Source: Acidimicrobiales bacterium (GTDB lineage Bacteria; Actinomycetota; Acidimicrobiia; Acidimicrobiales; DASSOZ01). Taken from it: a DNA stretch of 64,000 bases. Of the stretch, positions 1-64,000 are shown piece by piece (position 1 is the stretch's first letter; the number at the start of each line of letters is the position of its first letter). The stretch spans positions 13,605 to 77,604 of the forward strand of contig DASSOZ010000029.1 of the NCBI GenBank assembly GCA_035700105.1, in the 5' to 3' direction. The translations under genes were made by a program, and so were the position numbers. The notes beneath the pieces are model-generated. The model ran no database searches. It saw only the letters and a program-made list of their open reading frames with translations, and had not been told where the DNA came from.

Positions 1-31
1 CTGCTGGTCCTCCGTCTCGGCGAGGAAGGTG

Positions 32-49
32 CCTGACACGGGCGTCAGG
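32..49. promoter_or_regulatory. 18-bp palindrome CCTGAC-ACGGGC-GTCAGG (operator candidate)
   Basis: Perfect arms. Lies 50 nt upstream of usp ATG 100, and the TATCGT -10-like box at 63-68 follows it. Confidence 0.6.
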
Positions 50-99
50 GTAGCGGGAGCGATATCGTCGCATCGCGACCGACCACGGGGGGTGGGGTC

Positions 100-543
100 A
101 TGTTCCGGAACATCGTCGTCGGCTTCGACGGCACGCCGACTTCGACCGAGGCGCTCAACCGGGCGGCCGATCTCGCGGCGCTGGCGGGTGCGCATCTCCA
201 CATCGTCTCGGCGTACGCGCCCGGCACGAAGGTCAGCGACGTCGGTCGGGGCGACAACGGCTGGCTGGTCGGTACGCACACGGCGAAGCACGCCAACGGC
301 GCCCGCCGCATCGTCAAGAACGCCGCGGCGGCGCTCGTGGCCGAGCGGGCGCTCGGCGTCACGACGCACACGGCGCAGGGCGAGCCCGCGGACGTGCTCG
401 TGCGCATCGCCGCCGAGGCCCAGGCCGACCTGATCATCGTCGGCAACAAGGGCATGCGCGGCGCCCGCCGCGTCCTCGGCAGTGTCCCGAACCGGGTGGC
501 GCACAAGGCGCCGTGCGGGGTGATGATCGTCCAGACCACCTGA
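100..543 (+). CDS. universal stress protein (UspA family)
   Basis: 147-aa ORF with N-terminal IVVGFDGT and C-terminal LIIVGNKGMRG...GSVPNRVAHKAPCGVMIV, typical of the Usp ATP-binding fold. A G-rich SD (GGGGGGTGGGG) lies just upstream of ATG 100. Confidence 0.85.
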   Translation: MFRNIVVGFDGTPTSTEALNRAADLAALAGAHLHIVSAYAPGTKVSDVGRGDNGWLVGTHTAKHANGARRIVKNAAAALVAERALGVTTHTAQGEPADVLVRIAAEAQADLIIVGNKGMRGARRVLGSVPNRVAHKAPCGVMIVQTT

Positions 544-547
544 CTAC

Positions 548-565
548 TCTGACGCCCGTGTCAGG
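548..565. promoter_or_regulatory. 18-bp palindrome TCTGAC-GCCCGT-GTCAGG (operator candidate)
   Basis: Lies in the usp/fadD-like gap, 28 nt upstream of ATG 594. Its reverse complement matches the 32-49 copy at 17 of 18 positions. Confidence 0.6.
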
Positions 566-593
566 GAACGTCCCCGCGCCCGGCGAGGCGCCG

Positions 594-2261
594 ATGCCGG
601 CCGCCAACGCGGCCGCGCTGCTGCGCCGGAACGCGTCGGATCCGTCGATCGCCGGCCGGGTCGCGGTGCGCGCCGGCGACGAGACCTGGACGCACGGCGC
701 GTACGTCGACGAGTGCTGCCGCTGGGCCCAACTGTTCCTGTCACGCCGAACGGACGACGCGCCCTTTCACGTCGGGGTCCTGCTGGACAACGTGCCGGAG
801 TACCTGTTCGCGCTCGGCGGTGCGGCGCTCGCCGGTGCAACGGTCGTCGGCCTGAACCCGACGCGCGTCGGTGAGCACCTGGTGCGCGACGCGACCCACA
901 CCGATGTCGCGTTCGTCGTGACGGAGCCGCGGCACGAGTCGACCGTCGAGCCGCTGTCGTCGTCGATGGAGGTGCTCGTCGCCGGGTCGTCGCTCGACAA
1001 GGCGCTGGCATCGGTGCCGGAAGGAGACCCCGGCATCGAACCGGACGCGTCGACGCCGTGGGCGCTGATCTTCACGTCGGGCACGTCGGGCGCGCCGAAG
1101 GCGGTGATCTGCTCGCAGCGCCGCATCATGGTGACGGGCACGCGGATGGGCATCATCCTCGGTGTCGGACCCGACGACGTCGGCTACGTCTGCATGCCGC
1201 TGTTCCACTCGAACGCAGTCATGGTCGGGTGGGCGCCGTCGCTCGTCTACGGGTGCTCGGTCGCGCTGGCGCGGCGGTTCAGCGCGTCGGGGTGGCTGCC
1301 CGACGTCCGCCGCTACGGCGCGACGTACTGGAACTACACGGGCAAGCCGCTGGCGTACCTGCTGGCGACGCCCCAGCACGCCGACGATGCGAAGAACCCG
1401 CTGCGCGTCGCGTACGGCAACGAGGGCGCGCCGCGGTTGGTCGAGGCGTTCGCCCGGCGCTTCGACGTGCAGGTGATCGACGCCTTCGGTGCGACGGAGG
1501 GCGGCGTCGCGGTGCAGCGGGTGGACGGCATGCCCGACGGCGCGGTCGGCCTGGCGGGCGAGCACGTGCGGGTCGTCGACGCGGAAACGGGTGCGGAACG
1601 TCCGCGGGCGCGTTTCGGTGCCGACGGCACGCTCGAGAACCCGACCGAGTGCGTCGGCGAGATCGTGAACACCGGCGGCGTCGGCCCGTTCGAGGGCTAC
1701 TACAACAACGACGAGGCCAACGCCCGCACGATGCGCAACGGGTGGTACTGGTCCGGCGACCTCGGCTACCTCGACGCCGACGGGTACCTGTTCTTCGCCG
1801 GGCGCAACGCCGACTGGATCCGGGTCGACGGCGAGAACTTCCCGGCGGGTCCGATCGAGAACGCGGTGCTCCGGCACCCGGACGTGCTGGCGGGCGCGGT
1901 GTACGGCGTGCCCGACGCGCAAGCCGGTGATCAGGTCATGGCGTCGCTGGTGCTGCGCGACGGCGCGTCGTTCGACGGCGCTGCGTTCGCGTCGTTCGTC
2001 GACGGGCTCGCCGACGTCGGTCCCAAGTGGCGGCCGCGTTACGTGCGGGTGTGCCGCGAGCTGCCGCGCACGCCGACGAACAAGGTCCTCGCGCGCGTCC
2101 TGGTCCACGAGAAGTTCCGACTCGACCGCGTGGGCCCCGGCGATGCCGTCTGGGTGCGCGGTCGCGACGATGCGTCCTACCGGCCGTTCGACGCTGGCGC
2201 GGAGGCCGCGCTGCGCGACGAGTTCGCCGCGAACGGCCGCGCCCGGTTCTGGGACCTGTGA
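594..2261 (+). CDS. acyl-CoA synthetase / AMP-dependent ligase (FadD-like)
   Basis: AMP-binding signature IFTSGTSGAPKAV, then GDLGYLDADGYLFFAGR and C-terminal PRTPTNKV. The ORF-track start at 513 overlaps usp, so I chose in-frame ATG 594, preceded by GGCGAGG. The start is uncertain. Confidence 0.85.
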   Translation: MPAANAAALLRRNASDPSIAGRVAVRAGDETWTHGAYVDECCRWAQLFLSRRTDDAPFHVGVLLDNVPEYLFALGGAALAGATVVGLNPTRVGEHLVRDATHTDVAFVVTEPRHESTVEPLSSSMEVLVAGSSLDKALASVPEGDPGIEPDASTPWALIFTSGTSGAPKAVICSQRRIMVTGTRMGIILGVGPDDVGYVCMPLFHSNAVMVGWAPSLVYGCSVALARRFSASGWLPDVRRYGATYWNYTGKPLAYLLATPQHADDAKNPLRVAYGNEGAPRLVEAFARRFDVQVIDAFGATEGGVAVQRVDGMPDGAVGLAGEHVRVVDAETGAERPRARFGADGTLENPTECVGEIVNTGGVGPFEGYYNNDEANARTMRNGWYWSGDLGYLDADGYLFFAGRNADWIRVDGENFPAGPIENAVLRHPDVLAGAVYGVPDAQAGDQVMASLVLRDGASFDGAAFASFVDGLADVGPKWRPRYVRVCRELPRTPTNKVLARVLVHEKFRLDRVGPGDAVWVRGRDDASYRPFDAGAEAALRDEFAANGRARFWDL

Positions 2262-2267
2262 GCTGAC

Positions 2268-3401
2268 GTGGACCTGCGACTGACCGACGAGGAGGAGGCG
2301 TTCGCGCTCGACGTGCGGACGTGGCTGGCTGACAACCTCGACGCGCCGCCGTCGTTCTCGTCGATGGACGACGAGGTGGCGTGGGGGCGCGAGTGGCAGC
2401 GGCGTTTGGCTCGCGACCGGTGGGTCGGCATCCACTGGCCGTACGAGTACGGCGGCCGCGGCGCCCCGCCGGTGCAGGTCGCCATCTTCAACGCCGAGTA
2501 CGCCCGGGCCGGCGCGCCGCAACCGGTCAACCGGGTGGGCATCAACCTCGCCGGCCCGACGCTGCTCGCCCACGGCACGGACGAGCAGAAGGCGCGGTGG
2601 CTGCCGTCGATCCTCACCGCCGAGGAGATCTGGTGCCAGCTGTTCAGCGAGCCCGAGGCCGGGTCGGACCTCGCGTCGCTGCGAACGACGGCGACACCGG
2701 TCGGCGACGGGTGGGTGCTCAACGGGCAGAAGGTGTGGACGTCGTACGCGCAGTACGCGCGGTGGGGCATCTGCCTCGCCCGCACCGACGTCGACGCGCC
2801 CAAGCACCGCGGCATCTCCTTCCTCGTCGTCGACATGGACGCGCCGGGCATCGAGGTCCGCCCGCTCGTGCAGATCACCGGCGAGGCAGAGTTCAACGAG
2901 GTGTTCTTCGACGAGGTGTTCGTGCCGTCGTCGCACCTCGTCGGCGGTCTGAACCAGGGGTGGGCGGTGGCGTCGACGACATTGGCGCACGAGCGGGGGA
3001 CGGCGTTCCCGTTCAAGGAGCAGGTCGTCCACGAGGTGTACCTCGACGAGCTGTTCCGCTCCGCTCGCGATCGTGGGCTGCTCGACGACGTCGAGGCGCG
3101 CGACGGGCTGGCGCAGTCGTTCGTCGAGCTGCGGGTGTTGCGCCTGCTGAACTGGCGCACGCTGTCGCGGCTGTCGCGCGGCGAGCAGCCGGGCGCCGAG
3201 TCGTCGATCACGAAGCTCGTGTGGTCGGACATGACGCAGCACCTGTCGTCGGTTGCGCTCGCGCTGGAGGGCCCGGCGTCCCCGCTGTGGGGCCGTTGGG
3301 AACGTCAGTGGCTGTGGTCGAAGGCGGCGTCGATCGCCGGCGGGACCTCCGAGGTGCAGCGGACGATCATCGGTGAGCGGCTGCTGGGGCTGCCGCGCTG
3401 A
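2268..3401 (+). CDS. acyl-CoA dehydrogenase
   Basis: 377 aa with ACAD motifs: WCQLFSEPEAGSDLASL, WTSYAQYARWG, and C-terminal IAGGTSEVQRTIIGERLLGLP. GTG start lies 6 nt after the fadD-like stop. Confidence 0.9.
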   Translation: MDLRLTDEEEAFALDVRTWLADNLDAPPSFSSMDDEVAWGREWQRRLARDRWVGIHWPYEYGGRGAPPVQVAIFNAEYARAGAPQPVNRVGINLAGPTLLAHGTDEQKARWLPSILTAEEIWCQLFSEPEAGSDLASLRTTATPVGDGWVLNGQKVWTSYAQYARWGICLARTDVDAPKHRGISFLVVDMDAPGIEVRPLVQITGEAEFNEVFFDEVFVPSSHLVGGLNQGWAVASTTLAHERGTAFPFKEQVVHEVYLDELFRSARDRGLLDDVEARDGLAQSFVELRVLRLLNWRTLSRLSRGEQPGAESSITKLVWSDMTQHLSSVALALEGPASPLWGRWERQWLWSKAASIAGGTSEVQRTIIGERLLGLPR

Positions 3402-3423
3402 GCGACCGGGCACAACCCGTCAC

Positions 3424-3597
3424 ATGAGCGATCAGCAGAACGTCGACGACCGCGACCAGAAGGACCCGTTCCCCGCCGACCAGCAGTTCGGCGCCAAGGC
3501 GGCCGCCGACGCCGAGAAGGCCGACCGTGGCGAGACGCCCGAGCGCAGCGAGGGCGAGGGCGAGGGCGAGGGCCCGAGGGCCGGCAACAAGGCCTGA
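3424..3597 (+). CDS. hypothetical small acidic low-complexity protein (57 aa)
   Basis: ATG 3424 is in frame within ORF 3253..3597. GC3-rich codons. Sequence MSDQQNVDDRDQKD...EGEGEGEG. No family recognised. Followed immediately by a 51-nt palindromic repeat. Confidence 0.4.
   Translation: MSDQQNVDDRDQKDPFPADQQFGAKAAADAEKADRGETPERSEGEGEGEGPRAGNKA
3550..3573 (+). repeat. (GAGGGC)x4 hexanucleotide microsatellite, coding for EGEGEGEG
   Basis: Four exact tandem GAGGGC units read directly in the sequence, inside the small ORF. Confidence 0.9.
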
Positions 3598-3606
3598 CCC
3601 AAAGAC

Positions 3607-3657
3607 CGAACTGGGCGTAGATCCGTACCGCAGAGGTACAGATCTACGCCGAGTTCG
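3607..3657. repeat. 51-nt palindromic repeat, family 1 copy A (probable bidirectional terminator)
   Basis: CGAACTGGGCGTAGATCCGTACC-GCAGA-GGTACAGATCTACGCCGAGTTCG: 23-nt arms with 2 mismatches and a 5-nt loop. Near-identical to 18843..18893. The right arm encodes the last codons and stop of the convergent hyuA. Confidence 0.8.
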
Positions 3658-5725
3658 TTGCGGTTCTCAGGTCGTACGTCCCGGCGGCGTCGAGCGTGCA
3701 CGTCCAGCCGGGGGCGACGACGACGACCGTGAACGGCTCCTCGACGAGTGCGGGGCCGTCGACCGACGCGCCGGGCGCGAGGGCGGCGCCGTCGTAGACC
3801 GGCGTGTCGACCCAGCCGTCGCCGAACCACACCGGACGCGCGCCGGTGCGGGCCTGCGACGCGTCCGTGACGGTGCCGACAACCGCGAGCGCGTCGGGCT
3901 TCGGGGTGCGCCCCGACGCGGCGAGTCGCACGCCCCTCAGCAGCGGCTGCTGGTTGCGGAACGCGAACCCGCGGTCGGCCTCGTGCAGGTCGTGGAACCG
4001 GCCGGCGAGGTCGAACAGACCCGGCTCGTCGAGGCCGGCGCCGCCGTCCGGCACCGGGACGCTCATGTCCCAGTTCTGGCCCGGATAGCACATGAGCGCG
4101 TACGCGCTGCGGGTCACGTCGTCCGGCGACAGGTTGGCCGGCGCGAGCTCGTGGTCGGCCTCGTCGGCGAGCTCGGCGAACAGCTTCTTCACGCGGGCGA
4201 CGTCCACCCGCGACAGGGGGGTGACGTAGGCCCGCGTCAGGTCGATCACGTAGTCGGCGACGAGCAGGCCCAGTGCCGAGAACGCCGGCGCCGCCTTCGG
4301 CACCAGCACCCTCGAGATGCCGAGCTCGGGCGCCTGCGCCCACGCATGCACGGCGCCGTTGCCGCCGTAGGCGATCATCGCCAGATCTCGCGGGTCGGCG
4401 CCGTACTGGGCGACGACCCTGCGGACTGCGTTCGCCATGTTGGCGTTGACGATGCGCTCGATCCCCCACGCGGCGTCGACGGCGTCGAGACCGAGCGGTT
4501 CGCCGACGTCACGGGCGATCGCGGCACGGGCGGCGTCGACGTCCAGGCGCATGCGGCCGCCGGCGAACGTGTCGCCGGCCGGCAGATACCCGAGCACGGC
4601 GTCGGCGTCGGTCACCGTCGCGCGGCGACCACCCCGCCCGTAGCAGACGGGACCGGGTTGGGCGCCGGCGGACTCGGGCCCGACGAGCAGTGCGCCCTGC
4701 CGTACGGACGCGATCGACCCGCCGCCGGCCCCGACGGACTCGACGTCGACCATCGGGATCCCGATGTAGTAGCGGTACCGCCAGTTGTCGTCGGTCTTCA
4801 GCACCGGCTGCCCGTCGCGCACCAGGCAGACGTCGTACGACGTGCCGCCCATGTCGACGGCCACGAAGTCGGGCGCCCCGCTGCGGGCCGCGGCGACGGT
4901 CGAACCCATCACGCCGCCGGTCGGACCCGATGCCAGCAGCGACACCGCCCGCTTGCTGACGTACTCGGGCGGCATCACGCCACCGGTCGACTGCATGATC
5001 AGCATCTGCCCGCCGAACCCGGCGTCGCGCAGCTTGCCGGTGAGCCGCTGCGTGTACGACGCGATCCGGGGCGCGACGTACGCGTTGACGAGCGTCGTCG
5101 ACGTCCGCTCGAACTCCGGCGCCTTCGGCATCACCTCGTGTGACAGCGAGATGTGCGCGACGTCGGGGTACTCCTCGACGATCAGCTCGCGCGCCCGCAG
5201 CTCGTGCGCGGGGTTCGTGAACGAGTGCAGGAAGACGACGGCGATGGAGGTGCAGCCGAGCTTCCGCAGTCGCTGCACCCCGGCGCGCACCGCCGCCTCG
5301 TCGAGCGGCAGGACGACGTTGCCGTCGACGTCGAGGCGCTCGGGGATCGGGATGCGGGCACGCCGCCGGGCGATCGGCGGGGGAGCGGGATACGACGGGT
5401 CCCAGATCTCCTCCTTGTGCACCCGCCGCATCTCGATCTCGTCGCGGTGGCCTTCGGTGACGAGCAGCCCGGTGGGTGCACCGTCCATCTCGATCATCGT
5501 GTTGTCCGCGGTCGTCGTCCCGTGCACGAGCGCGTCGAGCTGCGCGCAGAAGTCGGACAACGAACACCCGACGTGCGTCGCCAGCAGCTCGAGCCCGTTC
5601 ATCACCCCGGCGGACTGGTCGTCGGGCGTAGTGGGCGTCTTGTCGAGGATCACCTCGCCCGACGGCGTGACGCAGATCAGGTCGGTGAACGTCCCGCCGA
5701 CATCGATGCCGACGCGAAATCCCAT
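3644..5725 (-). CDS. hyuA: hydantoinase/oxoprolinase A subunit (N-methylhydantoinase A-like)
   Basis: True start MGFRVGIDVGGTFTDL lies inside the 998-aa ORF-track entry, giving 693 aa. ATGA start/stop overlap with the upstream B subunit at 5725. Hydantoinase_A-type ATPase motifs are present (DMGGTSYDV). Confidence 0.9.
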   Translation of the reverse strand: MGFRVGIDVGGTFTDLICVTPSGEVILDKTPTTPDDQSAGVMNGLELLATHVGCSLSDFCAQLDALVHGTTTADNTMIEMDGAPTGLLVTEGHRDEIEMRRVHKEEIWDPSYPAPPPIARRRARIPIPERLDVDGNVVLPLDEAAVRAGVQRLRKLGCTSIAVVFLHSFTNPAHELRARELIVEEYPDVAHISLSHEVMPKAPEFERTSTTLVNAYVAPRIASYTQRLTGKLRDAGFGGQMLIMQSTGGVMPPEYVSKRAVSLLASGPTGGVMGSTVAAARSGAPDFVAVDMGGTSYDVCLVRDGQPVLKTDDNWRYRYYIGIPMVDVESVGAGGGSIASVRQGALLVGPESAGAQPGPVCYGRGGRRATVTDADAVLGYLPAGDTFAGGRMRLDVDAARAAIARDVGEPLGLDAVDAAWGIERIVNANMANAVRRVVAQYGADPRDLAMIAYGGNGAVHAWAQAPELGISRVLVPKAAPAFSALGLLVADYVIDLTRAYVTPLSRVDVARVKKLFAELADEADHELAPANLSPDDVTRSAYALMCYPGQNWDMSVPVPDGGAGLDEPGLFDLAGRFHDLHEADRGFAFRNQQPLLRGVRLAASGRTPKPDALAVVGTVTDASQARTGARPVWFGDGWVDTPVYDGAALAPGASVDGPALVEEPFTVVVVAPGWTCTLDAAGTYDLRTATNSA

Positions 5726-7536
5726 CAGGCCGCCGACCGGCGCTCGGCCCGCAGCGCGACGGTCGCGTCGACGTCGACGTCGAGCGTCAGGTCCTCGAGC
5801 GAGCCGGTGAGCACGACGCCGTAATCGCGCCGCGCGCCCTCGACCGAGACGTACTCGTCGAGGACGTCGTCCAACACTGCCTGCGGGTCGCGGTCGAGCG
5901 GGTCGCCCCAACCGCCGCCGCCGCCGTAGTCGTAGCAGAGGCGCTCGCCCGCCTCGTGCGGCACCCAGTTGGCGGTGTGGGCGACGACGTCCTCGTGGTC
6001 GGACCCGTAGTGCAGCGTCAACCGGTTCGGTGCGCCGGGGGCGCCACCGGCGATGCCCGGCATCGGGTACTTCATGCCGACGACGTAGGTGTAGAGCTTG
6101 AACGGGACGAGCACCTGCTTCACCCAGTGGCTGCCGCACAGCCCGCGCCACTGCCCGGGACCCCCGCTGTCGGTGCGGTAGTCGCGGCCCCACTGGATGT
6201 GGGGGAAGATCGACTCGTTGATCTCGGCGGTCGCCTTCCAGAGGTTGCCGAACGACGCGGCCTGCGCGCCCCACGCGTCCATGCCGCGCGCGGCGTTGCA
6301 CCAGCCGGCGTAGACCTCCGTCGACGGGTCGACGAACTGTTGCCCGGTGCGCGGGTCGACACCGGTGATCGTCGTCGGGATGCCCGTCTTGTACGTCTGC
6401 GGGACGGCCTTGTCCGGCAGCACGTGCTCGAACGCCTTGGCGATGACCTCGCCGATGTCGGCGCCGGGGTGGTGCGTGCCCGCGCTGACGGGCTTGCCGT
6501 TGCGGGGGTTGAGGACGCAACCGAGTGGCGCGACGAGCTCGATCGACTCGAAGAAGCCCTCGTTCTTCGGGATCGCCGGGTCCATCATCGAGGCGATCTG
6601 GGCGATCGTGTAGCCGCGCGTGTTGCCGTACGTCGACCACGCCTGGATCTCGTCGCGCGTGTCGGACCCCGTGTAGTCGATGCGGAGGTGGTCACCGTCG
6701 ACGGTGATCTTCACGTGGATGTGGATGTCGGGGTTGCCGAGCGGGTCGTGGTCGACGTACGCGTCGGCCTCGTACGTGCCGTCGGGCCACGCGCTGACCT
6801 CTTCGCGGAAACGCCGCGACGCGTAGTCGATCATGTAGTCGACGCTGCTCTTCACGGCGTCGGCGCCGTAGCGCTCGACGATCTCGGTGAGGCGGCGGGC
6901 GGCGAGCTGCGCGGCGCCGATCTGCGCGCGCAGGTCGCCGAGGTAACCGGGCAGGCGGTTGTTCGTCTGCAGCGCGTAGAGGACGTCGCGCCGCTCCTCG
7001 CCGCGGTCGATCACCTTGACGACCGGCCAGCGCACGCCCTCGCCCCAGATGTCGTTGGCCGTGACGTTGTACCCGCCGGGGACCGCGCCGCCGGTGTCGC
7101 CGTGATGGCACTGGATCGAGGGGATCAGCAGCAGTTCGCCGGTCGCCGGGTCGTGCACGGGGGCGAACACGTTGTAGTCGGGGAGGTGCCCACCGCCGTG
7201 GTAGGGGTCGTTGGCGACGAACACGTCGCCCGGACGGAACTCGCCGGCGCCGAGGTACTCGAGCGCGAACCGGATGGGCAGCGCGCTCGACAGCATGAAC
7301 TGCGGGATGCCGACGCTGAGCGCGGCGAGCCTGCCGGAGGCGTCGAGGATCGACCCGTTGCGCTCGTTCGACTGGTTCAGGATGGGCGTCGTCGCCGTGC
7401 GGGAGACGTAGGTCGCCATCTCCCAGCAGACGGTCTCCATCGCGCCGCGCACGACCTCGGCCGTGACCGGGTCGACGTCCGACGTGCCGCCCAGTTGCCC
7501 GCGCTGGCCGGCGAGCTGGACCAGGTCGACGTCCAT
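5725..7536 (-). CDS. hyuB: hydantoinase B / oxoprolinase family subunit
   Basis: 603 aa with DPVTAEVVRGAMETV and YHGGGHLPDYNVFAPV, typical of the Hydantoinase_B family. SD GGGAGC lies 8 nt upstream of ATG 7536. Confidence 0.9.
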   Translation of the reverse strand: MDVDLVQLAGQRGQLGGTSDVDPVTAEVVRGAMETVCWEMATYVSRTATTPILNQSNERNGSILDASGRLAALSVGIPQFMLSSALPIRFALEYLGAGEFRPGDVFVANDPYHGGGHLPDYNVFAPVHDPATGELLLIPSIQCHHGDTGGAVPGGYNVTANDIWGEGVRWPVVKVIDRGEERRDVLYALQTNNRLPGYLGDLRAQIGAAQLAARRLTEIVERYGADAVKSSVDYMIDYASRRFREEVSAWPDGTYEADAYVDHDPLGNPDIHIHVKITVDGDHLRIDYTGSDTRDEIQAWSTYGNTRGYTIAQIASMMDPAIPKNEGFFESIELVAPLGCVLNPRNGKPVSAGTHHPGADIGEVIAKAFEHVLPDKAVPQTYKTGIPTTITGVDPRTGQQFVDPSTEVYAGWCNAARGMDAWGAQAASFGNLWKATAEINESIFPHIQWGRDYRTDSGGPGQWRGLCGSHWVKQVLVPFKLYTYVVGMKYPMPGIAGGAPGAPNRLTLHYGSDHEDVVAHTANWVPHEAGERLCYDYGGGGGWGDPLDRDPQAVLDDVLDEYVSVEGARRDYGVVLTGSLEDLTLDVDVDATVALRAERRSAA

Positions 7537-7554
7537 CAGCTGCGCTCCCAGATC

Positions 7555-7572
7555 CCTGACATGAGCGTCAGG
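7555..7572. promoter_or_regulatory. 18-bp palindrome CCTGAC-ATGAGC-GTCAGG (operator candidate)
   Basis: Perfect 6-bp arms. Lies 18 nt upstream of the hyuB start, in the 48-bp gap after the LLM oxidoreductase stop. Confidence 0.6.
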
Positions 7573-7584
7573 AATCCTACTGCG

Positions 7585-8433
7585 CTATGTGAGCGCGGCG
7601 GCCAGCTCCCGCCACGTCGCCGCGGGCACCGGGGCGCGCGGATCCTCGCTGATCACCTGGATGCAGACATGGTCGGCGCCCGCGTCGCGGTGGGCGGCGA
7701 CGCGGGCGGCGATCGTGTCGATGTCGCCGCACACGATCAGCGCGTCGACCAGACGATCGCTGACCTGCTCGATGTCGTCGTCCGTGAACCCGCTGCGGCG
7801 CCAGTTGTTCGCGTAGTTGGGCAGCTGCGCGTACCCCTGCACGTTCCTCCGGGCGACCTCGCGTGCCCGGGCGACGTCGGCGTCGAGGATCACGCCCTGC
7901 TCGGGCGCGAGCAGCGCGTCCGGCCCGAGGATCTCGCGCGCCCGGGCGGTGTGGTCCGGTGTGGCGAGGTACGGGTGGGCACCGGCGGTGCGATCGCGGG
8001 CGAGCTCGAGCATCTTCGGGCCGAGCGCGGCGAGACAGCGTGACGCGGGCGGCACCGCGTCGGCGCCGTCGAGCGCGTCGAGGTAGTCGCGCACGACCGA
8101 CAGTGGACGGCGCCACGTCTCGCCGATGAGCGCGGCGTGGCTCGCGCCGAGCCCGAGCAGGACGCGCCTGCGGGTGGCGTCGTCGTGCAGTCCCGTCCAC
8201 CACGACGCGGTGTCGGTCGCGTCGTGCATCCACACGTTGAGGATGCCGGTCGCGATCGTGACCGTCGACGTCGCGGCGAGGAGCCGGTCGAGCGCGGGGA
8301 AGAGGTCGCCGCCGACATCGGGCACCCAGAGCGCGGAGAAGCCGAGCGATTCCAACTCGGCCGCGAGTTCGGTGACGCGCGCGGCGTCGCCGTAGCGCAG
8401 CTCGGGTGACCAGACGCCTGTTCCGTTCAGCAC
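7585..8433 (-). CDS. LLM-class (luciferase-like) F420-dependent oxidoreductase
   Basis: C-terminal part of ORF 7585..8964. Contains GFSALWVPD, LLGLGASH and PYLATPDHTARAREILG, a luciferase-like TIM-barrel pattern. Start set at GTG 8433, just after the upstream gene's stop. The start is uncertain. Confidence 0.7.
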   Translation of the reverse strand: MLNGTGVWSPELRYGDAARVTELAAELESLGFSALWVPDVGGDLFPALDRLLAATSTVTIATGILNVWMHDATDTASWWTGLHDDATRRRVLLGLGASHAALIGETWRRPLSVVRDYLDALDGADAVPPASRCLAALGPKMLELARDRTAGAHPYLATPDHTARAREILGPDALLAPEQGVILDADVARAREVARRNVQGYAQLPNYANNWRRSGFTDDDIEQVSDRLVDALIVCGDIDTIAARVAAHRDAGADHVCIQVISEDPRAPVPAATWRELAAALT

Positions 8434-8446
8434 CGCGGTGACGCTG

Positions 8447-9694
8447 TCACACCCGATCGAGTTCGAGCATCTTGATGGCGTTGCCCCGCAGCACCTTGTA
8501 CGCGACGTCGTCGTCGAAGCCGGCGAGCATCTTCTCGACGTAGGCCTTCGAGTCGGGCCACGTCGTGTCGGTGTGCGGGTAGTCGGTCTCGAAGCAGATG
8601 TTGTCGACGCCGACGGCGTCGAGCGACGCCAGGCCGTGGTGGTCGGCGGTGAAGCAGCCGAAGATGCGGCCGTAGTAGTAGGTCGACGGCGGCTCGGGGA
8701 CAAGCTCCTTGGAGTGCTGCCAGCTGTCGTGCTGCTCCCAGACGGTGTCGGCCCGCTCGAGCGCGTACGGGATCCAGCCGATCTGACCCTCGCTGTACGC
8801 CAGCTTGAGCTGCGGGAAGCGGATGAGGTTGCCGCTGAACAGCCAGTCGGCGAGCGACGCCATCGAGTTGTTGAACGCCAGCGTGCCGCCGACGCCGCCG
8901 GGCGCGTCGGGGCTGGCGGCCGGGTTCGTCGACGACGACCCGATGTGCATGCACAGCGTGACACCCCAGTCGTTGCACACCTGGAACAGCGGGTCCCAGT
9001 AGCCGGTGTGGATCGTCGGCAGCTTCAGGTGGTGGGGGAGCTCGCTGAAGCAGATGGCGCGCACACCGCGCTGCGCGTTGCGGAGCGTCTCGGCGGCGGC
9101 GAGCTCGACGTCCCACAGCGGGATGAGGCAGAGCGGGAGGTTGTAGCCCCGTGACGGGCCGCACCACTCCTCGACCATCCAGTCGTTGTAGGCCTTGACG
9201 CACGCGAGCCCGAGCTCCTTGTCGGCGCCCTCGTGGAACGTCTGGCCGCAGAAGCGCGGGAACGTCGGGAACGGCAGCGACCCGTCCGTCCAGTTGCGTT
9301 CGAGGTCCTCGACGCGGGCGTCGCGGTCCCAGCAGCCCTTGCGCATCTCGTCGTAGGTCACCGCGGTCATCTGCATCTGGCTGCGGTCGAAGTCGATGCC
9401 GCCGTCGCCGTCGCCCCGCTCGGTCGTCGCCGACTGCGGGATGGCGACGAACCGCTTGTGCACGTAGATGAGGCGGCCGTCGTAGTACCAGGCGTCGCCC
9501 CACATCCCGTCGGGGTCCTCGTTCATGACGTAGCGGGCGCCGGGCTGGTGCTGGAACGGACCCCACCGCTTGCGCTCGACCTTCGGCCCGCGCTCGCGGT
9601 GCTTGGCCGGCAGCCACGTCTGCCACACGTGCGCCGGCTCGACGACGTGGTCGTCGACGCTGATGATCTTGGGGAGCTCGCGCAGCGGCGCCAC
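8447..9694 (-). CDS. amidohydrolase family 2 protein (ACMSD-like metal-dependent hydrolase/decarboxylase)
   Basis: IISVDDHVVEP near the N-terminus, CMHIGSS, and C-terminal ICFETDYPHTD. Start GTG 9694 is preceded by TAACCT plus 8 nt, a leaderless-type arrangement. The ORF-track 954-aa entry is an artefactual upstream extension. Confidence 0.8.
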   Translation of the reverse strand: MAPLRELPKIISVDDHVVEPAHVWQTWLPAKHRERGPKVERKRWGPFQHQPGARYVMNEDPDGMWGDAWYYDGRLIYVHKRFVAIPQSATTERGDGDGGIDFDRSQMQMTAVTYDEMRKGCWDRDARVEDLERNWTDGSLPFPTFPRFCGQTFHEGADKELGLACVKAYNDWMVEEWCGPSRGYNLPLCLIPLWDVELAAAETLRNAQRGVRAICFSELPHHLKLPTIHTGYWDPLFQVCNDWGVTLCMHIGSSSTNPAASPDAPGGVGGTLAFNNSMASLADWLFSGNLIRFPQLKLAYSEGQIGWIPYALERADTVWEQHDSWQHSKELVPEPPSTYYYGRIFGCFTADHHGLASLDAVGVDNICFETDYPHTDTTWPDSKAYVEKMLAGFDDDVAYKVLRGNAIKMLELDRV

Positions 9695-9702
9695 GGCCCG
9701 GC

Positions 9703-9708
9703 AGGTTA
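9703..9708 (-). promoter_or_regulatory. -10-like hexamer TAACCT, 8 nt upstream of GTG 9694 (leaderless arrangement)
   Basis: Read on the minus strand. No SD lies between the hexamer and the start. The palindrome begins 7 nt further upstream. Confidence 0.45.
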
Positions 9709-9715
9709 CGCCGAC

Positions 9716-9733
9716 CCTGACACGCGTGTCAGA
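9716..9733. promoter_or_regulatory. 18-bp palindrome CCTGAC-ACGCGT-GTCAGA (core is a perfect 16-mer CTGACACGCGTGTCAG)
   Basis: Centred in the 48-bp divergent gap between the amidohydrolase start (9694) and the thiolase start (9743). Confidence 0.65.
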
Positions 9734-9742
9734 CTCCCGGCC

Positions 9743-10930
9743 GTGGCAGACATCCGTGAGGCGGTCATCGTCGACACCGTCCGCACCGCGTTCGGCAAGC
9801 GCGGTGGGGCGCTGGCGAACTGGCACCCGAGCGACCTGCTCGGGTTCACGCTGACCAACCTCCTCGAGCGCAACGACGTCGACCCGAACCTCGTCGACGA
9901 CGTCGTCGGTGGGTGCGTCACCCAGTCGGGCGAGCAGGGCTGCAACGTCACCCGCAACGCGTGGGTCGCCGCCGGGCTGCCGCAACGGGTGCCGGCGACG
10001 TCGGTCGACCGGCAGTGCGGCTCGTCGCAGCAGGCTATGCACTTCGTCGCCGCGTCGGTGATGGCCGGCGTCTACGACCTGGCGATCGCGTGCGGTGTCG
10101 AGTCGATGAGCCGGGCGCCGATGGCGTCGAACGCCCGTGGCGGGACGGGACCGTTCTCGCCGTCGTACCTCGACGCGATCGACGGCCAGCTCTGGGCGCA
10201 GTTCCGGGTCGCCCAGGTGCTCGCCGAGCGGTCGAAGATCACGCGTGAGGACATGGACGAGTACGCCCTCGAGTCGCACCGGCGTGCGGCGGCGGCGACC
10301 GACAGCGGCCACTTCGCCCGCGAGATCCTGCCGGTCCCGCTCAAGGACGAGCACGGCGACCTCACCGGCGACGTGCTGTCCGCCGACGAGGGCATCCGGC
10401 GGGGCGGGACGATGGAGTCCATGGCGAAGCTGCCACCGGCGCAGTCGTGGGAGCCGGAGACGGCGCCGGACATCACCGCCGGCAACTCGTCGCAGATGAC
10501 CGACGGCGCCGCAGCGATGCTCGTCGCGTCCTCCGACACCGCCGAGCGCCTCGGGCTGCCCGTCCGGGCCCGCGTCGCGGCGATGTCGGTCGAGGCCGAC
10601 GACGCGGTGCTCGTGCTGAGCGCCCCGAACCCCGTCACCCGCAAGCTGTTCGGGCGCTACGGCTACACCACCGACGACTTCGACGCCGTGGAGTGCAACG
10701 AGGCGTTCGCCGCCATTGCGCTCATGTGGGCGCGCGAGTTCCTCCCGGACATGGAGCGGTTCAACCCCCGCGGCGGCGCCATCGCCATCGGCCACCCGCT
10801 CGGCGCGTCGGGCGTGCGCATCACGACGACGCTGCTCAACCACCTCGAGGCCACCGGTGGCCGGCGCGGCTTCCAGACGATGTGCGAGGGCGGCGGCCAG
10901 GCGAACGCGACCGTGATCGAACGCGTGTAG
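9743..10930 (+). CDS. acetyl-CoA acetyltransferase / thiolase
   Basis: 395 aa from GTG 9743 (VADIREAVIVDTVRTAFGKRGG). Active-site context VDRQCGSSQQA, then NEAFAA, GGAIAIGHPLGASG and CEGGGQANA. Confidence 0.85.
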   Translation: MADIREAVIVDTVRTAFGKRGGALANWHPSDLLGFTLTNLLERNDVDPNLVDDVVGGCVTQSGEQGCNVTRNAWVAAGLPQRVPATSVDRQCGSSQQAMHFVAASVMAGVYDLAIACGVESMSRAPMASNARGGTGPFSPSYLDAIDGQLWAQFRVAQVLAERSKITREDMDEYALESHRRAAAATDSGHFAREILPVPLKDEHGDLTGDVLSADEGIRRGGTMESMAKLPPAQSWEPETAPDITAGNSSQMTDGAAAMLVASSDTAERLGLPVRARVAAMSVEADDAVLVLSAPNPVTRKLFGRYGYTTDDFDAVECNEAFAAIALMWAREFLPDMERFNPRGGAIAIGHPLGASGVRITTTLLNHLEATGGRRGFQTMCEGGGQANATVIERV

Positions 10931-10960
10931 CGCGGGGCTCGGTATGTCACCCTTTACGTA

Positions 10961-13900
10961 GTGGAGGGCAAAGGGGGCGTCCTCGGCACCGTGTCGGTGC
11001 TGTTCACCGATCTCGTCGGGTCGACGGAGCAGCGCGTCCGCCTCGGCGAGGACGCGGCCGACGCCCTCCGTCGCGTCCACGACGAACTCGTCGGCGCCGC
11101 CGTCGTCGGCTCGGGCGGAACCGTGGTGAAGCGTCTGGGCGACGGGGTGATGGCGACGTTCCCCGCCGCCGCCGACGCGGTCGCCGCTGCCGTCGCGATC
11201 CAGCAGGCGATCGCCCGGCACGGCGCGGCGGTGACCGACCCCGGCCGGCGACTCGCCGTGCGGATCGGCCTGTCGACCGGCGACGTCATGGTCGAGGGTG
11301 ACGACGTCCACGGCACGCCCGTCGTCGAAGCGGCCCGCCTGTGCGCGAGCGCGCTGGGTGGGGAGATCCTCGCCGCCGAGCTCGTCCGCATGCTCGCCCG
11401 CTCACGCGGCGTCGCGACGTTCGAGCCGATCGGCGACGTCGAGCTCAAGGGCCTGCCCGAGCCGGTCGCGACGTGCCGCGTGCTGTGGGAGCCGGAGGCG
11501 GACGCGGGCGGCGCTCGGCCGCCGCTGCCGCCGCTCCTCGTGGGCACCCCGGCGACGGGGTACGTCGGGCGCGACGGGCTGCGGGCGACGCTCGCGGATG
11601 CGTGGCGTGGCGTCGCCGCGGGCGGGTGCCGCGCCGTCCTGCTCGCCGGCGAGCCGGGCGTGGGCAAGACCCGGACGGCCGCCGAGCTCGCCCGGCTCGC
11701 GTACGACGAGGGCGCGGTCGTGCTCTACGGCCGCTGCGACGAGGACCTCGGCGCGCCGTACCAGCCGTTCGTCGAGGCGCTCACCGCGTACGCGATGGAC
11801 GCGCCACCCGACGGGGTGCACCTCGGTCGCCTGCCGGGCGAGCTGACCCGCCTCGTCCCCGAGCTCTCCGAGATGGTCACCGGGGTGGGCGCGCCCGTGG
11901 CGTCCGATCCGCGCTCGGAGGAGTACCGCCTGTTCGAGGCGACGGCGTCGTGGCTCGTCGACGCCGGCCGGGCGAGTGGGCTGGTGCTGGTCGTCGACGA
12001 CCTCCACTGGGCGGCTCGCCCGACGCTGCAGCTGCTGCTGCACGCGCTTCGGGCCGCATCGGCGGAGCGCGACGCCCGCGTGCTGGTGGTGGGGACGTAC
12101 CGCGACACCGACATCGACCGGTCCCACCCGCTGTCGGACGTGCTCGCCGAGCTCCGGCGCCTCCCGCTCGTGTCGCGCCTCTCCGTCGACGGGCTCACCG
12201 AGGACGAGGTCGTGGCGTTCGCCGAGGTCGCGGCCGGGCACGAGCTCGACGACACCATCCGCGCCCTTGCCCGCACGGTGCACGCGGAGACCGACGGCAA
12301 CGCCTTCTTCGTCGGCGAGGTGCTGCGACACCTCGTCGAGGTCGGCGCCGTCCGCCGCGACGGCGACCGCTGGGTCGTCGCCGCGGGCGCCGTCGACGTG
12401 CCGGAGGGTGTCCGCGATGTCGTCGGCCGGCGCGTGTCGCGCCTGTCCACCGACGCCAACACCGTCCTCTCCGTCGCGGCCGTGGTCGGGCGCGAGGGCG
12501 ACCTCGACGTGGTCGCCGAGGTGGTGGACCTGCCCGAGGGCGCAGTGCTCGACGCGTTCGACGAGGGCGTGCGCGCCAGGCTGCTCGAGGAGAGCGACGT
12601 CGACCGGTACCGCTTCGCCCACGCGCTCGTGCGGACGACGCTGTACGACGAGCTGTCGGCGACCCGGCGGCGCCGGCTGCATCGACGCATCGCGGAGACG
12701 CTGGAGAAGCTGCATCGCGACGACGTGGTCGCGCTGGCCTATCACTCGTTGCAGGCGGGTCCCGACGGTGGCGACGCGACGCGCGCCGCTCGGTACTCGA
12801 TGGCTGCGGGCGACCAGGCGTTGGCGCAGCGGGCCCTGGCCGACGCCGAGGTTCGGTACCGCACCGCGCTGGAGCTCGTCGACGACAGCGGCATCGTCGA
12901 CGAGGACGTCCGGCTGCGCGCCATGTGCGGGCTGGGCGAGGCCCTGCGTGACCAGGCCCGCCCCGAATACCGCGAAACGCTCCTGCGCGCCGCCCGCGAC
13001 GCGCGGACGGCCGGCCTCACGGACCTGCTCGTGCGGGCCGTGCTGTCGAACGACCGCGGCTACGCGTCGATGATCGGGCGCGTCGACGACGAGCGGGTCG
13101 AGATGATCGAAGCCGCGCTTGCCGCCGTCGGCGACGCGCCGACCGCGGAACGCATCCGACTCGTCGCGCTGCTGTCGCAGGAGCTGTTCTTCGGGCCGCA
13201 GCGCGACCGCGCCCGCCGGCTCGGTGCCGAGGCAGAAGCACTGGCACGCGACGTCGACGACGACCGGCTCCGCTGCGAGGTCGTCATCCGCTGCGGCCTC
13301 TCGAGGATCCACCAGATCCCCTTCCCGGAGTACCTGGTACGGATCGAAGAGGGCGCGGCGATCGCCGAGCGGCTCGGCGATCCGGCCCTTCGCGTTGTCA
13401 CCGGGTTGTTCCTGTCGTCGGCACGGCTGACCGTCGGCGACGTCGACGGCGGCCGGGCCGCGGACGCGGCCAACGTTGCGGGCGCGTCGGATGGCTCGCC
13501 GTCACTCGTGTGGACGGCGAGGTCACACGCGATGAAGTGGGCGGTGGCGTGCGACCCGATCCCGGTGTCGACGGCGGCGAACGACGAGTGCCGCGACATG
13601 GGCGAGCGCGCGGGCGAGCCCGACCATCTCAACTGGTGGGCGGCGACGTTCGGCGCGATCGACATGATGCGTGCCGGCGACGTCGCCGCGCTGGCCGACG
13701 TCGCCGGCGCCTACGCGGCCGAGTACCCGGGCGCGCCCACGTGGCGGATGTTGCAGGCGCTCGCACTCGCCGACGCAGGCCGGGTCGACGAGTGCGACGC
13801 GCTGATATCGCGCCACGGCCTCGACCCCCGCCGGCTCATCGACGAGCCGTTCCCGTTCGTCGCCGCCGCGGGATGGGCACGACTCGCGCACCGCCTACGG

Positions 13901-14254
13901 CGGCCCGACATGGCGCGGGACGCCGCCGAACTGCTCACGCCGCATTCGGGGCTCTGGACGCACTTCTTCCTCGCGACCTGGGGTCCGGTCGACTACGACC
14001 TCGCGCTCTGCGCGTCGTTGCTCGGCGAGCACGACCGTGCCGTCGAGCTCGCCACCGGTGCGCTCGCGATCGTCGCCGACGCCGGGATGGTCACGCTGCG
14101 CGACCACCTGTCGCTCGGTGTCGCCGACGTACTGCGTGGCGCGGGGCACGGCGACCGCGCCCGCACGCTGCTGCGCGAGGTCGTCGACAGCACCGCGGTG
14201 ACCGGTGCCGACGGCGTGCGCGCACGGGCGCTGGCGATGCTCGGGGAGGTCTGA
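10961..14254 (+). CDS. class III adenylate/guanylate-cyclase-homology domain + P-loop STAND/AAA ATPase + TPR-like helical repeats; no DNA-binding domain seen
   Basis: N-terminus VSVLFTDLVGST...VKRLGDGVMATF (cyclase homology). Walker A LLAGEPGVGKTRTA, then VLVVDDLHWA. The long C-terminal alpha-repeat region ends without a LuxR-type HTH. Confidence 0.8.
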   Translation: MEGKGGVLGTVSVLFTDLVGSTEQRVRLGEDAADALRRVHDELVGAAVVGSGGTVVKRLGDGVMATFPAAADAVAAAVAIQQAIARHGAAVTDPGRRLAVRIGLSTGDVMVEGDDVHGTPVVEAARLCASALGGEILAAELVRMLARSRGVATFEPIGDVELKGLPEPVATCRVLWEPEADAGGARPPLPPLLVGTPATGYVGRDGLRATLADAWRGVAAGGCRAVLLAGEPGVGKTRTAAELARLAYDEGAVVLYGRCDEDLGAPYQPFVEALTAYAMDAPPDGVHLGRLPGELTRLVPELSEMVTGVGAPVASDPRSEEYRLFEATASWLVDAGRASGLVLVVDDLHWAARPTLQLLLHALRAASAERDARVLVVGTYRDTDIDRSHPLSDVLAELRRLPLVSRLSVDGLTEDEVVAFAEVAAGHELDDTIRALARTVHAETDGNAFFVGEVLRHLVEVGAVRRDGDRWVVAAGAVDVPEGVRDVVGRRVSRLSTDANTVLSVAAVVGREGDLDVVAEVVDLPEGAVLDAFDEGVRARLLEESDVDRYRFAHALVRTTLYDELSATRRRRLHRRIAETLEKLHRDDVVALAYHSLQAGPDGGDATRAARYSMAAGDQALAQRALADAEVRYRTALELVDDSGIVDEDVRLRAMCGLGEALRDQARPEYRETLLRAARDARTAGLTDLLVRAVLSNDRGYASMIGRVDDERVEMIEAALAAVGDAPTAERIRLVALLSQELFFGPQRDRARRLGAEAEALARDVDDDRLRCEVVIRCGLSRIHQIPFPEYLVRIEEGAAIAERLGDPALRVVTGLFLSSARLTVGDVDGGRAADAANVAGASDGSPSLVWTARSHAMKWAVACDPIPVSTAANDECRDMGERAGEPDHLNWWAATFGAIDMMRAGDVAALADVAGAYAAEYPGAPTWRMLQALALADAGRVDECDALISRHGLDPRRLIDEPFPFVAAAGWARLAHRLRRPDMARDAAELLTPHSGLWTHFFLATWGPVDYDLALCASLLGEHDRAVELATGALAIVADAGMVTLRDHLSLGVADVLRGAGHGDRARTLLREVVDSTAVTGADGVRARALAMLGEV

Positions 14255-15411
14255 TGTCGATCGTCGACGAGCCCGATCCGTACGAGCTGTGGCGCGAGGC
14301 GCGCGCGAGTTGCCCGGTCGGCAAGGTGGCCGACGAGGACGTGTCCGGCGGGCGCGAGGTCTGGTGGGTCACGCGGTTCGCCGACGTCGAGCACGTGCTG
14401 CGAGACGGCGACACGTTCTCGTCGCGGATCAACGACGAGACGATGGGCCCGGTGATGGGCACGACGCTCATCGCCATGGACGGCGCCGAGCACCGGCGTC
14501 ACCGCGACCTCGTCGCCAAGGCGTTCCGCCCGTCGGCGGTCGAACGGTGGGGTGAGGAGCTGATCCGCCCGACGACCGTCGCGCTGCTCGAACGGATCGC
14601 TCGCCGGGGCGACCGGCGGGCCGACCTCGTCGCCGACCTCACGCACCGCTATCCGGTGCAGATCATCGCCGCCATCCTCGGCGTGCCAGTCGAGGACCAC
14701 GAGCTGTTCCAGGAGTGGGCCGAGGGCATCAACCACGGTCCCACCGACCTGTCGAGGTCACTGCCGGCGTCGAAGGCGATGACGGAGTACCTGCGCCCGA
14801 TCGTCGAGGCGCGACGGGCTGCGCCGACCGACGACCTGCTCAGCGACCTCGTCACCGCCGAGGTCGACGGCCACACGCTCGACGAGGAGCACCTGTACGG
14901 CTTCCTCCGCCTCCTGCTGCCGGCCGGGGCCGAGACGACGTACCGCATGCTCGGGTCGTTGCTGCACTCGCTCCTGACGCACCCCGACGCGCTCGAGGAG
15001 GTGCGGGTCGACCGCACGCTCGTCGGCGCGGCGATCGAGGAGACGCTGCGGTTCGAGACGTCGGTGACGATCGTCAACCGTGAGCCGCTCGACGACGCCG
15101 ATGTCGGCGGCTGCATCGTTCCCGCCGGTGTGTCGCTGCTCGTCGCCACCGGCAGCGCCAACCACGACGAGTCGCGCTACGCGCGACCCGACGAGTGGGA
15201 CCTCCACCGGCCCCCTACGCCGCACCTCGCCTTCGGCACCGGCCGGCACCAGTGCCTCGGGATGCACCTCGCCCGCCTCGAGCTGCGCATCGCGCTCGAG
15301 GAGGTGCTCGACCGGTTGCCGGGGCTGCGGCTCGACCCGGACGACCCGGTCCCACCGATCACCGGCTTCGCCTTCCGGTCGCCGGCCCGCCTCCCCGTCG
15401 TCTTCGACTGA
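14254..15411 (+). CDS. cytochrome P450
   Basis: 385 aa. I-helix AGAETT, ExxR (ETLRFE) and heme-Cys loop FGTGRHQCLGMHLA. Its ATG overlaps the upstream TGA (TGATG). Confidence 0.9.
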   Translation: MSIVDEPDPYELWREARASCPVGKVADEDVSGGREVWWVTRFADVEHVLRDGDTFSSRINDETMGPVMGTTLIAMDGAEHRRHRDLVAKAFRPSAVERWGEELIRPTTVALLERIARRGDRRADLVADLTHRYPVQIIAAILGVPVEDHELFQEWAEGINHGPTDLSRSLPASKAMTEYLRPIVEARRAAPTDDLLSDLVTAEVDGHTLDEEHLYGFLRLLLPAGAETTYRMLGSLLHSLLTHPDALEEVRVDRTLVGAAIEETLRFETSVTIVNREPLDDADVGGCIVPAGVSLLVATGSANHDESRYARPDEWDLHRPPTPHLAFGTGRHQCLGMHLARLELRIALEEVLDRLPGLRLDPDDPVPPITGFAFRSPARLPVVFD

Positions 15412-15435
15412 CGCCCCCGGCGACGCGATCGGTCC

Positions 15436-16113
15436 CTAGCCCAGCCTGGGGAGGCGGCGGTTGCAGGCGTCGAGCACGGCCCGCGCCACCGCGTCGGCCA
15501 CACCGGCCCCACCTGGGTCGCGCACGACCGCCGACCCGCACACCGTCTCCTCGAACGGCGGTACGGCGAACACGACGCTCGCGAGGGCGGCGTCGCGGTT
15601 GCCCGCCCGCACGACCGTCGCCATCTCCACGTCGGCGCAGTCGGCGGCCGGGAACAGGCGCCGCAGCGCCTCGAGCGTCGCCTGGGCCACGAGGCGGGGC
15701 TGCGCCGACGTCGCGACCGATCCCTCGGACTCGGCGCTCGCGACCTCGCCGCCCTGACCGAGCGTCACCTGCACGCGCGTCCGGACGCCGTGCGACGCGA
15801 GGTCGATGCGCTCGATCGTGACGCGGTTCCGCGTCGGGGCGTCGGCCGACGCCATGACGGCGGCGTCGTCGCCGGGCCCGCCCTCGAGCTGCACGACCGA
15901 GATGATGCGGCGGTCGAGATCGAGCCCGAACGTCGCCATGGCGACGGACTGGATGTCGCGCACGATCTGCTTGGCGTGCTTCTCCAGCGTCGCGAGGACG
16001 TGCACCTCGATCGGCCGCCCGATCTCGTCGTCGACGATCCGCACGGCACTGACTGCCGGGATGCGGCACAGCGCCTCTTCCACCTCGCACACGGCGAGTG
16101 TCCCGATGTCCAT
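15436..16113 (-). CDS. hypothetical cytoplasmic protein, apparently two domains, family not recognised
   Basis: 225-aa ORF with coding-type GC3 bias and no TM segment or signal peptide. It is the last gene on the same strand after the SDR and ADH genes. Confidence 0.55.
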   Translation of the reverse strand: MDIGTLAVCEVEEALCRIPAVSAVRIVDDEIGRPIEVHVLATLEKHAKQIVRDIQSVAMATFGLDLDRRIISVVQLEGGPGDDAAVMASADAPTRNRVTIERIDLASHGVRTRVQVTLGQGGEVASAESEGSVATSAQPRLVAQATLEALRRLFPAADCADVEMATVVRAGNRDAALASVVFAVPPFEETVCGSAVVRDPGGAGVADAVARAVLDACNRRLPRLG

Positions 16114-16186
16114 CCCGTTCGCGTCGGCACCGGACGGTTCGCAGCGATCCGTCGACCGGCGGACTACCGCGCGGTAACGGGGTTGG

Positions 16187-17437
16187 TCACCGCTGGTCGA
16201 TCGTGACCTTGACCGCGCCCGTGCGGCCCTGGTCGGCGATGCACACCATCGCGTCGCGCCACTCGTCCAACCGGAACGAGTGCGTCAGCATCGGCGTGAG
16301 GTCGATGCGGCCGGCGGCGACGAGATCGAGGTGGTGCTGGATGCCGTGCCGGCGCACGCCCTCGATCTCCTCGATGCCGAACGCGTTGGAGCCGACCCAA
16401 CTGATCTCCTTGAAGTACAGGGGGCTCCACTCCCAGCGACCCGAACCGTGGAAGCCGCTCTTCACGAGCGTGCCCCGCGCCTTCAGCAGGCGTACCCCCA
16501 CCTCGAACGTCTCCGGCTTGCCCACGGTGTCGTAGACGACGTCGATGCCACCGGGGTGCGCCATCGGCAACCCCTGCATCGGCTGGCGCAACCGCCCGCC
16601 GGACCACGCGGCGAGCTCCTCGACGATGCGCAGCCGGTCGTCCGACGGCAAGACGATCGACGCGCCCAGCTTCTCGGCCAGGCGCTGCTGCGCGTCGAAC
16701 CGGGCGACGACGGCGACCTCGACCGACGGGTACAGCGCCCGCAGGATCGCGACGGCGCAGGTGCCGAGCGACCCGGCGCCGTAGACCAGCACGCGCCCGC
16801 CCTCGGGCGGTGGGTGGCGGGTGATCGAGTGCAGCGACACGGCGAACGGGTCGGCGGTGACGGCCTGCTCGTCGCTGAGCGACGCCGGAACCGGGAACAG
16901 CATCGACGGGTGCGCGGGCATGCGCTCGGCGTAGCCACCCGTCGCGTCCGCCGACACGCCGGAGTGGATGCCGACCGAGATCGACCCTTCGGCGAACGAC
17001 CAGCACAGGCTGTAGTCACCGGCCTCGCACGCCGGGCACACGGGGTCGATGCCGCGGGGCACGCACGACAGCCACGGGTTCAGCACGACCCGCTGTCCGA
17101 CGTCGATGCCCCAACGGTCGGCTTCGGGGCCGAGCTCGACGACCTCGCCGACGACCTCGTGCCCGAGCACCTGCGGGAACGAGCAGAACGCCGACATCGC
17201 GTTGTCGGCCTCGTCGTCGCCGAAGTCCAGCAGTATCTGCTTGGCGTCGCTTCCGCAGATGCCGACGAGGCGCGGCGCGACGACGACCCAGTCGGGGCGC
17301 AGGGGCCGGGCGTCGGGGACGTCGCGCAGCGCGACCGGCGTCGCCGCGAGGTTCTGCACGAGTCGGTTGTCCTCGAGTCCCGCCGGCGGGGTCCACGAGT
17401 CGGCCGGACCGTCGCCGAGGAAGACGAGCGCCTTCAC
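16187..17437 (-). CDS. zinc-dependent alcohol dehydrogenase (MDR family)
   Basis: GICGSDAKQ, GHEVVGEVVELG, the CPACEAGDYSLC structural-Zn loop, and a VYGAGSLG Rossmann motif. Confidence 0.85.
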   Translation of the reverse strand: MKALVFLGDGPADSWTPPAGLEDNRLVQNLAATPVALRDVPDARPLRPDWVVVAPRLVGICGSDAKQILLDFGDDEADNAMSAFCSFPQVLGHEVVGEVVELGPEADRWGIDVGQRVVLNPWLSCVPRGIDPVCPACEAGDYSLCWSFAEGSISVGIHSGVSADATGGYAERMPAHPSMLFPVPASLSDEQAVTADPFAVSLHSITRHPPPEGGRVLVYGAGSLGTCAVAILRALYPSVEVAVVARFDAQQRLAEKLGASIVLPSDDRLRIVEELAAWSGGRLRQPMQGLPMAHPGGIDVVYDTVGKPETFEVGVRLLKARGTLVKSGFHGSGRWEWSPLYFKEISWVGSNAFGIEEIEGVRRHGIQHHLDLVAAGRIDLTPMLTHSFRLDEWRDAMVCIADQGRTGAVKVTIDQR

Positions 17438-18228
17438 GCCGACGTCCCCTGCGTTCTGCCCATCTGGGCGACGCCGGCGAGGTAACCGTCGACGTCGGCG
17501 GTCTTGCCCTCGACGATCGCGCCGAGGTCGGGCACGTACGTCTCGAACCGGTCGCCGCCGATGGCGGCGACGATGCCGGCAGCGACGTCCTCGGGCGGGA
17601 ACTTCGGCCCGTCGTACACCGGGTCGTCGCTGCCGGGGTGGTCCCAGATCTCGGTGTCGATCGGACCGGGCTGCACGAGGCGGACGTCAACGCCGGTGTC
17701 CCAGAGGTCGATCGCCATCGCCTCGCTCCAGCCGGACAGGGCGAACTTCGACGCGCAGTACGCGGCCTCGTGGACGATGCCGAGCCGGCCGCCCATCGAC
17801 GCGACGTTCACGATCACGCCCTCGCCCCGCTCGAGCATGCGGGGGAGGGCGGCGAGGATCATCCGCACCGGCGACGTGAAGTTGACCGTCATCACCTCGT
17901 CGACCTCGGCGGGCGTGAGCTGCTCGACGCGCCGGCGCTTCGGCATCGCCGCGTTGTTCACGAGTACGTCGAGGTGACCGAACGCCCGCCACGCGTCGTC
18001 GACGGTCCGGGCTGCGGCGTCGGGGTCGGCGAGGTCGGCGACCCACATGCGGCTGCCCGTCGCGCCGGCGGCGTGGCAGTCGTCGAGGACCTCCTTCAGG
18101 CGGTCCTCTCGCCGGGCGACGAGCCCGACGGTCGCGCCGTCGGACGCGAGCCTCCGTGCCAGCGCGGCGCCGATTCCCGAGGACGCGCCGGTGACGAGCA
18201 CGTTGCGACCGGCGACGTCGATTCCCAT
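17434..18228 (-). CDS. short-chain dehydrogenase/reductase (SDR)
   Basis: VLVTGASSGIGAA, NNAA and YCASKFAL. Its stop overlaps the ADH start by 4 nt. TAGCGT plus 8 nt lies upstream of ATG 18228. Confidence 0.9.
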   Translation of the reverse strand: MGIDVAGRNVLVTGASSGIGAALARRLASDGATVGLVARREDRLKEVLDDCHAAGATGSRMWVADLADPDAAARTVDDAWRAFGHLDVLVNNAAMPKRRRVEQLTPAEVDEVMTVNFTSPVRMILAALPRMLERGEGVIVNVASMGGRLGIVHEAAYCASKFALSGWSEAMAIDLWDTGVDVRLVQPGPIDTEIWDHPGSDDPVYDGPKFPPEDVAAGIVAAIGGDRFETYVPDLGAIVEGKTADVDGYLAGVAQMGRTQGTSA

Positions 18229-18236
18229 GGCCGCGG

Positions 18237-18242
18237 ACGCTA
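18237..18242 (-). promoter_or_regulatory. -10-like hexamer TAGCGT, 8 nt upstream of ATG 18228 (leaderless arrangement)
   Basis: Read on the minus strand. The palindrome starts 7 nt further upstream. Confidence 0.45.
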
Positions 18243-18249
18243 CTTCGAC

Positions 18250-18267
18250 CCTGACATCGGCGTCAGG
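18250..18267. promoter_or_regulatory. 18-bp palindrome CCTGAC-ATCGGC-GTCAGG (operator candidate)
   Basis: Perfect arms. Lies in the divergent gap between the SDR-ADH operon (start 18228) and the Asp/His-rich protein gene (start 18330). Confidence 0.6.
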
Positions 18268-18329
18268 GTCGTGGTCGTAGCACCATCGACCGATGGTCGT
18301 TGCGACGTGTGCGGGCGGACGATCACCAC

Positions 18330-18806
18330 ATGCGCAAGCCGATCATCTCGTGGACCATCGGAGCCGTCGCCGTCGCCATGCTCGGCGCCGGCCTCCTCAC
18401 GGCCGCCCGGGCGGTCGACACCAGCCCGGACCCGCAGGTGGTGCTGACGAACAGCCGTCATGGCGGCACCGACGACGGTGCGCCGTCGAGCTCGTCCACG
18501 TCGACGTCGACCTCGTCGGTCCCCACGTCCGTGCCGGGCTCGGTGCCGTCCTCGACCGTGACCTCGATCGACGACCACGGCCGCAACCGCGGGCCCGGTG
18601 GCGGTGGGGACGACGACCCGGCGACCCACGACGTCGGCGACGACCACGGCGGCGACGACGACACCACCGTGTCCACGACGGCGTCGACGACGGCGACCAC
18701 CACCATCGACGACCACGGCGGCCACCGTGCCGACGACGACCCGGCGACCCACGACGTCGGCGACGACCACGGCGGCACCAGCGGCGGCCACGGCGCCGAC
18801 GACTGA
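18330..18806 (+). CDS. secreted Asp/His/Thr-rich repeat protein (hypothetical; possible metal-binding)
   Basis: MRKPIISWTIGAVAVAMLGAGLLTAARA is a signal/anchor-like N-terminus. An S/T-rich linker follows, then the duplicated module IDDHG...DDDPATHDVGDDHGG. An alternative upstream start exists at 18300. Confidence 0.6.
   Translation: MRKPIISWTIGAVAVAMLGAGLLTAARAVDTSPDPQVVLTNSRHGGTDDGAPSSSSTSTSTSSVPTSVPGSVPSSTVTSIDDHGRNRGPGGGGDDDPATHDVGDDHGGDDDTTVSTTASTTATTTIDDHGGHRADDDPATHDVGDDHGGTSGGHGADD
18609..18653 (+). repeat. 45-bp exact direct repeat, copy 1 (intragenic)
   Basis: GACGACGACCCGGCGACCCACGACGTCGGCGACGACCACGGCGGC is identical to 18732..18776. The 123-bp offset equals 41 codons. Confidence 0.9.
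18732..18776 (+). repeat. 45-bp exact direct repeat, copy 2 (intragenic)
   Basis: Identical to 18609..18653. Encodes DDDPATHDVGDDHGG. Confidence 0.9.
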
Positions 18807-18842
18807 CGCCCCCGCCGGCCGCACGCGACCGGCCCCCGTCCC

Positions 18843-18893
18843 CGAACTCGGCGTAGATCTGTACCGCAGAGGTACGGATCTACGCCGAGTTCG
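18843..18893. repeat. 51-nt palindromic repeat, family 1 copy B (probable bidirectional terminator)
   Basis: CGAACTCGGCGTAGATCTGTACC-GCAGA-GGTACGGATCTACGCCGAGTTCG. It ends 1 nt before the stop codon of the convergent response regulator. Confidence 0.8.
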
Positions 18894-19505
18894 TCAGTGG
18901 GACAGGTTGTCGCGGGCCCAGAGGGCGGCCTGGGTCCGGTCGGTCACGCCGAGCTGCTGGAAGATGTTCGTGAGGTGCGCCTTGACCGTGCGCTCGGTGA
19001 TCGAGAGGCGGCGGGCGATCTGCTTGTTCGCCAGACCCTCGGCCACCAGCGCCAGCACCTCCCGCTCGCGGTCGCTCAGGCGTCGCGCCGGCCCGCCGAC
19101 CCGCCGGCGCTCGAGCAGCACCCGTGCGGCCTTCGGGTCGAGCGGCACGTCGCCCGCCGCCGCGGCCCGGACGGCCGCCAGCACCTCGTCGGGCGTCGCG
19201 TCCTTGAGGATGTAGCCGCACGCGCCGGCGTCGAGCGCGTCGACGATGCGGCGTTCGTCGGCGAACGACGTCAGCACGACGACCCGGGCACCTTCGCCGA
19301 TGCGGCGCGTCGCTTCCACCCCGTCGACGCCGGGCATGGACAGGTCCATGAGGACGACGTCGGGTGCCGTCGACGTGACCAGCTCGACGGCCTCGTCGCC
19401 GTCACCGGCGGTGCCGACGACGTCGACGTCGTCGGCGCTCCCGAGGAGCTGCGCCAGTCCCTGCCGGACGACGGCGTGGTCGTCCACGACGAGAACCCGG
19501 ATCAC
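18894..19505 (-). CDS. NarL/LuxR-family two-component response regulator
   Basis: Receiver motifs VLVVDDHAVVRQGL and DVVLMDLSMPGVDG. C-terminal LuxR HTH LSDREREVLALVAEGLANKQIARRLSITERTVKAH. Confidence 0.9.
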   Translation of the reverse strand: MIRVLVVDDHAVVRQGLAQLLGSADDVDVVGTAGDGDEAVELVTSTAPDVVLMDLSMPGVDGVEATRRIGEGARVVVLTSFADERRIVDALDAGACGYILKDATPDEVLAAVRAAAAGDVPLDPKAARVLLERRRVGGPARRLSDREREVLALVAEGLANKQIARRLSITERTVKAHLTNIFQQLGVTDRTQAALWARDNLSH

Positions 19506-20833
19506 GACAGCGGCACCTCCATCCGCACGAGCGTCCCTCGACCGGGCGCGGCGTCGACCGTCAGCGTCGCGCCCGCGTCACGGGCGAGGCCGGCGAGTCC
19601 CCGCAGGCCGAGGTGCCCGGACGACGCCGCCGACGCGGCGTCCTCGGGGGAGAAGCCGGCCCCGTCGTCGGTCACGGACACGCATGCCCGCTCGGCGTCG
19701 CTCTCGGCGACGACCGCCACGGACGTCGCGCCGGCGTGGGCGGCGACGTTGCGGAGCGCCTCGCGGGCGGTGCGGTAGAGCAGCGCACGCGCCGACGCCG
19801 GCAGCTCGTCGGACGCCAGACGCTCGGTGTCGAGTGACACCGACACGCCGGTCGCGGCGACGCCGTCGGCCAGGTCGGCGAGCGCGGCCGCCACGCCGCC
19901 GGGGCCGTCGAGGTCGGCCGGGTAGATGTCGACGAGCATCGAGCGCAGTTCGGTGATCGTCGACCGGATCGATCCGGCCGCGGAGTCGAGCAGCGTCGAC
20001 GCCGGTGTTCCCGCCACGGACGCGTCCCGCGCCGCGCCCGCCAGGCTGAACGCGACGCCGGCCAGCGCCTGCACCGGTCCGTCGTGGAGATCGGACGCGA
20101 CGCGGCGGCGCTCGATGTCGGACGCGTCGAGCGCCCGCCGCAGCAGCGCTTCCTGGACGCGCTGGCGGTGCTGGAGCCGCCGGGCCAGCGACCACGCCAG
20201 CGGGATCTGGAGCACCTCGAGCAGGACGAGCGCGCCGAGCGAGATCGGGGCGAAGCTGCGCCAGATCCTCGATCCCGAGGCCGCGACCGTGTCGTAGCGG
20301 TAGTACGCCTCGAACAGCAGGCGGTCGCCGCCGGGCGTCACGATCGGCAGGTACACCTCGAGCAGCTTCCCGAACGAACGCTCGAACCGGTTCTCGGGCT
20401 TGGTGAGGTCGCTGACCTCGGCTTCGATGAGGCCACCCCGCAGCGCGGCGAGCTCGTCGTCGCCCAGCGCGTAGCGCGCACCGACGAGGCGACGTTCGTC
20501 GGAGTAGACGATCTCGCCGGTGGACGTCCAGATCTTCACCCGCACGAGCGAGTCGTCGAGGACGTCGCGCTCGACGACGTCGCCGACGCTTCGCACGGCG
20601 TCCGGGTCGCGCGCGACGAGCCCGTCGGTGATGACGGGCTCGACACGACCCTGGGCTTTCACGAGCGTCGTCGTGCGTGCATCGGTGATCGCCTCGCGCT
20701 CGCCGACGCGCCGGCTGGCGACCGACGTGGCGGCGCCGACGAGGGCGACGGCGGCGAGCCCGATGAGCGTGAACTGCACGACGGGCCGGGCGACGACCCA
20801 TCGCAACGACGACGGTGTGCTCGCCCCGGTCAT
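19502..20833 (-). CDS. sensor histidine kinase (HisKA_3 / NarX-DesK type) with extracytoplasmic sensor domain
   Basis: N-terminal TM segment, then a ~170-aa loop and a second TM segment. H-box RRRVASDLHDGPVQ. ATPase region GFSPEDAA...GHLGLRGL. 4-nt overlap with the response regulator gene. Confidence 0.85.
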   Translation of the reverse strand: MTGASTPSSLRWVVARPVVQFTLIGLAAVALVGAATSVASRRVGEREAITDARTTTLVKAQGRVEPVITDGLVARDPDAVRSVGDVVERDVLDDSLVRVKIWTSTGEIVYSDERRLVGARYALGDDELAALRGGLIEAEVSDLTKPENRFERSFGKLLEVYLPIVTPGGDRLLFEAYYRYDTVAASGSRIWRSFAPISLGALVLLEVLQIPLAWSLARRLQHRQRVQEALLRRALDASDIERRRVASDLHDGPVQALAGVAFSLAGAARDASVAGTPASTLLDSAAGSIRSTITELRSMLVDIYPADLDGPGGVAAALADLADGVAATGVSVSLDTERLASDELPASARALLYRTAREALRNVAAHAGATSVAVVAESDAERACVSVTDDGAGFSPEDAASAASSGHLGLRGLAGLARDAGATLTVDAAPGRGTLVRMEVPLS

Positions 20834-20852
20834 CGGGGGAGCAGGTTAGGGA

Positions 20853-21209
20853 TCAGCGGATGACCGTCTTGCCGGGCTCGTAGCGGAAGTCGAACTTCTC
20901 GCCGGTGTCCCGGTTCTCGAACCGGATCTCGACACGGTTCTTGTCGCTGGCGGAGGTGCCGCCGGCGGACTTCACCTGGTACGTCCAGCCGGGTTGCACG
21001 TTCGTGACGGCGACGAGGCGGATGCCGACGGACGTGTCGAGCACGACGCAGGCGACACCGTCCAGCGGGTAGTTCCACGGGTTGGTCGACATGTCCCAGC
21101 TGCACGGCAGCTCCGCGGACGCGGGTGCGGCGGTGGCGAGCGGCACGCCGGCGACGGCGGCCGCGATCGTGACGGAGGCGAGGGTGCGACGGATGCGGTG
21201 TCGGTTCAT
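20853..21209 (-). CDS. small secreted protein (118 aa), hypothetical
   Basis: ATG 21209 gives MNRHRIRRTLASVTIAAAVAGVPLATAAPASA, a signal peptide. The mature part has 2 Cys. It lies immediately upstream of, and co-oriented with, the kinase gene. Confidence 0.6.
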   Translation of the reverse strand: MNRHRIRRTLASVTIAAAVAGVPLATAAPASAELPCSWDMSTNPWNYPLDGVACVVLDTSVGIRLVAVTNVQPGWTYQVKSAGGTSASDKNRVEIRFENRDTGEKFDFRYEPGKTVIR

Positions 21210-21259
21210 GCCGGCGACTGTGCGGTCCACCCGGTCGGGCCGGCCAGTGTCCGATGGTG

Positions 21260-23281
21260 CTACGACCTCATCGGCCGGAGGTCGAGCCGGCGGAGCAGCT
21301 GGGCGTTCAGCGCGACGACGATCGTCGACAGGCTCATGAGCACGGCGCCGACCGCGGGCGGCAGCGTGAAGCCCGCCCACGCGAGCGCGCCGGCGGCGAG
21401 CGGGATGGCGACGACGTTGTAGCCGGCGGCCCAGCCGAGGTTCTGCAGCATCTTGCGGTAGCTCGCCTGGCTGAGGCGGATCACCGACACGACCGCGCGG
21501 GGGTCGGAGCTGGCGAGGATGACGCCGGCCGACTCGATGGCGACGTCGGTGCCAGCGCCGATGGCGAGGCCGACGTCGGCCCGCGCCAGCGCGGGCGCGT
21601 CGTTGACGCCGTCGCCGACCATCGCCACCTTCAGGCCACGTCGCTGCAGCTCGGCGACCTTGGCGTCCTTGTCCTCGGGCAGGACCTCGGCCATCACCTC
21701 GTCGACGCCGAGATCGGCACCGACCGCGTCGGCGACCTGCCGTGCGTCACCGGTGATCATCACGACGCGCCGGCCCATCGCCCGCAGGTCGTGGACGGCC
21801 TGACGCGCCTCGGGACGGACCTCGTCCTCGAGCTCGAACGCGGCGACGACATCGTCGCCACGGACGAGGTAGAGGACGGCCGCACCTCGCTTTCGCCACA
21901 CGTCGGCGTCGGCGGTGAGGGCGGCCGGTTCGTCGAGCCCGCGTTCGCGCAGCAGCGCGGGCCCGCCGACGGCGTGGCGCGTGCCGTCGATCGTCGCCTC
22001 GACACCGCGGCCGGTGATCGACCGGAAGTCGGACGCCGAGGGAGCCGCGGTCGCGGACGTCACCGCGCTGGCGCGCACGATGGCGCGCGCCAGCGGGTGC
22101 TCGGAGTCGGCCTCGACGGCGGCGGCGAGGTGGAGCGCGTCGTCAGTCGTCAGCGCACCGGTCGTGGCCACACCGGTGACGGCGTGCTCACCCTTCGTCA
22201 GGGTGCCGGTCTTGTCGAACAGCACGGTGTCGACAGTGCGCATGCGCTCGAGCGCGAGGCGGTCCTTCACCAGGATGCCGGCGCGGGCGCCGATCGCCGA
22301 CGACAGCGACACCACGAGCGGGATGGCGAGGCCGAGCGCGTGCGGGCAGCTGATGACGAGGACGCCGACGGTGAGCAGCACCGCCCGGTCGGCGTCGCCC
22401 GCCGCCAGCCACGCGACGAGCGTGATGACCGCGGCGCCGGCGGCGACGTAGAAGAGCAGCGCGGCGGCGCGGTCGGCAAGCGCCTGGGCGCGGCTGCGGC
22501 TCTCCTGGGCCTGGGTCACGAGACGCTGGATGCCGGCGAGCGCGGTGTCCTCGCCGACGGCGTCGACACGGACGCGGATCGCCGAGTCGGTCGACACCGT
22601 GCCGGCGACGACGCGATCGCCCGTGGTCTTGGCGACCGGGCGCGACTCGCCGGTGATCATCGACTCGTCGAGCTCGGCGCGCCCGTCGACGATCTCGCCG
22701 TCGGCCGGGACCCGGCCGCCGCTACGGACGAGGACCGTGTCACCGGCGCGCAGGTCGTTGAGCGCGACGGTCTCGGTCGTCCCGTCGGAGGCCAGGCGCT
22801 CGGCCTCGTCAGGGAGCAGCGCGGCGAGCGCGCCGAGCGCGTCCTGCGCCTGGCCGAGCGCCTTCATCTCCTGCCAGTGCCCGAGCAGCATGATCGTCAC
22901 CAGTGCGGCGAGCTCCCACCAGAACTCCTGGTCGAACCAGTCGAGCGAGTTGGCGAGCGACGCGCCGTACGCCACGGTCAGGGCCATCGCGATCAGCAGC
23001 ATCATGCCGGGCCGTCGCGTGCGGGCCTCGTCGACGCCACCGGTGAGGAACGGCCAGCCCGCCCACAGGAACACGACGGTGCCGAGCACCGGCCCGACCC
23101 ACTCGATGCCGGCGAAGTCGAGCTCGTAGCCGAGCCAGTCCATGACCATCTCGCTCGTGACGACGATCGGGACGGTGAGCAGCAGGCTCCACCAGAAGCG
23201 CGTCCGGAACACCGCGGCGTGGTCGGCGTGCCCGTGATGGCCGTGGTGCCCGTGATCGTGATCGTGCCCGTCGTGTTCCAT
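21260..23281 (-). CDS. heavy-metal (copper) P1B-type ATPase, CopB-like
   Basis: TGES, the CPH transmembrane metal motif (ISCPHALG), DKTGTLT and GDGVNDAP. His-rich N-terminus MEHDGHDHDHGHHGHHGHADH replaces an HMA domain. Confidence 0.9.
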   Translation of the reverse strand: MEHDGHDHDHGHHGHHGHADHAAVFRTRFWWSLLLTVPIVVTSEMVMDWLGYELDFAGIEWVGPVLGTVVFLWAGWPFLTGGVDEARTRRPGMMLLIAMALTVAYGASLANSLDWFDQEFWWELAALVTIMLLGHWQEMKALGQAQDALGALAALLPDEAERLASDGTTETVALNDLRAGDTVLVRSGGRVPADGEIVDGRAELDESMITGESRPVAKTTGDRVVAGTVSTDSAIRVRVDAVGEDTALAGIQRLVTQAQESRSRAQALADRAAALLFYVAAGAAVITLVAWLAAGDADRAVLLTVGVLVISCPHALGLAIPLVVSLSSAIGARAGILVKDRLALERMRTVDTVLFDKTGTLTKGEHAVTGVATTGALTTDDALHLAAAVEADSEHPLARAIVRASAVTSATAAPSASDFRSITGRGVEATIDGTRHAVGGPALLRERGLDEPAALTADADVWRKRGAAVLYLVRGDDVVAAFELEDEVRPEARQAVHDLRAMGRRVVMITGDARQVADAVGADLGVDEVMAEVLPEDKDAKVAELQRRGLKVAMVGDGVNDAPALARADVGLAIGAGTDVAIESAGVILASSDPRAVVSVIRLSQASYRKMLQNLGWAAGYNVVAIPLAAGALAWAGFTLPPAVGAVLMSLSTIVVALNAQLLRRLDLRPMRS

Positions 23282-23298
23282 CGGGACGACTCTATACT

Positions 23299-23315
23299 AT
23301 ACCCCCCCAGGGTAT
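23299..23315. promoter_or_regulatory. G/C-tract palindrome ATACCC-CCCCA-GGGTAT (CsoR-type operator-like), overlapping a TATAGT -10-like box
   Basis: Sits in the 33-bp gap directly upstream of the ATPase start. On the minus strand the sequence reads GATACCCTGGGGGGGTATAGTATAGAGTCGTCCCG-ATG. Confidence 0.5.
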
Positions 23316-23686
23316 CAAGCGGGGGAGGGTCGGAGGCGGCGGCGGCGCGACGGCGGCACGTCGACCGTCTCGTGCACCCGCGTCACGCCACGGGTCGCCC
23401 GCGCCAGGTCGACGGCGGCGTCGCGGGCCGCGGCCGGCGCCGTGCCCGTCAACCGGGCGACGCCGTCCACGACGGATACGGCGAGCGTCGCGGCCCGCGT
23501 TCGCGTGTCCGCCGCCAGCGACGCCCGTAGCCGGAGCTCCGCCCGTGCGTCGTCGAGCGACCCGCCCCGCACGAGCGACGACGCCGACCGCCCGGCGAAG
23601 TGCGCCCAGTCGGCGATCGACGCACGGTTGCGCCACGCCCACATGGCGAGGCCGAGGCGGGAAAGGGGGAGCAGGCGACGGAGCAT
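23315..23686 (-). CDS. BON-domain protein
   Basis: 123 aa with an N-terminal hydrophobic segment and the BON-like pattern LAVSVVDGVARLTGTAPAAARDAAVDLARATRGVTRVHETVDV. Confidence 0.55.
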   Translation of the reverse strand: MLRRLLPLSRLGLAMWAWRNRASIADWAHFAGRSASSLVRGGSLDDARAELRLRASLAADTRTRAATLAVSVVDGVARLTGTAPAAARDAAVDLARATRGVTRVHETVDVPPSRRRRLRPSPA

Positions 23687-23704
23687 GTGACCGCCTGTTC
23701 CCTC

Positions 23705-23710
23705 TACGGT
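23705..23710 (+). promoter_or_regulatory. -10-like hexamer TACGGT, 8 nt upstream of ATG 23719 (leaderless arrangement)
   Basis: Read directly in the sequence. No SD lies in the 8-nt gap. Confidence 0.4.
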
Positions 23711-23718
23711 CTGCGGCC

Positions 23719-24144
23719 ATGCCGCTCGAGCTCGTACCGCTGGCCACGATCCGCGCCCCGCTGACGGCGCAGCACGTCATCGCCAAGGGACCGCTCGGCA
23801 CCCGCGTGATCGCCGACGTGACCGACGCGACGATCGACGGCGACCGCATCCACGCCAAGCAGCTCGGCACCGCCGGCGCCGACTGGGCGACGATCGACGA
23901 CAACGGCGTCTGCACGCTCGACGTGCGCATGACGATGCAGACCGACGACGGCGCCACGCTGTTGGTGACGTACCGCGGCCGGCTCCTGCTCGACACCGGC
24001 GACATCTACAGCGCGCCGCTGTTCGAGACCGGCGACGAGCGCTACCAGTGGCTCAACCGCATCCAGGCCGTGGGCAAGGGCCGCATCCAGGCGTCCGACG
24101 ACGGTGCCCAGTCGGTCGTCTACGAGGTGTTCGAGCTGCGCTGA
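23719..24144 (+). CDS. DUF3237-family protein
   Basis: 141 aa. The pattern GPLGTRVIADVTDATIDGDRI...GADWATIDDNGVCTLDVRMTMQTDDGATLLVTYRG matches the DUF3237 beta-barrel family as I remember it. Confidence 0.65.
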   Translation: MPLELVPLATIRAPLTAQHVIAKGPLGTRVIADVTDATIDGDRIHAKQLGTAGADWATIDDNGVCTLDVRMTMQTDDGATLLVTYRGRLLLDTGDIYSAPLFETGDERYQWLNRIQAVGKGRIQASDDGAQSVVYEVFELR

Positions 24145-24158
24145 CGCACGACCGAATC

Positions 24159-24209
24159 CTTTTGGTACCCGGAGCGGGGCCAGTTGGGCGCCGCTCCGGG
24201 TACCAAAAG
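24159..24209. terminator. perfect 19-bp stem / 13-nt loop hairpin between convergent genes
   Basis: CTTTTGGTACCCGGAGCGG-GGCCAGTTGGGCG-CCGCTCCGGGTACCAAAAG. The T/A runs at the stem base give a U-tract on either strand. Confidence 0.75.
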
Positions 24210-24229
24210 CGGGTGAAGCGGGCGGCGCG

Positions 24230-25429
24230 TTACCGCTTCGGCAGGCGGATGGCGCGGTCGGCGATGATGTTCTTCTGCACCTCGGTCGTGCCGGCGCCGA
24301 TCGACGTGTAGCGCTGCCAGGTGTACTGGTGCGTCCAGTGCCCGCCGTCGACCGCGTCGGGACCGCCCTTGGCGAGCACGCCGGCGGGACCGAGCAGGTC
24401 GACGCCGAGCTCGGCGAGCGTCTGGCTGAGGTGTGACCACTGCAGCTTGGCGAACGGCACCTCGGGCCAGTTCTTCTCACCCTTGAGGATCTTCGACAGC
24501 GCCCGGTAGTTGAGCAACTGCGTCAGCCGGATCTGCGTCCACGCCTCGGCGATGCGGGCGCGCAGCAGCGGGTCGGCGAGCGCGGACGGGTTGTGCTTCC
24601 GCGCGGTGTCGATCATCTGTTGCAGTTCGATCTTGAGCGTGATCGACAGGCCCGACGTCCCGACGCGCTCGTGGCCGAGCGTGCCCATCGCGACCTGCCA
24701 CCCGGCACCCTCGTCGCCGAGGCGGTACCTCACCGGGACGCGTGCGTCGGTGAAGAACACCTCGTTGAACATCGCGTCGCCGGTGATCTCACGGATGGGG
24801 CGGCACTCGATGCCATCGGCGTGCATGTCGACGATGAGCGCGGTGATGCCGTCGTGCTTGCGGCCGTCGGCCAGTGCGGACGGATCCGTCCGCACGAGGA
24901 ACAGGCCCCAGTCGGCGATGTGCGCGGTGGAGATCCAGATCTTCTGCCCGTTGACGACGTAGTCGTCGCCGTCGCGGACCGCGACCGTCCGCAGGTTGGC
25001 GAGGTCGCTCCCGGCCTCGGGTTCGGTGAAGCCCTGACACCAGTGCTCGTCGGCGTTGAGGATCTTCGGCAGCCACCGCTGCTGCTGCTCGGCGGTGCCC
25101 CAGCGCACGATCATGGGGCCGATCTGCCAGATGCCGTTGGCGTTGTAGATGCCCGGCGTCTTCGCCCGCGCCATCTCCTCTGAGTAGATGACGTTCTGCA
25201 TGACGGTGGCCTCGCGGCCGCCCCACTCCTTCGGCCAGTTGATCGCCGCCCAGTTGCCGGTGTTGAGCTCGCGCTGCCACGCCTTGCGCCGCTCCATCGT
25301 GCGCAGCAGGCCCGTGGACGTGCCGTCGCCGATCTCGCCCTGCTCGTTGAACGCCGGCAGGTGCTCGTCGAGCCACGAGCGCAGTTCCGCCCGGAACGCC
25401 TCGTCTTCCGGCGTGAAGGAGAAGTCCAT
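24230..25429 (-). CDS. acyl-CoA dehydrogenase
   Basis: 399 aa with WCQGFTEPEAGSDLANL, WISTAHIADWG and C-terminal IGAGTTEVQKNIIADRAIRLP. Confidence 0.9.
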   Translation of the reverse strand: MDFSFTPEDEAFRAELRSWLDEHLPAFNEQGEIGDGTSTGLLRTMERRKAWQRELNTGNWAAINWPKEWGGREATVMQNVIYSEEMARAKTPGIYNANGIWQIGPMIVRWGTAEQQQRWLPKILNADEHWCQGFTEPEAGSDLANLRTVAVRDGDDYVVNGQKIWISTAHIADWGLFLVRTDPSALADGRKHDGITALIVDMHADGIECRPIREITGDAMFNEVFFTDARVPVRYRLGDEGAGWQVAMGTLGHERVGTSGLSITLKIELQQMIDTARKHNPSALADPLLRARIAEAWTQIRLTQLLNYRALSKILKGEKNWPEVPFAKLQWSHLSQTLAELGVDLLGPAGVLAKGGPDAVDGGHWTHQYTWQRYTSIGAGTTEVQKNIIADRAIRLPKR

Positions 25430-25434
25430 CGTTT

Positions 25435-25452
25435 GCTGACGCTAGCGTCAGG
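25435..25452. promoter_or_regulatory. 18-bp palindrome GCTGAC-GCTAGC-GTCAGG containing two divergent TAGCGT -10-like boxes
   Basis: Fills the centre of a 28-bp gap between the divergent ACAD starts at 25429 and 25458. TAGCGT occupies 25443-25448 on the plus strand and 25444-25439 on the minus strand, each 9 nt from its ATG. Confidence 0.65.
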
Positions 25453-25457
25453 GTCGT

Positions 25458-26573
25458 ATGGACTTCACGTTCTCGCCGGAGCAGGAGGACCTCCGCGCCG
25501 CCGTCCGTCAGACGCTCGAGCGAGAGGCGGGTCCTGCCTACGTGCGCCGCATGATGGACGACGATCGCGGTGTCGACGAGGGCCTGTGGCGGACGTTCGC
25601 CGACCTCGGTTGGCTCGGTGTGCTCGTACCCGCCGAACACGGCGGACTCGGGCTCGGTCTCGTCGACGCCGTGGTGGTGCAGCAGGAGATGGGACGGCTG
25701 CCGCTGCCCGGTCCGTACTTCTCGTCGGCCGTGCTCGCCACACTGGCGGCTCGCGCGCTGGGCGCCGACGCGTTGCTGGGGGGCCTCGCGTCAGGCGCCC
25801 GCCGCGGGACGCTCGCGGTGGAGGAATGGGGGAGCGGCGACCCGCTCGACGCCGTGGCCACGACGGCGACGCGTTCGTCGTCGGGCGACACATGGGTCCT
25901 GGACGGCCTCAAGCCCCTCGTCCTGGACGCGCACGTCGCCGACTGGGCGATCGTCGTCGCCCGCGACACGTCCGTCGACGGCGACGGCGGGCTCGCCGGG
26001 TTCCTCGTGGAGTCACCGGCGGCGCATGCGACCGTCGTTCCCGCGCTCGACGTCACCCGCAAGACGTGCCGGCTCGAGCTCGACGGTGTGACGGCGACGC
26101 GCCTCGGTCCGCCGGGCGACCAGCGCGCGCTGTGGCGCCGCGTGCTCGACGATGCAGCGATCGCGCTGTGCGCGGAGACACTCGGCGCGTGCGAGGCGGC
26201 GCAGGCGATGGCCGTCGACTACGCCACGCACCGCGTGCAGTTCGACCGCCCGATCGGGTCGTTCCAGGTCATCCGACACAAGCTCGTCGACATGCTCCAC
26301 GAGATCACGCTCGCCCAGGTCGGCGTGCACTGGGCGGCGTGGGCGTCCGACGTCGACGACCCCGAGCGGGAGCACGCGGCGGCGATGTGCAAGTCGTTCG
26401 TCGGCGCGGCGTCGGTGTTCGTCACGGCCGAGAACATCCAGGTGCACGGCGGCGTCGGATTCACATGGGACGTCGACGCCCACCTCTACTACCGGCGCGT
26501 GAAGCAGAACGACGCGCTCCTCGGTCCGACCGGCTGGCAGCGGGCGCGTCTCGCCGACCTCGTTCTTGACTAG
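25458..26573 (+). CDS. acyl-CoA dehydrogenase family protein
   Basis: 371 aa with MDFTFSPEQEDLR and YATHRVQFDRPIGSFQVIRHKL. The C-terminal-domain pattern includes IQVHGGVGFTWD. Confidence 0.85.
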   Translation: MDFTFSPEQEDLRAAVRQTLEREAGPAYVRRMMDDDRGVDEGLWRTFADLGWLGVLVPAEHGGLGLGLVDAVVVQQEMGRLPLPGPYFSSAVLATLAARALGADALLGGLASGARRGTLAVEEWGSGDPLDAVATTATRSSSGDTWVLDGLKPLVLDAHVADWAIVVARDTSVDGDGGLAGFLVESPAAHATVVPALDVTRKTCRLELDGVTATRLGPPGDQRALWRRVLDDAAIALCAETLGACEAAQAMAVDYATHRVQFDRPIGSFQVIRHKLVDMLHEITLAQVGVHWAAWASDVDDPEREHAAAMCKSFVGAASVFVTAENIQVHGGVGFTWDVDAHLYYRRVKQNDALLGPTGWQRARLADLVLD

Positions 26574-26612
26574 CTCCGTACGCTGACCCCTGCAGGGAAC
26601 AAGGGGGGCGAC

Positions 26613-27779
26613 ATGGGGACGAACCACCTTCTCGACGCGGCGCGCAAGCTCGCGCCGGAGCTGAGCGAGCGGGCGCTCGAGGCGGAGCAGCAGCGCACGC
26701 TGCCGATCGATCTGGTCGACCGGGCGCGGGGGGCCGGCCTGTTCCACCTGGCGATGCCCGCGGCGCTCGGCGGCCACGAGAGCGACCCGATCACGATCTT
26801 CGAGGTGATCGAGGAGCTGTCCCGCGCCGACGGGTCGGCCGGCTGGACGGTCTTCATCGGCAACTCGACGGCGTTCGTCGCCTGGCTCGAACCGGAGGTC
26901 GCCAAGGAGATCGTCGCGTCGCGCCCCGACTTCATCACGACCGGCGTCTTCGCGCCGACCGGCACGGCGCGGCCGTCCGGCGACAGCGACGGCGCCTACG
27001 TCGTCGACGGCCGGTGGACGTTCAACAGCGGCTGCCCGCACGCCGACTGGTTCATGAACGGCGTCGTCGTCATGGACGGCGACGCGCCGCGCATGGTCGG
27101 TGACCGACCCGACTGGCGGTTCGCGTTCTACCCGGCGTCCGACGGCGAGATCATCGACACGTGGCACGTCGCCGGCCTGCGCGGGACCGGCAGCCACGAC
27201 ACGACCGCAGCCGGTGTTCGCGTGCCGATCGAGCGGACGATCGCCCCGTTCTTCGAGCCCGCGAAGTTCGACGGGCCGCTGTACCGCGTGCCGTTCGCGT
27301 CGATGCTCACGACGTTCCTCGCGGCGTTCCCGCTCGGCGTCGCCCGTCGCGCGCTCGACGAGTTCGCGGCACTGTCGCTGACGAAGGCGCGCATCGCCGG
27401 GCCCGGTGCCGTCATGGCGGAGGACGAGGCGGTGCAGGTCGAGCTGGCGCGCGCCGAGGCGACGGTCCGATCGGCTCGCGCGTACGTGATCGACGCCCTC
27501 GGCGACGCGTACGACACTGCTGTCGCCGGTGGCGAGGTGTCGATGCAGCAGCGTGCGGCGACCCTGATGGCGACCATGCACGCCGCACGGTCGGCCCGGA
27601 CCGCGACAGATTCCGTCTTCGCCATGAGCGGCGGAGGGGCGCTCTACGACTCGAGCCCGCTGCAGCGCTGCATGCGGGATCTCGTCGCCGGGACGCAGCA
27701 CCTCTTCTACAACATCAACCGGTGGAAGACGATCGCCCGCGTCCAGCTCGGGATGGACCCGGCGACGTTCATGATCTGA
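26613..27779 (+). CDS. acyl-CoA dehydrogenase type-2 / flavin-dependent monooxygenase-like protein (HsaA/DszC-like)
   Basis: 388 aa with LPIDLVDRARGAGLFHLAMPAALGG, SRADGSAGWTV and WTFNSGCPHADWF. SD AAGGGGGG lies upstream of the ATG. Confidence 0.7.
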   Translation: MGTNHLLDAARKLAPELSERALEAEQQRTLPIDLVDRARGAGLFHLAMPAALGGHESDPITIFEVIEELSRADGSAGWTVFIGNSTAFVAWLEPEVAKEIVASRPDFITTGVFAPTGTARPSGDSDGAYVVDGRWTFNSGCPHADWFMNGVVVMDGDAPRMVGDRPDWRFAFYPASDGEIIDTWHVAGLRGTGSHDTTAAGVRVPIERTIAPFFEPAKFDGPLYRVPFASMLTTFLAAFPLGVARRALDEFAALSLTKARIAGPGAVMAEDEAVQVELARAEATVRSARAYVIDALGDAYDTAVAGGEVSMQQRAATLMATMHAARSARTATDSVFAMSGGGALYDSSPLQRCMRDLVAGTQHLFYNINRWKTIARVQLGMDPATFMI

Positions 27780-27783
27780 TCCG

Positions 27784-28158
27784 TCACTGGGTGTCGGTCC
27801 CGAACCCGGGCAGCGTCGCGTCGGGTCCGAGGCAGGACTTCAGTTGCGCCTCGATGCGCTGGCGGGCGTCGGTGCCGGTGCGCGTCGGCGACGAGACGAT
27901 GGCGACGAGCGCCTCGCTGCAGTCGGCGTCGTGCGCGGTGTCGCGGGCGATCGAGCGGAGTTGGACGGCGAGGGCGACGATCGCGATCGCGGCGACGACG
28001 GCGAGAGCGACGAGGAACCGGTCACGCACCGTCGTCGGGTGCCCGCTCGTCGGTGCCGCCGTCGTCGCGCCAGCGGCGTCTCCGGCGCGTGGTGGCGGGG
28101 CGAGCGGCGGACCGCCGGCCAGCGGGATCGGCTCGAGGTCGTCGTCGGCGTTCCGCAC
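27784..28158 (-). CDS. hypothetical single-pass membrane protein
   Basis: 124 aa with a Pro/Ala-rich N-terminus, TM segment FLVALAVVAAIAIVALAV, and 2 Cys in the C-terminal part. Confidence 0.4.
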   Translation of the reverse strand: MRNADDDLEPIPLAGGPPLAPPPRAGDAAGATTAAPTSGHPTTVRDRFLVALAVVAAIAIVALAVQLRSIARDTAHDADCSEALVAIVSSPTRTGTDARQRIEAQLKSCLGPDATLPGFGTDTQ

Positions 28159-28199
28159 GGCAGCGAACCCTACGGGCGCCGCGTCCGTAACAACGGAAC

Positions 28200-28472
28200 A
28201 TGACGATCAACGTGCGTTCACTCCGCCGTCTCGCCGCCGCCGGGGCCGTCGCTGCCGGGGTCCTGGTCCCCGCCGCCCCGGCGTTCGCCTTCCACCACAC
28301 GTTCGTGCCCGCGTCGGACTGCGGCCAGAGCGACTTCGCCGGCGGGTTCAACCCGACCGCCGTCGCCGCCCTGCGCGCCAGCGGGAACCACACGCTTCCT
28401 CTGCCGCCGGCCGGCACGCCTTCCAACGCCGACGAGACCCCGGCGCCGGGCAACTGCGCGCTCGGCGACTAG
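28200..28472 (+). CDS. hypothetical small secreted protein (90 aa)
   Basis: Signal peptide MTINVRSLRRLAAAGAVAAGVLVPAAPAFA. The mature part has 2 Cys. No family recognised. Confidence 0.45.
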   Translation: MTINVRSLRRLAAAGAVAAGVLVPAAPAFAFHHTFVPASDCGQSDFAGGFNPTAVAALRASGNHTLPLPPAGTPSNADETPAPGNCALGD

Positions 28473-28493
28473 GTGTAGCCGGCCCCAGGGCTC

Positions 28494-28628
28494 TCAGGGT
28501 GATGCCGTAGACCCACCGCAGCGGTGGTCTGCGGCATCACCCTCGATGAAGGCGCCGCACTCGTCGCAGACGCGGTCGAGCCAGCAGGCGGGGTCGCCGC
28601 CTTCGTCGACGGGCTCGTCGGTCGTCAC
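28494..28628 (-). CDS. hypothetical 44-aa Cys-rich (zinc-ribbon-like) peptide
   Basis: The GTG start overlaps the upstream ACAD-like stop (GTGA). Sequence VTTDEPVDEGGDPACWLDRVCDECGAFIEGDAADHRCGGSTASP. Its last 16 codons lie inside hairpin repeat family 2. Confidence 0.35.
   Translation of the reverse strand: MTTDEPVDEGGDPACWLDRVCDECGAFIEGDAADHRCGGSTASP
28496..28543. repeat. 48-nt palindromic hairpin repeat, family 2 copy A
   Basis: AGGGTGATGCCGTAGACC-CACCGCAGCGGT-GGTCTGCGGCATCACCCT: 18-nt arms with 1 G-U-type mismatch. Same architecture and a GATGCCGT.GACC core as 41277..41324. Confidence 0.75.
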
Positions 28629-29503
28629 GCGAACAGCATCTCGCCGAGGCGGTCGTGGTGCCACTTCGACGAACCGGCGAGGAACTCGCTCGTGTACGCC
28701 CGGCGGATGAACAGGTGCAGGTCGTGCTCCCACGTGAAGCCGATCCCACCGTGGATCTGGACCGCGTCCTTGGCCGCCCGCCGCGCCGCGACGCCGGCCG
28801 CCGCCTTGGCCACGTGCGCGGCCCGGGCCGCGTCGGGGTCGCCGGCGTCGACGCACATGGCCGCGTAGAACACCGCCGCCTCGGCGCGCTCGCGGTCGAG
28901 TGCGACGTCGGCGAGCTTGTGCTGCACCGCCTGGAACGACCCGATCGGCCGGTCGAACTGCACGCGCTCGCGGGCGTACGACACGGTCATCTCCAGCAGC
29001 GTGCGGACGGTGCCCATCAGCTCCGCGGCGACCAGCACGTACGCGCGCGTCGCCAGGTCGCCCTCGCCCCGCTCGGCGCCGTCGACGTCGAACAGCCGGC
29101 GCGACGAGTCGACGACGTCGACGGGCCGCGCGGTCACGGACGACGCGTCGACGACGCGGCCGTCGGCGAACAAAACACGCTCCACGAGGTCGACGTCGGG
29201 CACCAGCGAACCGGCCAGCGCCAGCGTCCCGAGCGCGTCGTACCGGGTCACCGGCGCGGCGAGCGCGTCGGCCAGGAACGGTCCGGGCGCGCACACCGCA
29301 CCGAGCTCGACGAGCACGAGGCACGTGTCGACGACGGATGTGCGCGACACCTCGGTCCACGACGACAGGTGCGACCACAGCGACTCGTGTGCCGACCGGT
29401 CGGTCATGTGCGCCCGGACGAGCGACGTCGGGCACTCGCGCGCCAGCAGCGAGCGCATGGCGGCGACCATCGCGGCCTGCTCGTCGGAGAGTGTGAAGTC
29501 CAC
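28625..29503 (-). CDS. acyl-CoA dehydrogenase-like protein, short form (possible non-catalytic/beta partner)
   Basis: 292 aa with MDFTLSDEQAAMV, YARERVQFDRPIGSFQAVQHKL and IQIHGGIGFTWE. The N-terminal and middle domains are truncated relative to canonical ~380-aa ACADs. Confidence 0.75.
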   Translation of the reverse strand: MDFTLSDEQAAMVAAMRSLLARECPTSLVRAHMTDRSAHESLWSHLSSWTEVSRTSVVDTCLVLVELGAVCAPGPFLADALAAPVTRYDALGTLALAGSLVPDVDLVERVLFADGRVVDASSVTARPVDVVDSSRRLFDVDGAERGEGDLATRAYVLVAAELMGTVRTLLEMTVSYARERVQFDRPIGSFQAVQHKLADVALDRERAEAAVFYAAMCVDAGDPDAARAAHVAKAAAGVAARRAAKDAVQIHGGIGFTWEHDLHLFIRRAYTSEFLAGSSKWHHDRLGEMLFA

Positions 29504-29507
29504 GGGC

Positions 29508-30662
29508 TCAGTCCCGCCCGAGCAGCAAGGTCGACGCCGACGAGAACCAGCCGCCGGTCCCGTTCACGCACGCCACCCGTGCATCGGGCACCTGGCGCTC
29601 GCCGCACTCGCCGCGCAGCTGCCGCGCGGCCTCGACGAGCAGGAACATCCCGCGCATGCCGGGGTGGCAGTGCGACAGCCCGCCGCCATCGGTGTTCGTC
29701 GGCAGCGCGCCGCCGACGCGCAGACGACCGTCGGCGACGAACGGTCCGCCCTCGCCCTTCTTGCAGAAACCCAGCCCCTCGACGGTCAACAGGAGCATCG
29801 ACGTGAAGGCGTCGTACAGCTCGCACACGTCGACGTCGTCGGGCGTCAAGCCGGCCCGCTCGAACGCCAGCCGTCCCGACCGCTCGCACGGCGACGACGT
29901 GAAGTCGTGCCACTCGCTCATCGTGACGTGCGACACCGCCTCGCCGGACCCGAGCACCCACACCGGCGCCTTGGCGCAGTCGACCGCACGGTCGGCCGAG
30001 GTCAGCACGACCGCACCGCCGCCGTCGGAGCGCAGGCAGCACTGCAGCTTCGTGAACGGGTCGGCCATCATCCGCGACGACAGCACGTCGTCGATGGTGA
30101 TCGGGTCGCGGTAGAACGCGTCCGGGTTGCGCGACGCGTTGTAGCGGGCGGACACAGCGATCTCGGCGAGCTGCTCGATCGTCGTGCCGAACTCGTGCAT
30201 GTGCCGGCGCGCCGTCATCGCGTACTTCGAGATGAGCGTGTGCCCCCACGGCGCGTCGAACTGCGACGGGCCCTTGTTGGAGTACGCGAGGTTCGCGGTG
30301 CGGTAGCGGCGCTTGAGGTCTGCACGCGCCGTCGAGCCGTACGCCAACACCACGACGTCCGTCAGGCCCGCCGCGATCGCGGCGAGGGCGTGCTCGACGT
30401 AGAACTCCCACGACGCGCCGCCGACCTGCGTCGAGTCGACCCAGTTCAGTTGCGGCGACAGGCCCATGTACTCGGCGATGTCGACCGGCAGGAACGTGCC
30501 CGCGCCACACGACATGAAGCCGGTGACGTCGTCCTTCGTGAGCCCGGCGTCGGCCAGCGCCCGCACGGTGGCCTGGTGGCACAGCTCGTAGTCGGTCCGG
30601 TCGTCGACGCGCCCGATGTCACTCAGCGCCGCACCGACGATGGCGACGCGTCGCTCGGTCAC
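29508..30662 (-). CDS. SCP-x/Ltp-type thiolase (lipid-transfer protein family)
   Basis: 384 aa with VAIVGAALSDIGR, RRHMHEFGTTIEQLA, LQCCLRSDGGGAVVL, YDAFT and TDGGGLSHCHPG. Confidence 0.85.
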   Translation of the reverse strand: MTERRVAIVGAALSDIGRVDDRTDYELCHQATVRALADAGLTKDDVTGFMSCGAGTFLPVDIAEYMGLSPQLNWVDSTQVGGASWEFYVEHALAAIAAGLTDVVVLAYGSTARADLKRRYRTANLAYSNKGPSQFDAPWGHTLISKYAMTARRHMHEFGTTIEQLAEIAVSARYNASRNPDAFYRDPITIDDVLSSRMMADPFTKLQCCLRSDGGGAVVLTSADRAVDCAKAPVWVLGSGEAVSHVTMSEWHDFTSSPCERSGRLAFERAGLTPDDVDVCELYDAFTSMLLLTVEGLGFCKKGEGGPFVADGRLRVGGALPTNTDGGGLSHCHPGMRGMFLLVEAARQLRGECGERQVPDARVACVNGTGGWFSSASTLLLGRD

Positions 30663-30675
30663 GTGGACGCGCCCC

Positions 30676-31818
30676 TCACGCGCCCCTCGGGAGCCCGAGG
30701 ACCCGCTCGGCGATGATGTTGCGCTGGATCTCCGACGTGCCGCCGGCGATCGTCGAGGCGAAGCTGACGAAGAAGCTGTGCGACCAGCGGCCGGACTCGG
30801 CGCCGTGGGGACCGAGCAGGTCCATGCCCAGCTCGAAGAGCTCCTTGCCGAGCTCGGACGTCGCCAGCTTCAGGTACGACTCGCTCGCACCGCCGCGGTA
30901 GCCGAGCGCCCGCAGCGACCGCACCCGCTCGTCCATCTCGCCGAGCTGACGCCGTACCACCGCGTCACCGGAGAGGCCACGCGAACGCGCGAGCGCGCAC
31001 AGGTCGGCGAACGCGTGCTCGCACGTCGCGACGCCCTGCACCCAGAGGCCGCCGCGCTCGTGGGCGAGCGATCCCATCGTGATCCGCCACCCGGCGTTCA
31101 GCTCACCGACGAGGTTCGTCACCGGCACCGACACGTCGTCGAAGAACACCTCGGCGAACTCGGCGGCGCCGGTGATGTGGCGCAGCGGGCGGACGTCGAT
31201 GCCCGGCGCGTCCATGTCGACGATCAGCACGGAGATGCCGCGGTGCTTCGGCACCTCCGCCGAGATCGGGGTCGTGCGGACGTAGCAGAAGCACGTGTCG
31301 GCGACGGTGGCGTACGACGTCCACACCTTCTGGCCGTTGACGACGAACCGGTCGCCGTCGAGCACGGCACGCGTCGACAGCGAGGCGAGGTCGGACCCCG
31401 CGCCCGGCTCGCTCATCCCGACGCACCACACGGTGTCGCCTCGGATCGCCGCCGGGGCGAGGGCCTTCTGCGCGTCGGTGCCGTACTCGAGCAGCGACGG
31501 GCCCACGATGGCGTACCCGGGGAAGTGCACCGACCGCGGTATGCCGCGCGCCGCGAGCTCCTCCATGTAGACGAGCGTCTGCACCGGCGTGGCGTTGCGC
31601 CCGCCGAGCTCGGGCGGATAGCCCGGCACCATCCACCCGTGGTCGAACAGCGTCGCCTGCCACTCGCGCGCCCACGCGGGCAGCAGGTCGCCGCCGTCGT
31701 CGGCCTCGGCCGTCACCCAGTCGCGACCGGTCTTCGCCTCCGGTGGCGCGTGGGCCTCGAGGAACGCGACGAGCTCGGCTCGGAACGCGTCTTCCTCGGG
31801 GCCCCACGCCAACCGCAT
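30676..31818 (-). CDS. acyl-CoA dehydrogenase
   Basis: 380 aa with WCVGMSEPGAGSDLASL, WTSYATVADT and IAGGTSEIQRNIIAERVLGLP. Confidence 0.9.
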   Translation of the reverse strand: MRLAWGPEEDAFRAELVAFLEAHAPPEAKTGRDWVTAEADDGGDLLPAWAREWQATLFDHGWMVPGYPPELGGRNATPVQTLVYMEELAARGIPRSVHFPGYAIVGPSLLEYGTDAQKALAPAAIRGDTVWCVGMSEPGAGSDLASLSTRAVLDGDRFVVNGQKVWTSYATVADTCFCYVRTTPISAEVPKHRGISVLIVDMDAPGIDVRPLRHITGAAEFAEVFFDDVSVPVTNLVGELNAGWRITMGSLAHERGGLWVQGVATCEHAFADLCALARSRGLSGDAVVRRQLGEMDERVRSLRALGYRGGASESYLKLATSELGKELFELGMDLLGPHGAESGRWSHSFFVSFASTIAGGTSEIQRNIIAERVLGLPRGA

Positions 31819-31821
31819 CGA

Positions 31822-32733
31822 CTACTGGCTGATGATGAACGGCGGGACGCCCGGCTGCTCTTCGGCGAACAGCGCGTCCTTCTGCTTGGCGATGTCGTCG
31901 ACGGTCCACGGGATGAGGTCGCTGCGGATCGGCTCGAGCGGGCGCCAGCCGCGCACCACCTGGGCGATGCCGCCGGCGACCTTGATGACCTGGCCGCTGA
32001 CGCCCTCGGACAGGTCCGACGCCAGCCAGCACACCATGGCCGCCACGTTCTCCGGCGCCAATCGCTCCTTCTGCGCCTCGTCGAGGATCCCGCCGCCCAT
32101 GAGGTCCTCGGTCATGCGCGTCAGCGCGACCGGTGCGATGGCGTTCACCCGCACGCCGAAGCGCTCGCACTCGCGGGCCAGCACGATCGTCATCGCCGCG
32201 ATGCCCGCCTTCGCCGCCGCGTAGTTCAGCTGGCCGGCGTTGCCGTAGAGGCCCGACTCCGACGCGGTGTTGACGATCTTCGCGTTGACGGGGTTGCCGG
32301 TGTCCTTCGCCTTCTGCCGCCAGTAGGCGACGGCGAAGCGCGACGGGACGAAGTGGCCCTTCATGTGGACGTTGACGACCGAGTCCCAGTCGGCCTCGTC
32401 CATGTTGAAGCTCATCTTGTCCCGGAGGATGCCGGCGTTGTTGACGAGGATGTCGAGGGTCCCGAACGTCTCGACGGCCTGGTTGATCAGGTTCTGGCCG
32501 CCCTGCCAGTCGGCGACGTTGTCCGTGTTGGCGACCGCCTCGCCACCGTTGGCCTTGATCTCGTCCACGACCTCCTGCGCGGGGCCGGCGTCGCTGCCCT
32601 CACCGGTGCGGGCGCCGCCGAGGTCGTTGACCACGACCTTCGCGCCCTGCGCCGCCAGCTCGAGCGCCTCGGTGCGGCCGATGCCGCGACCTGCCCCGGT
32701 GACGATCGCCACCTTTCCGTCGACTGCACCCAC
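31822..32733 (-). CDS. short-chain dehydrogenase/reductase (FabG-like)
   Basis: GTG 32733 is preceded by GAGGAG. Motifs VAIVTGAGRGIGR, NNAG and YAAAKAGI. The ORF-track 476-aa entry is an upstream over-extension. Confidence 0.85.
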   Translation of the reverse strand: MGAVDGKVAIVTGAGRGIGRTEALELAAQGAKVVVNDLGGARTGEGSDAGPAQEVVDEIKANGGEAVANTDNVADWQGGQNLINQAVETFGTLDILVNNAGILRDKMSFNMDEADWDSVVNVHMKGHFVPSRFAVAYWRQKAKDTGNPVNAKIVNTASESGLYGNAGQLNYAAAKAGIAAMTIVLARECERFGVRVNAIAPVALTRMTEDLMGGGILDEAQKERLAPENVAAMVCWLASDLSEGVSGQVIKVAGGIAQVVRGWRPLEPIRSDLIPWTVDDIAKQKDALFAEEQPGVPPFIISQ

Positions 32734-32752
32734 TGTGTTCGTCTCCTCGTTT

Positions 32753-32770
32753 TCTGACGTTCGTGTCAGT
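32753..32770. promoter_or_regulatory. 18-bp palindrome TCTGAC-GTTCGT-GTCAGT (operator candidate)
   Basis: Lies in the 63-bp divergent gap between the SDR-ACAD-Ltp operon (start 32733) and the OYE-type reductase (start 32797). Confidence 0.6.
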
Positions 32771-32783
32771 CTAGAAGTGGACC

Positions 32784-32789
32784 TAGCGT
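32784..32789 (+). promoter_or_regulatory. -10-like hexamer TAGCGT, 7 nt upstream of ATG 32797 (leaderless arrangement)
   Basis: Read directly in the sequence. No SD lies in the gap. Confidence 0.45.
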
Positions 32790-32796
32790 CGGGACG

Positions 32797-34080
32797 ATGT
32801 CGCAGGTGGCAACGCCGTTGCGAATCGGCGGGACCACCGTCGTGCGGAACCGGCTGTACCGCGCACCGGTGCTCGAGGGAGCCGGGTCCGGTCCCGACGC
32901 CGCCGAGAACTACGCCAAGGCATTCGTGCCCAACGCCGAGGCCGGCGTGGGTCTGATCGTCCAGGGCAACTCGTGCCTGTTCGAGGAGGGGCGGACGTCC
33001 CCGGGCATGACGCTCGTGCACACCCGCGACCGGGTCATGGCGCTGGCGCCGATGGTGTCCGCGGTGCACGAGGCCGGCGCCGCGATCTGGCTGCAGGTCG
33101 GTCACGGCGGCCTCTACGCGATGGAGGTGTGGCACGAGCCGTACGCCTCCCGGCGGCGGGGCCCGGTCCTCGCACCGTCGCCGGTGCCGCTCGCGCTGCG
33201 CCCGTCGTTCCGCGGTGTGCCGGTCCACGTGATGACGACGGACGACGTCCACGCGATGGCGCGCAAGTACGGCGACGTCGCCGCGTGGGCGCGCGAGGCG
33301 GGCTACGACGGCATCCAGCTCGCGTCGGCGAACGCCAAGCTGCTCGATCAGTTCCTGTCGCCGTTCTACAACCGGCGCACCGACGAGTTCGGCGGGTCGG
33401 CCGAGCGGCGGGCGTCGCTGCTGCGCGTCATCCGCGACGCGATCGGCGAGCGCGCCGGGTGGGACTTCACGTGCACGGTGAAGGTCCCGGTCGAGAAGGC
33501 GCCGCCGCTCATGCCGCGCACGACGTTCGACGAGGCGATGCGCGTGTGCGAGCTCGCGCAGGAGTGGGGCTTCGACAGCGTCACGCCGGTGGAGGTGTCG
33601 GTGCTGCCGGACACGACGCTCTCGCGCGGCGGGATCCCGACGTCGGTGTGGCGCAACAAGTCGATGCGGACGCGCCTCGAGCGCGCCGCGCCGTCGCGTG
33701 TGAAGCGGGCGACGCTCGTCGCCGGCTACGTCGCCGGTGGCGCACTGGCACCGTTCCGGCCCGTGTGGAACCGCCGGCTGTTCACCGCCGCGAAGGCCCG
33801 CCTGTCGTCGATCCCCGTGCTCGCCGTCGGTGGTATTCGCACGGCCGACGAGGTGCGGTCGATCGTCGACGGGGGAGAAGCCGACCTCGTCGGTATCGGG
33901 CGACCGTTCTACGCCGAGCCCGACCTCGCCGCCCGCGTGCTCGACGGCGACCCGGGACCGCGCCTGTGCCGCAACTCCAACCTGTGCGTGCCCGCGCAGA
34001 TGCTCGGGATGAAGGGCGTGTGTTACAACCCGGAGGTCACGCGGTCGCGGGCGGGCCGATCGTCCGCTCGAGGAACCTGA
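32797..34080 (+). CDS. NADH:flavin oxidoreductase, Old-Yellow-Enzyme / 2,4-dienoyl-CoA-reductase-like TIM barrel
   Basis: 427 aa with LRIGGTTVVRNRLYRAP, WLQVGHGG, GYDGIQLASANAKLLDQFLSPFYNRRTDEFGGS and ADLVGIGRPFYAEPDL. Confidence 0.8.
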   Translation: MSQVATPLRIGGTTVVRNRLYRAPVLEGAGSGPDAAENYAKAFVPNAEAGVGLIVQGNSCLFEEGRTSPGMTLVHTRDRVMALAPMVSAVHEAGAAIWLQVGHGGLYAMEVWHEPYASRRRGPVLAPSPVPLALRPSFRGVPVHVMTTDDVHAMARKYGDVAAWAREAGYDGIQLASANAKLLDQFLSPFYNRRTDEFGGSAERRASLLRVIRDAIGERAGWDFTCTVKVPVEKAPPLMPRTTFDEAMRVCELAQEWGFDSVTPVEVSVLPDTTLSRGGIPTSVWRNKSMRTRLERAAPSRVKRATLVAGYVAGGALAPFRPVWNRRLFTAAKARLSSIPVLAVGGIRTADEVRSIVDGGEADLVGIGRPFYAEPDLAARVLDGDPGPRLCRNSNLCVPAQMLGMKGVCYNPEVTRSRAGRSSARGT

Positions 34081-34861
34081 CCGTCGCCGGCCAGATCACC
34101 GCGCCGTACTGCGTCGAATGCTTCGTGCCGTCGATGACGCGCAGGTCGACGTCGACGCCCCGCTCGCGGGCCCGCCGAACGAACGCCGTCGCCTGGGCGA
34201 GCGGGATCATCTCGTGGGTCGAGTTGGCGACGAGCATCGGCGGTGCGCCGTCGCGCAACTGCGCGAGCGGTGACGCGGCGCGGGCGTTCGCCGCGCACGT
34301 CGCGGCGCGGCAGCCGAGGTAGTCGCGTACGAGCGGCGAGAGCGTCCGTCCTCCGAGCGACGTGAGGTCCGTGGGTGGGGACCACGCGACGACGCCGCGC
34401 ACGCCAGCGACGCCCGTCGTGCCTGCCAGCAGCGCGAGGTTGCCGCCGGCGCTGCCGCCGACGAGCGCGATGCGATCCGGGTCGACGCCCAGTTCCGGTG
34501 CATGCGCCCGAACCCAGGCGACGGCGGCGCGCACGTCGTCGAGCGCGGCGGGGAACGGGTGCGCGGGCGCCAGCCGGTAGTCGATCGACGCCGCCACCCA
34601 GCCGTGGGTCGCGGCCTTGCGTCCCTGCGCCCGGTACCAGGTGCGGTTGCCGCTGCTCCACCCGCCCCCGTGGACGAAGATCACCGCCCCCGTCGGCGCT
34701 GCGTGCGGCGCCGGCCGGTACACGTCGAGCCGCTGCCCGGGCGAATACTGCACCGTTTCGGTGAGTTGGGTACCGCCTGGCGAGCGCAACTCACCGAAAG
34801 CCGCTGGGGTGAGGGTGAGCGCGGCAACCAGACCGATCGCCGCTGCCAGCCGCCGTCCCAC
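34037..34861 (-). CDS. secreted alpha/beta hydrolase (esterase/lipase, HSL-like)
   Basis: Signal peptide MGRRLAAAIGLVAALTLTPAAFG. Oxyanion HGGG (VIFVHGGGWSSG) and nucleophile elbow GGSAGG. Confidence 0.8.
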   Translation of the reverse strand: MGRRLAAAIGLVAALTLTPAAFGELRSPGGTQLTETVQYSPGQRLDVYRPAPHAAPTGAVIFVHGGGWSSGNRTWYRAQGRKAATHGWVAASIDYRLAPAHPFPAALDDVRAAVAWVRAHAPELGVDPDRIALVGGSAGGNLALLAGTTGVAGVRGVVAWSPPTDLTSLGGRTLSPLVRDYLGCRAATCAANARAASPLAQLRDGAPPMLVANSTHEMIPLAQATAFVRRARERGVDVDLRVIDGTKHSTQYGAVIWPATVRFLERTIGPPATA

Positions 34862-34897
34862 AGGTTTCAGATCGGCAGGACGGGTACGAGCGTGAGG

Positions 34898-35998
34898 GTG
34901 TCAGGCGGAACCCGGGGTTCCCGGCTGGTCGGGCTCGACCGACTGCGGGGTGCGGCGCTGCTGTTCATGCTCGTCCAGCACTTCACGGACTGGCTCGCCG
35001 GCGACGCCCGGCGGATCCTGCCGGGGTGGCGGTGGTTCGTCCTCACCGACCTCGCCGCGCCCGCCTTCGCCGTCGCCGCCGGCGCGTCGCTCCAGCTGTT
35101 CGTGGCCAAGCGGCGGGCGCAGGGTGTCGACGGCGCGCCGCTGCACACCGACGTGCTGCGCCGTTACGGCCTGCTGATGCCCATCGGCGCCGCGCTCGGC
35201 CTCGTCGTGTTCCGCAACCCGTGGGGTTTCGGTGTGCTCGAGGCGCTCGGTGCCGGCACGCTCGTCGCCTACGTCGCCGGGCGGCGCCTCTCCCCGGTGT
35301 CGGTCGGGGCGATCGCGGTGGCGTTCCTGCTCGCCGACAACGTCGTCGGCCACCTCGTGACCGGGTGGGACCGTCACACCTACGCCTACCACGTCCTCCA
35401 CGGGACGTTCCCGGTCACGACGTACACCGGCTTCGTCCTCGTCGGTTTCGTCGGCGCCGCCGCACTGCGCGGGCGCGACCGGCCGAAGGCGGCGCTCGTC
35501 GGCGGGCTGGCGCTCGCGGCGACGACGTGTTTCATGGCGGCCGCGGGCGCGGTGCCCGACCGCTACCCGGCGACGCCTGCGTTCGTCGTCCCGGCGCTCA
35601 GCGGGACGCTGTTGCTGTACGCGCTCGTCGCCCGGTGGTCACCCGGCCGCCTCGTCGAGGCGGCGTCGACGCACACGCTCGGCGTGTTCCTGGGCCATTA
35701 CGCCGTGCTCCTCGCGGCGCGGTGGTGGCTGCCCGAACTCCCGACGGGCGTCGGGCTCCTCGTCGCGCTCGCGCTCACCGTCGCGTTCGCGCTCGCCGCG
35801 CCGCTGATGCCGACCCTGCCGTGGTCGCTGCGAAAGGGCCGGACGCGGAAGACGCCGACGCGGACGGTGACTCAGCCGGCGGCGGCCGCGGCCTTGGTGA
35901 GCTCGTCGAGCGCGTCACCCAGGCCGTGGGCGATGTCCCACACACCGGGCACCGTCTCGCGGCAGGCGACGAGGCCGAAGTCCATCGACCCCATGTAG
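34898..35998 (+). CDS. polytopic membrane protein, DUF1624 / acyltransferase-like
   Basis: LDRLRGAALLFMLVQHF near the N-terminus, followed by multiple TM segments. The GTG start is ambiguous (34892 or 34898). The 3' tail overlaps the convergent WS/DGAT gene by 127 nt. Confidence 0.55.
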   Translation: MSGGTRGSRLVGLDRLRGAALLFMLVQHFTDWLAGDARRILPGWRWFVLTDLAAPAFAVAAGASLQLFVAKRRAQGVDGAPLHTDVLRRYGLLMPIGAALGLVVFRNPWGFGVLEALGAGTLVAYVAGRRLSPVSVGAIAVAFLLADNVVGHLVTGWDRHTYAYHVLHGTFPVTTYTGFVLVGFVGAAALRGRDRPKAALVGGLALAATTCFMAAAGAVPDRYPATPAFVVPALSGTLLLYALVARWSPGRLVEAASTHTLGVFLGHYAVLLAARWWLPELPTGVGLLVALALTVAFALAAPLMPTLPWSLRKGRTRKTPTRTVTQPAAAAALVSSSSASPRPWAMSHTPGTVSRQATRPKSIDPM

Positions 35999-37278
35999 CT
36001 CATCACGGTGATGTTGAGCCCGCCGCCCTCGACGATCGGGCCGTGCGGGTAGTACGCGAGCAACCGGGCGCCGGCGGAGTAGAGCGGGAACGACGGGCCG
36101 GGGACGTTCGAGATCGTCACGTTGAACACCGGGCGGTGACGGTCGGCCATGTTCGTCCGCGAGTAGAGGCGGGCGGCGCGCGCCGCCAGCGCCGGTGCGG
36201 CGAACTCGGCCCAGTCGGTGAGCGTGTCGGCGCCGATCGCGTCCTGCTGCTCCTTCGCGCTGCACGTGATCTCGTTGATCGCCCGCAGCCGCGCAACCGG
36301 GTCGTCGATGTTCGTCGCGAGCGACGTGAACATGCCGGCGACGCGGTTGCCCATCGCGCCCTTCTCGTTCTCTGCCCGCACGGAGATCGGGACGAACGCG
36401 ACCAGGGGATCGTCGGGCAGTTCGCCGCGCTCGTCGAGGTAGCGGCGGAGCGCGCCGGCGCACACCGCCATGACGACGTCGTTCACCGTCGTGCCGAACG
36501 TGTTCTTCACGTGCTTCACGTCGTCGAGCGACACCGACGTGAGCGCGACGCGCCGGTGCGCGGTGATCGAGCCGTTGAGGGACGTGCGGGGCGCGGCGAA
36601 CGGCGCAGGCGGTGTGATCGTCCCCGGTGCACGGTTGCGGCGGCGGATGTTGAGCGCCGCCTCCGCCGTGCGTCGCGCCGCCCGTGCAGCGCGGAACGGC
36701 TGGCGGGCGAGGCTCGCCCACGCGTACGCGAGCCGCTCGAGCTCGCCGGGCACCCGGTCGGGACGCCACTCCTGCTCGGGTGGGTCGACCTCGCGCGGCT
36801 CGGCGGTGAAGTCGAGCAGGTTGACCATGAGCTCGGCGCCCGACACACCGTCGATGGCCGCGTGATGCACCTTCGAGAGCATCGCGATGTTGTCGTGCTC
36901 GAGGTTCTCGACGACGACCATCTCCCACAGCGGCCGGTTGCGGTCGAGCGGCCGGGCCATGAAGTCGCCGGCGAGCTCGGCCAGCTCGTCGAGGCCTCCC
37001 GGCTTCGGCAACCCGGCGCGGCGGACGTGGTAGTCGAGGTCGAAGTCGGGGTCCTCGATCCACAGCGGGTGGTGCAGCTCGAACGGGATCGAGACCAGGC
37101 GGCGGCGGAACGGCGGCAGCAGGTGCAACCGCTCGGCGATGACGTCCTTCACCTTCTGGAACGAGTAGCCGCCGGGCACGGTCGTCGGATCGAAGATCGC
37201 CGTCGATCCGACGTGCATGTGGTTGCTCGGCGTCTCCATGTACAGGAACACCGCGTCCAGTCCGGTGAGTCGGCGCAT
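35872..37278 (-). CDS. wax ester synthase / acyl-CoA:diacylglycerol acyltransferase (WS/DGAT)
   Basis: 468 aa with the catalytic HHAAIDGVSG (HHxxxDG) motif, plus NDVVMAVCAGALR and NVPGP. SD GGGGGGAAG lies upstream. Confidence 0.9.
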   Translation of the reverse strand: MRRLTGLDAVFLYMETPSNHMHVGSTAIFDPTTVPGGYSFQKVKDVIAERLHLLPPFRRRLVSIPFELHHPLWIEDPDFDLDYHVRRAGLPKPGGLDELAELAGDFMARPLDRNRPLWEMVVVENLEHDNIAMLSKVHHAAIDGVSGAELMVNLLDFTAEPREVDPPEQEWRPDRVPGELERLAYAWASLARQPFRAARAARRTAEAALNIRRRNRAPGTITPPAPFAAPRTSLNGSITAHRRVALTSVSLDDVKHVKNTFGTTVNDVVMAVCAGALRRYLDERGELPDDPLVAFVPISVRAENEKGAMGNRVAGMFTSLATNIDDPVARLRAINEITCSAKEQQDAIGADTLTDWAEFAAPALAARAARLYSRTNMADRHRPVFNVTISNVPGPSFPLYSAGARLLAYYPHGPIVEGGGLNITVMSYMGSMDFGLVACRETVPGVWDIAHGLGDALDELTKAAAAAG

Positions 37279-37304
37279 CGTCGAAGTCTTCCCCCCACTT
37301 GAAA

Positions 37305-37322
37305 CCTGACGTACACGTCACA
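37305..37322. promoter_or_regulatory. 18-bp palindrome CCTGAC-GTACAC-GTCACA (right arm degenerate)
   Basis: Lies in the 59-bp divergent gap between WS/DGAT (start 37278) and MaoC (start 37338). It sits between the TTGAAA -35-like box (37299-37304) and the TATGGT -10-like box (37324-37329). Confidence 0.55.
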
Positions 37323-37323
37323 C

Positions 37324-37329
37324 TATGGT
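37324..37329 (+). promoter_or_regulatory. -10-like hexamer TATGGT, 8 nt upstream of ATG 37338 (leaderless arrangement)
   Basis: Read directly in the sequence. TTGAAA lies 19 nt upstream. Confidence 0.45.
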
Positions 37330-37337
37330 CCCGCGCC

Positions 37338-37829
37338 ATGGCCGTGGACACGAGCGTCATCGGGAAGAAGATGCCGACCTCGCGGGTCGTGCTCGAGCGG
37401 GGGCCGGTGAGCAACTTCGCCGCCGCCACCACCGACGACAAGCCCATCTACCGCGACCCGGAGGTCGCCAGGGCGGCGGGGTTCGACAACATCCCGGCGG
37501 CACCGACGTACTCGTTCGCGTGGCAGCACTTCGGCGCCTTCCCCGAGCTCCAGCCGGAGGACGCGTCCGGCCCGAACCCGATGTTCGAGATCATGGGCCA
37601 GCTGCGGGGCAGCGGTGGGCTGATCCTCCACGGGGAGCAGGAGTTCATCTACCACCGCACGCCGCAGGTCGGCGACGACCTCGTCGGCGAGGGCCGCATC
37701 AAGGACCTCTACGAGAAGGAGTCGAAGGGCAAGACGATGACCTTCATCGTCACCGAGACGGTCTGGAAGGACGCGAAGAGCGGTGAGCCCGTCGTCACCG
37801 CGCTCTTCAACCTGATCCACCGGGCGTAG
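37338..37829 (+). CDS. MaoC-like (R)-hydratase/dehydratase, N-terminal hot-dog type
   Basis: 163 aa with VIGKKMPTSRVVLERGPVSNFAAATTDDKPIY and LHGEQEFIYHR. I chose ATG 37338 over the ORF-track TTG 37299. Confidence 0.75.
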   Translation: MAVDTSVIGKKMPTSRVVLERGPVSNFAAATTDDKPIYRDPEVARAAGFDNIPAAPTYSFAWQHFGAFPELQPEDASGPNPMFEIMGQLRGSGGLILHGEQEFIYHRTPQVGDDLVGEGRIKDLYEKESKGKTMTFIVTETVWKDAKSGEPVVTALFNLIHRA

Positions 37830-37870
37830 CCGAGGCAGGACATCCCGCACGCGCGGGCGAACACCCGTAC

Positions 37871-40800
37871 GTGCGTCGGAAGGTCGTGCCCTATCTCGTC
37901 GCGCTCGTCGCCCTGGCGACGGCCGCGCCGCTCGTCGTCGTCGCCCGCGCCACGACGACGTCCACGCCCGCCAGCGCGGCGACGAAGATCGCGCCAGCGC
38001 TGCGACAGCTCCTCGCCGACGGCTACGGCGACGTCGACATCGCCTCGATGGTGCCCGGCTACGTCGCCGGTCACGTCGAGTACCTCGCGAAGATGACGTC
38101 GATCGACCCCGTCACCCGCACCGCGCTCCGCGCCGCCGGTGCGAGCGTCCGGCACGAGTTCCCCGAGATCGGTTGGGTCGCGCTCGACTCCGCGCCCGAC
38201 GCTGTCGCCGCTGTCGCCGCCCTCCCGCAGGTGACCGAGCTGCGTGTCGACGACGTCAAGCACGTGCTCGACCTCGATGTCCGCTACGTCGATGCCGCCA
38301 CCGCCGCAGCCAGCGGCTATCTCGACCAGACCAAGCGCGGGACGCACGACGTCGGCGCCGACACGCTCTGGGCGAACGGCGTCACCGGCAAGGGCGTCGT
38401 CGTCGGCGTCGCCGACAGCGGCATCGATCAGAGCCACCCCGACCTCGCCGACAAGATCACGCAGTTCGTCGACTGCAGCGCCGTCCTGCCGAACCTGGCG
38501 GCGAGCGACGACAGCGACAGCGGTGTCGGCGATTGCATCGCGCACTTCGGCATCGACGACAACGGCCACGGCACGCACGTGTCGGGCATCGCCGCCGGCG
38601 GCGCCAACGGGGGGACGCCCGACCAGAAGGGCAAGCTGCCCGGCATGGCGCCCGGCGCGAGCCTCGCGGGCGCCAAGGTCTGCACGCCGGCGGGCACGTG
38701 CCTCAACTCCTCGGTGATGGCCGGCTTCCGCTGGCTCGCCACCGACGTGAAGGACGGCGGCGCCGGTGCCGACGTCGTCAACATGAGCCTCGGCGGCGGG
38801 CGGACGTACGGCTCGCCGGTGTTCGGTGCCGAGCAGGTGACCGACACCGATCCCGAGGCGCAGCTCGTCAACCAGCTCGCCGACAAGTACAACGTCGTCT
38901 TCACGATCTCGGCCGGCAACAGCGGCCCGACGTTCCAGAGCGTGGGCAACCCGTCGGTCGCCGCGCAGGCGATCTCGGTCGGCGCGTCGATCGCCGACTT
39001 CGACCTGGACCACCCGGTCGACCAGACCGAGCACGGCGAGTTCGGCGACATCCGCCCCGATGCGGTGAAGGCGCACGCCACCGCGATCGCGTCGTTCTCG
39101 TCGCGCGGTCCGTCGGGCGACCGCCAGATCAAGCCCGAGCTGACCGCGCCCGGCAGCTACGTCGTCGCCGCGCAGTCGAAGGAGGGCGGCGAGGTCGGCG
39201 CCGCCGACGCCGCCCACATGAACCACTACAGCCAGGACCTGAACTACGCGGTCCTGTCCGGCACGTCGATGTCGTCGCCGGCGGCCGCCGGCGTCGCCGC
39301 GCTGCTCGTCGACGGCTTCCGCCAGGCGACGGGCGGCACGTCGCCGCAGTACTTCCACGTGAAGGCGGCCATGGCGAACACCGCCGGCACGCACGCGTTC
39401 GAGGGCCCGGTGGCCGGCCTGCTCGGCACGATCAGGTCGCGCACCGGTCTGCCCGGTCAGACGCCGGCCGAGCTGTACCCCAACCGCAACGACGGGTACG
39501 TCGGCGTCGGCGGCGAGGGCGCCGGCCGGGTGAACGCGGTCGACGCGCTCCTCGCGCTCACGAAGGGCGTGATCGCGTACACGCCGCGTTCGGAGGACGG
39601 GAAGCTCGACGACAAGCGCGAGCAGCAGCCGAACTGGGCGCTTGACGACGTCGCGCCCGGGGAGAGTCGCGACCAGCGCTTCATGTTCCACCCCGCGCCC
39701 GGCCGCACGACGCCGGCGAGGGCGACGTTCCACGTCGACAGCGGCACGGAGCCGGCGGGCATCCACGCCATCCCGGCATCGTGGTTCGCGCTGCCGAAGT
39801 CCGTCACGATCAACCCGCGGACGCCGGACCGCTGGGACACCGGCTTCTACCTCCACGTGCGCGTGCCCGCGAACGCGGCGCCCGGCCAGTGGAACGCCAC
39901 CGTGGTCGCCGACGTCGCGCTCGGCGGCGGCGTCACCCAGCACGTCCGCATCCCGGTGCAGCTGTTCGTCCCCCTGCCGGCGGCACCGACGGTGTCGATC
40001 GAGGGCCCGGTCTGGGCGTCACAGAGCACCGACTGGTCGGTCGTCGGCGCCGAGAACCCCGAGGGCGACGTCTACACGGACTGGATCTCGTTCCCCCTGC
40101 GACTCACCAAGGACACGAAGGAGGTCGACCTCTCCGTCTACGACGCCAAGGCCGACGGCGCCGACCACATGGACGTGTTCGTGTTCGACGACAAGGGGGT
40201 CGAGATCGACTCGACCGTCACGAACTCGACCGACCACGTCGTGCCCGAGGCGCTCGCGCTGACGCCGACGACGAAGGACGCACCCGCGACCGTGTCGCTG
40301 CTCGACGGCGACGACCTGACCGACGTCGTGCTGCCGACGACGGTGTGGGTCATGGTCGCCGACAGCGGCCGCACGAGCGGGGCACCCGGGTTCCGAGACT
40401 TCCACCTCGACGTGACGACGACCGGTGGCGGCACCGGCGGGACGACACCCGCCGACCGCATCCACTCGGGCGAGCACGCGTGGTGGAGCGGGTCGGGCGA
40501 CGGCATGACGAGCACGCTCACCCGCTCGATCGCGGTCCCCGCCGGCGCGACGTCGTTGTCGTTCTGGACGTGGTACCAGCTCGAGGACGGCTACGACTGG
40601 GCGTACGCGCTCGTGTCGACCGACAACGGCGGCACCTGGACGAGCCTGGCGGCGTCGAGTCCCGACGACGGCAGCGGGACGACCGACCAGGACCCTCTCG
40701 GTCTCGTCGGGAACGCGCTCGGCGGGTCGAAGGCGTATCCGAACGGGTTCACGGGCGACTCCGGGTCGCCGGCGACGTTCACCGGTCAGAACCTGTTCGG

Positions 40801-41035
40801 CGGGGTGCTGTCGCACCAGGTCGCGGACGTGTCGGCGTACGCGGGCAAGACCGTGCTCCTGCGGTTCGCAGCGACGTCGGACGGCGGCACGAGCCTCGAC
40901 GGGTTCTACGTCGACGACCTCGCGCTGACCGGCCCGGGCGGCGCGACGGTGTGGTCCGACCCGGTCGACGCGCCGACCGGCTGGACTTCGGGCGGCCAGC
41001 CCGGGTTCGGCTTCGTCACGAAGGCCGCGGGCTAG
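37871..41035 (+). CDS. secreted subtilisin-like S8 serine peptidase with large C-terminal extension
   Basis: Signal peptide, then catalytic triad contexts VGVADSGID (Asp), DDNGHGTHVSG (His) and LSGTSMSSPAAAG (Ser). The C-terminal ~200 aa (SLSFWTWYQLEDGYDWAYALVSTDNGGTW) resemble the immune-inhibitor-A-type beta-sandwich tail. Confidence 0.85.
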   Translation: MRRKVVPYLVALVALATAAPLVVVARATTTSTPASAATKIAPALRQLLADGYGDVDIASMVPGYVAGHVEYLAKMTSIDPVTRTALRAAGASVRHEFPEIGWVALDSAPDAVAAVAALPQVTELRVDDVKHVLDLDVRYVDAATAAASGYLDQTKRGTHDVGADTLWANGVTGKGVVVGVADSGIDQSHPDLADKITQFVDCSAVLPNLAASDDSDSGVGDCIAHFGIDDNGHGTHVSGIAAGGANGGTPDQKGKLPGMAPGASLAGAKVCTPAGTCLNSSVMAGFRWLATDVKDGGAGADVVNMSLGGGRTYGSPVFGAEQVTDTDPEAQLVNQLADKYNVVFTISAGNSGPTFQSVGNPSVAAQAISVGASIADFDLDHPVDQTEHGEFGDIRPDAVKAHATAIASFSSRGPSGDRQIKPELTAPGSYVVAAQSKEGGEVGAADAAHMNHYSQDLNYAVLSGTSMSSPAAAGVAALLVDGFRQATGGTSPQYFHVKAAMANTAGTHAFEGPVAGLLGTIRSRTGLPGQTPAELYPNRNDGYVGVGGEGAGRVNAVDALLALTKGVIAYTPRSEDGKLDDKREQQPNWALDDVAPGESRDQRFMFHPAPGRTTPARATFHVDSGTEPAGIHAIPASWFALPKSVTINPRTPDRWDTGFYLHVRVPANAAPGQWNATVVADVALGGGVTQHVRIPVQLFVPLPAAPTVSIEGPVWASQSTDWSVVGAENPEGDVYTDWISFPLRLTKDTKEVDLSVYDAKADGADHMDVFVFDDKGVEIDSTVTNSTDHVVPEALALTPTTKDAPATVSLLDGDDLTDVVLPTTVWVMVADSGRTSGAPGFRDFHLDVTTTGGGTGGTTPADRIHSGEHAWWSGSGDGMTSTLTRSIAVPAGATSLSFWTWYQLEDGYDWAYALVSTDNGGTWTSLAASSPDDGSGTTDQDPLGLVGNALGGSKAYPNGFTGDSGSPATFTGQNLFGGVLSHQVADVSAYAGKTVLLRFAATSDGGTSLDGFYVDDLALTGPGGATVWSDPVDAPTGWTSGGQPGFGFVTKAAG

Positions 41036-41045
41036 GAGCTCTGGC

Positions 41046-41083
41046 GGTGACCGATGTCACCGTCCTCCGACGAGGAGTTTGTG
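41046..41083 (+). terminator. two short hairpins plus T-rich tail after the S8 gene
   Basis: GGTGAC-CGAT-GTCACC (41046-41061), then TCCTC-CGAC-GAGGA followed by GTTTGTG. Weak stems. This begins a locally AT-richer stretch. Confidence 0.35.
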
Positions 41084-41118
41084 AATCGGTTCTCGTACTC
41101 TGGAGTAGTTACTCCACA

Positions 41119-41265
41119 ATGAGGAGCCGACCCGCCGTGACCGATACGAACGCCGCCGCCGCCCGCCGCTGGATCGCCGAGCGCCTGCTCTGGGAGCGCT
41201 TCCTCGAGCAGACGGTTCGCGCCGCCGACGGCGCCGAGCCCGTCGAGCAGCGCCCCGCCGCCTGA
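41119..41265 (+). CDS. hypothetical 48-aa protein
   Basis: MRSRPAVTDTNAAAARRWIAERLLWERFLEQTVRAADGAEPVEQRPAA. Preceded by palindrome TGGAGTA-GT-TACTCCA (41101-41116) and followed by hairpin family 2 copy B. No homology recognised. Confidence 0.3.
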   Translation: MRSRPAVTDTNAAAARRWIAERLLWERFLEQTVRAADGAEPVEQRPAA

Positions 41266-41276
41266 CACCCCCGTTC

Positions 41277-41324
41277 GAGGTTGATGCCGTGGACCCCCGT
41301 GAGCGGTGGTCCACGGCATCAACC
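41277..41324. repeat. 48-nt palindromic hairpin repeat, family 2 copy B
   Basis: AGGTTGATGCCGTGGACC-CCCGTGAGCGGT-GGTCCACGGCATCAACCT: perfect 18-bp stem and 12-nt loop, which ends in AGCGGT as in copy A. Confidence 0.8.
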
Positions 41325-41348
41325 TGGATGGGATGAACCGGTCCAAAC

Positions 41349-41366
41349 CCTGACACGACCGTCAGG
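41349..41366. promoter_or_regulatory. 18-bp palindrome CCTGAC-ACGACC-GTCAGG (operator candidate)
   Basis: Perfect arms. Lies 44 nt upstream of GTG 41411. Confidence 0.6.
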
Positions 41367-41410
41367 GAAACGGACAGGGTTGCCCCGGCCACCCGTCGAA
41401 CAGTGACGGG

Positions 41411-42826
41411 GTGCGAGTCGTCCGGGGCGTCCGCCGCTGCTGCTTCGGCGTTGCCGCCGTCCTGGCCGCCTCCGCGCTGCTCGCGCCGGCCGCGCAGGGG
41501 GACACGAGCGAACGTCCGGGGACCTGGGCGAGCCGGGCGTCGGCGACCGCCGTCGGAGTGATGTTCAACACCGTCCCGCAGCAGGTCGTGCCCGAGATCC
41601 TCAACGTCGCGTTCCCCGACAGCGACACGGAGTTCAGCCCGTCGATCGGCAAGGCACGCGCCTCGACCGTGTATCCGGGCCTGCTCGTCACCCAGGGCGC
41701 CAACCTCACGTGCCAGTTCTCGTGCGCGCCGGTGCCTCCGTACCCCCTCACCGCGTATGCCGACGGGCAGACGCCGGACGCGAAGATCGCCACCGGGCAG
41801 TCGGTGCCGGTCGGACCGGGCGGCCTCGAGGCGGGCACCGCGGTCGCCCACGTCGGCGACGACGGCACGACGGCGAAGGCGGTCAACGGACGCTTCGACC
41901 TCTCCGGCAGCGCGACGTCGGCGGCGGCCGCGCTCGCCTTGCGAAGGCAGATCACGGCGATCGTGAAGGGACCCATCGCGGCGGCGAGCGTCAAGCCGAC
42001 CGCCGACGACGCGTCCCTGGTCCACGTCGACTCCTCGGTGTCGGAGACGACGAACACGTTCAAGGGCGGGACGCTCGTCGTGACCGCGACCTCCACGCTG
42101 AAGGGCGTGCACCTCCTGGGCGGCACGATCGACATCGACTCGATCGTCAGCACGGCGTCGTCGACCAGCGACGGCCAGGCCGCCAAGGTGAACCGGTCAC
42201 TGACGATCGCCGGCGTGACCGTCGCCGGGCAGCCCGCGCACCTCGACGACAAGGGACTCGCCATCGGACCGAGCGGCTCGCAGGGCGGGGACGGCTTCGA
42301 CGCTCTCAACGACGCGCTGAAGAGCGCGCTCGGCGCCGCCGGTGTCGACATCCACGCGCTCACCGGTTCACAGGACGTGCAGGGCTCGTCGGGCAACGCC
42401 AGCATCGAGGGCGTCCTCGTCTCGGGCAAGAGCGACGGGGTCGCCGGCAACGGCGCGATCGCCAGCGTGCTGTTCGGCAGGGCCGGTGTCGAGAACTCGG
42501 CGTCGCCGTTCGAGGCGCTCGGTGATGACCTCGGCGACGTCGGCGGGATCACCGGCGACGCCGGCGCCATCACCGACACGGGCGGGCTCGGCGACGTCTC
42601 GCTGCCGTCGGTGTCCGGCGGGTCGGCCGCGCTGCCGTCGGCGTCCTCCGGTAGCCGCGGCACGGCGCAGCCGGCGGCGCCAGCAGCCGCCGGCTCGCAG
42701 CGCGCGAACGCCCGGAACGTCGCGTTCGTCGATCCTGCCGCCGGACGGCTGCACTCGCTGTACCTCGCGCTCGCCCTCGCCGCCGTCGGCGTCGCCCTCG
42801 GGTGGCGGCGCATCCTCCCGACGTGA
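41411..42826 (+). CDS. cell-surface protein with signal peptide and C-terminal TM anchor, family not recognised
   Basis: 471 aa. N-terminus CCFGVAAVLAASALLAPAAQG. A G/S/T/D-rich body contains the LLGGTIDIDSIVSTASSTSDG segment. C-terminus LHSLYLALALAAVGVALGWRRILPT. Confidence 0.65.
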   Translation: MRVVRGVRRCCFGVAAVLAASALLAPAAQGDTSERPGTWASRASATAVGVMFNTVPQQVVPEILNVAFPDSDTEFSPSIGKARASTVYPGLLVTQGANLTCQFSCAPVPPYPLTAYADGQTPDAKIATGQSVPVGPGGLEAGTAVAHVGDDGTTAKAVNGRFDLSGSATSAAAALALRRQITAIVKGPIAAASVKPTADDASLVHVDSSVSETTNTFKGGTLVVTATSTLKGVHLLGGTIDIDSIVSTASSTSDGQAAKVNRSLTIAGVTVAGQPAHLDDKGLAIGPSGSQGGDGFDALNDALKSALGAAGVDIHALTGSQDVQGSSGNASIEGVLVSGKSDGVAGNGAIASVLFGRAGVENSASPFEALGDDLGDVGGITGDAGAITDTGGLGDVSLPSVSGGSAALPSASSGSRGTAQPAAPAAAGSQRANARNVAFVDPAAGRLHSLYLALALAAVGVALGWRRILPT

Positions 42827-42852
42827 CGACCACGAACCAGGAGCCGCACCGC

Positions 42853-43446
42853 ATGGCCACGCACACCGACGACCTGCCCGACCCCGCGCTGTTCTGGCGA
42901 TGGGTCGGCCGGGCGACCCGACCGGTCGTGGGCTGGGTCCTCACCGGCATCGGCGCGCTCGCGCTGCTGATCGGCTACCTCGGCATCAGCCGCGAAGCCA
43001 TCGTCGCCAAGCAGATCCCGTACCTCATCTCCGGCGGGATCGGCGGCCTGGCGCTGCTGATCATCGGTGCGGTGTTCCTCGGGACGGAGGACGTGCGTCG
43101 CGACGCCGCCCGCCTCGACCGGCTCGAGACCATGGTCGAGCAGTTGCACGCCGCGCTGCTGGTCGCCGACCCGTCGACGCCGCCGCTCGCGTCCGACCTC
43201 ACCGACTTCTCGTCGCCATCCCGACCCGAGCGGCCCGACGCCGTCGAGAGCTCCGTCGAGGGGGCCGTGTCGACGAACGGGGCCGGCACCGGCGTCGTCG
43301 TCCTGCCGCAGGGGCGCAGCTTCCACCGCGCCGACTGCCCCATGGTCGAGGGCAAGCCGAAGGCGCAGGCGGTCCCGGCGGACCGGGCGACCTCACGCGG
43401 CCTCGTGCCGTGCCGGTTGTGCGAGCCGCACGTCGCCGGCGTCTAG
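42853..43446 (+). CDS. two-TM membrane protein with C-terminal Ada-like zinc-binding motif
   Basis: 197 aa. AGGAG SD lies 10 nt upstream. Two TM helices (VVGWVLTGIGALALLIGYL and ISGGIGGLALLIIGAVFL), a coiled segment, then FHRADC-x24-PCRLCEP. Confidence 0.6.
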   Translation: MATHTDDLPDPALFWRWVGRATRPVVGWVLTGIGALALLIGYLGISREAIVAKQIPYLISGGIGGLALLIIGAVFLGTEDVRRDAARLDRLETMVEQLHAALLVADPSTPPLASDLTDFSSPSRPERPDAVESSVEGAVSTNGAGTGVVVLPQGRSFHRADCPMVEGKPKAQAVPADRATSRGLVPCRLCEPHVAGV

Positions 43447-43481
43447 TGGCCCGTCTCGCACGTTCCAGTGGCGTCTCGCCG

Positions 43482-43570
43482 GCTGTCGACGCCGATGGCT
43501 GCGTTCCGACTCCTCGCGGTGGGGCAAGGCCAGCGCGTCGTCGCCGCGCCTTGCCCTCGACGCCGACAGC
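43482..43570 (+). other. structured leader candidate upstream of the LIV permease gene
   Basis: Inner perfect 9-bp stem GGGCAAGGC-N17-GCCTTGCCC (43522-43556), enclosed by 12/14 pairing of GCTGTCGACGCCGA (43482-43495) with TCGACGCCGACAGC (43557-43570). Confidence 0.35.
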
Positions 43571-43612
43571 CCGGCGATCCATCCACATGACGTACGAAAC
43601 GGACCACTCGTC

Positions 43613-45622
43613 GTGTTCTACCTGCAGCTGATCCTCGCCGGCATCGCCACCGGCTGCATCTACTCGCTCGCCGGCATGGGCGTCGTGTTGACGTACAACG
43701 CCACGGGCGTGTTCAACTTCGCCCACGGCGCCATCGCCACGTTCGTCGCCTACACGCTGTGGCAGCTGAACGCCGGGTGGGGCGTGCCGCTCGCGATCGC
43801 CGCGCCGATCAGCCTCGTCGTCATCGGCCCCGGCCTGGGCTTCCTGCTCGAGCGTGTCGTGTTCCGCCCGCTCGCCCGACGGGGCGCGGGGACGTCGGAG
43901 AAACTCGTCGCCACACTCGGCATCTTCGTCCTGCTCCTCGGCGTCACGTACGTGATCTGGACCGGCAACGTCCGCCAGGGGCCGCGCCTCATCAGCAGCC
44001 GCCCGCTCGAGCTCGCCAGCGGGTTGCGCATCGGACTCGACCAGCTCGTCGTCGTTCTCCTCGCCGTCGTCCTCTCGGTGCTCGTGTGGTGGCTGTTCCG
44101 CCGCACCCGCCTCGGATGTGACATCCGCGCCGTGGTCGACCGCCGCGAGCTCGCGGAGCTCGCCGCCGTCGACTCCGACCGCGTCGCCGCCATCGCGTGG
44201 GCGATCGGATGCGGCTTCGCCGGGCTGACCGGCGTGCTCTTCGCGCAGAACGGCCTCGATCCGTACCACCTGACGCTGCTCGTGGTGGAGACGTTCTCGA
44301 TCGCCGTCGTCGCCCGGCTCACCTCGCTGCCGATGGCGCTCGCCGCCGGCGTGCTGCTGCTCGGTGTCGGCCACAGCCTGCTCACGCAGTTCAACCCGTT
44401 CGCCGGCAGCACGGCCGGGCGCATCGTCGCCGAGCTCAAGCCGAACCTCTCGGTCGTCATCCTGTTCGCCGCGCTCGTGCTGTACCGGCGCCTCGACGTC
44501 GTCGGCGAGGACGGTGACGGCGGGCTCGGGCGCATCGGGCGCGGACGTCGCTCGCGCCGGCGCAGCCCGTCGGGTGCGTCGCCGGCCACCGGCGCGCGGG
44601 CCGTCGTGCCGGCCCTCGTGGCGTTCGGATTCGTGGTCCTGCCGTTCTTCCTCAGCCGCACGACGTGGGCCTACGGTCACCGCCTGCCGGCGCTGGTGAT
44701 CGTGTTCGCGTCGATCGTCGCCGTGACCGGCTTCAGCGGGCAGATCAGCCTCGGGCAGGCGGCGTTCGCCGGCTTCGGCGCCTTCCTTTCCGCCCGGCTG
44801 TCGAACACGTACGGGCTGCCGGTGGTGCTGACGATGCTGCTCGGCGGGCTCGGCGCGATCGTCCTCGGGTTGATCGCCGGGCTGCCGGCCGTCAAGCGGC
44901 GGGGGCTGTTCCTCGCGCTGACGACGCTCGCGCTCGGCCTGCTCGTCTACAGCCTGGTGTTCCAGTCGACGGTCTTCGCCGGCGGCGTCAACGGGCTGCG
45001 GGTGACGCGGCCGTCGCTGTTCGGCTGGTCGCTCGACGGGTCGTACGCGTTCTACTACTTCGAGCTCGCCGTGATGAGCGTCATGCTGCTGCTGGCGCGC
45101 AACCTGCGCAGCGGACGCCTCGGCCGCATCCTCGCCGCCATCCGTGACTCGGAGACGGCGGCGAAGTCGGTCGGCATCGACCTGCGCACGTACAAGCTCT
45201 TCATCTTCGCCGCGTCCGCGTTCATCGCCGGGATCGGCGGTGCGCTGCTGACGATGCAGTCCAAGGCGTTCTCGGCGTTCCAGTTCGAGCCGCTGCAGTC
45301 GTCGCTGCTGTGGTTCATGGTCGTGATCGTCGCCGGCGTCGACTCGATCGGCGGCGCCGTGCTCGGCGCGGGACTGTTCGTCATGCTCGACGTCGTCGTG
45401 AAGCAGGACGGCGTGTCGCAGCTCGTCATCGGTGCGATCGCGCTCACGCTCGGGCGTCTCCCCGGCGGGAACCTGCTCGGTCTGCTGCGGTCGATCGGCG
45501 ACGGCGCGGTGCGGCGGCTCGAGCGGGTGTTCGTCGACGCGGCCGGGTCGCGAGAACGCGCGCCGGCGCCGACCTTCCGGCCCAGTCCGCTCGCGCTCGA
45601 CCTCATGGAGCGATCCCGATGA
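43613..45622 (+). CDS. branched-chain-amino-acid-type ABC transporter, fused LivH-LivM permease
   Basis: One uninterrupted frame. The N-terminal half is LivH-like ([38 protein letters not shown]). An Arg-rich linker follows, then a LivM-like C-terminal half ([16 protein letters not shown]). GTG 43613 is the chosen start and is uncertain. Confidence 0.8.
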
Positions 45623-46377
45623 CGGTCCTCGAAGCGGTCGGGATCACGAAGCGCTTCGGTGGGCTGATCGCCGTGAGCGACGTCGCACTGCGCGTCCCCG
45701 GCGGCGAGATCACCTCGCTGATCGGGCCGAACGGCGCCGGCAAGACGACGACGTTCAACTGCCTGACGGGTCTGCTGTCGCCCGACGGCGGTCGGGTCCT
45801 GCTCGACGGGACCGACCTCGCCGGGCTCGACACGCACGAACGGGCGCGGCTCGGCATCGGGCGCACGTTCCAGCGCCTCGAGGTCTTCACCGGGATGACC
45901 GTGTTCGAGAACCTGCAGGTCGCGGCCGAGGCCGCGAACCCCGGAAAGGTGTTCGCCGGCGTGTTCCGGCTGCGCCATCCCGACGAGCCCGCCGTGGTGT
46001 CGCAGGTCGACGCCGTCCTCGACCGCCTCGGTCTCGCGTGGGCGCGTGACGAGGTCGCCGGCGACCTGCCGACGGGCGTGCTACGGCTGGTGGAGCTCGG
46101 CCGGGCGCTGTGCACGCGGCCGAAGGTGCTGCTGCTCGACGAGCCGGGCTCGGGGTTGGACTCCCGCGAGACCGAGCACTTCCAGCGGCTGCTGCTCGAC
46201 GTCGCCGGTGACGGTGTCGCGGTGTTGCTGATCGAGCACGACGTCGACCTCGTGATGGCGGTGTCGTCACGGATCTACGTCATGGACTTCGGCCGCTTGA
46301 TCGCCGAGGGCACGCCGTCGCAGATCGCGCGCGATGCCGCCGTGCGCGCTGCGTACCTCGGGTCGGAGGTGGCGTAG
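45619..46377 (+). CDS. livG: branched-chain-amino-acid-type ABC transporter ATP-binding protein
   Basis: Walker [10 protein letters not shown], the LivG-type [16 protein letters not shown], signature [15 protein letters not shown] and Walker B LLLDEP. ATGA overlap with the permease stop. Confidence 0.9.
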
Positions 46378-47112
46378 GTGGCGTCGGCGCACGCGCTCGA
46401 GCTGTCGAGCGTCACCGCGGGCTACGGGAAGGTCGAGGTGCTGCACGACCTCTCGCTGTCGGTGCCGGCCGGGTCGGTCGTCGCGCTGATCGGTCCGAAC
46501 GGCGCGGGCAAGACGACCACGCTGCGGGCGCTCGCCGGGACCCTGCCGGTGTGGCGGGGGTCGATCTCGCTGGCCGGTCAGCGCATCGACGGGCTGCGTC
46601 CCGTCGACCGGGCACGGCGCGGGCTGACGCTGATCCCGGAAGGGCGCGGCATCTTCCCGGGCCTGTCGGTGCGGGACAACCTCGACCTGTCCGTGCGGGC
46701 CGACCGCTCCGCCCGTGAGTCGGTGCGCCGGGCGCGACTCGACGACGTCCTCGAGACGTTCCCCCGCCTGCGCGAGCGCCTCGACCAGCGGGCAGGGACG
46801 CTGTCCGGCGGCGAGCAGCAGATGCTCGCACTCAGCCGGGCGCTGCTCGCCGATCCGAAGGTCCTGCTGATGGACGAGCTGTCGATGGGGCTGGCGCCCA
46901 AGATCGTCGAGCAACTCTTCGAGACCGTCGGCGCGCTCAAGGCCCGCGGCCTCACGATCCTGCTGGTCGAGCAGTACCTGACGTACGCGCTGCGCTACGC
47001 CGACATCTGCTACGTGCTGTCGAAGGGCCGGGTGTCGTTCGTCGGCGAGCCCGCCGAGCTGCGCGACTCCGACGAGCTGTCGAGCAGTTACCTCGGCGCG
47101 TCGGCCGGCTGA
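46378..47112 (+). CDS. livF: branched-chain-amino-acid-type ABC transporter ATP-binding protein
   Basis: Walker [10 protein letters not shown], signature LSGGEQQMLA and Walker B LLMDELS. Starts directly after the livG stop. Confidence 0.9.
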   Translation: MASAHALELSSVTAGYGKVEVLHDLSLSVPAGSVVALIGPNGAGKTTTLRALAGTLPVWRGSISLAGQRIDGLRPVDRARRGLTLIPEGRGIFPGLSVRDNLDLSVRADRSARESVRRARLDDVLETFPRLRERLDQRAGTLSGGEQQMLALSRALLADPKVLLMDELSMGLAPKIVEQLFETVGALKARGLTILLVEQYLTYALRYADICYVLSKGRVSFVGEPAELRDSDELSSSYLGASAG

Positions 47113-47570
47113 GCGAGGCCGTCGACCACCTCGGCTCCCGGCAGGGCCGCGAGCGCGGTCGGCGCGACACGGATCTTCAGCGACCGGCTGCCGCCGCCGA
47201 CGACCACCGTCGGTCTCGACATGACGGCGGCGTCGATCCACAGCGGAAGGTCGTCGGGGAGCGCGAACGGCGTGACGCCGCCGATCATCATGCCGGTGAG
47301 GGCGGTCGTCTCGTCGGCAGACGCGAACGACGCCTTCTTCACGTCGAGACGGCGCCGGACGGCGCCGTTGACGTCGAGGCGCGTGGTCGCGAGCACGACG
47401 CACGCGACGTAGCGCCGCGGGTCGGTCTTGCCGACGACGACGATCGTGTTCGCCGAGTCGTCGGGCGCGACGCCGTAGCGCTCGCAGAACGCGGCGGTGT
47501 CGGCGAAGTCGGGATCGCAGTCGATGAGCTCGTGCTCGACGCCGGCGAGCGCGTCGACGACGGACTTCAT
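47088..47570 (-). CDS. YbaK/prolyl-tRNA-synthetase-associated editing-domain protein
   Basis: 160 aa from ATG 47570, with an ATGA overlap on the upstream gene. Contains the TGMMIGGVTPFALP motif. The ORF-track 260-aa entry is an over-extension. Confidence 0.75.
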   Translation of the reverse strand: MKSVVDALAGVEHELIDCDPDFADTAAFCERYGVAPDDSANTIVVVGKTDPRRYVACVVLATTRLDVNGAVRRRLDVKKASFASADETTALTGMMIGGVTPFALPDDLPLWIDAAVMSRPTVVVGGGSRSLKIRVAPTALAALPGAEVVDGLAQPADAPR

Positions 47571-48043
47571 CGGACGAGGTCGAGGAGGGGTTCGAGCTGG
47601 TCGGCGGGGACGAGGAACACGCGCGGGTCTCCCTTGCGCTGGACGTAGTAGCCGTGGCCGTCGAAGTTCACCTTGCCCACCAGGATCGTGCGGACACGGT
47701 TCGTGCCGCGGTAGGTGATCGTCGCCGCCGGCGCGTCGAGGCCGTACGACGCCAGCGGCTCCGGTGAGTCGAACAGCCGGCCGGTGAGCAGCGGCGACGC
47801 CTTCGAGAACATCGTCGTCGGGACCTCGGCGCGGCGCCCGTCCGCGCTCGTGACCGTGATCGACGTCCACGCCGACGCCCGCTCAGGCACCACGTTCGGC
47901 GGCACGGTGTCGCGCGTCGCCGCCGACCCGTCGCCTCCGGAACCGCATGCCGCCAGCACGACGGCGAGTGCGACGGCGAGTGCGACGGCGAGTGCGACGG
48001 CGGCGGCGCCCCCTCCGTGCTTTGTGTCAGTTCGGCCCGCCAT
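47567..48043 (-). CDS. DUF4340-like lipoprotein (fourth gene of the GldG/ABC-2 operon)
   Basis: Signal/lipobox region (VALA)n VVLAAC. The C-terminal LVGKVNFDGHGYYVQRKGDPRVFLV resembles DUF4340. I chose ATG 48043; GTG 48061 is the alternative. Confidence 0.6.
   Translation of the reverse strand: MAGRTDTKHGGGAAAVALAVALAVALAVVLAACGSGGDGSAATRDTVPPNVVPERASAWTSITVTSADGRRAEVPTTMFSKASPLLTGRLFDSPEPLASYGLDAPAATITYRGTNRVRTILVGKVNFDGHGYYVQRKGDPRVFLVPADQLEPLLDLVR
47961..47996 (-). repeat. 12-bp tandem repeat (ACGGCGAGTGCG)x3, coding for (VALA)n in the signal peptide
   Basis: Three exact tandem units read on the plus strand, with a degenerate fourth. Confidence 0.85.
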
Positions 48044-48068
48044 ACGCCCCCCAACTGACACAAAGCAC
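48017..48068 (-). other. perfect 16-bp stem with 20-nt loop containing the SD-like G6 run and the ATG of the DUF4340-like gene
   Basis: mRNA sense reads GUGCUUUGUGUCAGUU-GGGGGGCGUAUGGCGGGCCG-AACUGACACAAAGCAC. The arms were read as exact reverse complements (48017-48032 and 48053-48068). Confidence 0.7.
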
Positions 48069-48085
48069 CGGAGGGAGGGAGCCGG

Positions 48086-49453
48086 TCATGCGGGTTGGCG
48101 GCGGCGGCGCCAGACGAACGAGGCGACGCCGGCGAGCACGACGAGGCCGGGGACGAGCCCGACGGTCACGAACAGGGTCTCGCGCTGACGCTCGGCCGTC
48201 CACGGCAGCGGGCGCGACCCGGGCAGCCGGGTCGCGACGGTGAGCAGCTCCTCCTCCTGCGTGAGCCACGCCAGCGACCCGACCAGCAGCCGCCGGTTGC
48301 CGAGCCGGTCGAGCAACTGGTTCGTCGGCCACTCCGCCGAACCGGTGGCGACGACGCGCGTGCGGACGATCCCCGGGCGCGGCGTGCCCGACCCGACGCG
48401 CCGCTCGGCGCCCGCCTCGACGCGGCTGTCGTCGGCCGCCGCGGCCAGCACGACGGGGCCGGGAACGTCGCCCGCGTCACGGGAGAACCCGGCGTCGGGG
48501 GTCGACTCGATCCACGCCGCGGCGCTCGACACCGCCAGGCGCGACACCGTGAGACCCGACGGCGTCTCGTCCGCCGGCTGCGTGAGGAACCCGCCCGTCA
48601 CCGGCAGCTGGAGGCGGGGGATCCCGTCCATCACCGGGTTGGCGGTGGGGAAGTCCTCGGCGACGACGTCGGTCGGGTCCACCGACGCCGACCGGTCCGG
48701 GTCGGCCACCACCCCACCGAGGAACGTCATCCCGTACGGCTCGAGGAGCGGGTTGACGTTCGCCTCCGACAACGGCGACGCGAGCACGAGCACCTTCCCG
48801 GCCGCCCTCTCGTAGCGGACGAGCGCGTCGGTCTCGGCCGGCGTGAACGCCACCCGCGGGCCGGCGACCCATACGACCTCGCAGGACGACGGGACGTCGC
48901 CGCCGCGGGCCAGGTCGAGCGTCGCCGCCCTGTACGCGTTCTGCTCGAGCAGCGTCGCCACCTTCGACAGCCCGCTCGGCCCGTCGTCGTCGAGCGACGC
49001 CTCACCATGTCCTGTGGTGACGCAGACCGTCGGCGTGCGGGCCCGGAGCAACCGCAGGATGGCGGTCGCCAGGTCGGGCTCGGTGACCTGCGGCGCGTCC
49101 GCCCGGCGTCCCCGGTACTGCACGACGACGGTGGCGTACGAGGTGATGCCGAAGCGCCGCGCCTCGGACGGGCGCTCGTCGGGATCGACGATCTCGTAGT
49201 CGATGTGACGGTTGAGCTCGTGGAACCGGGCGAGCAGGAAGCGGGCGTCGCGCGCCGACCCGCCGGTGTCGTTCATGAACGCGGTGACCTTCAGGTGCTG
49301 GCGCACCGCCTTCACGACGGCTCGCGTCTCGGGCGACAGTGAGAACCGGCGGTTGGCGGACAGGTCGACCTGCGCCCGCGTCGACGCGGCGGCGACGTTG
49401 GCGACGACCAGCACCAACGCGATCACGGCACCGACGACCAGGCGACGCGTCAC
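48086..49453 (-). CDS. GldG-like ABC-type uncharacterized transport system auxiliary protein
   Basis: 455 aa with N- and C-terminal TM anchors and a large exported domain. Sits after an ABC-2 permease, as in gldA/F/G-type operons. Confidence 0.7.
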   Translation of the reverse strand: MTRRLVVGAVIALVLVVANVAAASTRAQVDLSANRRFSLSPETRAVVKAVRQHLKVTAFMNDTGGSARDARFLLARFHELNRHIDYEIVDPDERPSEARRFGITSYATVVVQYRGRRADAPQVTEPDLATAILRLLRARTPTVCVTTGHGEASLDDDGPSGLSKVATLLEQNAYRAATLDLARGGDVPSSCEVVWVAGPRVAFTPAETDALVRYERAAGKVLVLASPLSEANVNPLLEPYGMTFLGGVVADPDRSASVDPTDVVAEDFPTANPVMDGIPRLQLPVTGGFLTQPADETPSGLTVSRLAVSSAAAWIESTPDAGFSRDAGDVPGPVVLAAAADDSRVEAGAERRVGSGTPRPGIVRTRVVATGSAEWPTNQLLDRLGNRRLLVGSLAWLTQEEELLTVATRLPGSRPLPWTAERQRETLFVTVGLVPGLVVLAGVASFVWRRRRQPA

Positions 49454-50139
49454 CTGCGCGCCTCCACGATCGCGACGGCGGCGTACACGCCGACGACCGC
49501 GAGCGACACGAAGTACGCGACGTCACCGGCGGCGAGGGTCCCGCGCAGGAAGCCCGTGACGTGCGTCGAAGGTGACAGGTACCGCAGCACGGTCCGCACG
49601 GCACCGTCACCGAGCCCGTCGGCGATGCCCGCGCCGAACCAGAGCGCGAGCAGCAATCCCGCCGAGGCGGCCGCGGCGACGAGCTGGTTCGCAGTCGCCG
49701 CCGACGCGGCGAGTCCCACCGACAGGAACGCGACGCCGACCAGCACCAGGCCGACGTAGCCGGTGACGATCGGCCCCGCGTCCGGGTTGCCCATCCTCGC
49801 GACGAGCCACGGACAGACCAGCGTCCCGATGACGAGCAGCACGAACAGCGATACGACACCGAGCAACTTTCCGCCGACGACCTCTGCCGTCCGGACCGGC
49901 GACGTCAGCAAGAGCTCGAGGCTGCCGGCCCGCTCCTCGTCGGCCAGCGTCCGCATCGCCAGCAGCGGCGCGAGCACGCCGGTGGCGATGAACAGCCAGG
50001 CGAACCAGTCGTCGAGACGCGCCGCGCCGGCGCGCAGCGCGAGGACGAGCAACAGCCCGGCGAACGCGAGGAAGCCGGCGACGAGCCCGAAGCCGAACGC
50101 GGTCCCGAAGGCCGACCGCAGCTCCCGCCCGGCGATCAC
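49450..50139 (-). CDS. ABC-2 type transporter permease
   Basis: About six hydrophobic segments. The motif EERAGSLELLLTSPV is typical of GldF/ABC-2 permeases. Start GTG 50139 is uncertain. Confidence 0.7.
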   Translation of the reverse strand: MIAGRELRSAFGTAFGFGLVAGFLAFAGLLLVLALRAGAARLDDWFAWLFIATGVLAPLLAMRTLADEERAGSLELLLTSPVRTAEVVGGKLLGVVSLFVLLVIGTLVCPWLVARMGNPDAGPIVTGYVGLVLVGVAFLSVGLAASAATANQLVAAAASAGLLLALWFGAGIADGLGDGAVRTVLRYLSPSTHVTGFLRGTLAAGDVAYFVSLAVVGVYAAVAIVEARR

Positions 50140-50168
50140 CGCGACCCGGCGTGTCGACGCGAGCAGCG

Positions 50169-50894
50169 TCAGCCCCGCACGAGTTTCAGGTACGCCTCTT
50201 CGAGGCTGCCGGTACGCGTCGCGTCGGTGAGCGCGGCGATGTCGTCGACGGCGAGCACGCGGCCGTGGTCGAGCACGACGACCCGCCTGCACAGCTGCGT
50301 CACCTCGTTGAGCAGGTGGCTCGACAGCAGCACGGTCCGTGTCTTCGCCAGGCGGCCGATGAGCTTGCGCGTCTCGACGACCTGCTCGGGGTCGAGCCCC
50401 GCGGTCGGCTCGTCGAGCACGAGGACGGGCGGGTCGTGCACGAGCGCCTGCGCGAGTGCGACGCGCTGGCGGTACCCGCGCGACAGCGCGCCGACGAGTT
50501 GGTGCTCGACACCGCGCAATCCGGCCTGCGTGACGACGCGCTCGACACGATCGCTGCGGCCGTCGCGAGCGACGCCTCGCAGCTGCGCCCAGAACCGCAG
50601 GAACCGGTCGACGCGCATGTCCCGGTACAGCGCGCTCGCCTCCGGCACGTACCCGCACAGTCGCTTCGCGCCCACCGGATCGACCGAGGGGTCGACGTCG
50701 CCCACCAGCACCCGGCCCGACGTCGCCCGCAGGTAGCCCGTGAGCACCCGCATCGTCGTCGTCTTGCCGGCGCCGTTCGGACCGAGCAGACCGAGCACCT
50801 CGCCGGGCCGCACGTCGAACGTCACGTCCTCGATCGCCACCGCCCGCCCGAACCGCCGGGTGACGCCCTCGAGTTGGACGGCGACGCCGCTCAT
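50169..50894 (-). CDS. ABC transporter ATP-binding protein
   Basis: Walker [10 protein letters not shown], signature LSRGYRQRVALA and Walker B LVLDEPTAGLD. I chose ATG 50894; GTG 50936 is the alternative. Confidence 0.9.
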   Translation of the reverse strand: MSGVAVQLEGVTRRFGRAVAIEDVTFDVRPGEVLGLLGPNGAGKTTTMRVLTGYLRATSGRVLVGDVDPSVDPVGAKRLCGYVPEASALYRDMRVDRFLRFWAQLRGVARDGRSDRVERVVTQAGLRGVEHQLVGALSRGYRQRVALAQALVHDPPVLVLDEPTAGLDPEQVVETRKLIGRLAKTRTVLLSSHLLNEVTQLCRRVVVLDHGRVLAVDDIAALTDATRTGSLEEAYLKLVRG

Positions 50895-51093
50895 CGCGCC
50901 GAAGGGTAGGCCGCAGCCCTCGCGACCGAACGGCACGTGCGAGGTGCGACGAACTCGGTCGCTCGCGCGCGCGAGGGGGTGAGACGGTCCGCGGCCCCGT
51001 CGGTCGGGAGGGCCCCGCCGCCCGGAGCGCAGCGCAGGGTGGTGGGAGGGACCCGAGCCGACACCGTGGCGAAGGGCCGTCCGGGGGACCGCC

Positions 51094-52632
51094 CTAGCTC
51101 CCGTCGTCTTGGGGCGTGTACGGGAACCAGTCGGTCGGGTGGCAGTCGAGCGGCGTCCGTGTCACCCAGCCGCCGGCGGAGTCCTGCCACTGGTGCATCG
51201 CGTAGCAGTTCGTGCCCGGCTTCGAGTGGTCGATCGGCTTCCACGAGATGTTGCGGAAGAGACCGACCGCGGCGTACGGGTCCGGCCGCGCGTTCAGCCA
51301 GTCGACGAGACCCTTGCGCGTCGGGCCGGCGCCCATCGACGCGACGCCGTCGGTGAAGATCTTGCCGGCGGCCCACCCCTCCAGCGCCCACTGGTGCAGC
51401 CGGAAGCCGGGGTCGAACTTCTTCATCGCCGAACGGAACTCGGCGACGGCGGGGTCGCCGGTGTCGGTGTACGACTTCGACTCGGTGTCGACCCAGATCG
51501 AGTTGCGGCACGGCGCCGAGAAGTCCTTCAGCTTGTCGCCCATGCCCTGGATCGTCGACACGTTCGCCTTGACCGTGAACGCGTAGCGGTCCATCGCCTG
51601 GCACAGCTTCTGGAAGCCGGCGATGTCGATCGAGTTCCAGATGGCGTCGACGCCGCGGTTGCGCATCTGGATGACGTCGGTGTCGAACGTCGGCGCTGCA
51701 GGGTTCATCCCGGCCTCGCTGCCGCCGCCGTAGTAGGTGACGTCGATGCCGGCGCGCGTGGCGCCGTCCGCCATCATCAGCCCGGCGGTGCGCGAGATCG
51801 GGATGAAGTAGAAGAACACCGCCGCCTTCGAGACGCCGACCTTCTGCTTGTAATACGTGTAGAGGTTCGTCGCCCGGTAGAGCTTCCCGTTGTCGCCGAT
51901 GCTCTTGCCGTCGCGAGGCGTGTCGGCACCGATGATCGAGAAGAGGTGCGGATACTTGTAGTAGGCGTTGCCGATCGGCTGGCCGCCGACGTCGGGCACG
52001 CCCTTCGAGTCGACGTAGCGCGCTGACGCGTACGTGTCGGTCGAGTTGGCGACGAGGGCGAACACCTTCTGGTTCTCGACGAGATTCTGCGCGCAGGCGT
52101 TGTCGCGGTCGGACGATTCACGGTCGTCGCACGTCGAGAACCGGATCTTTCGACCGTTGACGCCACCGCGCTCGTTCAGCGCCTGGAAGTACGCCTGGGC
52201 GCCGTGGAGCATCCCGCTGAAGATGTCGGGTCCAAGCGGGCCGCCGACCGCGGTGATGTTCCCGACCTTGATCTCGCTCGCCGTCACCCCGACGTCGGAC
52301 GCGGTGTTGGCGCCGCCGCCGCCGCCGCCCCCGTTCGCATCCTCCAACACACTCGCGTTTCCGGGCCCGTTCGCGGCCGCAGAACGCGAGTCTGTTGGAG
52401 AATGCGCGTCGGGCGCGGGCCCGGTGGCTGTCTCGCCGCCGGAGCCGCCGTCGTCGTTCGTGCCGTCGGCGCCTGGCGCGCCGGCGCCGGCGCGGCGGCC
52501 GGAGGCGTCGGCACCGGTGCCGGAGCCGGACGCGGTGAACGCGTCGTCGGGCAGGCGCGTCCCGCAGCCGGCCACCACGGCGGCGACGAGGACGAGCGTG
52601 AGGAAGAGGAGCGTTGTGCGAGCGCGCAGCAT
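51094..52632 (-). CDS. LIV-type (periplasmic-binding-protein type 1) ABC substrate-binding lipoprotein, paralog 2
   Basis: Lipobox LVLVAAVVAGCG, then a ~100-aa G/A/D-rich linker and a PBP1 body (IKVGNITAVGGPLGPDIFSG...). Tandem paralog of 52707..54272. Confidence 0.85.
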   Translation of the reverse strand: MLRARTTLLFLTLVLVAAVVAGCGTRLPDDAFTASGSGTGADASGRRAGAGAPGADGTNDDGGSGGETATGPAPDAHSPTDSRSAAANGPGNASVLEDANGGGGGGGANTASDVGVTASEIKVGNITAVGGPLGPDIFSGMLHGAQAYFQALNERGGVNGRKIRFSTCDDRESSDRDNACAQNLVENQKVFALVANSTDTYASARYVDSKGVPDVGGQPIGNAYYKYPHLFSIIGADTPRDGKSIGDNGKLYRATNLYTYYKQKVGVSKAAVFFYFIPISRTAGLMMADGATRAGIDVTYYGGGSEAGMNPAAPTFDTDVIQMRNRGVDAIWNSIDIAGFQKLCQAMDRYAFTVKANVSTIQGMGDKLKDFSAPCRNSIWVDTESKSYTDTGDPAVAEFRSAMKKFDPGFRLHQWALEGWAAGKIFTDGVASMGAGPTRKGLVDWLNARPDPYAAVGLFRNISWKPIDHSKPGTNCYAMHQWQDSAGGWVTRTPLDCHPTDWFPYTPQDDGS

Positions 52633-52650
52633 CGAGGGGGGCGAACGTGG

Positions 52651-52668
52651 AATGACGTGCGTGTCAGG
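52651..52668. promoter_or_regulatory. 18-bp palindrome AATGAC-GTGCGT-GTCAGG (left arm degenerate)
   Basis: Lies 18 nt upstream of ATG 52632 of SBP paralog 2. Confidence 0.5.
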
Positions 52669-52706
52669 TTTCGCCGCCGCCCCGCCCCGCCCCTGCTGCC
52701 TCGGGG

Positions 52707-54272
52707 CTACGAACCGTCGTCGGTGGGGGTGTACGGGTAGTACGGCATGTCGCCGCACTGCTTCGCCCGCGTCACGAACGTCCCGGCCGAGTCCTGCCAC
52801 TGGTGCAGGTCGAAGCAGTCGCTGTGCGGCTTCGAGTGGTCGAGCGGCTGCCACGAGACCGGGTCGTCCATCAGTCCGGCGATCGTGTAGTCCGCGTCGT
52901 CGCCGATCGAGTTGAGCCAGTCGACGAGGCCCTTGCGCGTCGGCGACGCGCCCATCTTCGCCACACCCTCGGTGAACAGCTTCCCGGCCGCCCACCCCTC
53001 GAGCGCCCACTGGTGGAGCCGGAAGCCCGGGTCGAACTTCTTCATCGCCGCCCGGAACTCGGCGACCGGCGCGCTCGTGGTCTCGGCGTACGACTTCGAG
53101 TCGGTCTGGGCCCACACGTCGTTGCGGCACGGCGCGCTGAAGTCCTGCCCGACCTTCTGGCTCATGCCCTGGATCGTGGAGACGTTGGCCTTCACGCGGA
53201 AGCTGTAGCGGTCCATCGCCTGGCACAGCTTCTGGAAGCCGGCGATGTCGATCGCGTTCCAGATGCCCTGCACGCCCCTGTTGCGCATCTGGATGACGTC
53301 GGTGTCGAACGTCGGCGCCGCCGGGTTCATGCCGGCGTCGCTGCCGCCGCCGTAGTAGACGGGCTCGATGCCCTGCTGGCGCAGGCCGTCGGCGATGAAC
53401 ATGCCCGCGGTGCGCGAGATCGGGATGAAGTAGAAGAAGACGGCGGCCTTGTCGATCTTCACCTGCTGCTTGAAGTACCGGTACGCGCCGCCCTGCGCGT
53501 AGAGCTTGCCCTTGTCGCCGACGCTCTTGCCGTCGCGCGGCGTGTCGACGCCGAGGATCGAGAACAGGTGGGGGTACTTGTAGTAGGCGTTGCCGATCGG
53601 CTGGCCGCCGATGTCGGGCACGCCCTTCGAGTCGATGTACTTCCCGGCGGCGAACGTGTCCGTCGACCCGGCGACGAGGGCGAACACCTTCTGGTTCTCG
53701 ACGAGGTTCTGCGCGCAGGCGAGGTCGCGGTCGGACGACTCGCGGTCGTCGCACGTCGAGAACTTCACCTTGCGGCCGTTGACGCCGCCTCGCTCGTTGA
53801 GCGCCTGGAAGAACGCCTGGGCGCCATGGAGCATCCCGCTGAACGCCTCTGGGCCGATGGGGCCGCCGACCGCGGTGATGTTGCCGACCTTGATCTCGCT
53901 CGCCGTCACGCCGACGTCCGACGCCGTGTTCGTCGCGCTCGCACCGGTCCGCGTCGGTTCGCCGGCGCCGGCACCACCACCGTCCCCACCCGCACCGCCG
54001 TTCTCCGACGCAGTCGGAGTCTGCGCCCCGTTCTGGGCCCCGGGATCCGATCCTGTTGGAGCACCCGGGGACGCGGTGCTCGTGTCGAGGGCGTCGTCGC
54101 CGGCGGCCTGATCGCCGCCCGAGGCAGCTGCGGTGCGACCACCCGGGCGAACCTCGCCCCCCGTGCCGGCGGCGGTCTGGAAGGCCTCGTCGGGCAGCCG
54201 CGTCCCGCACGACGCCGCGAGCAAGCCCACCGCCGCCATGACGACCCAGACCGGTCGGACGCGTCGACGCAC
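52707..54272 (-). CDS. LIV-type (PBP type 1) ABC substrate-binding lipoprotein, paralog 1
   Basis: GTG start with a G6 SD. Lipobox LLAASCG and a long low-complexity linker. The body is collinear with paralog 2, and the C-termini match (PYYPYTPTDDGS versus WFPYTPQDDGS). Confidence 0.85.
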   Translation of the reverse strand: MRRRVRPVWVVMAAVGLLAASCGTRLPDEAFQTAAGTGGEVRPGGRTAAASGGDQAAGDDALDTSTASPGAPTGSDPGAQNGAQTPTASENGGAGGDGGGAGAGEPTRTGASATNTASDVGVTASEIKVGNITAVGGPIGPEAFSGMLHGAQAFFQALNERGGVNGRKVKFSTCDDRESSDRDLACAQNLVENQKVFALVAGSTDTFAAGKYIDSKGVPDIGGQPIGNAYYKYPHLFSILGVDTPRDGKSVGDKGKLYAQGGAYRYFKQQVKIDKAAVFFYFIPISRTAGMFIADGLRQQGIEPVYYGGGSDAGMNPAAPTFDTDVIQMRNRGVQGIWNAIDIAGFQKLCQAMDRYSFRVKANVSTIQGMSQKVGQDFSAPCRNDVWAQTDSKSYAETTSAPVAEFRAAMKKFDPGFRLHQWALEGWAAGKLFTEGVAKMGASPTRKGLVDWLNSIGDDADYTIAGLMDDPVSWQPLDHSKPHSDCFDLHQWQDSAGTFVTRAKQCGDMPYYPYTPTDDGS

Positions 54273-54289
54273 GGAACCCCCCAGTAAGT

Positions 54290-54307
54290 CCTGACGTCCG
54301 TGTCAGG
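54290..54307. promoter_or_regulatory. 18-bp palindrome CCTGAC-GTCCGT-GTCAGG (operator candidate)
   Basis: Perfect arms. Lies 17 nt upstream of GTG 54272. The right arm contains the stop codon of the upstream MFS gene. Confidence 0.6.
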
Positions 54308-55664
54308 GTTCGACCAGCGCCTCCGCCTGACCTGCCCGGACGCGGCGGGACTCGGCGACGACGAACGCGACGTCGGCGGGGTAGTGGCGGGCGGCGCCGA
54401 GCATGATCACGCCGCCGACGGCGTACACCGGCGTCATCGCCACGAGCGCCCCGCGCAGCCCCATCGCGTCCGCGAGCAGCCCGACGACGAGGGGTCCGAC
54501 CGCCGACAGCGCACGGACCGTCGAGCGCACCGTCGCCGCCCGCCCGCGGAGCTCGGCGACGACGACGTCGGAGACGAGCGCCTCGGCCGGCGCGACCGGG
54601 AGCGTCAAAAGGATGCCGCCGACGAGCAGCAGGGGCGCGGTCACCCAGAGGACCGTCGACGCGAACGCGGGCGCGAGGACGAGCGTCGCCGCGATCGACC
54701 CGTAGGCGACGACGTGGACGCGCGCGTTCACCCTCCCGCGGGCGAGGAGGCGGTCGGCGAGGAAGCCCCCGGCCAGGATGCCGACGACGGCGCCGAGGCC
54801 GAACAGCGCGGTGACCGCGCCGGCGGCGGCGGCGCCGAGGTGGTGGACGCGCTTGAAGTACTCGACGCCCCAGAACTGCAGCGCGTTCAGCAGGAGCTGC
54901 GACACGGTGAGGGCCAGTACGCCGAACCACATGCTGGGGATGCGCAGCAGCTCCCGCCCGACCTCGCGGGTCGTGCAGTTCGAGTAGTCGAGCGTGCCCT
55001 CGCGCCGCGGGGCCGGCAGCACGAGCGGCATCGTCGCCAGGTCGACGGTGTCGACGGGCGCGCCGAGCTCGTCGTGGAACGCAGCGTCCTGGTCGCCGCG
55101 GACCGGCTCGGGCTGGCGGGCGAGGTAGAGCGCGCCGGCGACGCCGAACGGGATCCACATGGCGAACGCCCACCGCCACCCACCCACGCCCACGGCGATG
55201 CCGCCGACGACGAGTCCGACGATCGCGCCGACGAGCGCGCCCGACTGGTACAGGCCCATGACCCGGGCGCGGTCGCGCACCGGGTAGTAGTCGCTCAGCA
55301 GCGAAACGGCGGCGGGCCCGTTGGCTTCGACGGCGCCGACGCCGATGCGCCCGACGAACAGCAGCGCGTACGTGCCGGCGAGCGCGTTGGCGCCCATGCA
55401 CACGGTCCACAGGACGACAGCGCCGGCGAGCAGGAGGGTGCGACGAGCGCGGTCGGCGAGGATGCCGATCGGGAACGCGCCCAGCACACCGACGATCGCC
55501 ATCGCGAACGGCAGGAAGCCGAGCGCGGCGTCGGTGACGTGGAAGTCGTGTTGGATCCCGTGCACGGCCTGCGACAGCGACTGGCGCTCGCCGCTCTCGA
55601 GGGCGGTCGTGACGGCGACGGCGACGAGCGGCGCCCACCCGTAGCGGCGCACCCCCGTGCCCAT
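54303..55664 (-). CDS. MFS transporter
   Basis: 453 aa with ~12 predicted hydrophobic segments. The loop motif ILADRARRT sits between TM2 and TM3 (MFS signature-like). Confidence 0.85.
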   Translation of the reverse strand: MGTGVRRYGWAPLVAVAVTTALESGERQSLSQAVHGIQHDFHVTDAALGFLPFAMAIVGVLGAFPIGILADRARRTLLLAGAVVLWTVCMGANALAGTYALLFVGRIGVGAVEANGPAAVSLLSDYYPVRDRARVMGLYQSGALVGAIVGLVVGGIAVGVGGWRWAFAMWIPFGVAGALYLARQPEPVRGDQDAAFHDELGAPVDTVDLATMPLVLPAPRREGTLDYSNCTTREVGRELLRIPSMWFGVLALTVSQLLLNALQFWGVEYFKRVHHLGAAAAGAVTALFGLGAVVGILAGGFLADRLLARGRVNARVHVVAYGSIAATLVLAPAFASTVLWVTAPLLLVGGILLTLPVAPAEALVSDVVVAELRGRAATVRSTVRALSAVGPLVVGLLADAMGLRGALVAMTPVYAVGGVIMLGAARHYPADVAFVVAESRRVRAGQAEALVEP

Positions 55665-55702
55665 GACGCGTGACGTTCGACGCCGGGGCGCGGCGCGCCT
55701 CC

Positions 55703-55720
55703 CCCGTGGTTCGCCACGGG
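55703..55720. promoter_or_regulatory. palindrome CCCGTGG-TTCG-CCACGGG in a divergent promoter region
   Basis: 7-bp perfect arms, in the 75-bp gap between the MFS start (55664) and the YfhO-like start (55740). Confidence 0.3.
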
Positions 55721-55739
55721 AGCCGGCGCTCGGACACAG

Positions 55740-58127
55740 TTGGCATCTCCTATGCGCGACCGGGTGCGCGGCCTGGCCGCCGACGTCGGGGTGGCGGCGA
55801 TCCTCGCCGCGGTGACCGTCGTGCTGCTCTGGGACTCGCTACGTCCGGGGCGGACGTTGGTGCCCGCCGACGTGCTCACCGCGGTGACGCCGTACCGGTT
55901 GCTGTCGGGTGGCTCCCACCCCCAGAACGCGGTGGTGTCCGACGCCGCGATCCAGTTCTTCCCGTGGTTGCACTGGCTCGGGTCGGCGCTGCGGTCCGGC
56001 GGTGGCGCCGGTCCCTTCGGTCTGCCGGGCTGGAACCCGCTCCTTCTGGGCGGGCTGCCGGCGAACCCGAACGGTTTCGTGAGCGTGTGGTACCCGGCCT
56101 TCTGGCTCGTCCGGTTCCTCGACCCGTTCGACGCGTACGGTGTCTTCGTCGCGCTCCACCTGTGGTGGGCGGCACTCGGGATGTACGTGCTGTGCCGGTG
56201 TGTCGGCGTGCGGCGCCGCTCGTGCGCGCTCGTCGTCGCGGCGTCGACGCTGCTCGCGGGGACGTGGCTGCACTGGTCGCTGCACCTCGTGCACCTCGTC
56301 GGCATGGTGTGGCTGCCGTGGGCGCTCGTGTGCGTCGAGCGACTCGTGGTGCGGCCTCGCCTGTCGCGCGTCGTGCCGCTGGCCATCGTCATCGGACTGT
56401 GGTGGCTGGGGGGCAACCCGCAGTACGCGTACTTCGGGATGCTCGCGACGGGTGCGTGTGCGCTCGGACGGATGGTGCAGCTCCGCTCGTTCGTCCGCCC
56501 GGCGCTGGCGTCGGCCGGTGCGCTGGCGATCGGCGCGTTGCTCGCCGCGCCCGTGCTCGTGCCGTCGTGGCGGATCGGCTCGTCGATCCTGCGCGTCCAC
56601 GAACCGGTGTCGTCGACCGCGTCGAACGTGGAGACGCCGGACCACCTCGTGCGCCTCGTGGTGCCCGACGCGCGCGGCAACTACGCCGACGACACGCTGT
56701 TCCGCACGAACACCGAGTACCAGATGGACTCACCCTTCGTCGGTGTCGCCGTGCTGGTGCTGGTCGGCGCGGGAGTCGCCGCCCGTCGACGGGACCGGTC
56801 GCGGGCTACGGAGCCGGCGCCGTGGCTGCTGGCCGGCATCGGCGTGGCGGTGGTCCTCCTGTCGGTGTGGGGGTTGCCGCACCACGCGCTGCACGCGCTG
56901 CTGCCCGGCTACGACCGTTTCCGGGTGGGGGCGCGCTGGCTGTCCGTGCTACCGGTGTGCGCGCTGCCGCTTGCCGCGCTCGGGCTCGATGCGCTCGTCG
57001 ATGGCGACCGCCGCGCCCGGTGGGGCGCGCTCGGCGTCGCCGCGGCGGCCGGCGCCGTCGTCCTCGCGTGGTGGATCTGGCAGTCGTCGGTGCGGGGCGC
57101 GCCCCACGACTACTTCGGTGTGCGTGCCGCAGTTGCCGGCGCGTTGCTCGTCGCGTCCGCAGCGGCTGCGTGGCTGGCGATGCGGCGGCCGCGCATCGCC
57201 GTTGCCGTGGTCGCCGCTTGCGTCGCGTTCGAGCTCGCGTTCCACGTGCCGCGGTGGTACCCGAGCGTGGTCGAGCGGTCGGCGTATCCGTCGGTGTCGG
57301 TGTCGCGGCTGGCGTCGGCGCGTGACGGTCGGGTGCTGCGGGCGGGTCGGGGGAAGTCGCTCGTCTCCACGTTCACCGCCGACGTCCCGATGGCGTACGG
57401 CATCGCCGACGCGCAGGGCCAGACCGTGCTCTTCCCGCGTGACTACGACCGGTACCTGCGGTCGATCGACGACTACGGCGACTGGGCGGCGGCGACGAAC
57501 GTGGCCCCTGACGTCCTGCGTCCCGCCCGGTTGACGTCGCCGCTCCTCGACCTGCTCGACGTGCGGACCATCGTGGCCGAGAGCAACGTGCGCGGGATCC
57601 CGCCGTCGCTGCCGGTCCTGGACGCGACGGGCGAGCCGCGGGTGTACGCGAACCCGGGCGCGGTCGCCGCGGTCGTCGTCCGCCGGGCGGTGCCGTCGAC
57701 GGTGCCGGCGATGTGGTCGTCGCTGGCCCAGCTGCGCGACGTGTCCTCGGTCGCGCACGTCGTCGGTCTGACCCGGGTGGTCGACGGTCGTGGGGGGACG
57801 GTGTCGGGTGGTTCCGACGGCGTCGACCACGAGCGCTGGACCGTCGACGCCCCCGCCGGCGGGGTGCTACGGGTGAGCGGCCGGTGGGCGGACGGGTGGA
57901 CCGCGCGCGTCGACGGGCGGCGCGCGCCCGTGTACCGCGCCGACGGCATCTTCCGTGCGGTCGTGGTGCCGGCGGGCCGTCACACGGTGACCTTCACGTA
58001 CACGAACCCGGACGAGCGCACCGGTGTCCGTCTCGCCGCATTCGGGCTGCTCGTGCTCGTCGCGCTCTTGTTCGCCGACCGCGTACGGCGCGACAGTCGC
58101 CCCGATGAGGACGAACGGGGAGGCTGA
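55740..58127 (+). CDS. large polytopic membrane protein, YfhO-like (putative glycosyl/lipid-linked transferase)
   Basis: 795 aa. The N-terminal two-thirds carry many TM helices, the large C-terminal domain is exported, and there is a final TM segment. TTG 55740 or ATG 55752 could be the start. Confidence 0.6.
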   Translation: MASPMRDRVRGLAADVGVAAILAAVTVVLLWDSLRPGRTLVPADVLTAVTPYRLLSGGSHPQNAVVSDAAIQFFPWLHWLGSALRSGGGAGPFGLPGWNPLLLGGLPANPNGFVSVWYPAFWLVRFLDPFDAYGVFVALHLWWAALGMYVLCRCVGVRRRSCALVVAASTLLAGTWLHWSLHLVHLVGMVWLPWALVCVERLVVRPRLSRVVPLAIVIGLWWLGGNPQYAYFGMLATGACALGRMVQLRSFVRPALASAGALAIGALLAAPVLVPSWRIGSSILRVHEPVSSTASNVETPDHLVRLVVPDARGNYADDTLFRTNTEYQMDSPFVGVAVLVLVGAGVAARRRDRSRATEPAPWLLAGIGVAVVLLSVWGLPHHALHALLPGYDRFRVGARWLSVLPVCALPLAALGLDALVDGDRRARWGALGVAAAAGAVVLAWWIWQSSVRGAPHDYFGVRAAVAGALLVASAAAAWLAMRRPRIAVAVVAACVAFELAFHVPRWYPSVVERSAYPSVSVSRLASARDGRVLRAGRGKSLVSTFTADVPMAYGIADAQGQTVLFPRDYDRYLRSIDDYGDWAAATNVAPDVLRPARLTSPLLDLLDVRTIVAESNVRGIPPSLPVLDATGEPRVYANPGAVAAVVVRRAVPSTVPAMWSSLAQLRDVSSVAHVVGLTRVVDGRGGTVSGGSDGVDHERWTVDAPAGGVLRVSGRWADGWTARVDGRRAPVYRADGIFRAVVVPAGRHTVTFTYTNPDERTGVRLAAFGLLVLVALLFADRVRRDSRPDEDERGG

Positions 58128-58998
58128 CGGGCAGGTCACCGCGTTCGTGCTCGGGGGTGGCGGGAACCTCGGCGCCGTCCAGCTCGGCATGCTGCGTGCC
58201 GCGCTCGAGCACGACCTCGTGCCGGACGTCGTCGTCGGGTGCTCCGTCGGTGCGATCAACGGCGCCGCGCTGGCCGGTGACCCCACCGTGGAGGGTGTCG
58301 AGCGGATGGCCGCGATGTGGCTGGCGCTCGACGACGACTCGCTGTTCCCGTCCGGGCGGTTGTCGCAGATGCGACTGCTGTCGCGGCGGTCGACGGGCAT
58401 CGCCTCGTCCGCCGGGTTGCGCTCCGTGATCGAGCGGGGTCTCGCGTACCGGCGGTTCGAGGACTCGAAGGTGCCACTGCACGTCGTCGCCACGTCGCTC
58501 GCGACGGGGCGTGAGGTGTGGTTCTCGCGCGGCCCACTGATCGAGCCGGTGCTGGCGTCGGCGGCGCTGCCGGCGGTGCTCCCGCCCGTGAACATCGGCG
58601 GTGAGTGGCTCATCGACGGCGGGGTCGTCGACAACGTCCCGGTCTGGCGCGCGATCGACCTCGGTGCGACGCGCGTCGTCGTGTTCCACGTAGGGAACTT
58701 CGACAAGCCGAGGCCGATGCCGCGCCGGCCTCTCGACGTGCTGCTGCAGTCGTTCTCGATCGCCCGTAACCACCGCTTCGTGCGCGACCTCGACATCGTC
58801 CCGCCGCACGTCGAGCTCACCGTTCTGCCGGGCGTCGACCCCGGGTCGCTGCGCTACAACGACTTCCACCGCTCCGCCGAGCTCATCGAGCGGGGCTACG
58901 AGTCGTCGTCCGCCGCGCTCGACGAGCTGGCAATCACGGCGGCGAGCCGTGCTGACGCCAGTACGGCCGATCTGGGCGCCGCTTCTCGACGAGGATGA
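58105..58998 (+). CDS. patatin-like phospholipase
   Basis: Oxyanion FVLGGGGNLG, nucleophile GCSVG (GxSxG) and catalytic Asp in DGGVVDNVP. ATG 58105 overlaps the YfhO-like 3' end by 23 nt. Confidence 0.85.
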   Translation: MRTNGEADGQVTAFVLGGGGNLGAVQLGMLRAALEHDLVPDVVVGCSVGAINGAALAGDPTVEGVERMAAMWLALDDDSLFPSGRLSQMRLLSRRSTGIASSAGLRSVIERGLAYRRFEDSKVPLHVVATSLATGREVWFSRGPLIEPVLASAALPAVLPPVNIGGEWLIDGGVVDNVPVWRAIDLGATRVVVFHVGNFDKPRPMPRRPLDVLLQSFSIARNHRFVRDLDIVPPHVELTVLPGVDPGSLRYNDFHRSAELIERGYESSSAALDELAITAASRADASTADLGAASRRG

Positions 58999-59434
58999 CG
59001 ACGTTGCCCCACGGGTCGGCGAGCCACGTGGTGCGCACGCCGGCGACGTCGGCGACATCGCTCGTCAGGAAGGTCACGCCTGCGGCTCGGAGCCGATCGC
59101 GCGTCGCGACGATGTCGTCGCACGTCAGACCGAGGTGACTCAACCCGGGCTCGACCACCGGGCGGGGGACCGGCGCACCTTCGTCGCCACGTTCGACATT
59201 CGGGTACTCGAGGAGCTCGAGCACGTGGTCGTCGTCGCCGACGCCGACGATCGCCGCCTTCACGACCACGGGTGACGGCACGAGCTCGCCCATGTCCCGT
59301 TCGATCGCGTTGCCGGCCATGCGGTACGGCGGCGACAGGAGACGCAGGCCGAGCACCTCGGTGTACCAGCGCACCGCGGCATCGACGTCCTCGACGCACA
59401 CCCCGGTGTGCGCGACGCCGGTGATCTCGCTCAC
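58934..59434 (-). CDS. VOC / glyoxalase-family protein
   Basis: 166 aa from GTG 59434, with a GTGA overlap on the upstream stop. Contains ITGVAHTGVCVEDVDAAVRWYTEVLG and GLSHLGLTCDD. Confidence 0.8.
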   Translation of the reverse strand: MSEITGVAHTGVCVEDVDAAVRWYTEVLGLRLLSPPYRMAGNAIERDMGELVPSPVVVKAAIVGVGDDDHVLELLEYPNVERGDEGAPVPRPVVEPGLSHLGLTCDDIVATRDRLRAAGVTFLTSDVADVAGVRTTWLADPWGNVVILVEKRRPDRPYWRQHGSPP

Positions 59435-61161
59435 GCCGAGCCGGCGAGCGCCGCAGCTGCCCGCAACGCCAGCGCGACCAACGTCAGCGTCGGCCCGTAG
59501 CCGGCGCTGGTCACGAACACCGACGAGTCGGCGACGACGAGGTTCGGCACGGACCACACGCGCTGCAGCGGGTCCACGACCGACGTCGACGGGTCCGACC
59601 CCATGCGCGCCGTCCCCATCACGTGCTTGCTCACCGGCCACGCCGAGATGTCGCCGGGCGCGGTCGCGGTGACGGTCCATTCCGCGCCCGCCTCGCGCAG
59701 CGCCCGGTCCAGCAACACCGAGTGGTGCGCGGACGCGGCCTGCTCGTGGACGTGCGGCGAGTACGTCACCCGCGCCACCGGTACACCGCGGATGTCACGC
59801 ACCGACGGCGAGAGGTCGATGCGGTTCGACGTCTGTGGCAGGTCCTCGCCCTGCATGCAGAACCCCCACATCCGCTCGCGCATCGCCGAGTCGCGCATCG
59901 CCGCCACGTGCGCGGCGCCCCACGGGTAGAGCTTCGCCTCCTGGATCGGGTGCGCCGGGCCGGCGTGCTCGACCATGCCGCCGCGCAGCCACGGCAATCC
60001 CGCCGACTTCGCCGCCGCCCGGGCGTCGGCGTCGACCACCACGTGGTCGTCGTGGACGTGGGTCACCGCCCGCCCGCGGTGGGCGTGCAGTCGCTGCGCC
60101 AGCGAGCCCATCACGAACGTCTGGAAGTGGCACATCAGGTGCCGCCCGATCAGCGGGTGATCGAGTCCGCTCAGCAGCAGCAGGCGCGGAGTCTCCATCG
60201 CGCCGCCCGCGACGACGACGGCGCGAGTGGCGCCCTCGAACCGCACGACGCCGTCGAAGGACTGCCACTCGACACCGACGGCGACCCCGTCACGCACCAC
60301 GACCCGGGACACGAACGAGTCCGGGCGCAGTTCGCACCGCCCTGTCAGGAGTGACCGTTGCAGCATCGCCACCGGGTCGCCCTTGGCGTGCACCGGGCAC
60401 CCGTAGAACGCGCAGAACCCGCAGTTGATGCACGCGGGCCGCCCGCCGTACGGCATCGAGTTCGCTGCGGTCGGCGCCGCGTAGGGATGCAGCCCGACCC
60501 GCTCGCACGCCGACGCGGTGATCGTCGACGCGTACATCGGCGGGCCCGGTGGCATCGGGTAGGGGCCCGACCGCCACGATGCGAACGGGTTGGCGGCGGC
60601 GTCGCCGGCCACGCCCACGCCGATCTCCGCCGCGGTGTACCACGGCTCCAGCTCGTCGTAGCTCACCGGCCAGTCGTCGACCGACGCGCCGTCGATCGGC
60701 CCCAACAGCGACCGCAGCCGGAAGTCGTCCTCGCGAAATCGCGGGACCTTCCCGTCGGCGTGCACGCCCCCGCCGCCCACCGTGGCCGGCAGGTCGTTGA
60801 CCTCACCCACGTGCTCGTGGTCGACGTCACCGTCGGCCGACCGCCGGAACGTGCGCGGCTCGACGAGCGGATCGGGCCCGAGGAAGTGGCGCTCGGTGAA
60901 CTTCAGCTCGTCGTTGGTGAAGTGGTCGAGGAGCCGGTGCGGGTCGTCGAGGTCGATCAGGTGGTTACGGCCCCGTTCGAAGATGCACACCGACCACCCC
61001 GCCGCGGTCAACACGTCCGCGGCGGCCGCGCCGCCGGGCCCCGACCCGACGACGATGGCGTCGAAGTCGTGCGTCCCGCCGGCACCGGTCAGGGGAGCGC
61101 CACCTCGTCGTCCGAGTAGCCACGGGGAGCGACGTCGCCCTCGAACCCGATCGTCCGCCAC
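59431..61161 (-). CDS. GMC-family FAD-dependent oxidoreductase
   Basis: FAD motif DFDAIVVGSGPGGAAAA, and C-terminal-domain H in the VSKHVMGTARMG context. GTG 61161 would overlap the upstream gene by 73 nt, so the start is uncertain. Confidence 0.85.
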   Translation of the reverse strand: MADDRVRGRRRSPWLLGRRGGAPLTGAGGTHDFDAIVVGSGPGGAAAADVLTAAGWSVCIFERGRNHLIDLDDPHRLLDHFTNDELKFTERHFLGPDPLVEPRTFRRSADGDVDHEHVGEVNDLPATVGGGGVHADGKVPRFREDDFRLRSLLGPIDGASVDDWPVSYDELEPWYTAAEIGVGVAGDAAANPFASWRSGPYPMPPGPPMYASTITASACERVGLHPYAAPTAANSMPYGGRPACINCGFCAFYGCPVHAKGDPVAMLQRSLLTGRCELRPDSFVSRVVVRDGVAVGVEWQSFDGVVRFEGATRAVVVAGGAMETPRLLLLSGLDHPLIGRHLMCHFQTFVMGSLAQRLHAHRGRAVTHVHDDHVVVDADARAAAKSAGLPWLRGGMVEHAGPAHPIQEAKLYPWGAAHVAAMRDSAMRERMWGFCMQGEDLPQTSNRIDLSPSVRDIRGVPVARVTYSPHVHEQAASAHHSVLLDRALREAGAEWTVTATAPGDISAWPVSKHVMGTARMGSDPSTSVVDPLQRVWSVPNLVVADSSVFVTSAGYGPTLTLVALALRAAAALAGSA

Positions 61162-61556
61162 CCGACGAGATCCCGGTTGCCGCCGTACGCGGGCGCGCCG
61201 TACATCCCCTCGCAGGCGTGCTCGTACAGCAGCGACGTCAGCGCCGGTTGCGCCCGCAACCGCGCGTCCTGCTCGTCATCCGACGCCGCCGCGAAGTCGT
61301 CGCCCAGCAGCGGCAGCTCGGCGTCGTACCGCGCCTGCCAGTCACCGATGCGCCGCCGCCACGCGACCTCCTCGAACGGCGACAGCTCGTGGAAGGCCGA
61401 CCCTCGCGGCGTGACCGCCCACACGCGTGGGGGCGACACGTCGAACGCCCCCAGGAGTCCCTCGATGTAGTCGACGACGCCGGCCGCGACCGACCCGGGG
61501 ATGAGCCGCCCGCACGCAGCGGTCACGATCGAGCGGTGCAGCGGGGACAGGCTCAC
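61089..61556 (-). CDS. gluconate 2-dehydrogenase subunit-3-like small subunit
   Basis: 155 aa. LIPGSVAAGVVDYIEGLL and YGAPAYGGNRDLVGW are typical of this small-subunit family that pairs with GMC dehydrogenases. GTGA overlap with the upstream SDR stop. Confidence 0.65.
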   Translation of the reverse strand: MSLSPLHRSIVTAACGRLIPGSVAAGVVDYIEGLLGAFDVSPPRVWAVTPRGSAFHELSPFEEVAWRRRIGDWQARYDAELPLLGDDFAAASDDEQDARLRAQPALTSLLYEHACEGMYGAPAYGGNRDLVGWRTIGFEGDVAPRGYSDDEVALP

Positions 61557-62344
61557 CGGTGGCTCTTCGGCACCGCGAACCGACCGGCGACGTCCATCGC
61601 CTCCCGCACGCCGACGAGTGACGCCAGCCGGGCGACGCCGAGCACGCGGGGCACGGCCGCGACACGCGGCCACGGCGAGGTCAGGCAGCGCTCGATCTGG
61701 CGCGCCACCGCGCCCGCCGACACCCCGGTCGCGTCGCGCTGCTCGGTCGATCCGGGCGTCGGGTCGAAGCCCTTCGCTCGCGGCGCCCACTCCGTCTTCA
61801 CCGGGCCGGGGTTGATCTGGTGGACCTTCACCCCGCGGTGCCACATCTCGCGGCGGAGCCCCTCGGTGAAGCCGTTCACGGCGAACTTCGTCGACGAGTA
61901 CACCGTGTTGGGCGGGAGGGCCACGTAGCCCGCGACCGATGACACGTTGACGATGTGGCCGCGGCGGCGAGCGAGCATGTCCGGCAGCACGAGGCGGCAC
62001 AGGTCGATCAGTCCGACGACGTTCACGTCGTACAGGTACTCGATGCGCTCGGCGGGCATCTCCTCGAACGAGCCCATCCACCCGAGACCGGCGTTGTTGA
62101 CCAGCGCATCGACACGCCCGTGCACCTGCAAGGTGTGCGCGACCAGTCCGGCCCGGTCCTCGGGTGACGCGACGTCGCAGCGCACGGCGTCGATGCCGTC
62201 CACCTGCTGCAGCCGGTCGACGTCACGGGCAGCGCCGACGACGACGGCACCGTGGTCGCGCAGCCGCGTCGCCGTGTCGCGGCCGATGCCGGCACTGGCG
62301 CCCGTCACGATGACGACCCGGCCCGCCACCTTCGACGACGCCAT
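61553..62344 (-). CDS. short-chain dehydrogenase/reductase (SDR)
   Basis: ATG 62344 is preceded by GGGAGG. Motifs VVIVTGASAGIGR, NNAG and YSSTKFAV. Confidence 0.85.
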   Translation of the reverse strand: MASSKVAGRVVIVTGASAGIGRDTATRLRDHGAVVVGAARDVDRLQQVDGIDAVRCDVASPEDRAGLVAHTLQVHGRVDALVNNAGLGWMGSFEEMPAERIEYLYDVNVVGLIDLCRLVLPDMLARRRGHIVNVSSVAGYVALPPNTVYSSTKFAVNGFTEGLRREMWHRGVKVHQINPGPVKTEWAPRAKGFDPTPGSTEQRDATGVSAGAVARQIERCLTSPWPRVAAVPRVLGVARLASLVGVREAMDVAGRFAVPKSHR

Positions 62345-62352
62345 CGCTGTCA

Positions 62353-63141
62353 CTACCTCCCGCTGAAGTTCGGGTCGCGCTTCTCGCGGAACGCGGCCAT
62401 TCCCTCGACGAGGTCGGCGCTCGCCGTCGCCAGCGACTGGTACGCGCCCTCGAGCTCGAGCGACGTGGTCAGGTCCGTCTCGAACGTGCGGTTCAGCAGT
62501 TGCTTCGACAGGCCGAGGCTGCGCGTCGGGCCGCCGGCCAGGCGCGACGCCAGTGCACGCGCCTCGCCGTCGACGTCGTCGACGCACTTGTACGCCAGTC
62601 CCTCACGGACGGCGTCCTCGCCCGATCGGACGCCATCGCCCAGCAGCACCATCGCCTTCGCGCGTGGCAGGCCGACGAGGCGGGGGAGCAGGTACGCACC
62701 CGCGGCATCGACGACCAGTCCCCACTTCGCGAAGGACCACAGGAACCGCGCCGCCGGGGACACGACCACGACGTCGCACGCCAGCGCGAGGTGCGCACCC
62801 GGGCCGACCGCGGCACCGCCCACCGCGGCGACGGTCGGCTTGTCGAGCTCCCAGAGCTCTCGCACGAGCGTCTGCACACCGATGCGCAGTGCCTCGGCCG
62901 TCGAGCGGGGATCGAAGCCGGGTGTGCCCGCCTTCGTCACCGTCGACTCGCGCAGGTCCATGCCCGCGCAGAACGACGCGCCCTCGGCCCGCAGCAGCAC
63001 GCAGCGCGTGTCGGGGTCTCGCCGCGCCTCGCGCACTTCGCGCACGAGGTCGTCGCGCATCTCGACCGTGAGCGCGTTTCCCGCGTCCGGGCGCTGGAGG
63101 GTGAGGGTCCGGACGCCGTCCGCCAGCTCGCTGAAGATCAC
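62353..63141 (-). CDS. enoyl-CoA hydratase/isomerase (crotonase family)
   Basis: 262 aa with FCAGMDL and AAVGGAAVGPGAHLALACD. The C-terminus carries a EGMAAFREKR motif. Confidence 0.9.
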   Translation of the reverse strand: MIFSELADGVRTLTLQRPDAGNALTVEMRDDLVREVREARRDPDTRCVLLRAEGASFCAGMDLRESTVTKAGTPGFDPRSTAEALRIGVQTLVRELWELDKPTVAAVGGAAVGPGAHLALACDVVVVSPAARFLWSFAKWGLVVDAAGAYLLPRLVGLPRAKAMVLLGDGVRSGEDAVREGLAYKCVDDVDGEARALASRLAGGPTRSLGLSKQLLNRTFETDLTTSLELEGAYQSLATASADLVEGMAAFREKRDPNFSGR

Positions 63142-63211
63142 GGTCGTCCCCCCGGATTCTCGTCACGCCGAACAACGACAGTTGTGGCCGGCCGTGACAA
63201 GAAGCGGAGGT

Positions 63212-64000
63212 TCACGCGTTCCTCGTGAGGATGTTGACGACGCTGACGCCGGAGCCCCGGCCGCCGACGTTGTGCTGGAGCACGTTGCCGTGGCGGATCT
63301 CGACCTGGCGCTCGTCGGCCTGCTCCCGCAGCTGCCACCAGCACTCGGTGAGCTGGGCGACACCGGTGGCGCCGATCGGGTGCCCCTTCGCCAGCAGCCC
63401 GCCCGAGGTGTTGACCGGGATGCGGCCGGTCAACGACGTCTCGCCCTCGAGCGACGCCACGCCGCCCTTGCCCTTGTCGACGAAACCGAGGTCCTCGATG
63501 TCGAGGATCTCGGTGATCGTGAAGCAGTCGTGCACCTCGGCCATGTCGATGTCGGACGGGCCGACGCCGGCCATGTCGTACGCCCGCCGCGCGGCCGCCG
63601 TCGTCGCCGCCAGCCCGACGTACGACGACTTCTCGTGCATCCACGGGTGGTCGGTGGCGACGCCGAACCCGGCGACGTACACGGGCCGGTCGGTGAACTC
63701 GTGTGCACGATCAGCCGGCACGAGCAGGGCGGCCGCGGCGCCGTCGGTCTGCGGGCAGCAGTCGAGCAGGTGCAGCGGGTGGCACACGGGCGGCCCGTCG
63801 AGCACCTGCTCGATCGTCACCTCGCTCTGGAAGTGGGCGTACGGGTCGAGCGCGCCGTTGTGGTGGTTCTTCACCGCGACGCTGGCGAGCATCTCGCGTG
63901 TCGTGCCGAACTCGTGCATGTGGCGGGTGGCGAACGGTGCGAACAGCGCCGGCGCCGATTCGCCGCGCGTGTAGATCGGGTGGCCGCTGGCGGCCCGGCT
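63212..64000 (-). CDS. thiolase-like protein (SCP-x / archaeal-type acetyl-CoA acetyltransferase), 5' end outside window
   Basis: Motifs RHMHEFGTTREMLA, LLDCCPQTDGAAAALL, HDCFT and SGGLLAKGHPIGATG. The reading frame continues to the window edge. Confidence 0.8.
   Translation of the reverse strand, partial: SRAASGHPIYTRGESAPALFAPFATRHMHEFGTTREMLASVAVKNHHNGALDPYAHFQSEVTIEQVLDGPPVCHPLHLLDCCPQTDGAAAALLVPADRAHEFTDRPVYVAGFGVATDHPWMHEKSSYVGLAATTAAARRAYDMAGVGPSDIDMAEVHDCFTITEILDIEDLGFVDKGKGGVASLEGETSLTGRIPVNTSGGLLAKGHPIGATGVAQLTECWWQLREQADERQVEIRHGNVLQHNVGGRGSGVSVVNILTRNA

Follow-up and report, generated by a model that had tools for sequence, protein, structure and literature searches.

The analysed window, a stretch of 64,000 nt from an Acidimicrobiales bacterium, contains two divergent genes for acyl-CoA dehydrogenases (ACADs) of 399 and 371 amino acids. 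Their start codons lie at 25429 on the minus strand and 25458 on the plus strand and are separated by 28 bp (25430–25457). The features of the locus are as follows:

24230–25429, minus strand: ACAD of 399 aa, alpha-type (catalytic) subunit by homology, with ATG at 25429–25427 and three Pfam ACAD domains
25430–25457, no strand: divergent intergenic region, the whole putative regulatory unit, 28 bp by sequence and contig gene calls
25433–25454, no strand: predicted wider operator footprint of 22 bp, based on the consensus of the motif family in a symmetrised profile of 60 sites
25436–25451, no strand: predicted operator core, a perfect 16-bp palindrome CTGACGCTAGCGTCAG whose centre (25443.5) is also the centre of the gap
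25439–25444, minus strand: predicted -10 element TAGCGT of the 399-aa gene, with TA common to the plus-strand hexamer, followed by 9 nt and the ATG
25443–25448, plus strand: predicted -10 element TAGCGT of the 371-aa gene, with CGC before it and 9 nt between it and the ATG
25458–26573, plus strand: ACAD of 371 aa (Pfam), beta-type subunit by homology, with ATG at 25458
26613–27779, plus strand: HsaA/Rv3094c-like flavin monooxygenase with the ACAD fold, not an ACAD (PDB 7f70, which is Rv3094c, E = 6e-52; 2rfq, the oxygenase of 3-HSA hydroxylase)

Read across the gap, the order is gaagtcCAT (25427–29), cgtttg, CTGACGCTAGCGTCAG, ggtcgt, ATG (25458–60) and gacttc, which bears out the 28-bp spacing given in the preliminary description. 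The palindrome is centred exactly in mid-gap, as was stated there; however, it is 16 bp rather than 18 bp long, because G25435 and G25452 are unpaired, and it lies 6 nt, not 5 nt, from the ATGs. TAGCGT was indeed present on both strands at 9 nt from each ATG. A possible mis-assignment of the start codons was checked, and both proved solid. The ACAD N-domains start at residue 6 in both proteins (Pfam), four public contigs with independent gene calls have identical 399-aa and 371-aa products and the 28-bp gap, and the alignments of orthologues begin at residue 1 (tblastn, up to 80 loci). Neither reading frame can be extended because the central CTAG of the palindrome places an in-frame TAG five codons before each start. 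The sequence of the gap is identical in three further public contigs (L081–L083).

The best PDB matches of the 399-aa protein were 4x28_A (E = 1e-58, full length) and 6wy8_B, and those of the 371-aa protein were 6wy8_A (E = 1e-36) and 4x28_D (E = 3e-23); the matches are reciprocal for the alpha and beta chains of both structures. The 399-aa protein keeps the GFTEPEAGSD signature and the Glu of HERV, aligned to chain residue 247, which we take to be the catalytic base. In the 371-aa protein the ACAD signature motif is degenerate; the signature and the catalytic Glu are each confined to the 399-aa protein. The proteins are 28% identical to each other, and the same adjacent, divergent pair of genes is conserved in 44 related Acidimicrobiia loci. 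By homology, the two gene products appear to be the alpha and beta subunits of a single alpha2beta2 acyl-CoA dehydrogenase of the ChsE4–ChsE5 type, and we infer that they form this complex. The flavin monooxygenase gene probably shares an operon with the 371-aa gene.

TA occurs just three times between 25300 and 25600, and each strand has a single TAnnnT there, located in the centre of the palindrome; on neither strand was another TAnnnT found in the roughly 130 bp upstream of the two starts. The hexamers overlap on opposite strands within ACGCTAGCGT and share its TA, which is the arrangement of a bidirectional promoter. An E. coli-type sigma-70 scan of 25200–25700 found nothing, as expected because the predicted promoters have no -35 element. 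Mycobacterial promoters have a TANNNT -10 element, often preceded by CGN, and no conserved -35 (PMC3898074); the CGN-TANNNT and the absence of a conserved -35 at this locus agree with them. That the -35 regions would lie inside the first codons of the neighbouring gene, as had been proposed, is supported by the geometry of the gap.

In the window, the OYE and SDR genes likewise have TAGCGT 7–8 nt upstream of their starts. The 9-nt gap between hexamer and ATG is not an outlier because the distance from TAnnnT to the start is 7–9 nt in seven window genes adjoining a motif copy (see below); it is at the long end of the range in orthologues (3 of 41). The ATGs are 29 bp apart; if transcription began 7 bp after each hexamer, the optimal distance, the two starts would be separated by 23 bp and the leaders would be 2–3 nt long. 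Transcription may start 0–3 nt upstream of the ATG instead of on it. No Shine–Dalgarno sequence precedes the 399-aa gene (cagcaaacgATG); in front of the 371-aa gene there is a weak AGGG, 4 nt from the ATG. A TAnnnT stands 6–9 nt before the start of the 399-aa gene in 41 of the 44 orthologous pairs (P about 1e-104, against a background of 0.23% per position set); the orthologues of the 371-aa gene mostly have leaders with Shine–Dalgarno sequences. Comparison with these 41 pairs and with the seven window genes supports the interpretation of the hexamers as -10 elements of putatively leaderless genes.

Perfect palindromes with arms of at least 8 nt are common in the window (15, against 6.6 expected from Markov simulations), and the rarity of a 16-bp palindrome was dropped as evidence. 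The palindrome of the gap matters because it is a member of an enriched motif family, not by its symmetry alone. The pattern TGACRNNNNYGTCA has 11 copies in the window, against 0.35 expected, and a position weight matrix (PWM) scan of the window gave 11 sites at 23–28 bits, all of them intergenic, with the next best at 10.7 bits. The gap site scored 26.1 bits. The other copies, predicted operators without strand, are as follows:

34–47: between the genes for a 401-aa ACAD and Usp
550–563: upstream of an AMP-dependent ligase gene
7557–7570: upstream of a hydantoinase B/A operon
9718–9731: between Amidohydro_2 and thiolase genes, with a perfect 16-bp palindrome CTGACACGCGTGTCAG
18252–18265: upstream of an SDR-ADH operon
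32755–32768: between the genes for SDR and the OYE flavin oxidoreductase
37307–37320: between the genes for WS/DGAT and a MaoC-type dehydratase
41351–41364: upstream of the gene for an uncharacterised 471-aa protein
52653–52666: with a solute-binding lipoprotein gene 20 nt downstream
54292–54305: with a second solute-binding protein gene 19 nt downstream

An exact-match look-up of the WS/DGAT and solute-binding proteins returned no record. Gaps of 48–63 bp separate the other divergent pairs that have a site; the ACAD gap is the most compact such unit in the window, as the preliminary description held.

The family consensus in the symmetrised profile of 60 sites is A-n-C-C-TGAC-R-nnnn-Y-GTCA-G-G-n-T. 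In this profile the arms are kept as sequence (TGAC/GTCA) and not as mere complementarity, the centre varies freely, and the flanks outside the search pattern are conserved, with A/T at ±4 in 61% of the sites (1.3 bits). At the gap site the right flank, GGGT, fits the consensus, and the left flank, TTGC, fits it in part only. A 16-bp perfect core inside a 22-bp symmetric consensus corresponds to the format of TetR-type operators, which are palindromes of about 15–22 bp whose two half-sites are spaced by roughly one helical turn. Relative to the start codons, the site centres in the window lie at -1.5 to -59.5, with one extra flanking gene at -70.5. The sites overlap the -35/spacer region of leaderless genes, abut the -10 element of leadered genes (TAGTGTGAC, TAGACTGAC, TACTCTGAC) or cover the -10 element. 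Such overlap with predicted core promoters is expected of TetR operators, and the variable position of the motif relative to the start fits a repressor.

In Acidimicrobiia the motif recurs upstream of ACAD orthologues, with the 14-mer starting from -19 to -60. This recurrence, together with the 11-copy intergenic motif, supports the earlier proposal that the palindrome is an operator. The only other compact orthologous pair was that of a Microthrixaceae locus (L007, 27 bp), which has this layout independently and in which the central CTAG gives TAGTGT on both strands; a central CTAG occurs in no other of the 60 sites beyond this one and the gap site.

Several known operators were compared with the motif and rejected. 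The KstR operator TnnAACnnGTTnnA had zero matches in the window, and the DosR-type box GGGAC-N4-GTCCC, typical of the upstream regions of Usp, DGAT and ATPase genes, had 3 near-matches against 8.8 expected, none of them at promoters. Neither the BkaR operator (GTTA-N-T-N4-A-N-TAAC) nor the non-palindromic operator of Mce3R fits the motif. In CRP/FNR-type sites (TGTGA-N6-TCACA or TTGAT-N4-ATCAA, at fixed activator positions) the spacing differs: the motif has the geometry TGA-N8-TCA, 2 bp wider than the TGA-N6-TCA of CRP. This misfit, the variable positions of the sites and the absence of any enrichment of CRP-like motifs in the window speak against a reader of the CRP/FNR type. A literature search for a motif of the TGAC-N6-GTCA type described here found nothing.

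Gene neighbourhoods in related genomes point to a TetR-family protein as the most probable regulator of the motif; its clade is conserved across Acidimicrobiales, and the window lacks a gene for it. In 80 loci, the only regulator gene adjoining a site was a TetR gene (locus L003). Its product has 2937 homologues, and the named ones are nearly all from Acidimicrobiales. The TetR gene lies 2.7–5 kb from the divergent pair of the 399-aa and ~371-aa ACADs in at least three lineages (L003, L092–95 and the context of P0064), and in other lineages it is grouped with the same ligase, P450 and Amidohydro_2 genes. A strong site was found in the TetR gene's own or operon promoter at 8 of 12 distinct TetR loci, with 4 sites within 10.6 kb in L092. 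The TetR gene is the sole regulator gene called in the clusters linked to it in L092, L096, L098, L100 and L101. Neither the window nor the 7.8 kb on its left contained a TetR gene. Four close TetR homologues (L086, L087, L088 and L090/91) have no upstream site, twelve more distant ones adjoining ACAD loci have no site at their own starts, and a metagenome scan with the TetR gave 7 loci with mixed results.

We consider it probable that the gap is a complete two-way promoter combined with the operator of a dimeric helix-turn-helix repressor, most probably of the TetR family, which would switch both putatively leaderless genes together. The arms of the palindrome (cTGAC...GTCAg, with flanks up to 22 bp) would be one operator copy for this repressor, predicted to govern a dispersed regulon of lipid or steroid-type catabolism in Acidimicrobiia. 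The centre of the operator, variable elsewhere, reads CGCTAGCG here and would provide a CGN-TAGCGT -10 element on each strand. Loading of RNA polymerase would be possible in both orientations, and transcription would begin on each ATG or up to 3 nt before it, yielding two leaderless or near-leaderless mRNAs. A bound repressor would cover both -10 elements and both start points, and the two genes would therefore switch together. By analogy with TetR regulators of the FadR/KstR type, an acyl-CoA-type ligand may release the repressor.

Reading of the same architecture by a protein outside the TetR family (the NarL/LuxR-type response regulator encoded at 18894–19505, a GntR/FadR-type or another dimeric regulator) seems unlikely. 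It would accord with the lack of a TetR gene in the window and with the TetR homologues that have no upstream site; moreover, the NarL-type regulator and its kinase are encoded 600 bp from the site at 18252, and a 16-bp palindrome of the 7-2-7 layout also suits GerE-type dimers. However, the neighbours of the NarL-type regulator itself (P-type ATPase, BON and DUF3237 genes) have no site, and this regulator and its kinase were rejected as the reader on these grounds. The five clusters in which the TetR gene is the sole regulator, with sites in its own or operon promoter, argue against any reader from another family. It is very unlikely that the promoters lie further upstream, inside each other's coding regions, and that the palindrome acts as a hairpin in the 5' leader RNA or as a roadblock. 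A 6-bp stem with a 4-nt loop could form (-5.3 kcal/mol, z = -2.5, folded as DNA), and both the AGGG before the plus-strand ATG and the leaders of most 371-aa orthologues are compatible with a leader. Against it stand the central TAnnnT, which has no counterpart in the upstream stretches searched, the missing Shine–Dalgarno sequence of the minus-strand gene and the conservation of the arms as sequence with a free centre. In addition, at many leaderless genes the motif is upstream of the -10 element and hence untranscribed.

Still less probable is an activator site recruiting RNA polymerase to weak promoters, although the promoters have no recognisable -35 element and some sites are centred near -35 to -40. 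The positions of the sites are not fixed (-1.5 to -59.5), and activation is excluded where they cover the -10 element or the start point; both -10 hexamers lie within the gap site. A functionless palindrome, arisen by chance in GC-rich DNA, has next to no probability. The abundance of perfect 16-bp palindromes in the window would favour it, but it is refuted by the enrichment of the motif, the intergenic placement of all 11 copies and the conservation at the orthologous position across Acidimicrobiia, and the identical sequence in three other contigs also speaks against it. A broader scenario is possible but tentative. The TetR clade, so far uncharacterised, would run a large catabolic regulon of the lipid/steroid type across Acidimicrobiales, and its operator would have merged with leaderless promoters in more than one manner: half-site variants (GTTAG+TNT) would supply the -10 element, flanks would abut it, or the unconstrained spacer would supply both -10 elements, as here. 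The 28-bp unit, in which the hexamers, the 9-nt spacing and the first nine transcribed bases (ATGGACTTC) are identical on the two sides, may then have evolved for balanced alpha/beta expression of an obligate heterotetramer from two leaderless mRNAs.

A known regulon close to this one is that of KstR, the TetR-type repressor Rv3574 of Mycobacterium, which is autoregulated and has many sites between divergent lipid-catabolic genes; it includes the alpha2beta2 ACAD genes fadE26/fadE27, Ltp-type thiolases, acyl-CoA ligases and HsaA-type oxygenases (PMC1995591). The system described here shares with it a dimeric TetR (a candidate in our case) with a short palindrome, divergent lipid genes, putative autoregulation (sites in the promoter of the TetR gene in related genomes) and a similar gene content. 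The operators differ, TnnAACnnGTTnnA of KstR having AC-N2-GT where the motif has cTGAC-N6-GTCAg, and with the KstR model (cutoff 280) the candidate TetR scored 24.9 bits. In M. tuberculosis fadE26 and fadE27 have the same orientation and form one operon, whereas the subunit genes are divergent here.

Bidirectional promoters based on -10 symmetry, with divergent starts 7–29 bp apart, have enriched spacings that include 23 and 29 bp; in their commonest class the starts are 18 bp apart and the hexamers overlap almost completely (Warman/Grainger; bioRxiv 10.1101/2020.01.31.928960; PMC12825309). The gap resembles them in its overlapping -10 elements on opposite strands, and a shared TA is the layout calculated for starts 23 bp apart; that set rests on mapped transcription start sites, whereas our promoters are predicted from sequence. 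In E. coli, PacrA/acrR is a pseudo-symmetric promoter with a common -10 region and divergent mRNAs, both repressed by AcrR (PMC12825309). A -10 region common to both directions and a single TetR-family repressor for both (predicted in our case) are found in both systems. Unlike the 28-bp gap, which separates two subunits of one enzyme, the intergenic region of PacrA/acrR is much longer, one of its products is the repressor itself and its mRNAs are not described as leaderless. M. tuberculosis prpD/Rv1129c has juxtaposed divergent promoters with TANNNT -10 elements, and both mRNAs are leaderless (PMC3898074). Close divergent promoters, CGN-TANNNT, no conserved -35 and leaderless mRNAs (predicted here) are common to both loci; prpD/Rv1129c, however, is a pair of regulator and target, and a single palindrome holding both -10 elements is not described there.

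None of these principles is new, and the gap follows a known design in a neat and very compact form; a literature search turned up no published example of two leaderless genes with an operator between them that contains both -10 elements. The analysis predicts a regulator–operator pair and its regulon for Acidimicrobiia, mostly uncultured bacteria of soil and water, on whose regulation a literature search found nothing. The gap is a natural 28-bp cassette with, apparently, two promoters, one operator and no untranslated leaders. It could be a small test bed for the choice of direction by RNA polymerase at symmetric -10 elements, for the silencing of both directions by a single repressor and for leaderless mRNAs balancing two subunits of one enzyme, and another possible use is as a compact part with two outputs in high-GC hosts.

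Among TetR-family operators, those of RutR (TTGACCAnnTGGTCAA; PMC2475637) and McbR (TAGAC-N6-GTCTA; PMC2723105) are also 16-bp palindromes and have the same GAC-N6-GTC core geometry as the motif. They differ from it in the flanking and inner bases, and their regulons are those of pyrimidine and sulphur metabolism; RutR and McbR resemble the candidate TetR in the HTH region only.

Two genes encoding acyl-CoA dehydrogenases (ACADs) diverge in the window from a gap with the layout ...gaagtcCAT cgtttg CTGACGCTAGCGTCAG ggtcgt ATGgacttc..., in which the following features were located:

25429-25427, minus strand: start codon of the alpha-type ACAD gene (399 aa)
25430-25457: intergenic gap, 28 bp
25436-25451: perfect 16-bp palindrome, its centre coinciding with the gap centre
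25444-25439, minus strand: predicted -10 hexamer TAGCGT, followed by exactly 9 nt and ATG
25443-25448, plus strand: predicted -10 hexamer TAGCGT, followed by exactly 9 nt and ATG
25442-25445: central CTAG, which supplies an in-frame TAG stop to both genes five codons before the start
from 25458, plus strand: ATG of the beta-type ACAD gene (371 aa)

The start codons, their distance and both hexamers with their 9-nt spacing agree with the preliminary description, as does the centring of the palindrome; its length, however, is 16 bp and not 18 bp, because G25435 and G25452 are unpaired, and 6 nt rather than 5 nt separate it from either start. The central TA is common to both hexamers, CGC lies directly 5' of each of them, and the first nine coding bases, ATGGACTTC, are the same on both sides. 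Mis-assignment of a start codon had been named as a possible objection. The Pfam N-domains of both proteins begin at residue 6, and the gene calls on four independent public contigs with identical proteins are also 399 aa and 371 aa with a 28-bp gap (the intergenic sequence being identical in three of the four). Orthologue alignments (tblastn) begin at residue 1 for both proteins, and the in-frame TAG bounds both ORFs symmetrically, therefore neither can be extended. Thus, the start codons are not mis-assigned.

The palindrome by itself is not beyond chance: perfect palindromes whose arms are 8 nt or longer number 15 in the window (G+C content 72%) vs. 6.6 in Markov simulations. As a member of a motif family (TGAC-N6-GTCA) it is beyond chance, with 11 copies of TGACRNNNNYGTCA in the window against 0.35 expected. 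When 60 sites from related loci and from the window itself were combined into a symmetrised profile, the consensus grew to A-n-C-C-TGAC-R-nnnn-Y-GTCA-G-G-n-T, in which the A/T positions of the flanks are informative although the search pattern did not include them. Scanning the window with this matrix gave 11 sites scoring 23-28 bits, all intergenic, and a next best position of 10.7; the ACAD/ACAD site, with 26.1, is typical of the family. Five divergent pairs share one site each, with gaps of 28, 48, 59, 60, and 63 bp, so the ACAD pair is the most compact of them, as originally proposed. The site-adjacent genes encode ACADs, thiolases, an acyl-CoA ligase, a hydantoinase A/B pair, an Amidohydro_2 enzyme, short-chain dehydrogenases (SDRs), an OYE flavin reductase, WS/DGAT, a MaoC dehydratase, Usp, and two solute-binding proteins.

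The predicted -10 elements were examined comparatively. Among the proteins most similar to the 399-aa ACAD, with identities of up to 77%, nearly all are from MAGs labelled Acidimicrobiales/Acidimicrobiia or, more broadly, Actinomycetes/Actinomycetota. The divergent pair is conserved in 44 loci, where the gap measures 27-248 bp, and TAnnnT was present 6-9 nt upstream of the 399-aa gene start in 41 of them (6 nt in 6 loci, 7 nt in 16, 8 nt in 16, and 9 nt in 3), at a background rate of 0.23% (P ~1e-104). Seven site-adjacent window genes carry TAnnnT 7-9 nt before the start, which places the 9-nt gap within the local norm. In 25300-25600, the dinucleotide TA occurs only three times, and each strand has a single TAnnnT, which lies in the palindrome centre; there is no alternative -10 nearby. 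The most telling control for the promoter reading is a Microthrixaceae genome with 75% protein identity (L007), whose ACAD/ACAD gap of 27 bp is ggcaaagCTGACACTAGTGTCAGgtac; its central CTAG puts a TAGTGT on each strand, 7 nt from one ATG and 10 nt from the other. A CTAG centre was found in only 2 of the 60 sites, namely these two compact ones, and CTAG occurs just 9 times in the whole window. In Mycobacterium tuberculosis, TANNNT precedes 73% of primary TSSs by 7-12 bp, the -35 is not conserved, CGN stands before the hexamer in 45% of extended cases, and divergent leaderless pairs are known (PMC3898074).

Fusion of site and predicted promoter recurs elsewhere in other forms. GTTAG, a variant of the half-site, yields TAGTGT/TAGTCT 7-9 nt before the start when TGT or TCT comes next (L001, L004, L028, L034, and others), and in leadered genes the -10 abuts the site (TAGTGTGAC, TAGACTGAC, and TACTCTGAC). 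Tandem repeats enlarge the ACAD/ACAD gap to 240-248 bp in L024 (5761-6000; units of ~65 bp) and L049 (5753-6000; units of ggttgctgggtcgag). In Acidimicrobiaceae-type loci (L054, L066, L069, L071, L073-L077, L080; intergenic regions upstream of 6001) the 371-aa gene has a ~35-nt leader, a GGGGG Shine-Dalgarno, and a conserved GCGWCAGTGTAGAC element; read on the opposite strand, this element is a TACACT -10, and a degenerate operator copy overlaps it. In another lineage (L013, L014, L017, L019-L022, L025, L029, L057; around 4900-4950) the gene upstream of the 399-aa ACAD is D-2-hydroxyacid-dehydrogenase-like and has a CATTAT -10 and an AGGAGG-containing leader; the operator stands between this gene and a divergent sugar-kinase-like gene, and a TetR homologue (48-50% identity) is encoded ~2 kb further upstream.

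The 399-aa protein matched chain A of PDB 4x28 over its full length (E 1e-58) and also Tcur3483 (6wy8_B), while the 371-aa protein matched Tcur3481 (6wy8_A, E 1e-36) and chain D of 4x28. The chains of 4x28, which we take to be the ChsE4-ChsE5 (FadE26-FadE27) structure, are 400 and 373 aa long, and each window protein matches one of them; 6wy8 is labelled Tcur3481/Tcur3483 in PDB and is taken to be the Thermomonospora curvata heterotetramer of the cited review. Both ChsE4-ChsE5 and the enzyme of T. curvata form alpha2beta2 heterotetramers and need this assembly for activity, and the catalytic Glu and flavin ring site reside on the alpha chain only (PMC10925408, PMC8399759). The HERV Glu and GFTEPEAGSD signature are retained in the 399-aa protein, the latter motif is degenerate in the 371-aa protein, and the two proteins are only 28% identical. 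The divergent genes therefore most likely encode both subunits of one enzyme, which would give a reason for strict co-regulation and fits the symmetry of hexamer, spacing, and first coding bases. The downstream gene at 26613-27779 (plus strand), a candidate third ACAD, encodes instead an HsaA/Rv3094c-like group-D flavin monooxygenase (7f70, E 6e-52; also 2rfq, 3-HSA hydroxylase oxygenase), probably in one operon with the beta-type gene.

Site centres in the window lie from -1.5 to -59.5 relative to start codons, with one further flanking gene at -70.5, and upstream of ACAD orthologues the 14-mer begins anywhere between -19 and -60; sites fall on the start point, the -10, the spacer, and the -35 region. 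Judged from sequence, such a spread is the pattern of a repressor, since an activator would need a fixed position.

Among 86 site-adjacent ORFs, the sole regulator was a TetR protein in L003, encoded divergently from an acyl-CoA ligase; 16 nt downstream of the motif comes the TetR gene's own TAGCGT -10, followed by a leaderless ATG. The sequences nearest to this TetR were Bacillus FadR (YsiA), Mce3R, and generic TetR helix-turn-helix regions; identity with KstR was ruled out (24.9 bits vs. a cutoff of 280). The named ones among its 2937 homologues (E <= 1e-20) are nearly all from Acidimicrobiales. The TetR gene lies 2.7-5 kb from the ACAD399/ACAD~371 divergent pair in L003, L092-95, and the context of the homologue P0064. 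Genes for acyl-CoA ligases, P450, Amidohydro_2, and MaoC surround it in L092, L096, L098, L100, and L101. L092 contains four strong sites in 10.6 kb, one of them 110 bp upstream of the TetR gene. In L096, L098, L100, and L101 a site is located on the P450/ligase-TetR operon promoter, with the conserved unit CTGACGnnnnTGTCATATACAGT, 9 nt (the gap in L100), ATG. A conserved fused operator-promoter unit, CTGACGnnnnTGTCATATAC(AGT), with the right half-site TGTCAT and not TGTCAG, precedes the P450/acyl-CoA-ligase-TetR operon in several Acidimicrobiales lineages (L092, 2977; L098, 2042; L100, 4238; L101, 4558). In L003, L085, L092, and L101, the -10 of the TetR gene itself follows the site after 16-18 nt. 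Altogether, 8 of 12 distinct TetR loci have a site, and four close homologues lack it; neither the window nor the adjoining 7.8 kb on the left has a homologue of this TetR. The TetR-family regulators RutR (TTGACCAnnTGGTCAA) and McbR (TAGAC-N6-GTCTA) share the GAC-N6-GTC geometry. We consider it likely that this TetR reads the motif.

The arrangement is real, and its interpretation as a bidirectional promoter-operator is supported. Without repressor, RNA polymerase would bind the shared CGCTAGCG centre in either orientation, with transcription beginning on either ATG or immediately upstream of it, so that both mRNAs would have no leader or almost none; two open complexes could not coexist because the TA is shared. 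A repressor on the arms and flanks (25433-25454) would cover both -10 elements and both start points, switching both subunit genes off; as the analogy to TetR regulators of the FadR/KstR type suggests, an acyl-CoA-type ligand might release it.

Functionally, the mycobacterial KstR regulon comes closest: a TetR dimer binds a palindrome, many of the sites stand between lipid genes that diverge, and the targets include fadE26/27 (PMC1995591). However, the KstR operator is different, its motif is absent from the window, and KstR is not orthologous to the candidate TetR. The closest promoter analogue is the bidirectional promoters arising from -10 symmetry, where the most frequent distance between divergent starts is 18 bp, with further enrichment at 29, 23, 12, 10, and 7 bp; at PacrA/acrR, the TetR protein AcrR represses both RNAs. 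Every ingredient is already known; the joint occurrence, within 28 bp, of two predicted leaderless mRNAs, both -10s in the unconstrained spacer of a single operator, and partner-subunit products may set this case apart. We found in the literature no description of exactly this combination and no published work on gene regulation in Acidimicrobiia.

Two longer perfect palindromes, of a length expected to be rare by chance when the simulations for arms of at least 8 nt are extrapolated, lie in coding DNA: 24 bp in a response-regulator gene (GCCGACGACGTCGACGTCGTCGGC, 19413-19436) and 22 bp in the 399-aa ACAD gene (GTGCGGACGGATCCGTCCGCAC, 24874-24895). The stress-type cluster at 18894-24144 (NarL-type response regulator, HisKA_3 kinase, 118-aa protein, P-type ATPase, BON-domain protein, DUF3237) contains no TGAC-N6-GTCA site and is probably a separate regulon. 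Directly downstream of a site-regulated thiolase, 10961-14254 (plus strand) encodes a ~1100-aa protein that combines an adenylate/guanylate cyclase domain at the N-terminus with an AAA_16 ATPase domain. Tandem paralogous solute-binding lipoprotein genes (51094-52632 and 52707-54272, minus strand; Peripla_BP_6 for the one scanned against Pfam) each have their own operator copy 19-20 nt upstream of the start and a G-rich Shine-Dalgarno.

Follow-up and report, generated by a model that had tools for sequence, protein, structure and literature searches.

The locus studied here raises the question of what two adjacent genes, one encoding an anchored surface protein and the other a short membrane protein that carries an Ada-like zinc motif, do directly upstream of a LIV-type importer. 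An initial annotation of the window (the whole 64,000-nt stretch of Acidimicrobiales DNA that was analyzed) had read the pair as a self-contained envelope sensing or signaling module. We consider it reasonably probable that the two proteins are accessory components, so far unrecognized, of a HAAT ABC importer of Actinobacteria whose substrate would be an organic or fatty acid.

Gene context and operator in the window

Gene 1 (g1; positions 41411 to 42826, + strand; 471 aa, GTG start) encodes a choice-of-anchor P family protein, and gene 2 (g2; 42853 to 43446, + strand; 197 aa, ATG start) encodes a membrane protein; the g1 stop and g2 are separated by 26 nt, and an AGGAG motif lies 9 nt 5' of the g2 start. 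Third-position GC values of 0.94 to 0.95 (0.94 for g1) match those of the flanking genes, and both are confirmed as coding ORFs, as earlier described. A 169-nt spacer (43447 to 43615) runs from the g2 stop to the start of a permease gene and holds an inverted repeat (GGGCAAGGC...GCCTTGCCC) that occurs once across the window and the compared loci. The spacer is missing from an 88 to 90% relative (L088), in which g2 and the permease gene are 3 nt apart, and an Rfam scan of positions 40800 to 43800, including the inverted repeat, recovered no credible RNA element.

The genes that follow had been described as a LIV importer, and the Pfam assignments bear this out. They encode a fused LivH-LivM-type permease (43616 to 45622, + strand, with the start chosen from an alignment to L088; 668 aa; BPD_transp_2 in two stretches, E = 3.6e-53), a LivG-type ATPase (45619 to 46377, + strand; 252 aa; ABC_tran plus BCA_ABC_TP_C), and a LivF-type ATPase (46378 to 47112, + strand; 244 aa; ABC_tran). 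Two BPD_transp_2 domains combined with two ABC ATPases, one of them with a BCA_ABC_TP_C tail, place the system among the HAAT/LIV importers. A lipoprotein gene on the opposite strand (52707 to 54272, - strand; 521 aa) encodes a LAASC lipobox, a low-complexity tether of about 100 aa, and a Peripla_BP_6 domain (Pfam E = 8.2e-33). This gene lies 5.6 kb from the transporter operon in the window and directly abuts it in many relatives, and we regard its product as the candidate substrate-binding protein (SBP) of this permease. The arrangement is best explained by an operator-controlled operon that opens with g1 and g2 and continues with the genes for the fused LivHM permease, LivG, and LivF. Neither protein matches any antiphage defense model in PADLOC at E ≤ 0.1, and a role in defense was therefore rejected.

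The operator that the initial annotation placed before the pair is real. The palindrome CCCTGAC-ACGACC-GTCAGGG (41348 to 41367; CCCTGAC-N6-GTCAGGG) lies 44 nt upstream of the g1 start and recurs in promoter-proximal positions, with 5 window copies at ≤3 mismatches against 0.02 expected and 9 copies of the relaxed core CTGAC-N6-GTCAG against 0.055 expected. A second copy (54289 to 54308, - strand) lies 17 nt upstream of the SBP gene. In all, the operator precedes g1, the Peripla_BP_6 lipoprotein gene, and seven acyl-CoA-type catabolic units, the remaining relaxed copies adjoining ORFs for acyl-CoA synthetase, ACAD, thiolase, SDR, and old-yellow-enzyme proteins. The neighboring genes and this presumed regulon suggest that the imported substrate is an organic or fatty acid bound for acyl-CoA/beta-oxidation-type catabolism. 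In L088, the operator arms are kept and the spacer between them varies. The relaxed core also occurs in other Acidimicrobiia about 100 to 250 nt 5' of the g1 homolog (L001, L010 to L012, L014, L018, L019, L027, and L088); it is present in 14 of the 27 loci L008 to L034 and in none of L035 to L087, though these loci retain g2. Among the scanned window ORFs, we identified no repressor gene, and Pfam searches of the ORFs within about 5 to 10 kb of the pair in both directions recovered neither a kinase nor a transcription factor. In one relative (L075), a TetR gene adjoins g2.

Architecture of the two proteins

The g1 protein comprises a signal peptide (about aa 1 to 30), a beta-rich body (aa 40 to 365), a tether (aa 366 to 441), a hydrophobic transmembrane (TM) helix (aa 442 to 465), and a basic tail ending in RRILPT. 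Gly, Ser, Thr, and Asp make up 37% of its residues (54% counting Ala), and a search for LP.TG found no LPXTG motif of the kind that marks sortase substrates. Thus far, the initial description of the protein held up, including its signal peptide, its G/S/T/D-rich body, and its C-terminal anchor, as did that of the two TM helices of g2, the 26-nt gap, and the AGGAG motif. It had also called g1 unclassified, but the protein passes the cut-off of the NCBIfam choice-of-anchor P family (NF040603; 29.2 bits versus 27 bits; E = 7.7e-7) over aa 166 to 276 (41906 to 42238, + strand), which align with positions 3 to 120 of the 185 in the model, and it is, as that family is, secreted with a C-terminal anchoring segment. 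The same model is matched by 38 of 43 g1 relatives (best, 3e-11).

A word-indexed search for g1 homologs was flooded by low-complexity words (12 to 14 matches), and an exhaustive HMMER search recovered a family of 1134 clusters at E ≤ 1e-3. All 43 sampled relatives have a hydrophobic signal-like N terminus and a C-terminal TM helix with a basic tail; the RR of the signal region, which could have suggested a Tat signal, is missing from about 40% of them. The TM helix is conserved in sequence beyond mere hydrophobicity and has its own R-x3-LYLA motif. The only invariant residues across the 43 relatives are Pro and Gly; g1 therefore has no conserved catalytic residues. In an AF2 model (pLDDT 65, pTM 0.65), the core reaches a pLDDT of 80 to 94, and the A/G/S/D-rich tether falls below 50. 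Self-comparison with hhalign detected no internal repeats, and whole-protein profile searches of the PDB with g1 and with g2 gave nothing meaningful. Foldseek aligned the g1 model with FadL, porins, and OmpT at E values down to 4e-6; as the TM-scores were 0.08 to 0.25 with an rmsd of 13 to 23 Å, we read these hits as a resemblance of beta meanders and not as a common fold, and we rejected an outer-membrane barrel. We also dropped the idea that g1 substitutes for an SBP in the window operon, which has none, because relatives encode both and the window SBP is coregulated.

The g2 protein begins with an interfacial helix, followed by a TM hairpin (aa 25 to 45 and 56 to 77), a heptad helix extending to aa 103 with Leu/Val spaced 3-4-3-4, a disordered linker of 20 to 67 aa among relatives, and a C-terminal zinc-finger-like domain. 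Its AF2 model has an overall pLDDT of 78 and exceeds 90 in the hairpin and the C-terminal domain; Foldseek hits to the whole model did not go beyond generic helical hairpins (best E = 0.38). We found 508 homologs at E ≤ 1e-3. Within the Actinomycetota, 206 GTDB species genomes contain g2 relatives, and most of these belong to soil Acidimicrobiia that have not been cultured; a search of a plasmid collection found no g2 relative. The system is present in Nocardioides marmoriginsengisoli and Actinospongicola halichondriae. The TM region is more conserved than the finger, with W15, W17, R23, P24, G27, W28, S46, Q54, P56, S60 to G62, T78, and E79 being invariant. The distribution of flanking Lys/Arg residues (means of 5.0 at the N terminus and 4.0 after TM2 versus 2.0 in the loop) favors, by the positive-inside rule only, an N-in/C-in topology. 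Two homologs are labeled "HAMP domain-containing" in the JGI annotation; HAMP was not among the Pfam hits at E ≤ 1 in 60 g2 members.

The C-terminal domain of g2 (aa 147 to 193; 43291 to 43431, + strand) contains four predicted zinc ligands in the motif H158-x3-C162-x24-C187-x2-C190. The initial annotation had recognized this His/Cys3 motif and its likeness to Ada with the first Cys replaced by His. Both points stand, with one correction to the motif string: x24 is the Cys-to-Cys spacing, and the string should read FHRADC-x23-PCRLCEP. In alignments of 60 and 71 relatives the four ligands are invariant, and the motif is found in 85 of 91 relatives' ORFs. An hhalign comparison of the domain with E. 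coli Ada residues 1 to 92 gave a probability of 91% over 47 columns (domain positions 4 to 50 versus Ada 29 to 77), with H/C/C/C in register with C38/C42/C69/C72, and a PDB profile search with the domain retrieved all four Ada N-terminal entries (1ADN/1EYF, 1WPK, 1U8B, and 1ZGW; E = 0.075 to 0.15). Over its whole length, the domain is significantly, if remotely, similar in profile to Ada residues 1 to 76. The position of Ada C38 is an invariant His in g2 and so the ligand set is not the four-Cys set of Ada, which includes the methyl-accepting thiolate; neither is the domain order that of Ada, where the N-terminal domain is followed by an AraC-type HTH and a methyltransferase, since the g2 domain is C-terminal and lacks an HTH. 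Ada_Zn_binding (PF02805) was not reported for the window g2 and is subthreshold in 22 of 60 relatives (best E = 0.019). The best-scoring Pfam model for the domain is DUF6233 (PF19746), which scores the window protein at 16.3 bits (E = 0.01), below its 27.6-bit cut-off, and is likewise subthreshold at E ≤ 1 in 60 of 60 members (best E = 1.5e-5); precomputed PF19746 assignments exist for two homologs. None of the three findings that the initial annotation had named as refuting it was observed: the pairing and the motif are conserved, and the two proteins are not both confidently matched to characterized families.

In the AF2 model, the finger (pLDDT >90) has strands at aa 147 to 150, 156 to 159, and 172 to 175, a helix at aa 176 to 181, and a short strand at aa 185 and 186; it is net basic (7 K/R versus 4 D/E) and sits on the long flexible linker. 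A sorting enzyme acting on the g1 C terminus was rejected as a role for g2, as the domain has a mere 45 aa or so and its His/Cys residues align with the Ada zinc ligands. The initial annotation had also known of no described function for a zinc motif of this kind that is tethered to the membrane and paired with a surface protein. Membrane-tethered Ada-like domains do have a precedent: the ECOD ADA_N-like group, as described in PMC12353581, includes E. coli Ada residues 1 to 76, the Mycobacterium tuberculosis membrane protein ArfC, and others. That 2025 account describes such domains on Gram-positive membrane proteins, giving their function as unknown, and places them extracellularly in some Clostridioides proteins (PMC12353581).

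Linkage to the transporter across genomes

From a GTDB sample, we kept 80 loci, 79 of them with a g2 ORF and 43 of them fully flanked. HAAT ABC genes lie nearby in 72 of the 80, and LivHM/LivG/LivF-type ABC genes are found within 6 kb of the g2 relative in all 43 fully flanked loci. A g1-family gene stands directly upstream of g2 in 35 of these 43, upholding the proposed pairing; g1 was undetectable in 8 of the 43 and is thus not obligatory. An SBP gene occurs within 7 kb of g2 in 33 of the 43. The genes appear in five orders (g1-g2-perm-G-F, sbp-perm-G-F-g1-g2, sbp-perm-g1-g2, perm-perm-G-F-g2, and g2-perm-G-F), and in some loci (type C), ATPase genes are not nearby. We thereby show that g2 relatives are physically linked to HAAT-type transporter genes across lineages and gene orders and that a g1 relative usually lies immediately 5' of g2; the two genes belong to the importer gene set and do not form a self-contained module.

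Several further observations concern the coherence of this gene set. The five-gene block is kept in L001, L004, and L006 at 33 to 67% identity, and the transporter association is also seen for a divergent g1 subfamily in L092. Each of five MAGs has two loci, every g2 of which adjoins its own permease, and four of these MAGs have a g1 call at each of their two copies. In at least 14 loci, the longest g2 ORF begins 3 nt before the g1 stop, an overlap that would be compatible with translational coupling, though the true starts may differ. Similarity to the window proteins is correlated between g2 and the permease (Spearman 0.85, n = 40), but phylogeny confounds this correlation, which largely reflects a two-clade split; inside the clades, it falls to a nonsignificant rho of 0.36 to 0.42. 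Literature searches on DUF6233, choice-of-anchor proteins, HAAT auxiliary components, LivHMGF accessory proteins, and ArfC yielded no report of this association.

Proposed role, alternatives, and known systems

In the mechanism that we infer, the operon and the separately encoded, coregulated Peripla_BP_6 lipoprotein would together specify a HAAT/LIV-type ABC importer, to which g2 would be bound as a membrane adaptor. Its highly conserved interfacial helix and TM hairpin would bind to the permease, and the heptad helix (aa 78 to 103) would probably dimerize. The flexible linker would hold a structural zinc finger (H-Cys3, ADA_N-like fold) on the cytoplasmic side; by contacting either LivG/LivF or some soluble protein, the finger might tune or couple transport. 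The g1 protein would be kept at the complex by its sequence-conserved TM helix, with a tether of about 75 aa, similar in length to that of the SBP, displaying on the outer side of the membrane a nonenzymatic beta-sheet domain that could capture substrate or dock the SBP. The type C loci weaken the proposed contact with the ATPases, as no ATPase genes lie near them, the extracellular ADA_N-like domains of some Clostridioides proteins (PMC12353581) speak against a cytoplasmic finger, and the binding role of g1 is a guess, given that its PDB hits were outer-membrane barrels with the low TM-scores given above.

Other explanations make different use of the same data. It is unlikely, albeit with an appreciable chance, that g1 and g2 are biogenesis or stability factors that help to assemble, stabilize, or localize the transporter or the tethered SBP. 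The linkage evidence is equal for this reading and for accessory components; the dispensability of g1 in some lineages, its lack of conserved catalytic residues, and the long flexible tethers on both g1 and the SBP agree with it, and LucA, which reportedly stabilizes the mycobacterial Mce1/Mce4 transporters, would be a parallel. The g1-g2 overlaps of the longest ORFs, the provision of each transporter with its own g2, and the very strongly conserved hairpin speak more for a stoichiometric subunit than for a catalytic chaperone but are not decisive. It is doubtful, further, that the pair forms a trans-envelope regulatory arm of the importer, which would make it a new "trigger transporter" subunit: g1 would report substrate at the surface, the g2 hairpin would relay the signal inward, and the tethered basic finger would bind nucleic acid or capture a repressor, coupling uptake to transcription of the acyl-CoA regulon. 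We see a comparably small chance that the finger binds DNA or sequesters the operator-binding repressor at the membrane, in which case substrate flux, or capture by g1, would control the regulon. The homologous domain of Ada binds DNA, the basic finger sits on a long flexible linker, the operon shares its operator with eight or more further units of the window, and no repressor gene emerged from the scanned window ORFs. Against this, the relaxed core disappears from L035 to L087 while g2 remains, L075 has a TetR gene of its own beside g2, the domain (about 45 aa) has no HTH partner and has His in place of Ada Cys38, and a tethered g2 is unlikely to occupy nine dispersed operators directly.

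The initial proposal of an autonomous two-gene sensing or signaling module upstream of an unrelated LIV importer now seems improbable. A surface protein paired with a membrane protein that has a probably cytoplasmic domain superficially resembles a sensor and transducer, and the JGI labels on two homologs would agree with it; nonetheless, Pfam, NCBIfam, and PADLOC detected no signaling domain in g1 or g2, no HAMP hit was obtained in the 60 members, the Pfam searches of nearby ORFs recovered neither a kinase nor a transcription factor, and the synteny in all 43 fully flanked loci largely refutes it. Least credible of all is the notion that g1 is an ordinary adhesin or wall protein and g2 an unrelated small membrane protein in a meaningless position: choice-of-anchor families are generic surface proteins and neither gene has a functional annotation, but the adjacency survives across Actinomycetota orders and rearrangements, and the pair and the SBP gene have a common operator.

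Regarding accessory components, small membrane proteins that are encoded with a transporter and bind and modulate or stabilize it are known, as in the TM helix of LptC in LptB2FGC and the LucA/Mam proteins of Mce systems. These handle lipids and have different permease folds, and we found no sequence or fold relationship between them and g1 or g2. The ADA_N-like proteins (PMC12353581) resemble g2 in the placing of their ligands, one pair of which follows an early strand while the other lies in a PCxxCxP element at the C terminus; the domain is C-terminal in the non-Ada members, as it is in g2, and ArfC is also membrane anchored. In comparison with these, g2 has His as the first ligand, a TM hairpin versus one TM helix, a link to an ABC importer, and no HTH or methyltransferase partner, an architecture that none of the examples in section 2.2 of that account has (PMC12353581). 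DUF6233 (PF19746), a family without known function that no paper in our literature search mentions, resembles the g2 domain as its best Pfam model, with the window protein below the cut-off. The choice-of-anchor P family (NF040603) covers about 110 of the 471 residues of g1, whose anchor is a plain TM helix and basic tail with R-x3-LYLA and whose linkage to an ABC transporter is not described for the family.

If our favored reading is correct, the coinherited membrane pair represents an unrecognized architectural variant of the HAAT/LIV family, with g2 in at least 206 species-level genomes and a g1 family of >1,000 clusters at 50% identity. ADA_N-like fingers outside Ada and the choice-of-anchor P family would gain their first functional context, concrete hypotheses of a tethered zinc finger that regulates ATPases or recruits partners would follow, and annotation pipelines could call g1 and g2 transporter associated instead of hypothetical. 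The textbook HAAT/LIV ABC importer has five components; to our knowledge, the described Liv, Bra, Nat, and Urt systems have no g1- or g2-like components, and our literature search found none for them. The present system shares with the HAAT/LIV-I importers (LivJ/K-LivHMGF; TC 3.A.1.4) a BPD_transp_2 permease, in this case with LivH and LivM fused, a LivG with a BCA_ABC_TP_C tail, a LivF, and a candidate Peripla_BP_6 binding protein, and it differs from them in that g1 and g2 are added and the SBP gene is detached but preceded by the same operator.

Gene neighborhoods of the pair and its importer

The open reading frames g1 (41411 to 42826, plus strand; 471 aa), encoding an anchored surface protein, and g2 (best start, the ATG at 42853; 197 aa), encoding a membrane protein with an Ada-like finger, are separated by 26 nt, with an AGGAG 9 nt before the second ATG; their GC3 of 0.94 to 0.95 equals that of the neighboring genes in a window of 72% GC. 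The coordinates, lengths, gap, and AGGAG of the initial annotation were all found in the sequence, as was the palindrome that it placed before g1. Pfam searches identified the three plus-strand genes that follow as encoding a fused LivH-LivM-type permease (43616 to 45622; two BPD_transp_2 stretches), a LivG-type ATPase (45619 to 46377; BCA_ABC_TP_C tail), and a LivF-type ATPase (46378 to 47112). No binding-protein gene lies inside this five-gene block; the candidate substrate-binding protein (SBP) is a Peripla_BP_6 lipoprotein encoded at 52707 to 54272 on the minus strand, with an LAASC lipobox and a low-complexity tether of ~100 aa.

The same five-gene block occurs on long contigs in three relatives at 52 to 67% identity, in each of which the upstream gene encodes a product of 512 to 522 aa without a Pfam match that is 33 to 50% identical to g1. 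A scan of GTDB species representatives recovered g2 relatives in 206 genomes from Acidimicrobiia, Nitriliruptorales, and MAGs of Mycobacteriales and Frankiales, with cultured carriers including Nocardioides marmoriginsengisoli and Actinospongicola halichondriae. We retrieved 80 loci, classified their ORFs with HMMs (g1 and g2) and phmmer (permease, ATPases, and SBP), and counted linkages over the 43 loci with full flanks. HAAT ABC genes lie within 6 kb of g2 in all 43, a g1 family gene is directly upstream of g2 in 35, and a related SBP gene is found within 7 kb in 33. Seven of the retrieved loci have no ABC genes, and every one of these is a short or edge contig. The counts show that g2, in most cases along with g1, is co-inherited with the genes of HAAT ABC importers.

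Gene order varies by lineage: we observed g1-g2-permease-LivG-LivF (in many cases followed immediately by a convergent SBP gene), SBP-permease-LivG-LivF-g1-g2, SBP-permease-g1-g2, permease-permease-LivG-LivF-g2, and g2-permease-LivG-LivF, and a divergent g1 subfamily likewise shows the order ATPase, g1, g2. Five MAGs carry two loci each, every copy having its own g2 adjoining its own permease gene, and in four of them both copies have a g1 call. The similarities of g2 and the permease to their window counterparts covary (Spearman 0.85, n = 40), a correlation that mostly reflects a two-clade split. In at least 14 loci the longest g2 ORF begins 3 nt before the g1 stop, an overlap compatible with translational coupling, these starts being those of the longest ORFs, from which the true ones may differ.

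Several individual loci deserve mention. In eight of the SBP-permease-g1-g2 type (L045, L050, L053, L062, L072, L076, L078, and L084), g1 and g2 stand where the ATPase genes stand in other loci; no LivG or LivF gene was found within these 14-kb loci, and the ATPases are therefore encoded elsewhere or shared. Two MAGs labeled uncultured Burkholderiales (L014, CAZTOV010000019.1; L020, CAYTKN010000005.1) have a g1-g2-LivHMGF locus of the actinobacterial type that includes an SBP gene, and in L014 the operator core of Acidimicrobiia is present too; misbinning or mislabeling of both contigs is the probable explanation. In the window, g2 is separated from the permease gene by a 169-nt spacer (43447 to 43615) with the inverted repeat GGGCAAGGC...GCCTTGCCC. 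This spacer occurs nowhere else in the window and matches nothing in Rfam; it is missing in L088, an 88 to 90% relative in which the two genes are 3 nt apart, and a similar gap is present, by gene coordinates, in the 99% relatives L093 and L094. The LIV operon and the SBP gene, which directly abut in many other relatives, are separated here by a minus-strand cluster of the GldG-like auxiliary type (ABC-2 permease, ABC ATPase, ABC_transp_aux/DUF7088, and DUF4340; 47567 to 50936), an insertion shared with L004 and L094.

The surface protein and the Ada-like finger

The features that the initial annotation ascribed to the two proteins are present. g1 has a signal-like N terminus, is rich in G, S, T, and D (37% of residues), and ends in a hydrophobic helix followed by RRILPT; its sequence lacks an LPXTG. 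Residues 166 to 276 match the choice-of-anchor P model at 29.2 bits (NCBIfam cutoff, 27 bits), placing g1 in a family that is named but uncharacterized; 38 of 43 sampled family members also hit this model. An exhaustive HMMER search recovered 1,134 clusters (50% identity; E ≤ 1e-3), and the full-length proteins among the best 150 of these matches span ~420 to 620 aa. All 43 sampled members combine a hydrophobic, signal-like N terminus with a C-terminal TM and basic tail; in most cases a conserved R-x3-LYLA motif comes before this segment. As the only invariant residues are Pro and Gly, g1 is unlikely to be an enzyme. Its AF2 model (pTM 0.65; core pLDDT 80 to 94) consists of long antiparallel strands arranged as a meander, together with two long helices; an A/G/S/D-rich stretch (aa 366 to 441) with pLDDT below 50 precedes the C-terminal helix. 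The PDB matches of the model are outer membrane barrels at TM-scores of 0.08 to 0.25, and assignment to that fold was rejected; self-comparison of the sequence detected no internal repeat. One subfamily (e.g., P0134, P0218, P0222, and P0263; alignment A6) replaces the P-A-R-L-P tail after the TM with another conserved one, C-x-H-G-L-x2-G-[LIV]-P-D-L-R-K; L092, the sole such member examined, is still paired with a g2-like gene.

In g2, two hydrophobic segments (~aa 25 to 45 and 56 to 77) lead into a helix that extends to aa 103 with Leu/Val spaced 3-4-3-4, and the motif is H158-x3-C162-x24-C187-x2-C190. In the AF2 model, a helical hairpin and a small strand-strand-strand-helix domain are both predicted with confidence; the linker is disordered and varies from 20 to 67 aa among family members. 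This architecture lies below both Pfam and NCBIfam cutoffs, no family of either being matched above threshold. A protein collection yielded 508 homologs (E ≤ 1e-3), the few with source names being Acidimicrobiia, Acidimicrobiales, or Gaiellales MAG proteins. In an alignment of 121 sequences, H158 never varies and C162, C187, and C190 are 99% conserved; all four are invariant in alignments of 60 and 71 sequences. The TM region likewise shows strong conservation. The pattern H-x3-C-x20-25-C-x2-C occurs in 85 of 91 g2 ORFs, and at least one exception, L033, is explained by a frameshift that places the motif in a separate ORF.

The likeness to Ada proposed initially proved real, on the strength of three results: DUF6233 and Ada_Zn_binding gave subthreshold matches in 60 and 22, respectively, of 60 relatives tested; a C-terminal profile of 71 sequences aligned to E. 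coli Ada 29-77 with an hhalign probability of 91%, pairing H, C, C, and C with Ada C38, C42, C69, and C72; and the profile retrieved four of four Ada N-terminal PDB sequences (E, 0.075 to 0.15). These comparisons add the finger of g2 to the ADA_N-like group as a further member. The methyl acceptor of Ada is reportedly Cys38, a finding credited to He et al. in 2005. The ECOD paper names Cys69 instead and describes remote ADA_N-like domains, of undetermined function, at the C termini of diverse Gram-positive proteins, including the Mycobacterium tuberculosis membrane protein ArfC, with some zinc sites degenerate (Pei et al. 2025, PMC12353581). Unlike Ada, g2 has an invariant His at the position of Cys38, and its finger is more likely a structural zinc site than a methyl transfer site, whichever Cys is the acceptor. 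Flanking K/R residues average 5.0 and 4.0 at the two termini versus 2.0 in the loop, which favors a cytoplasmic location for both termini and hence for the finger.

Operator and upstream region

The palindrome CCCTGAC-N6-GTCAGGG at 41348 to 41367 has five copies in the window at ≤3 mismatches (0.02 expected), and the relaxed core CTGAC-N6-GTCAG has nine (0.055 expected), starting at 33, 549, 7556, 9717, 18251, 25436, 32754, 41350, and 54291. All nine are situated in gaps separating long ORFs or close to where an ORF probably truly begins. The SBP gene shares this operator with the g1 operon, one copy lying 17 nt upstream of the SBP gene start. By Pfam, the other adjoining ORFs encode Usp, acyl-CoA synthetase, and acyl-CoA dehydrogenase; hydantoinase B; thiolase; an SDR/ADH unit; two divergent acyl-CoA dehydrogenases; and an old-yellow-enzyme. 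Given these acyl-CoA-type neighbors, the transporter seems to be part of a regulon for catabolism of the acyl-CoA/beta-oxidation type; the same genes make an organic or fatty acid its probable substrate. Among the window ORFs scanned, none was recognized as a repressor gene. The relaxed core recurs ~100 to 250 nt upstream of the g1 homolog in L001, L010 to L012, L014, L018, L019, L027, and L088, the last with conserved arms and a different spacer, as expected of a protein-binding site; it was not found in L035 to L087, though g2 is kept there.

Directly upstream, 37871 to 41035 (plus) encodes a 1,054-aa secreted subtilase (Peptidase_S8) carrying an InhA-like MAM domain at its C terminus; the gene is syntenic in L088 to L091 and is called as two genes in L093, possibly through a frameshift in that assembly. 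Between it and the operator lies a 48-aa ORF (41119 to 41265, plus; MRSRPAVTDTNAAAARRWIAERLLWERFLEQ...), called as a 42-aa gene in L088 to L091 and L093, that contains 70 nt identical to L088 (88% on average). A conserved perfect palindrome, GGAGTA-GT-TACTCC, is found just before its ATG, in the stretch 41072 to 41118, and past the ORF is an inverted repeat (41275 to 41328) with 25-nt arms, 92% complementary, and a 4-nt loop. Since facing positions differ in both arms in L088 with pairing largely kept (one U-G wobble), this repeat may form an RNA hairpin or a terminator without a T-tract.

A possible role for g1 and g2

We lean toward a picture in which g2 is an adaptor bound to the transporter and g1 belongs to the same complex. 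The most conserved parts of g2, namely, its N-terminal interfacial helix, TM hairpin, and short outer loop (SRE..VAKQ.PYLISGG), would form its interface with the permease. Dimerization would probably occur through the heptad helix, and the linker, being flexible, would give the finger access to the ATPase dimer or to a soluble partner. The conserved C-terminal helix of g1 would keep this protein in place, and its beta-domain, on a tether similar in length to that of the SBP, might serve as a platform for substrate capture or SBP docking. The linkage of the pair to the importer merits more confidence than this overall picture, and any specific contact merits much less.

Assembly or stability factors for the transporter would be an unlikely alternative identity for the two proteins, and a transport-coupled regulator whose finger acts on DNA or on a repressor is a slightly more doubtful one. 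An autonomous sensing module, which the initial annotation envisaged, is improbable; a free-standing signaling role is not borne out by a pair inherited with importer genes. That g1 and g2 are meaningless neighbors of the transporter seems very improbable indeed. The association of the pair with the importer genes is solid, widely conserved, and testable. The literature that we covered, which is incomplete, yielded no description of components of the g1/g2 type with HAAT transporters. The closest known system is the LIV/HAAT ABC importer itself: the present system contains one and works like one, with the two accessory genes as additions.
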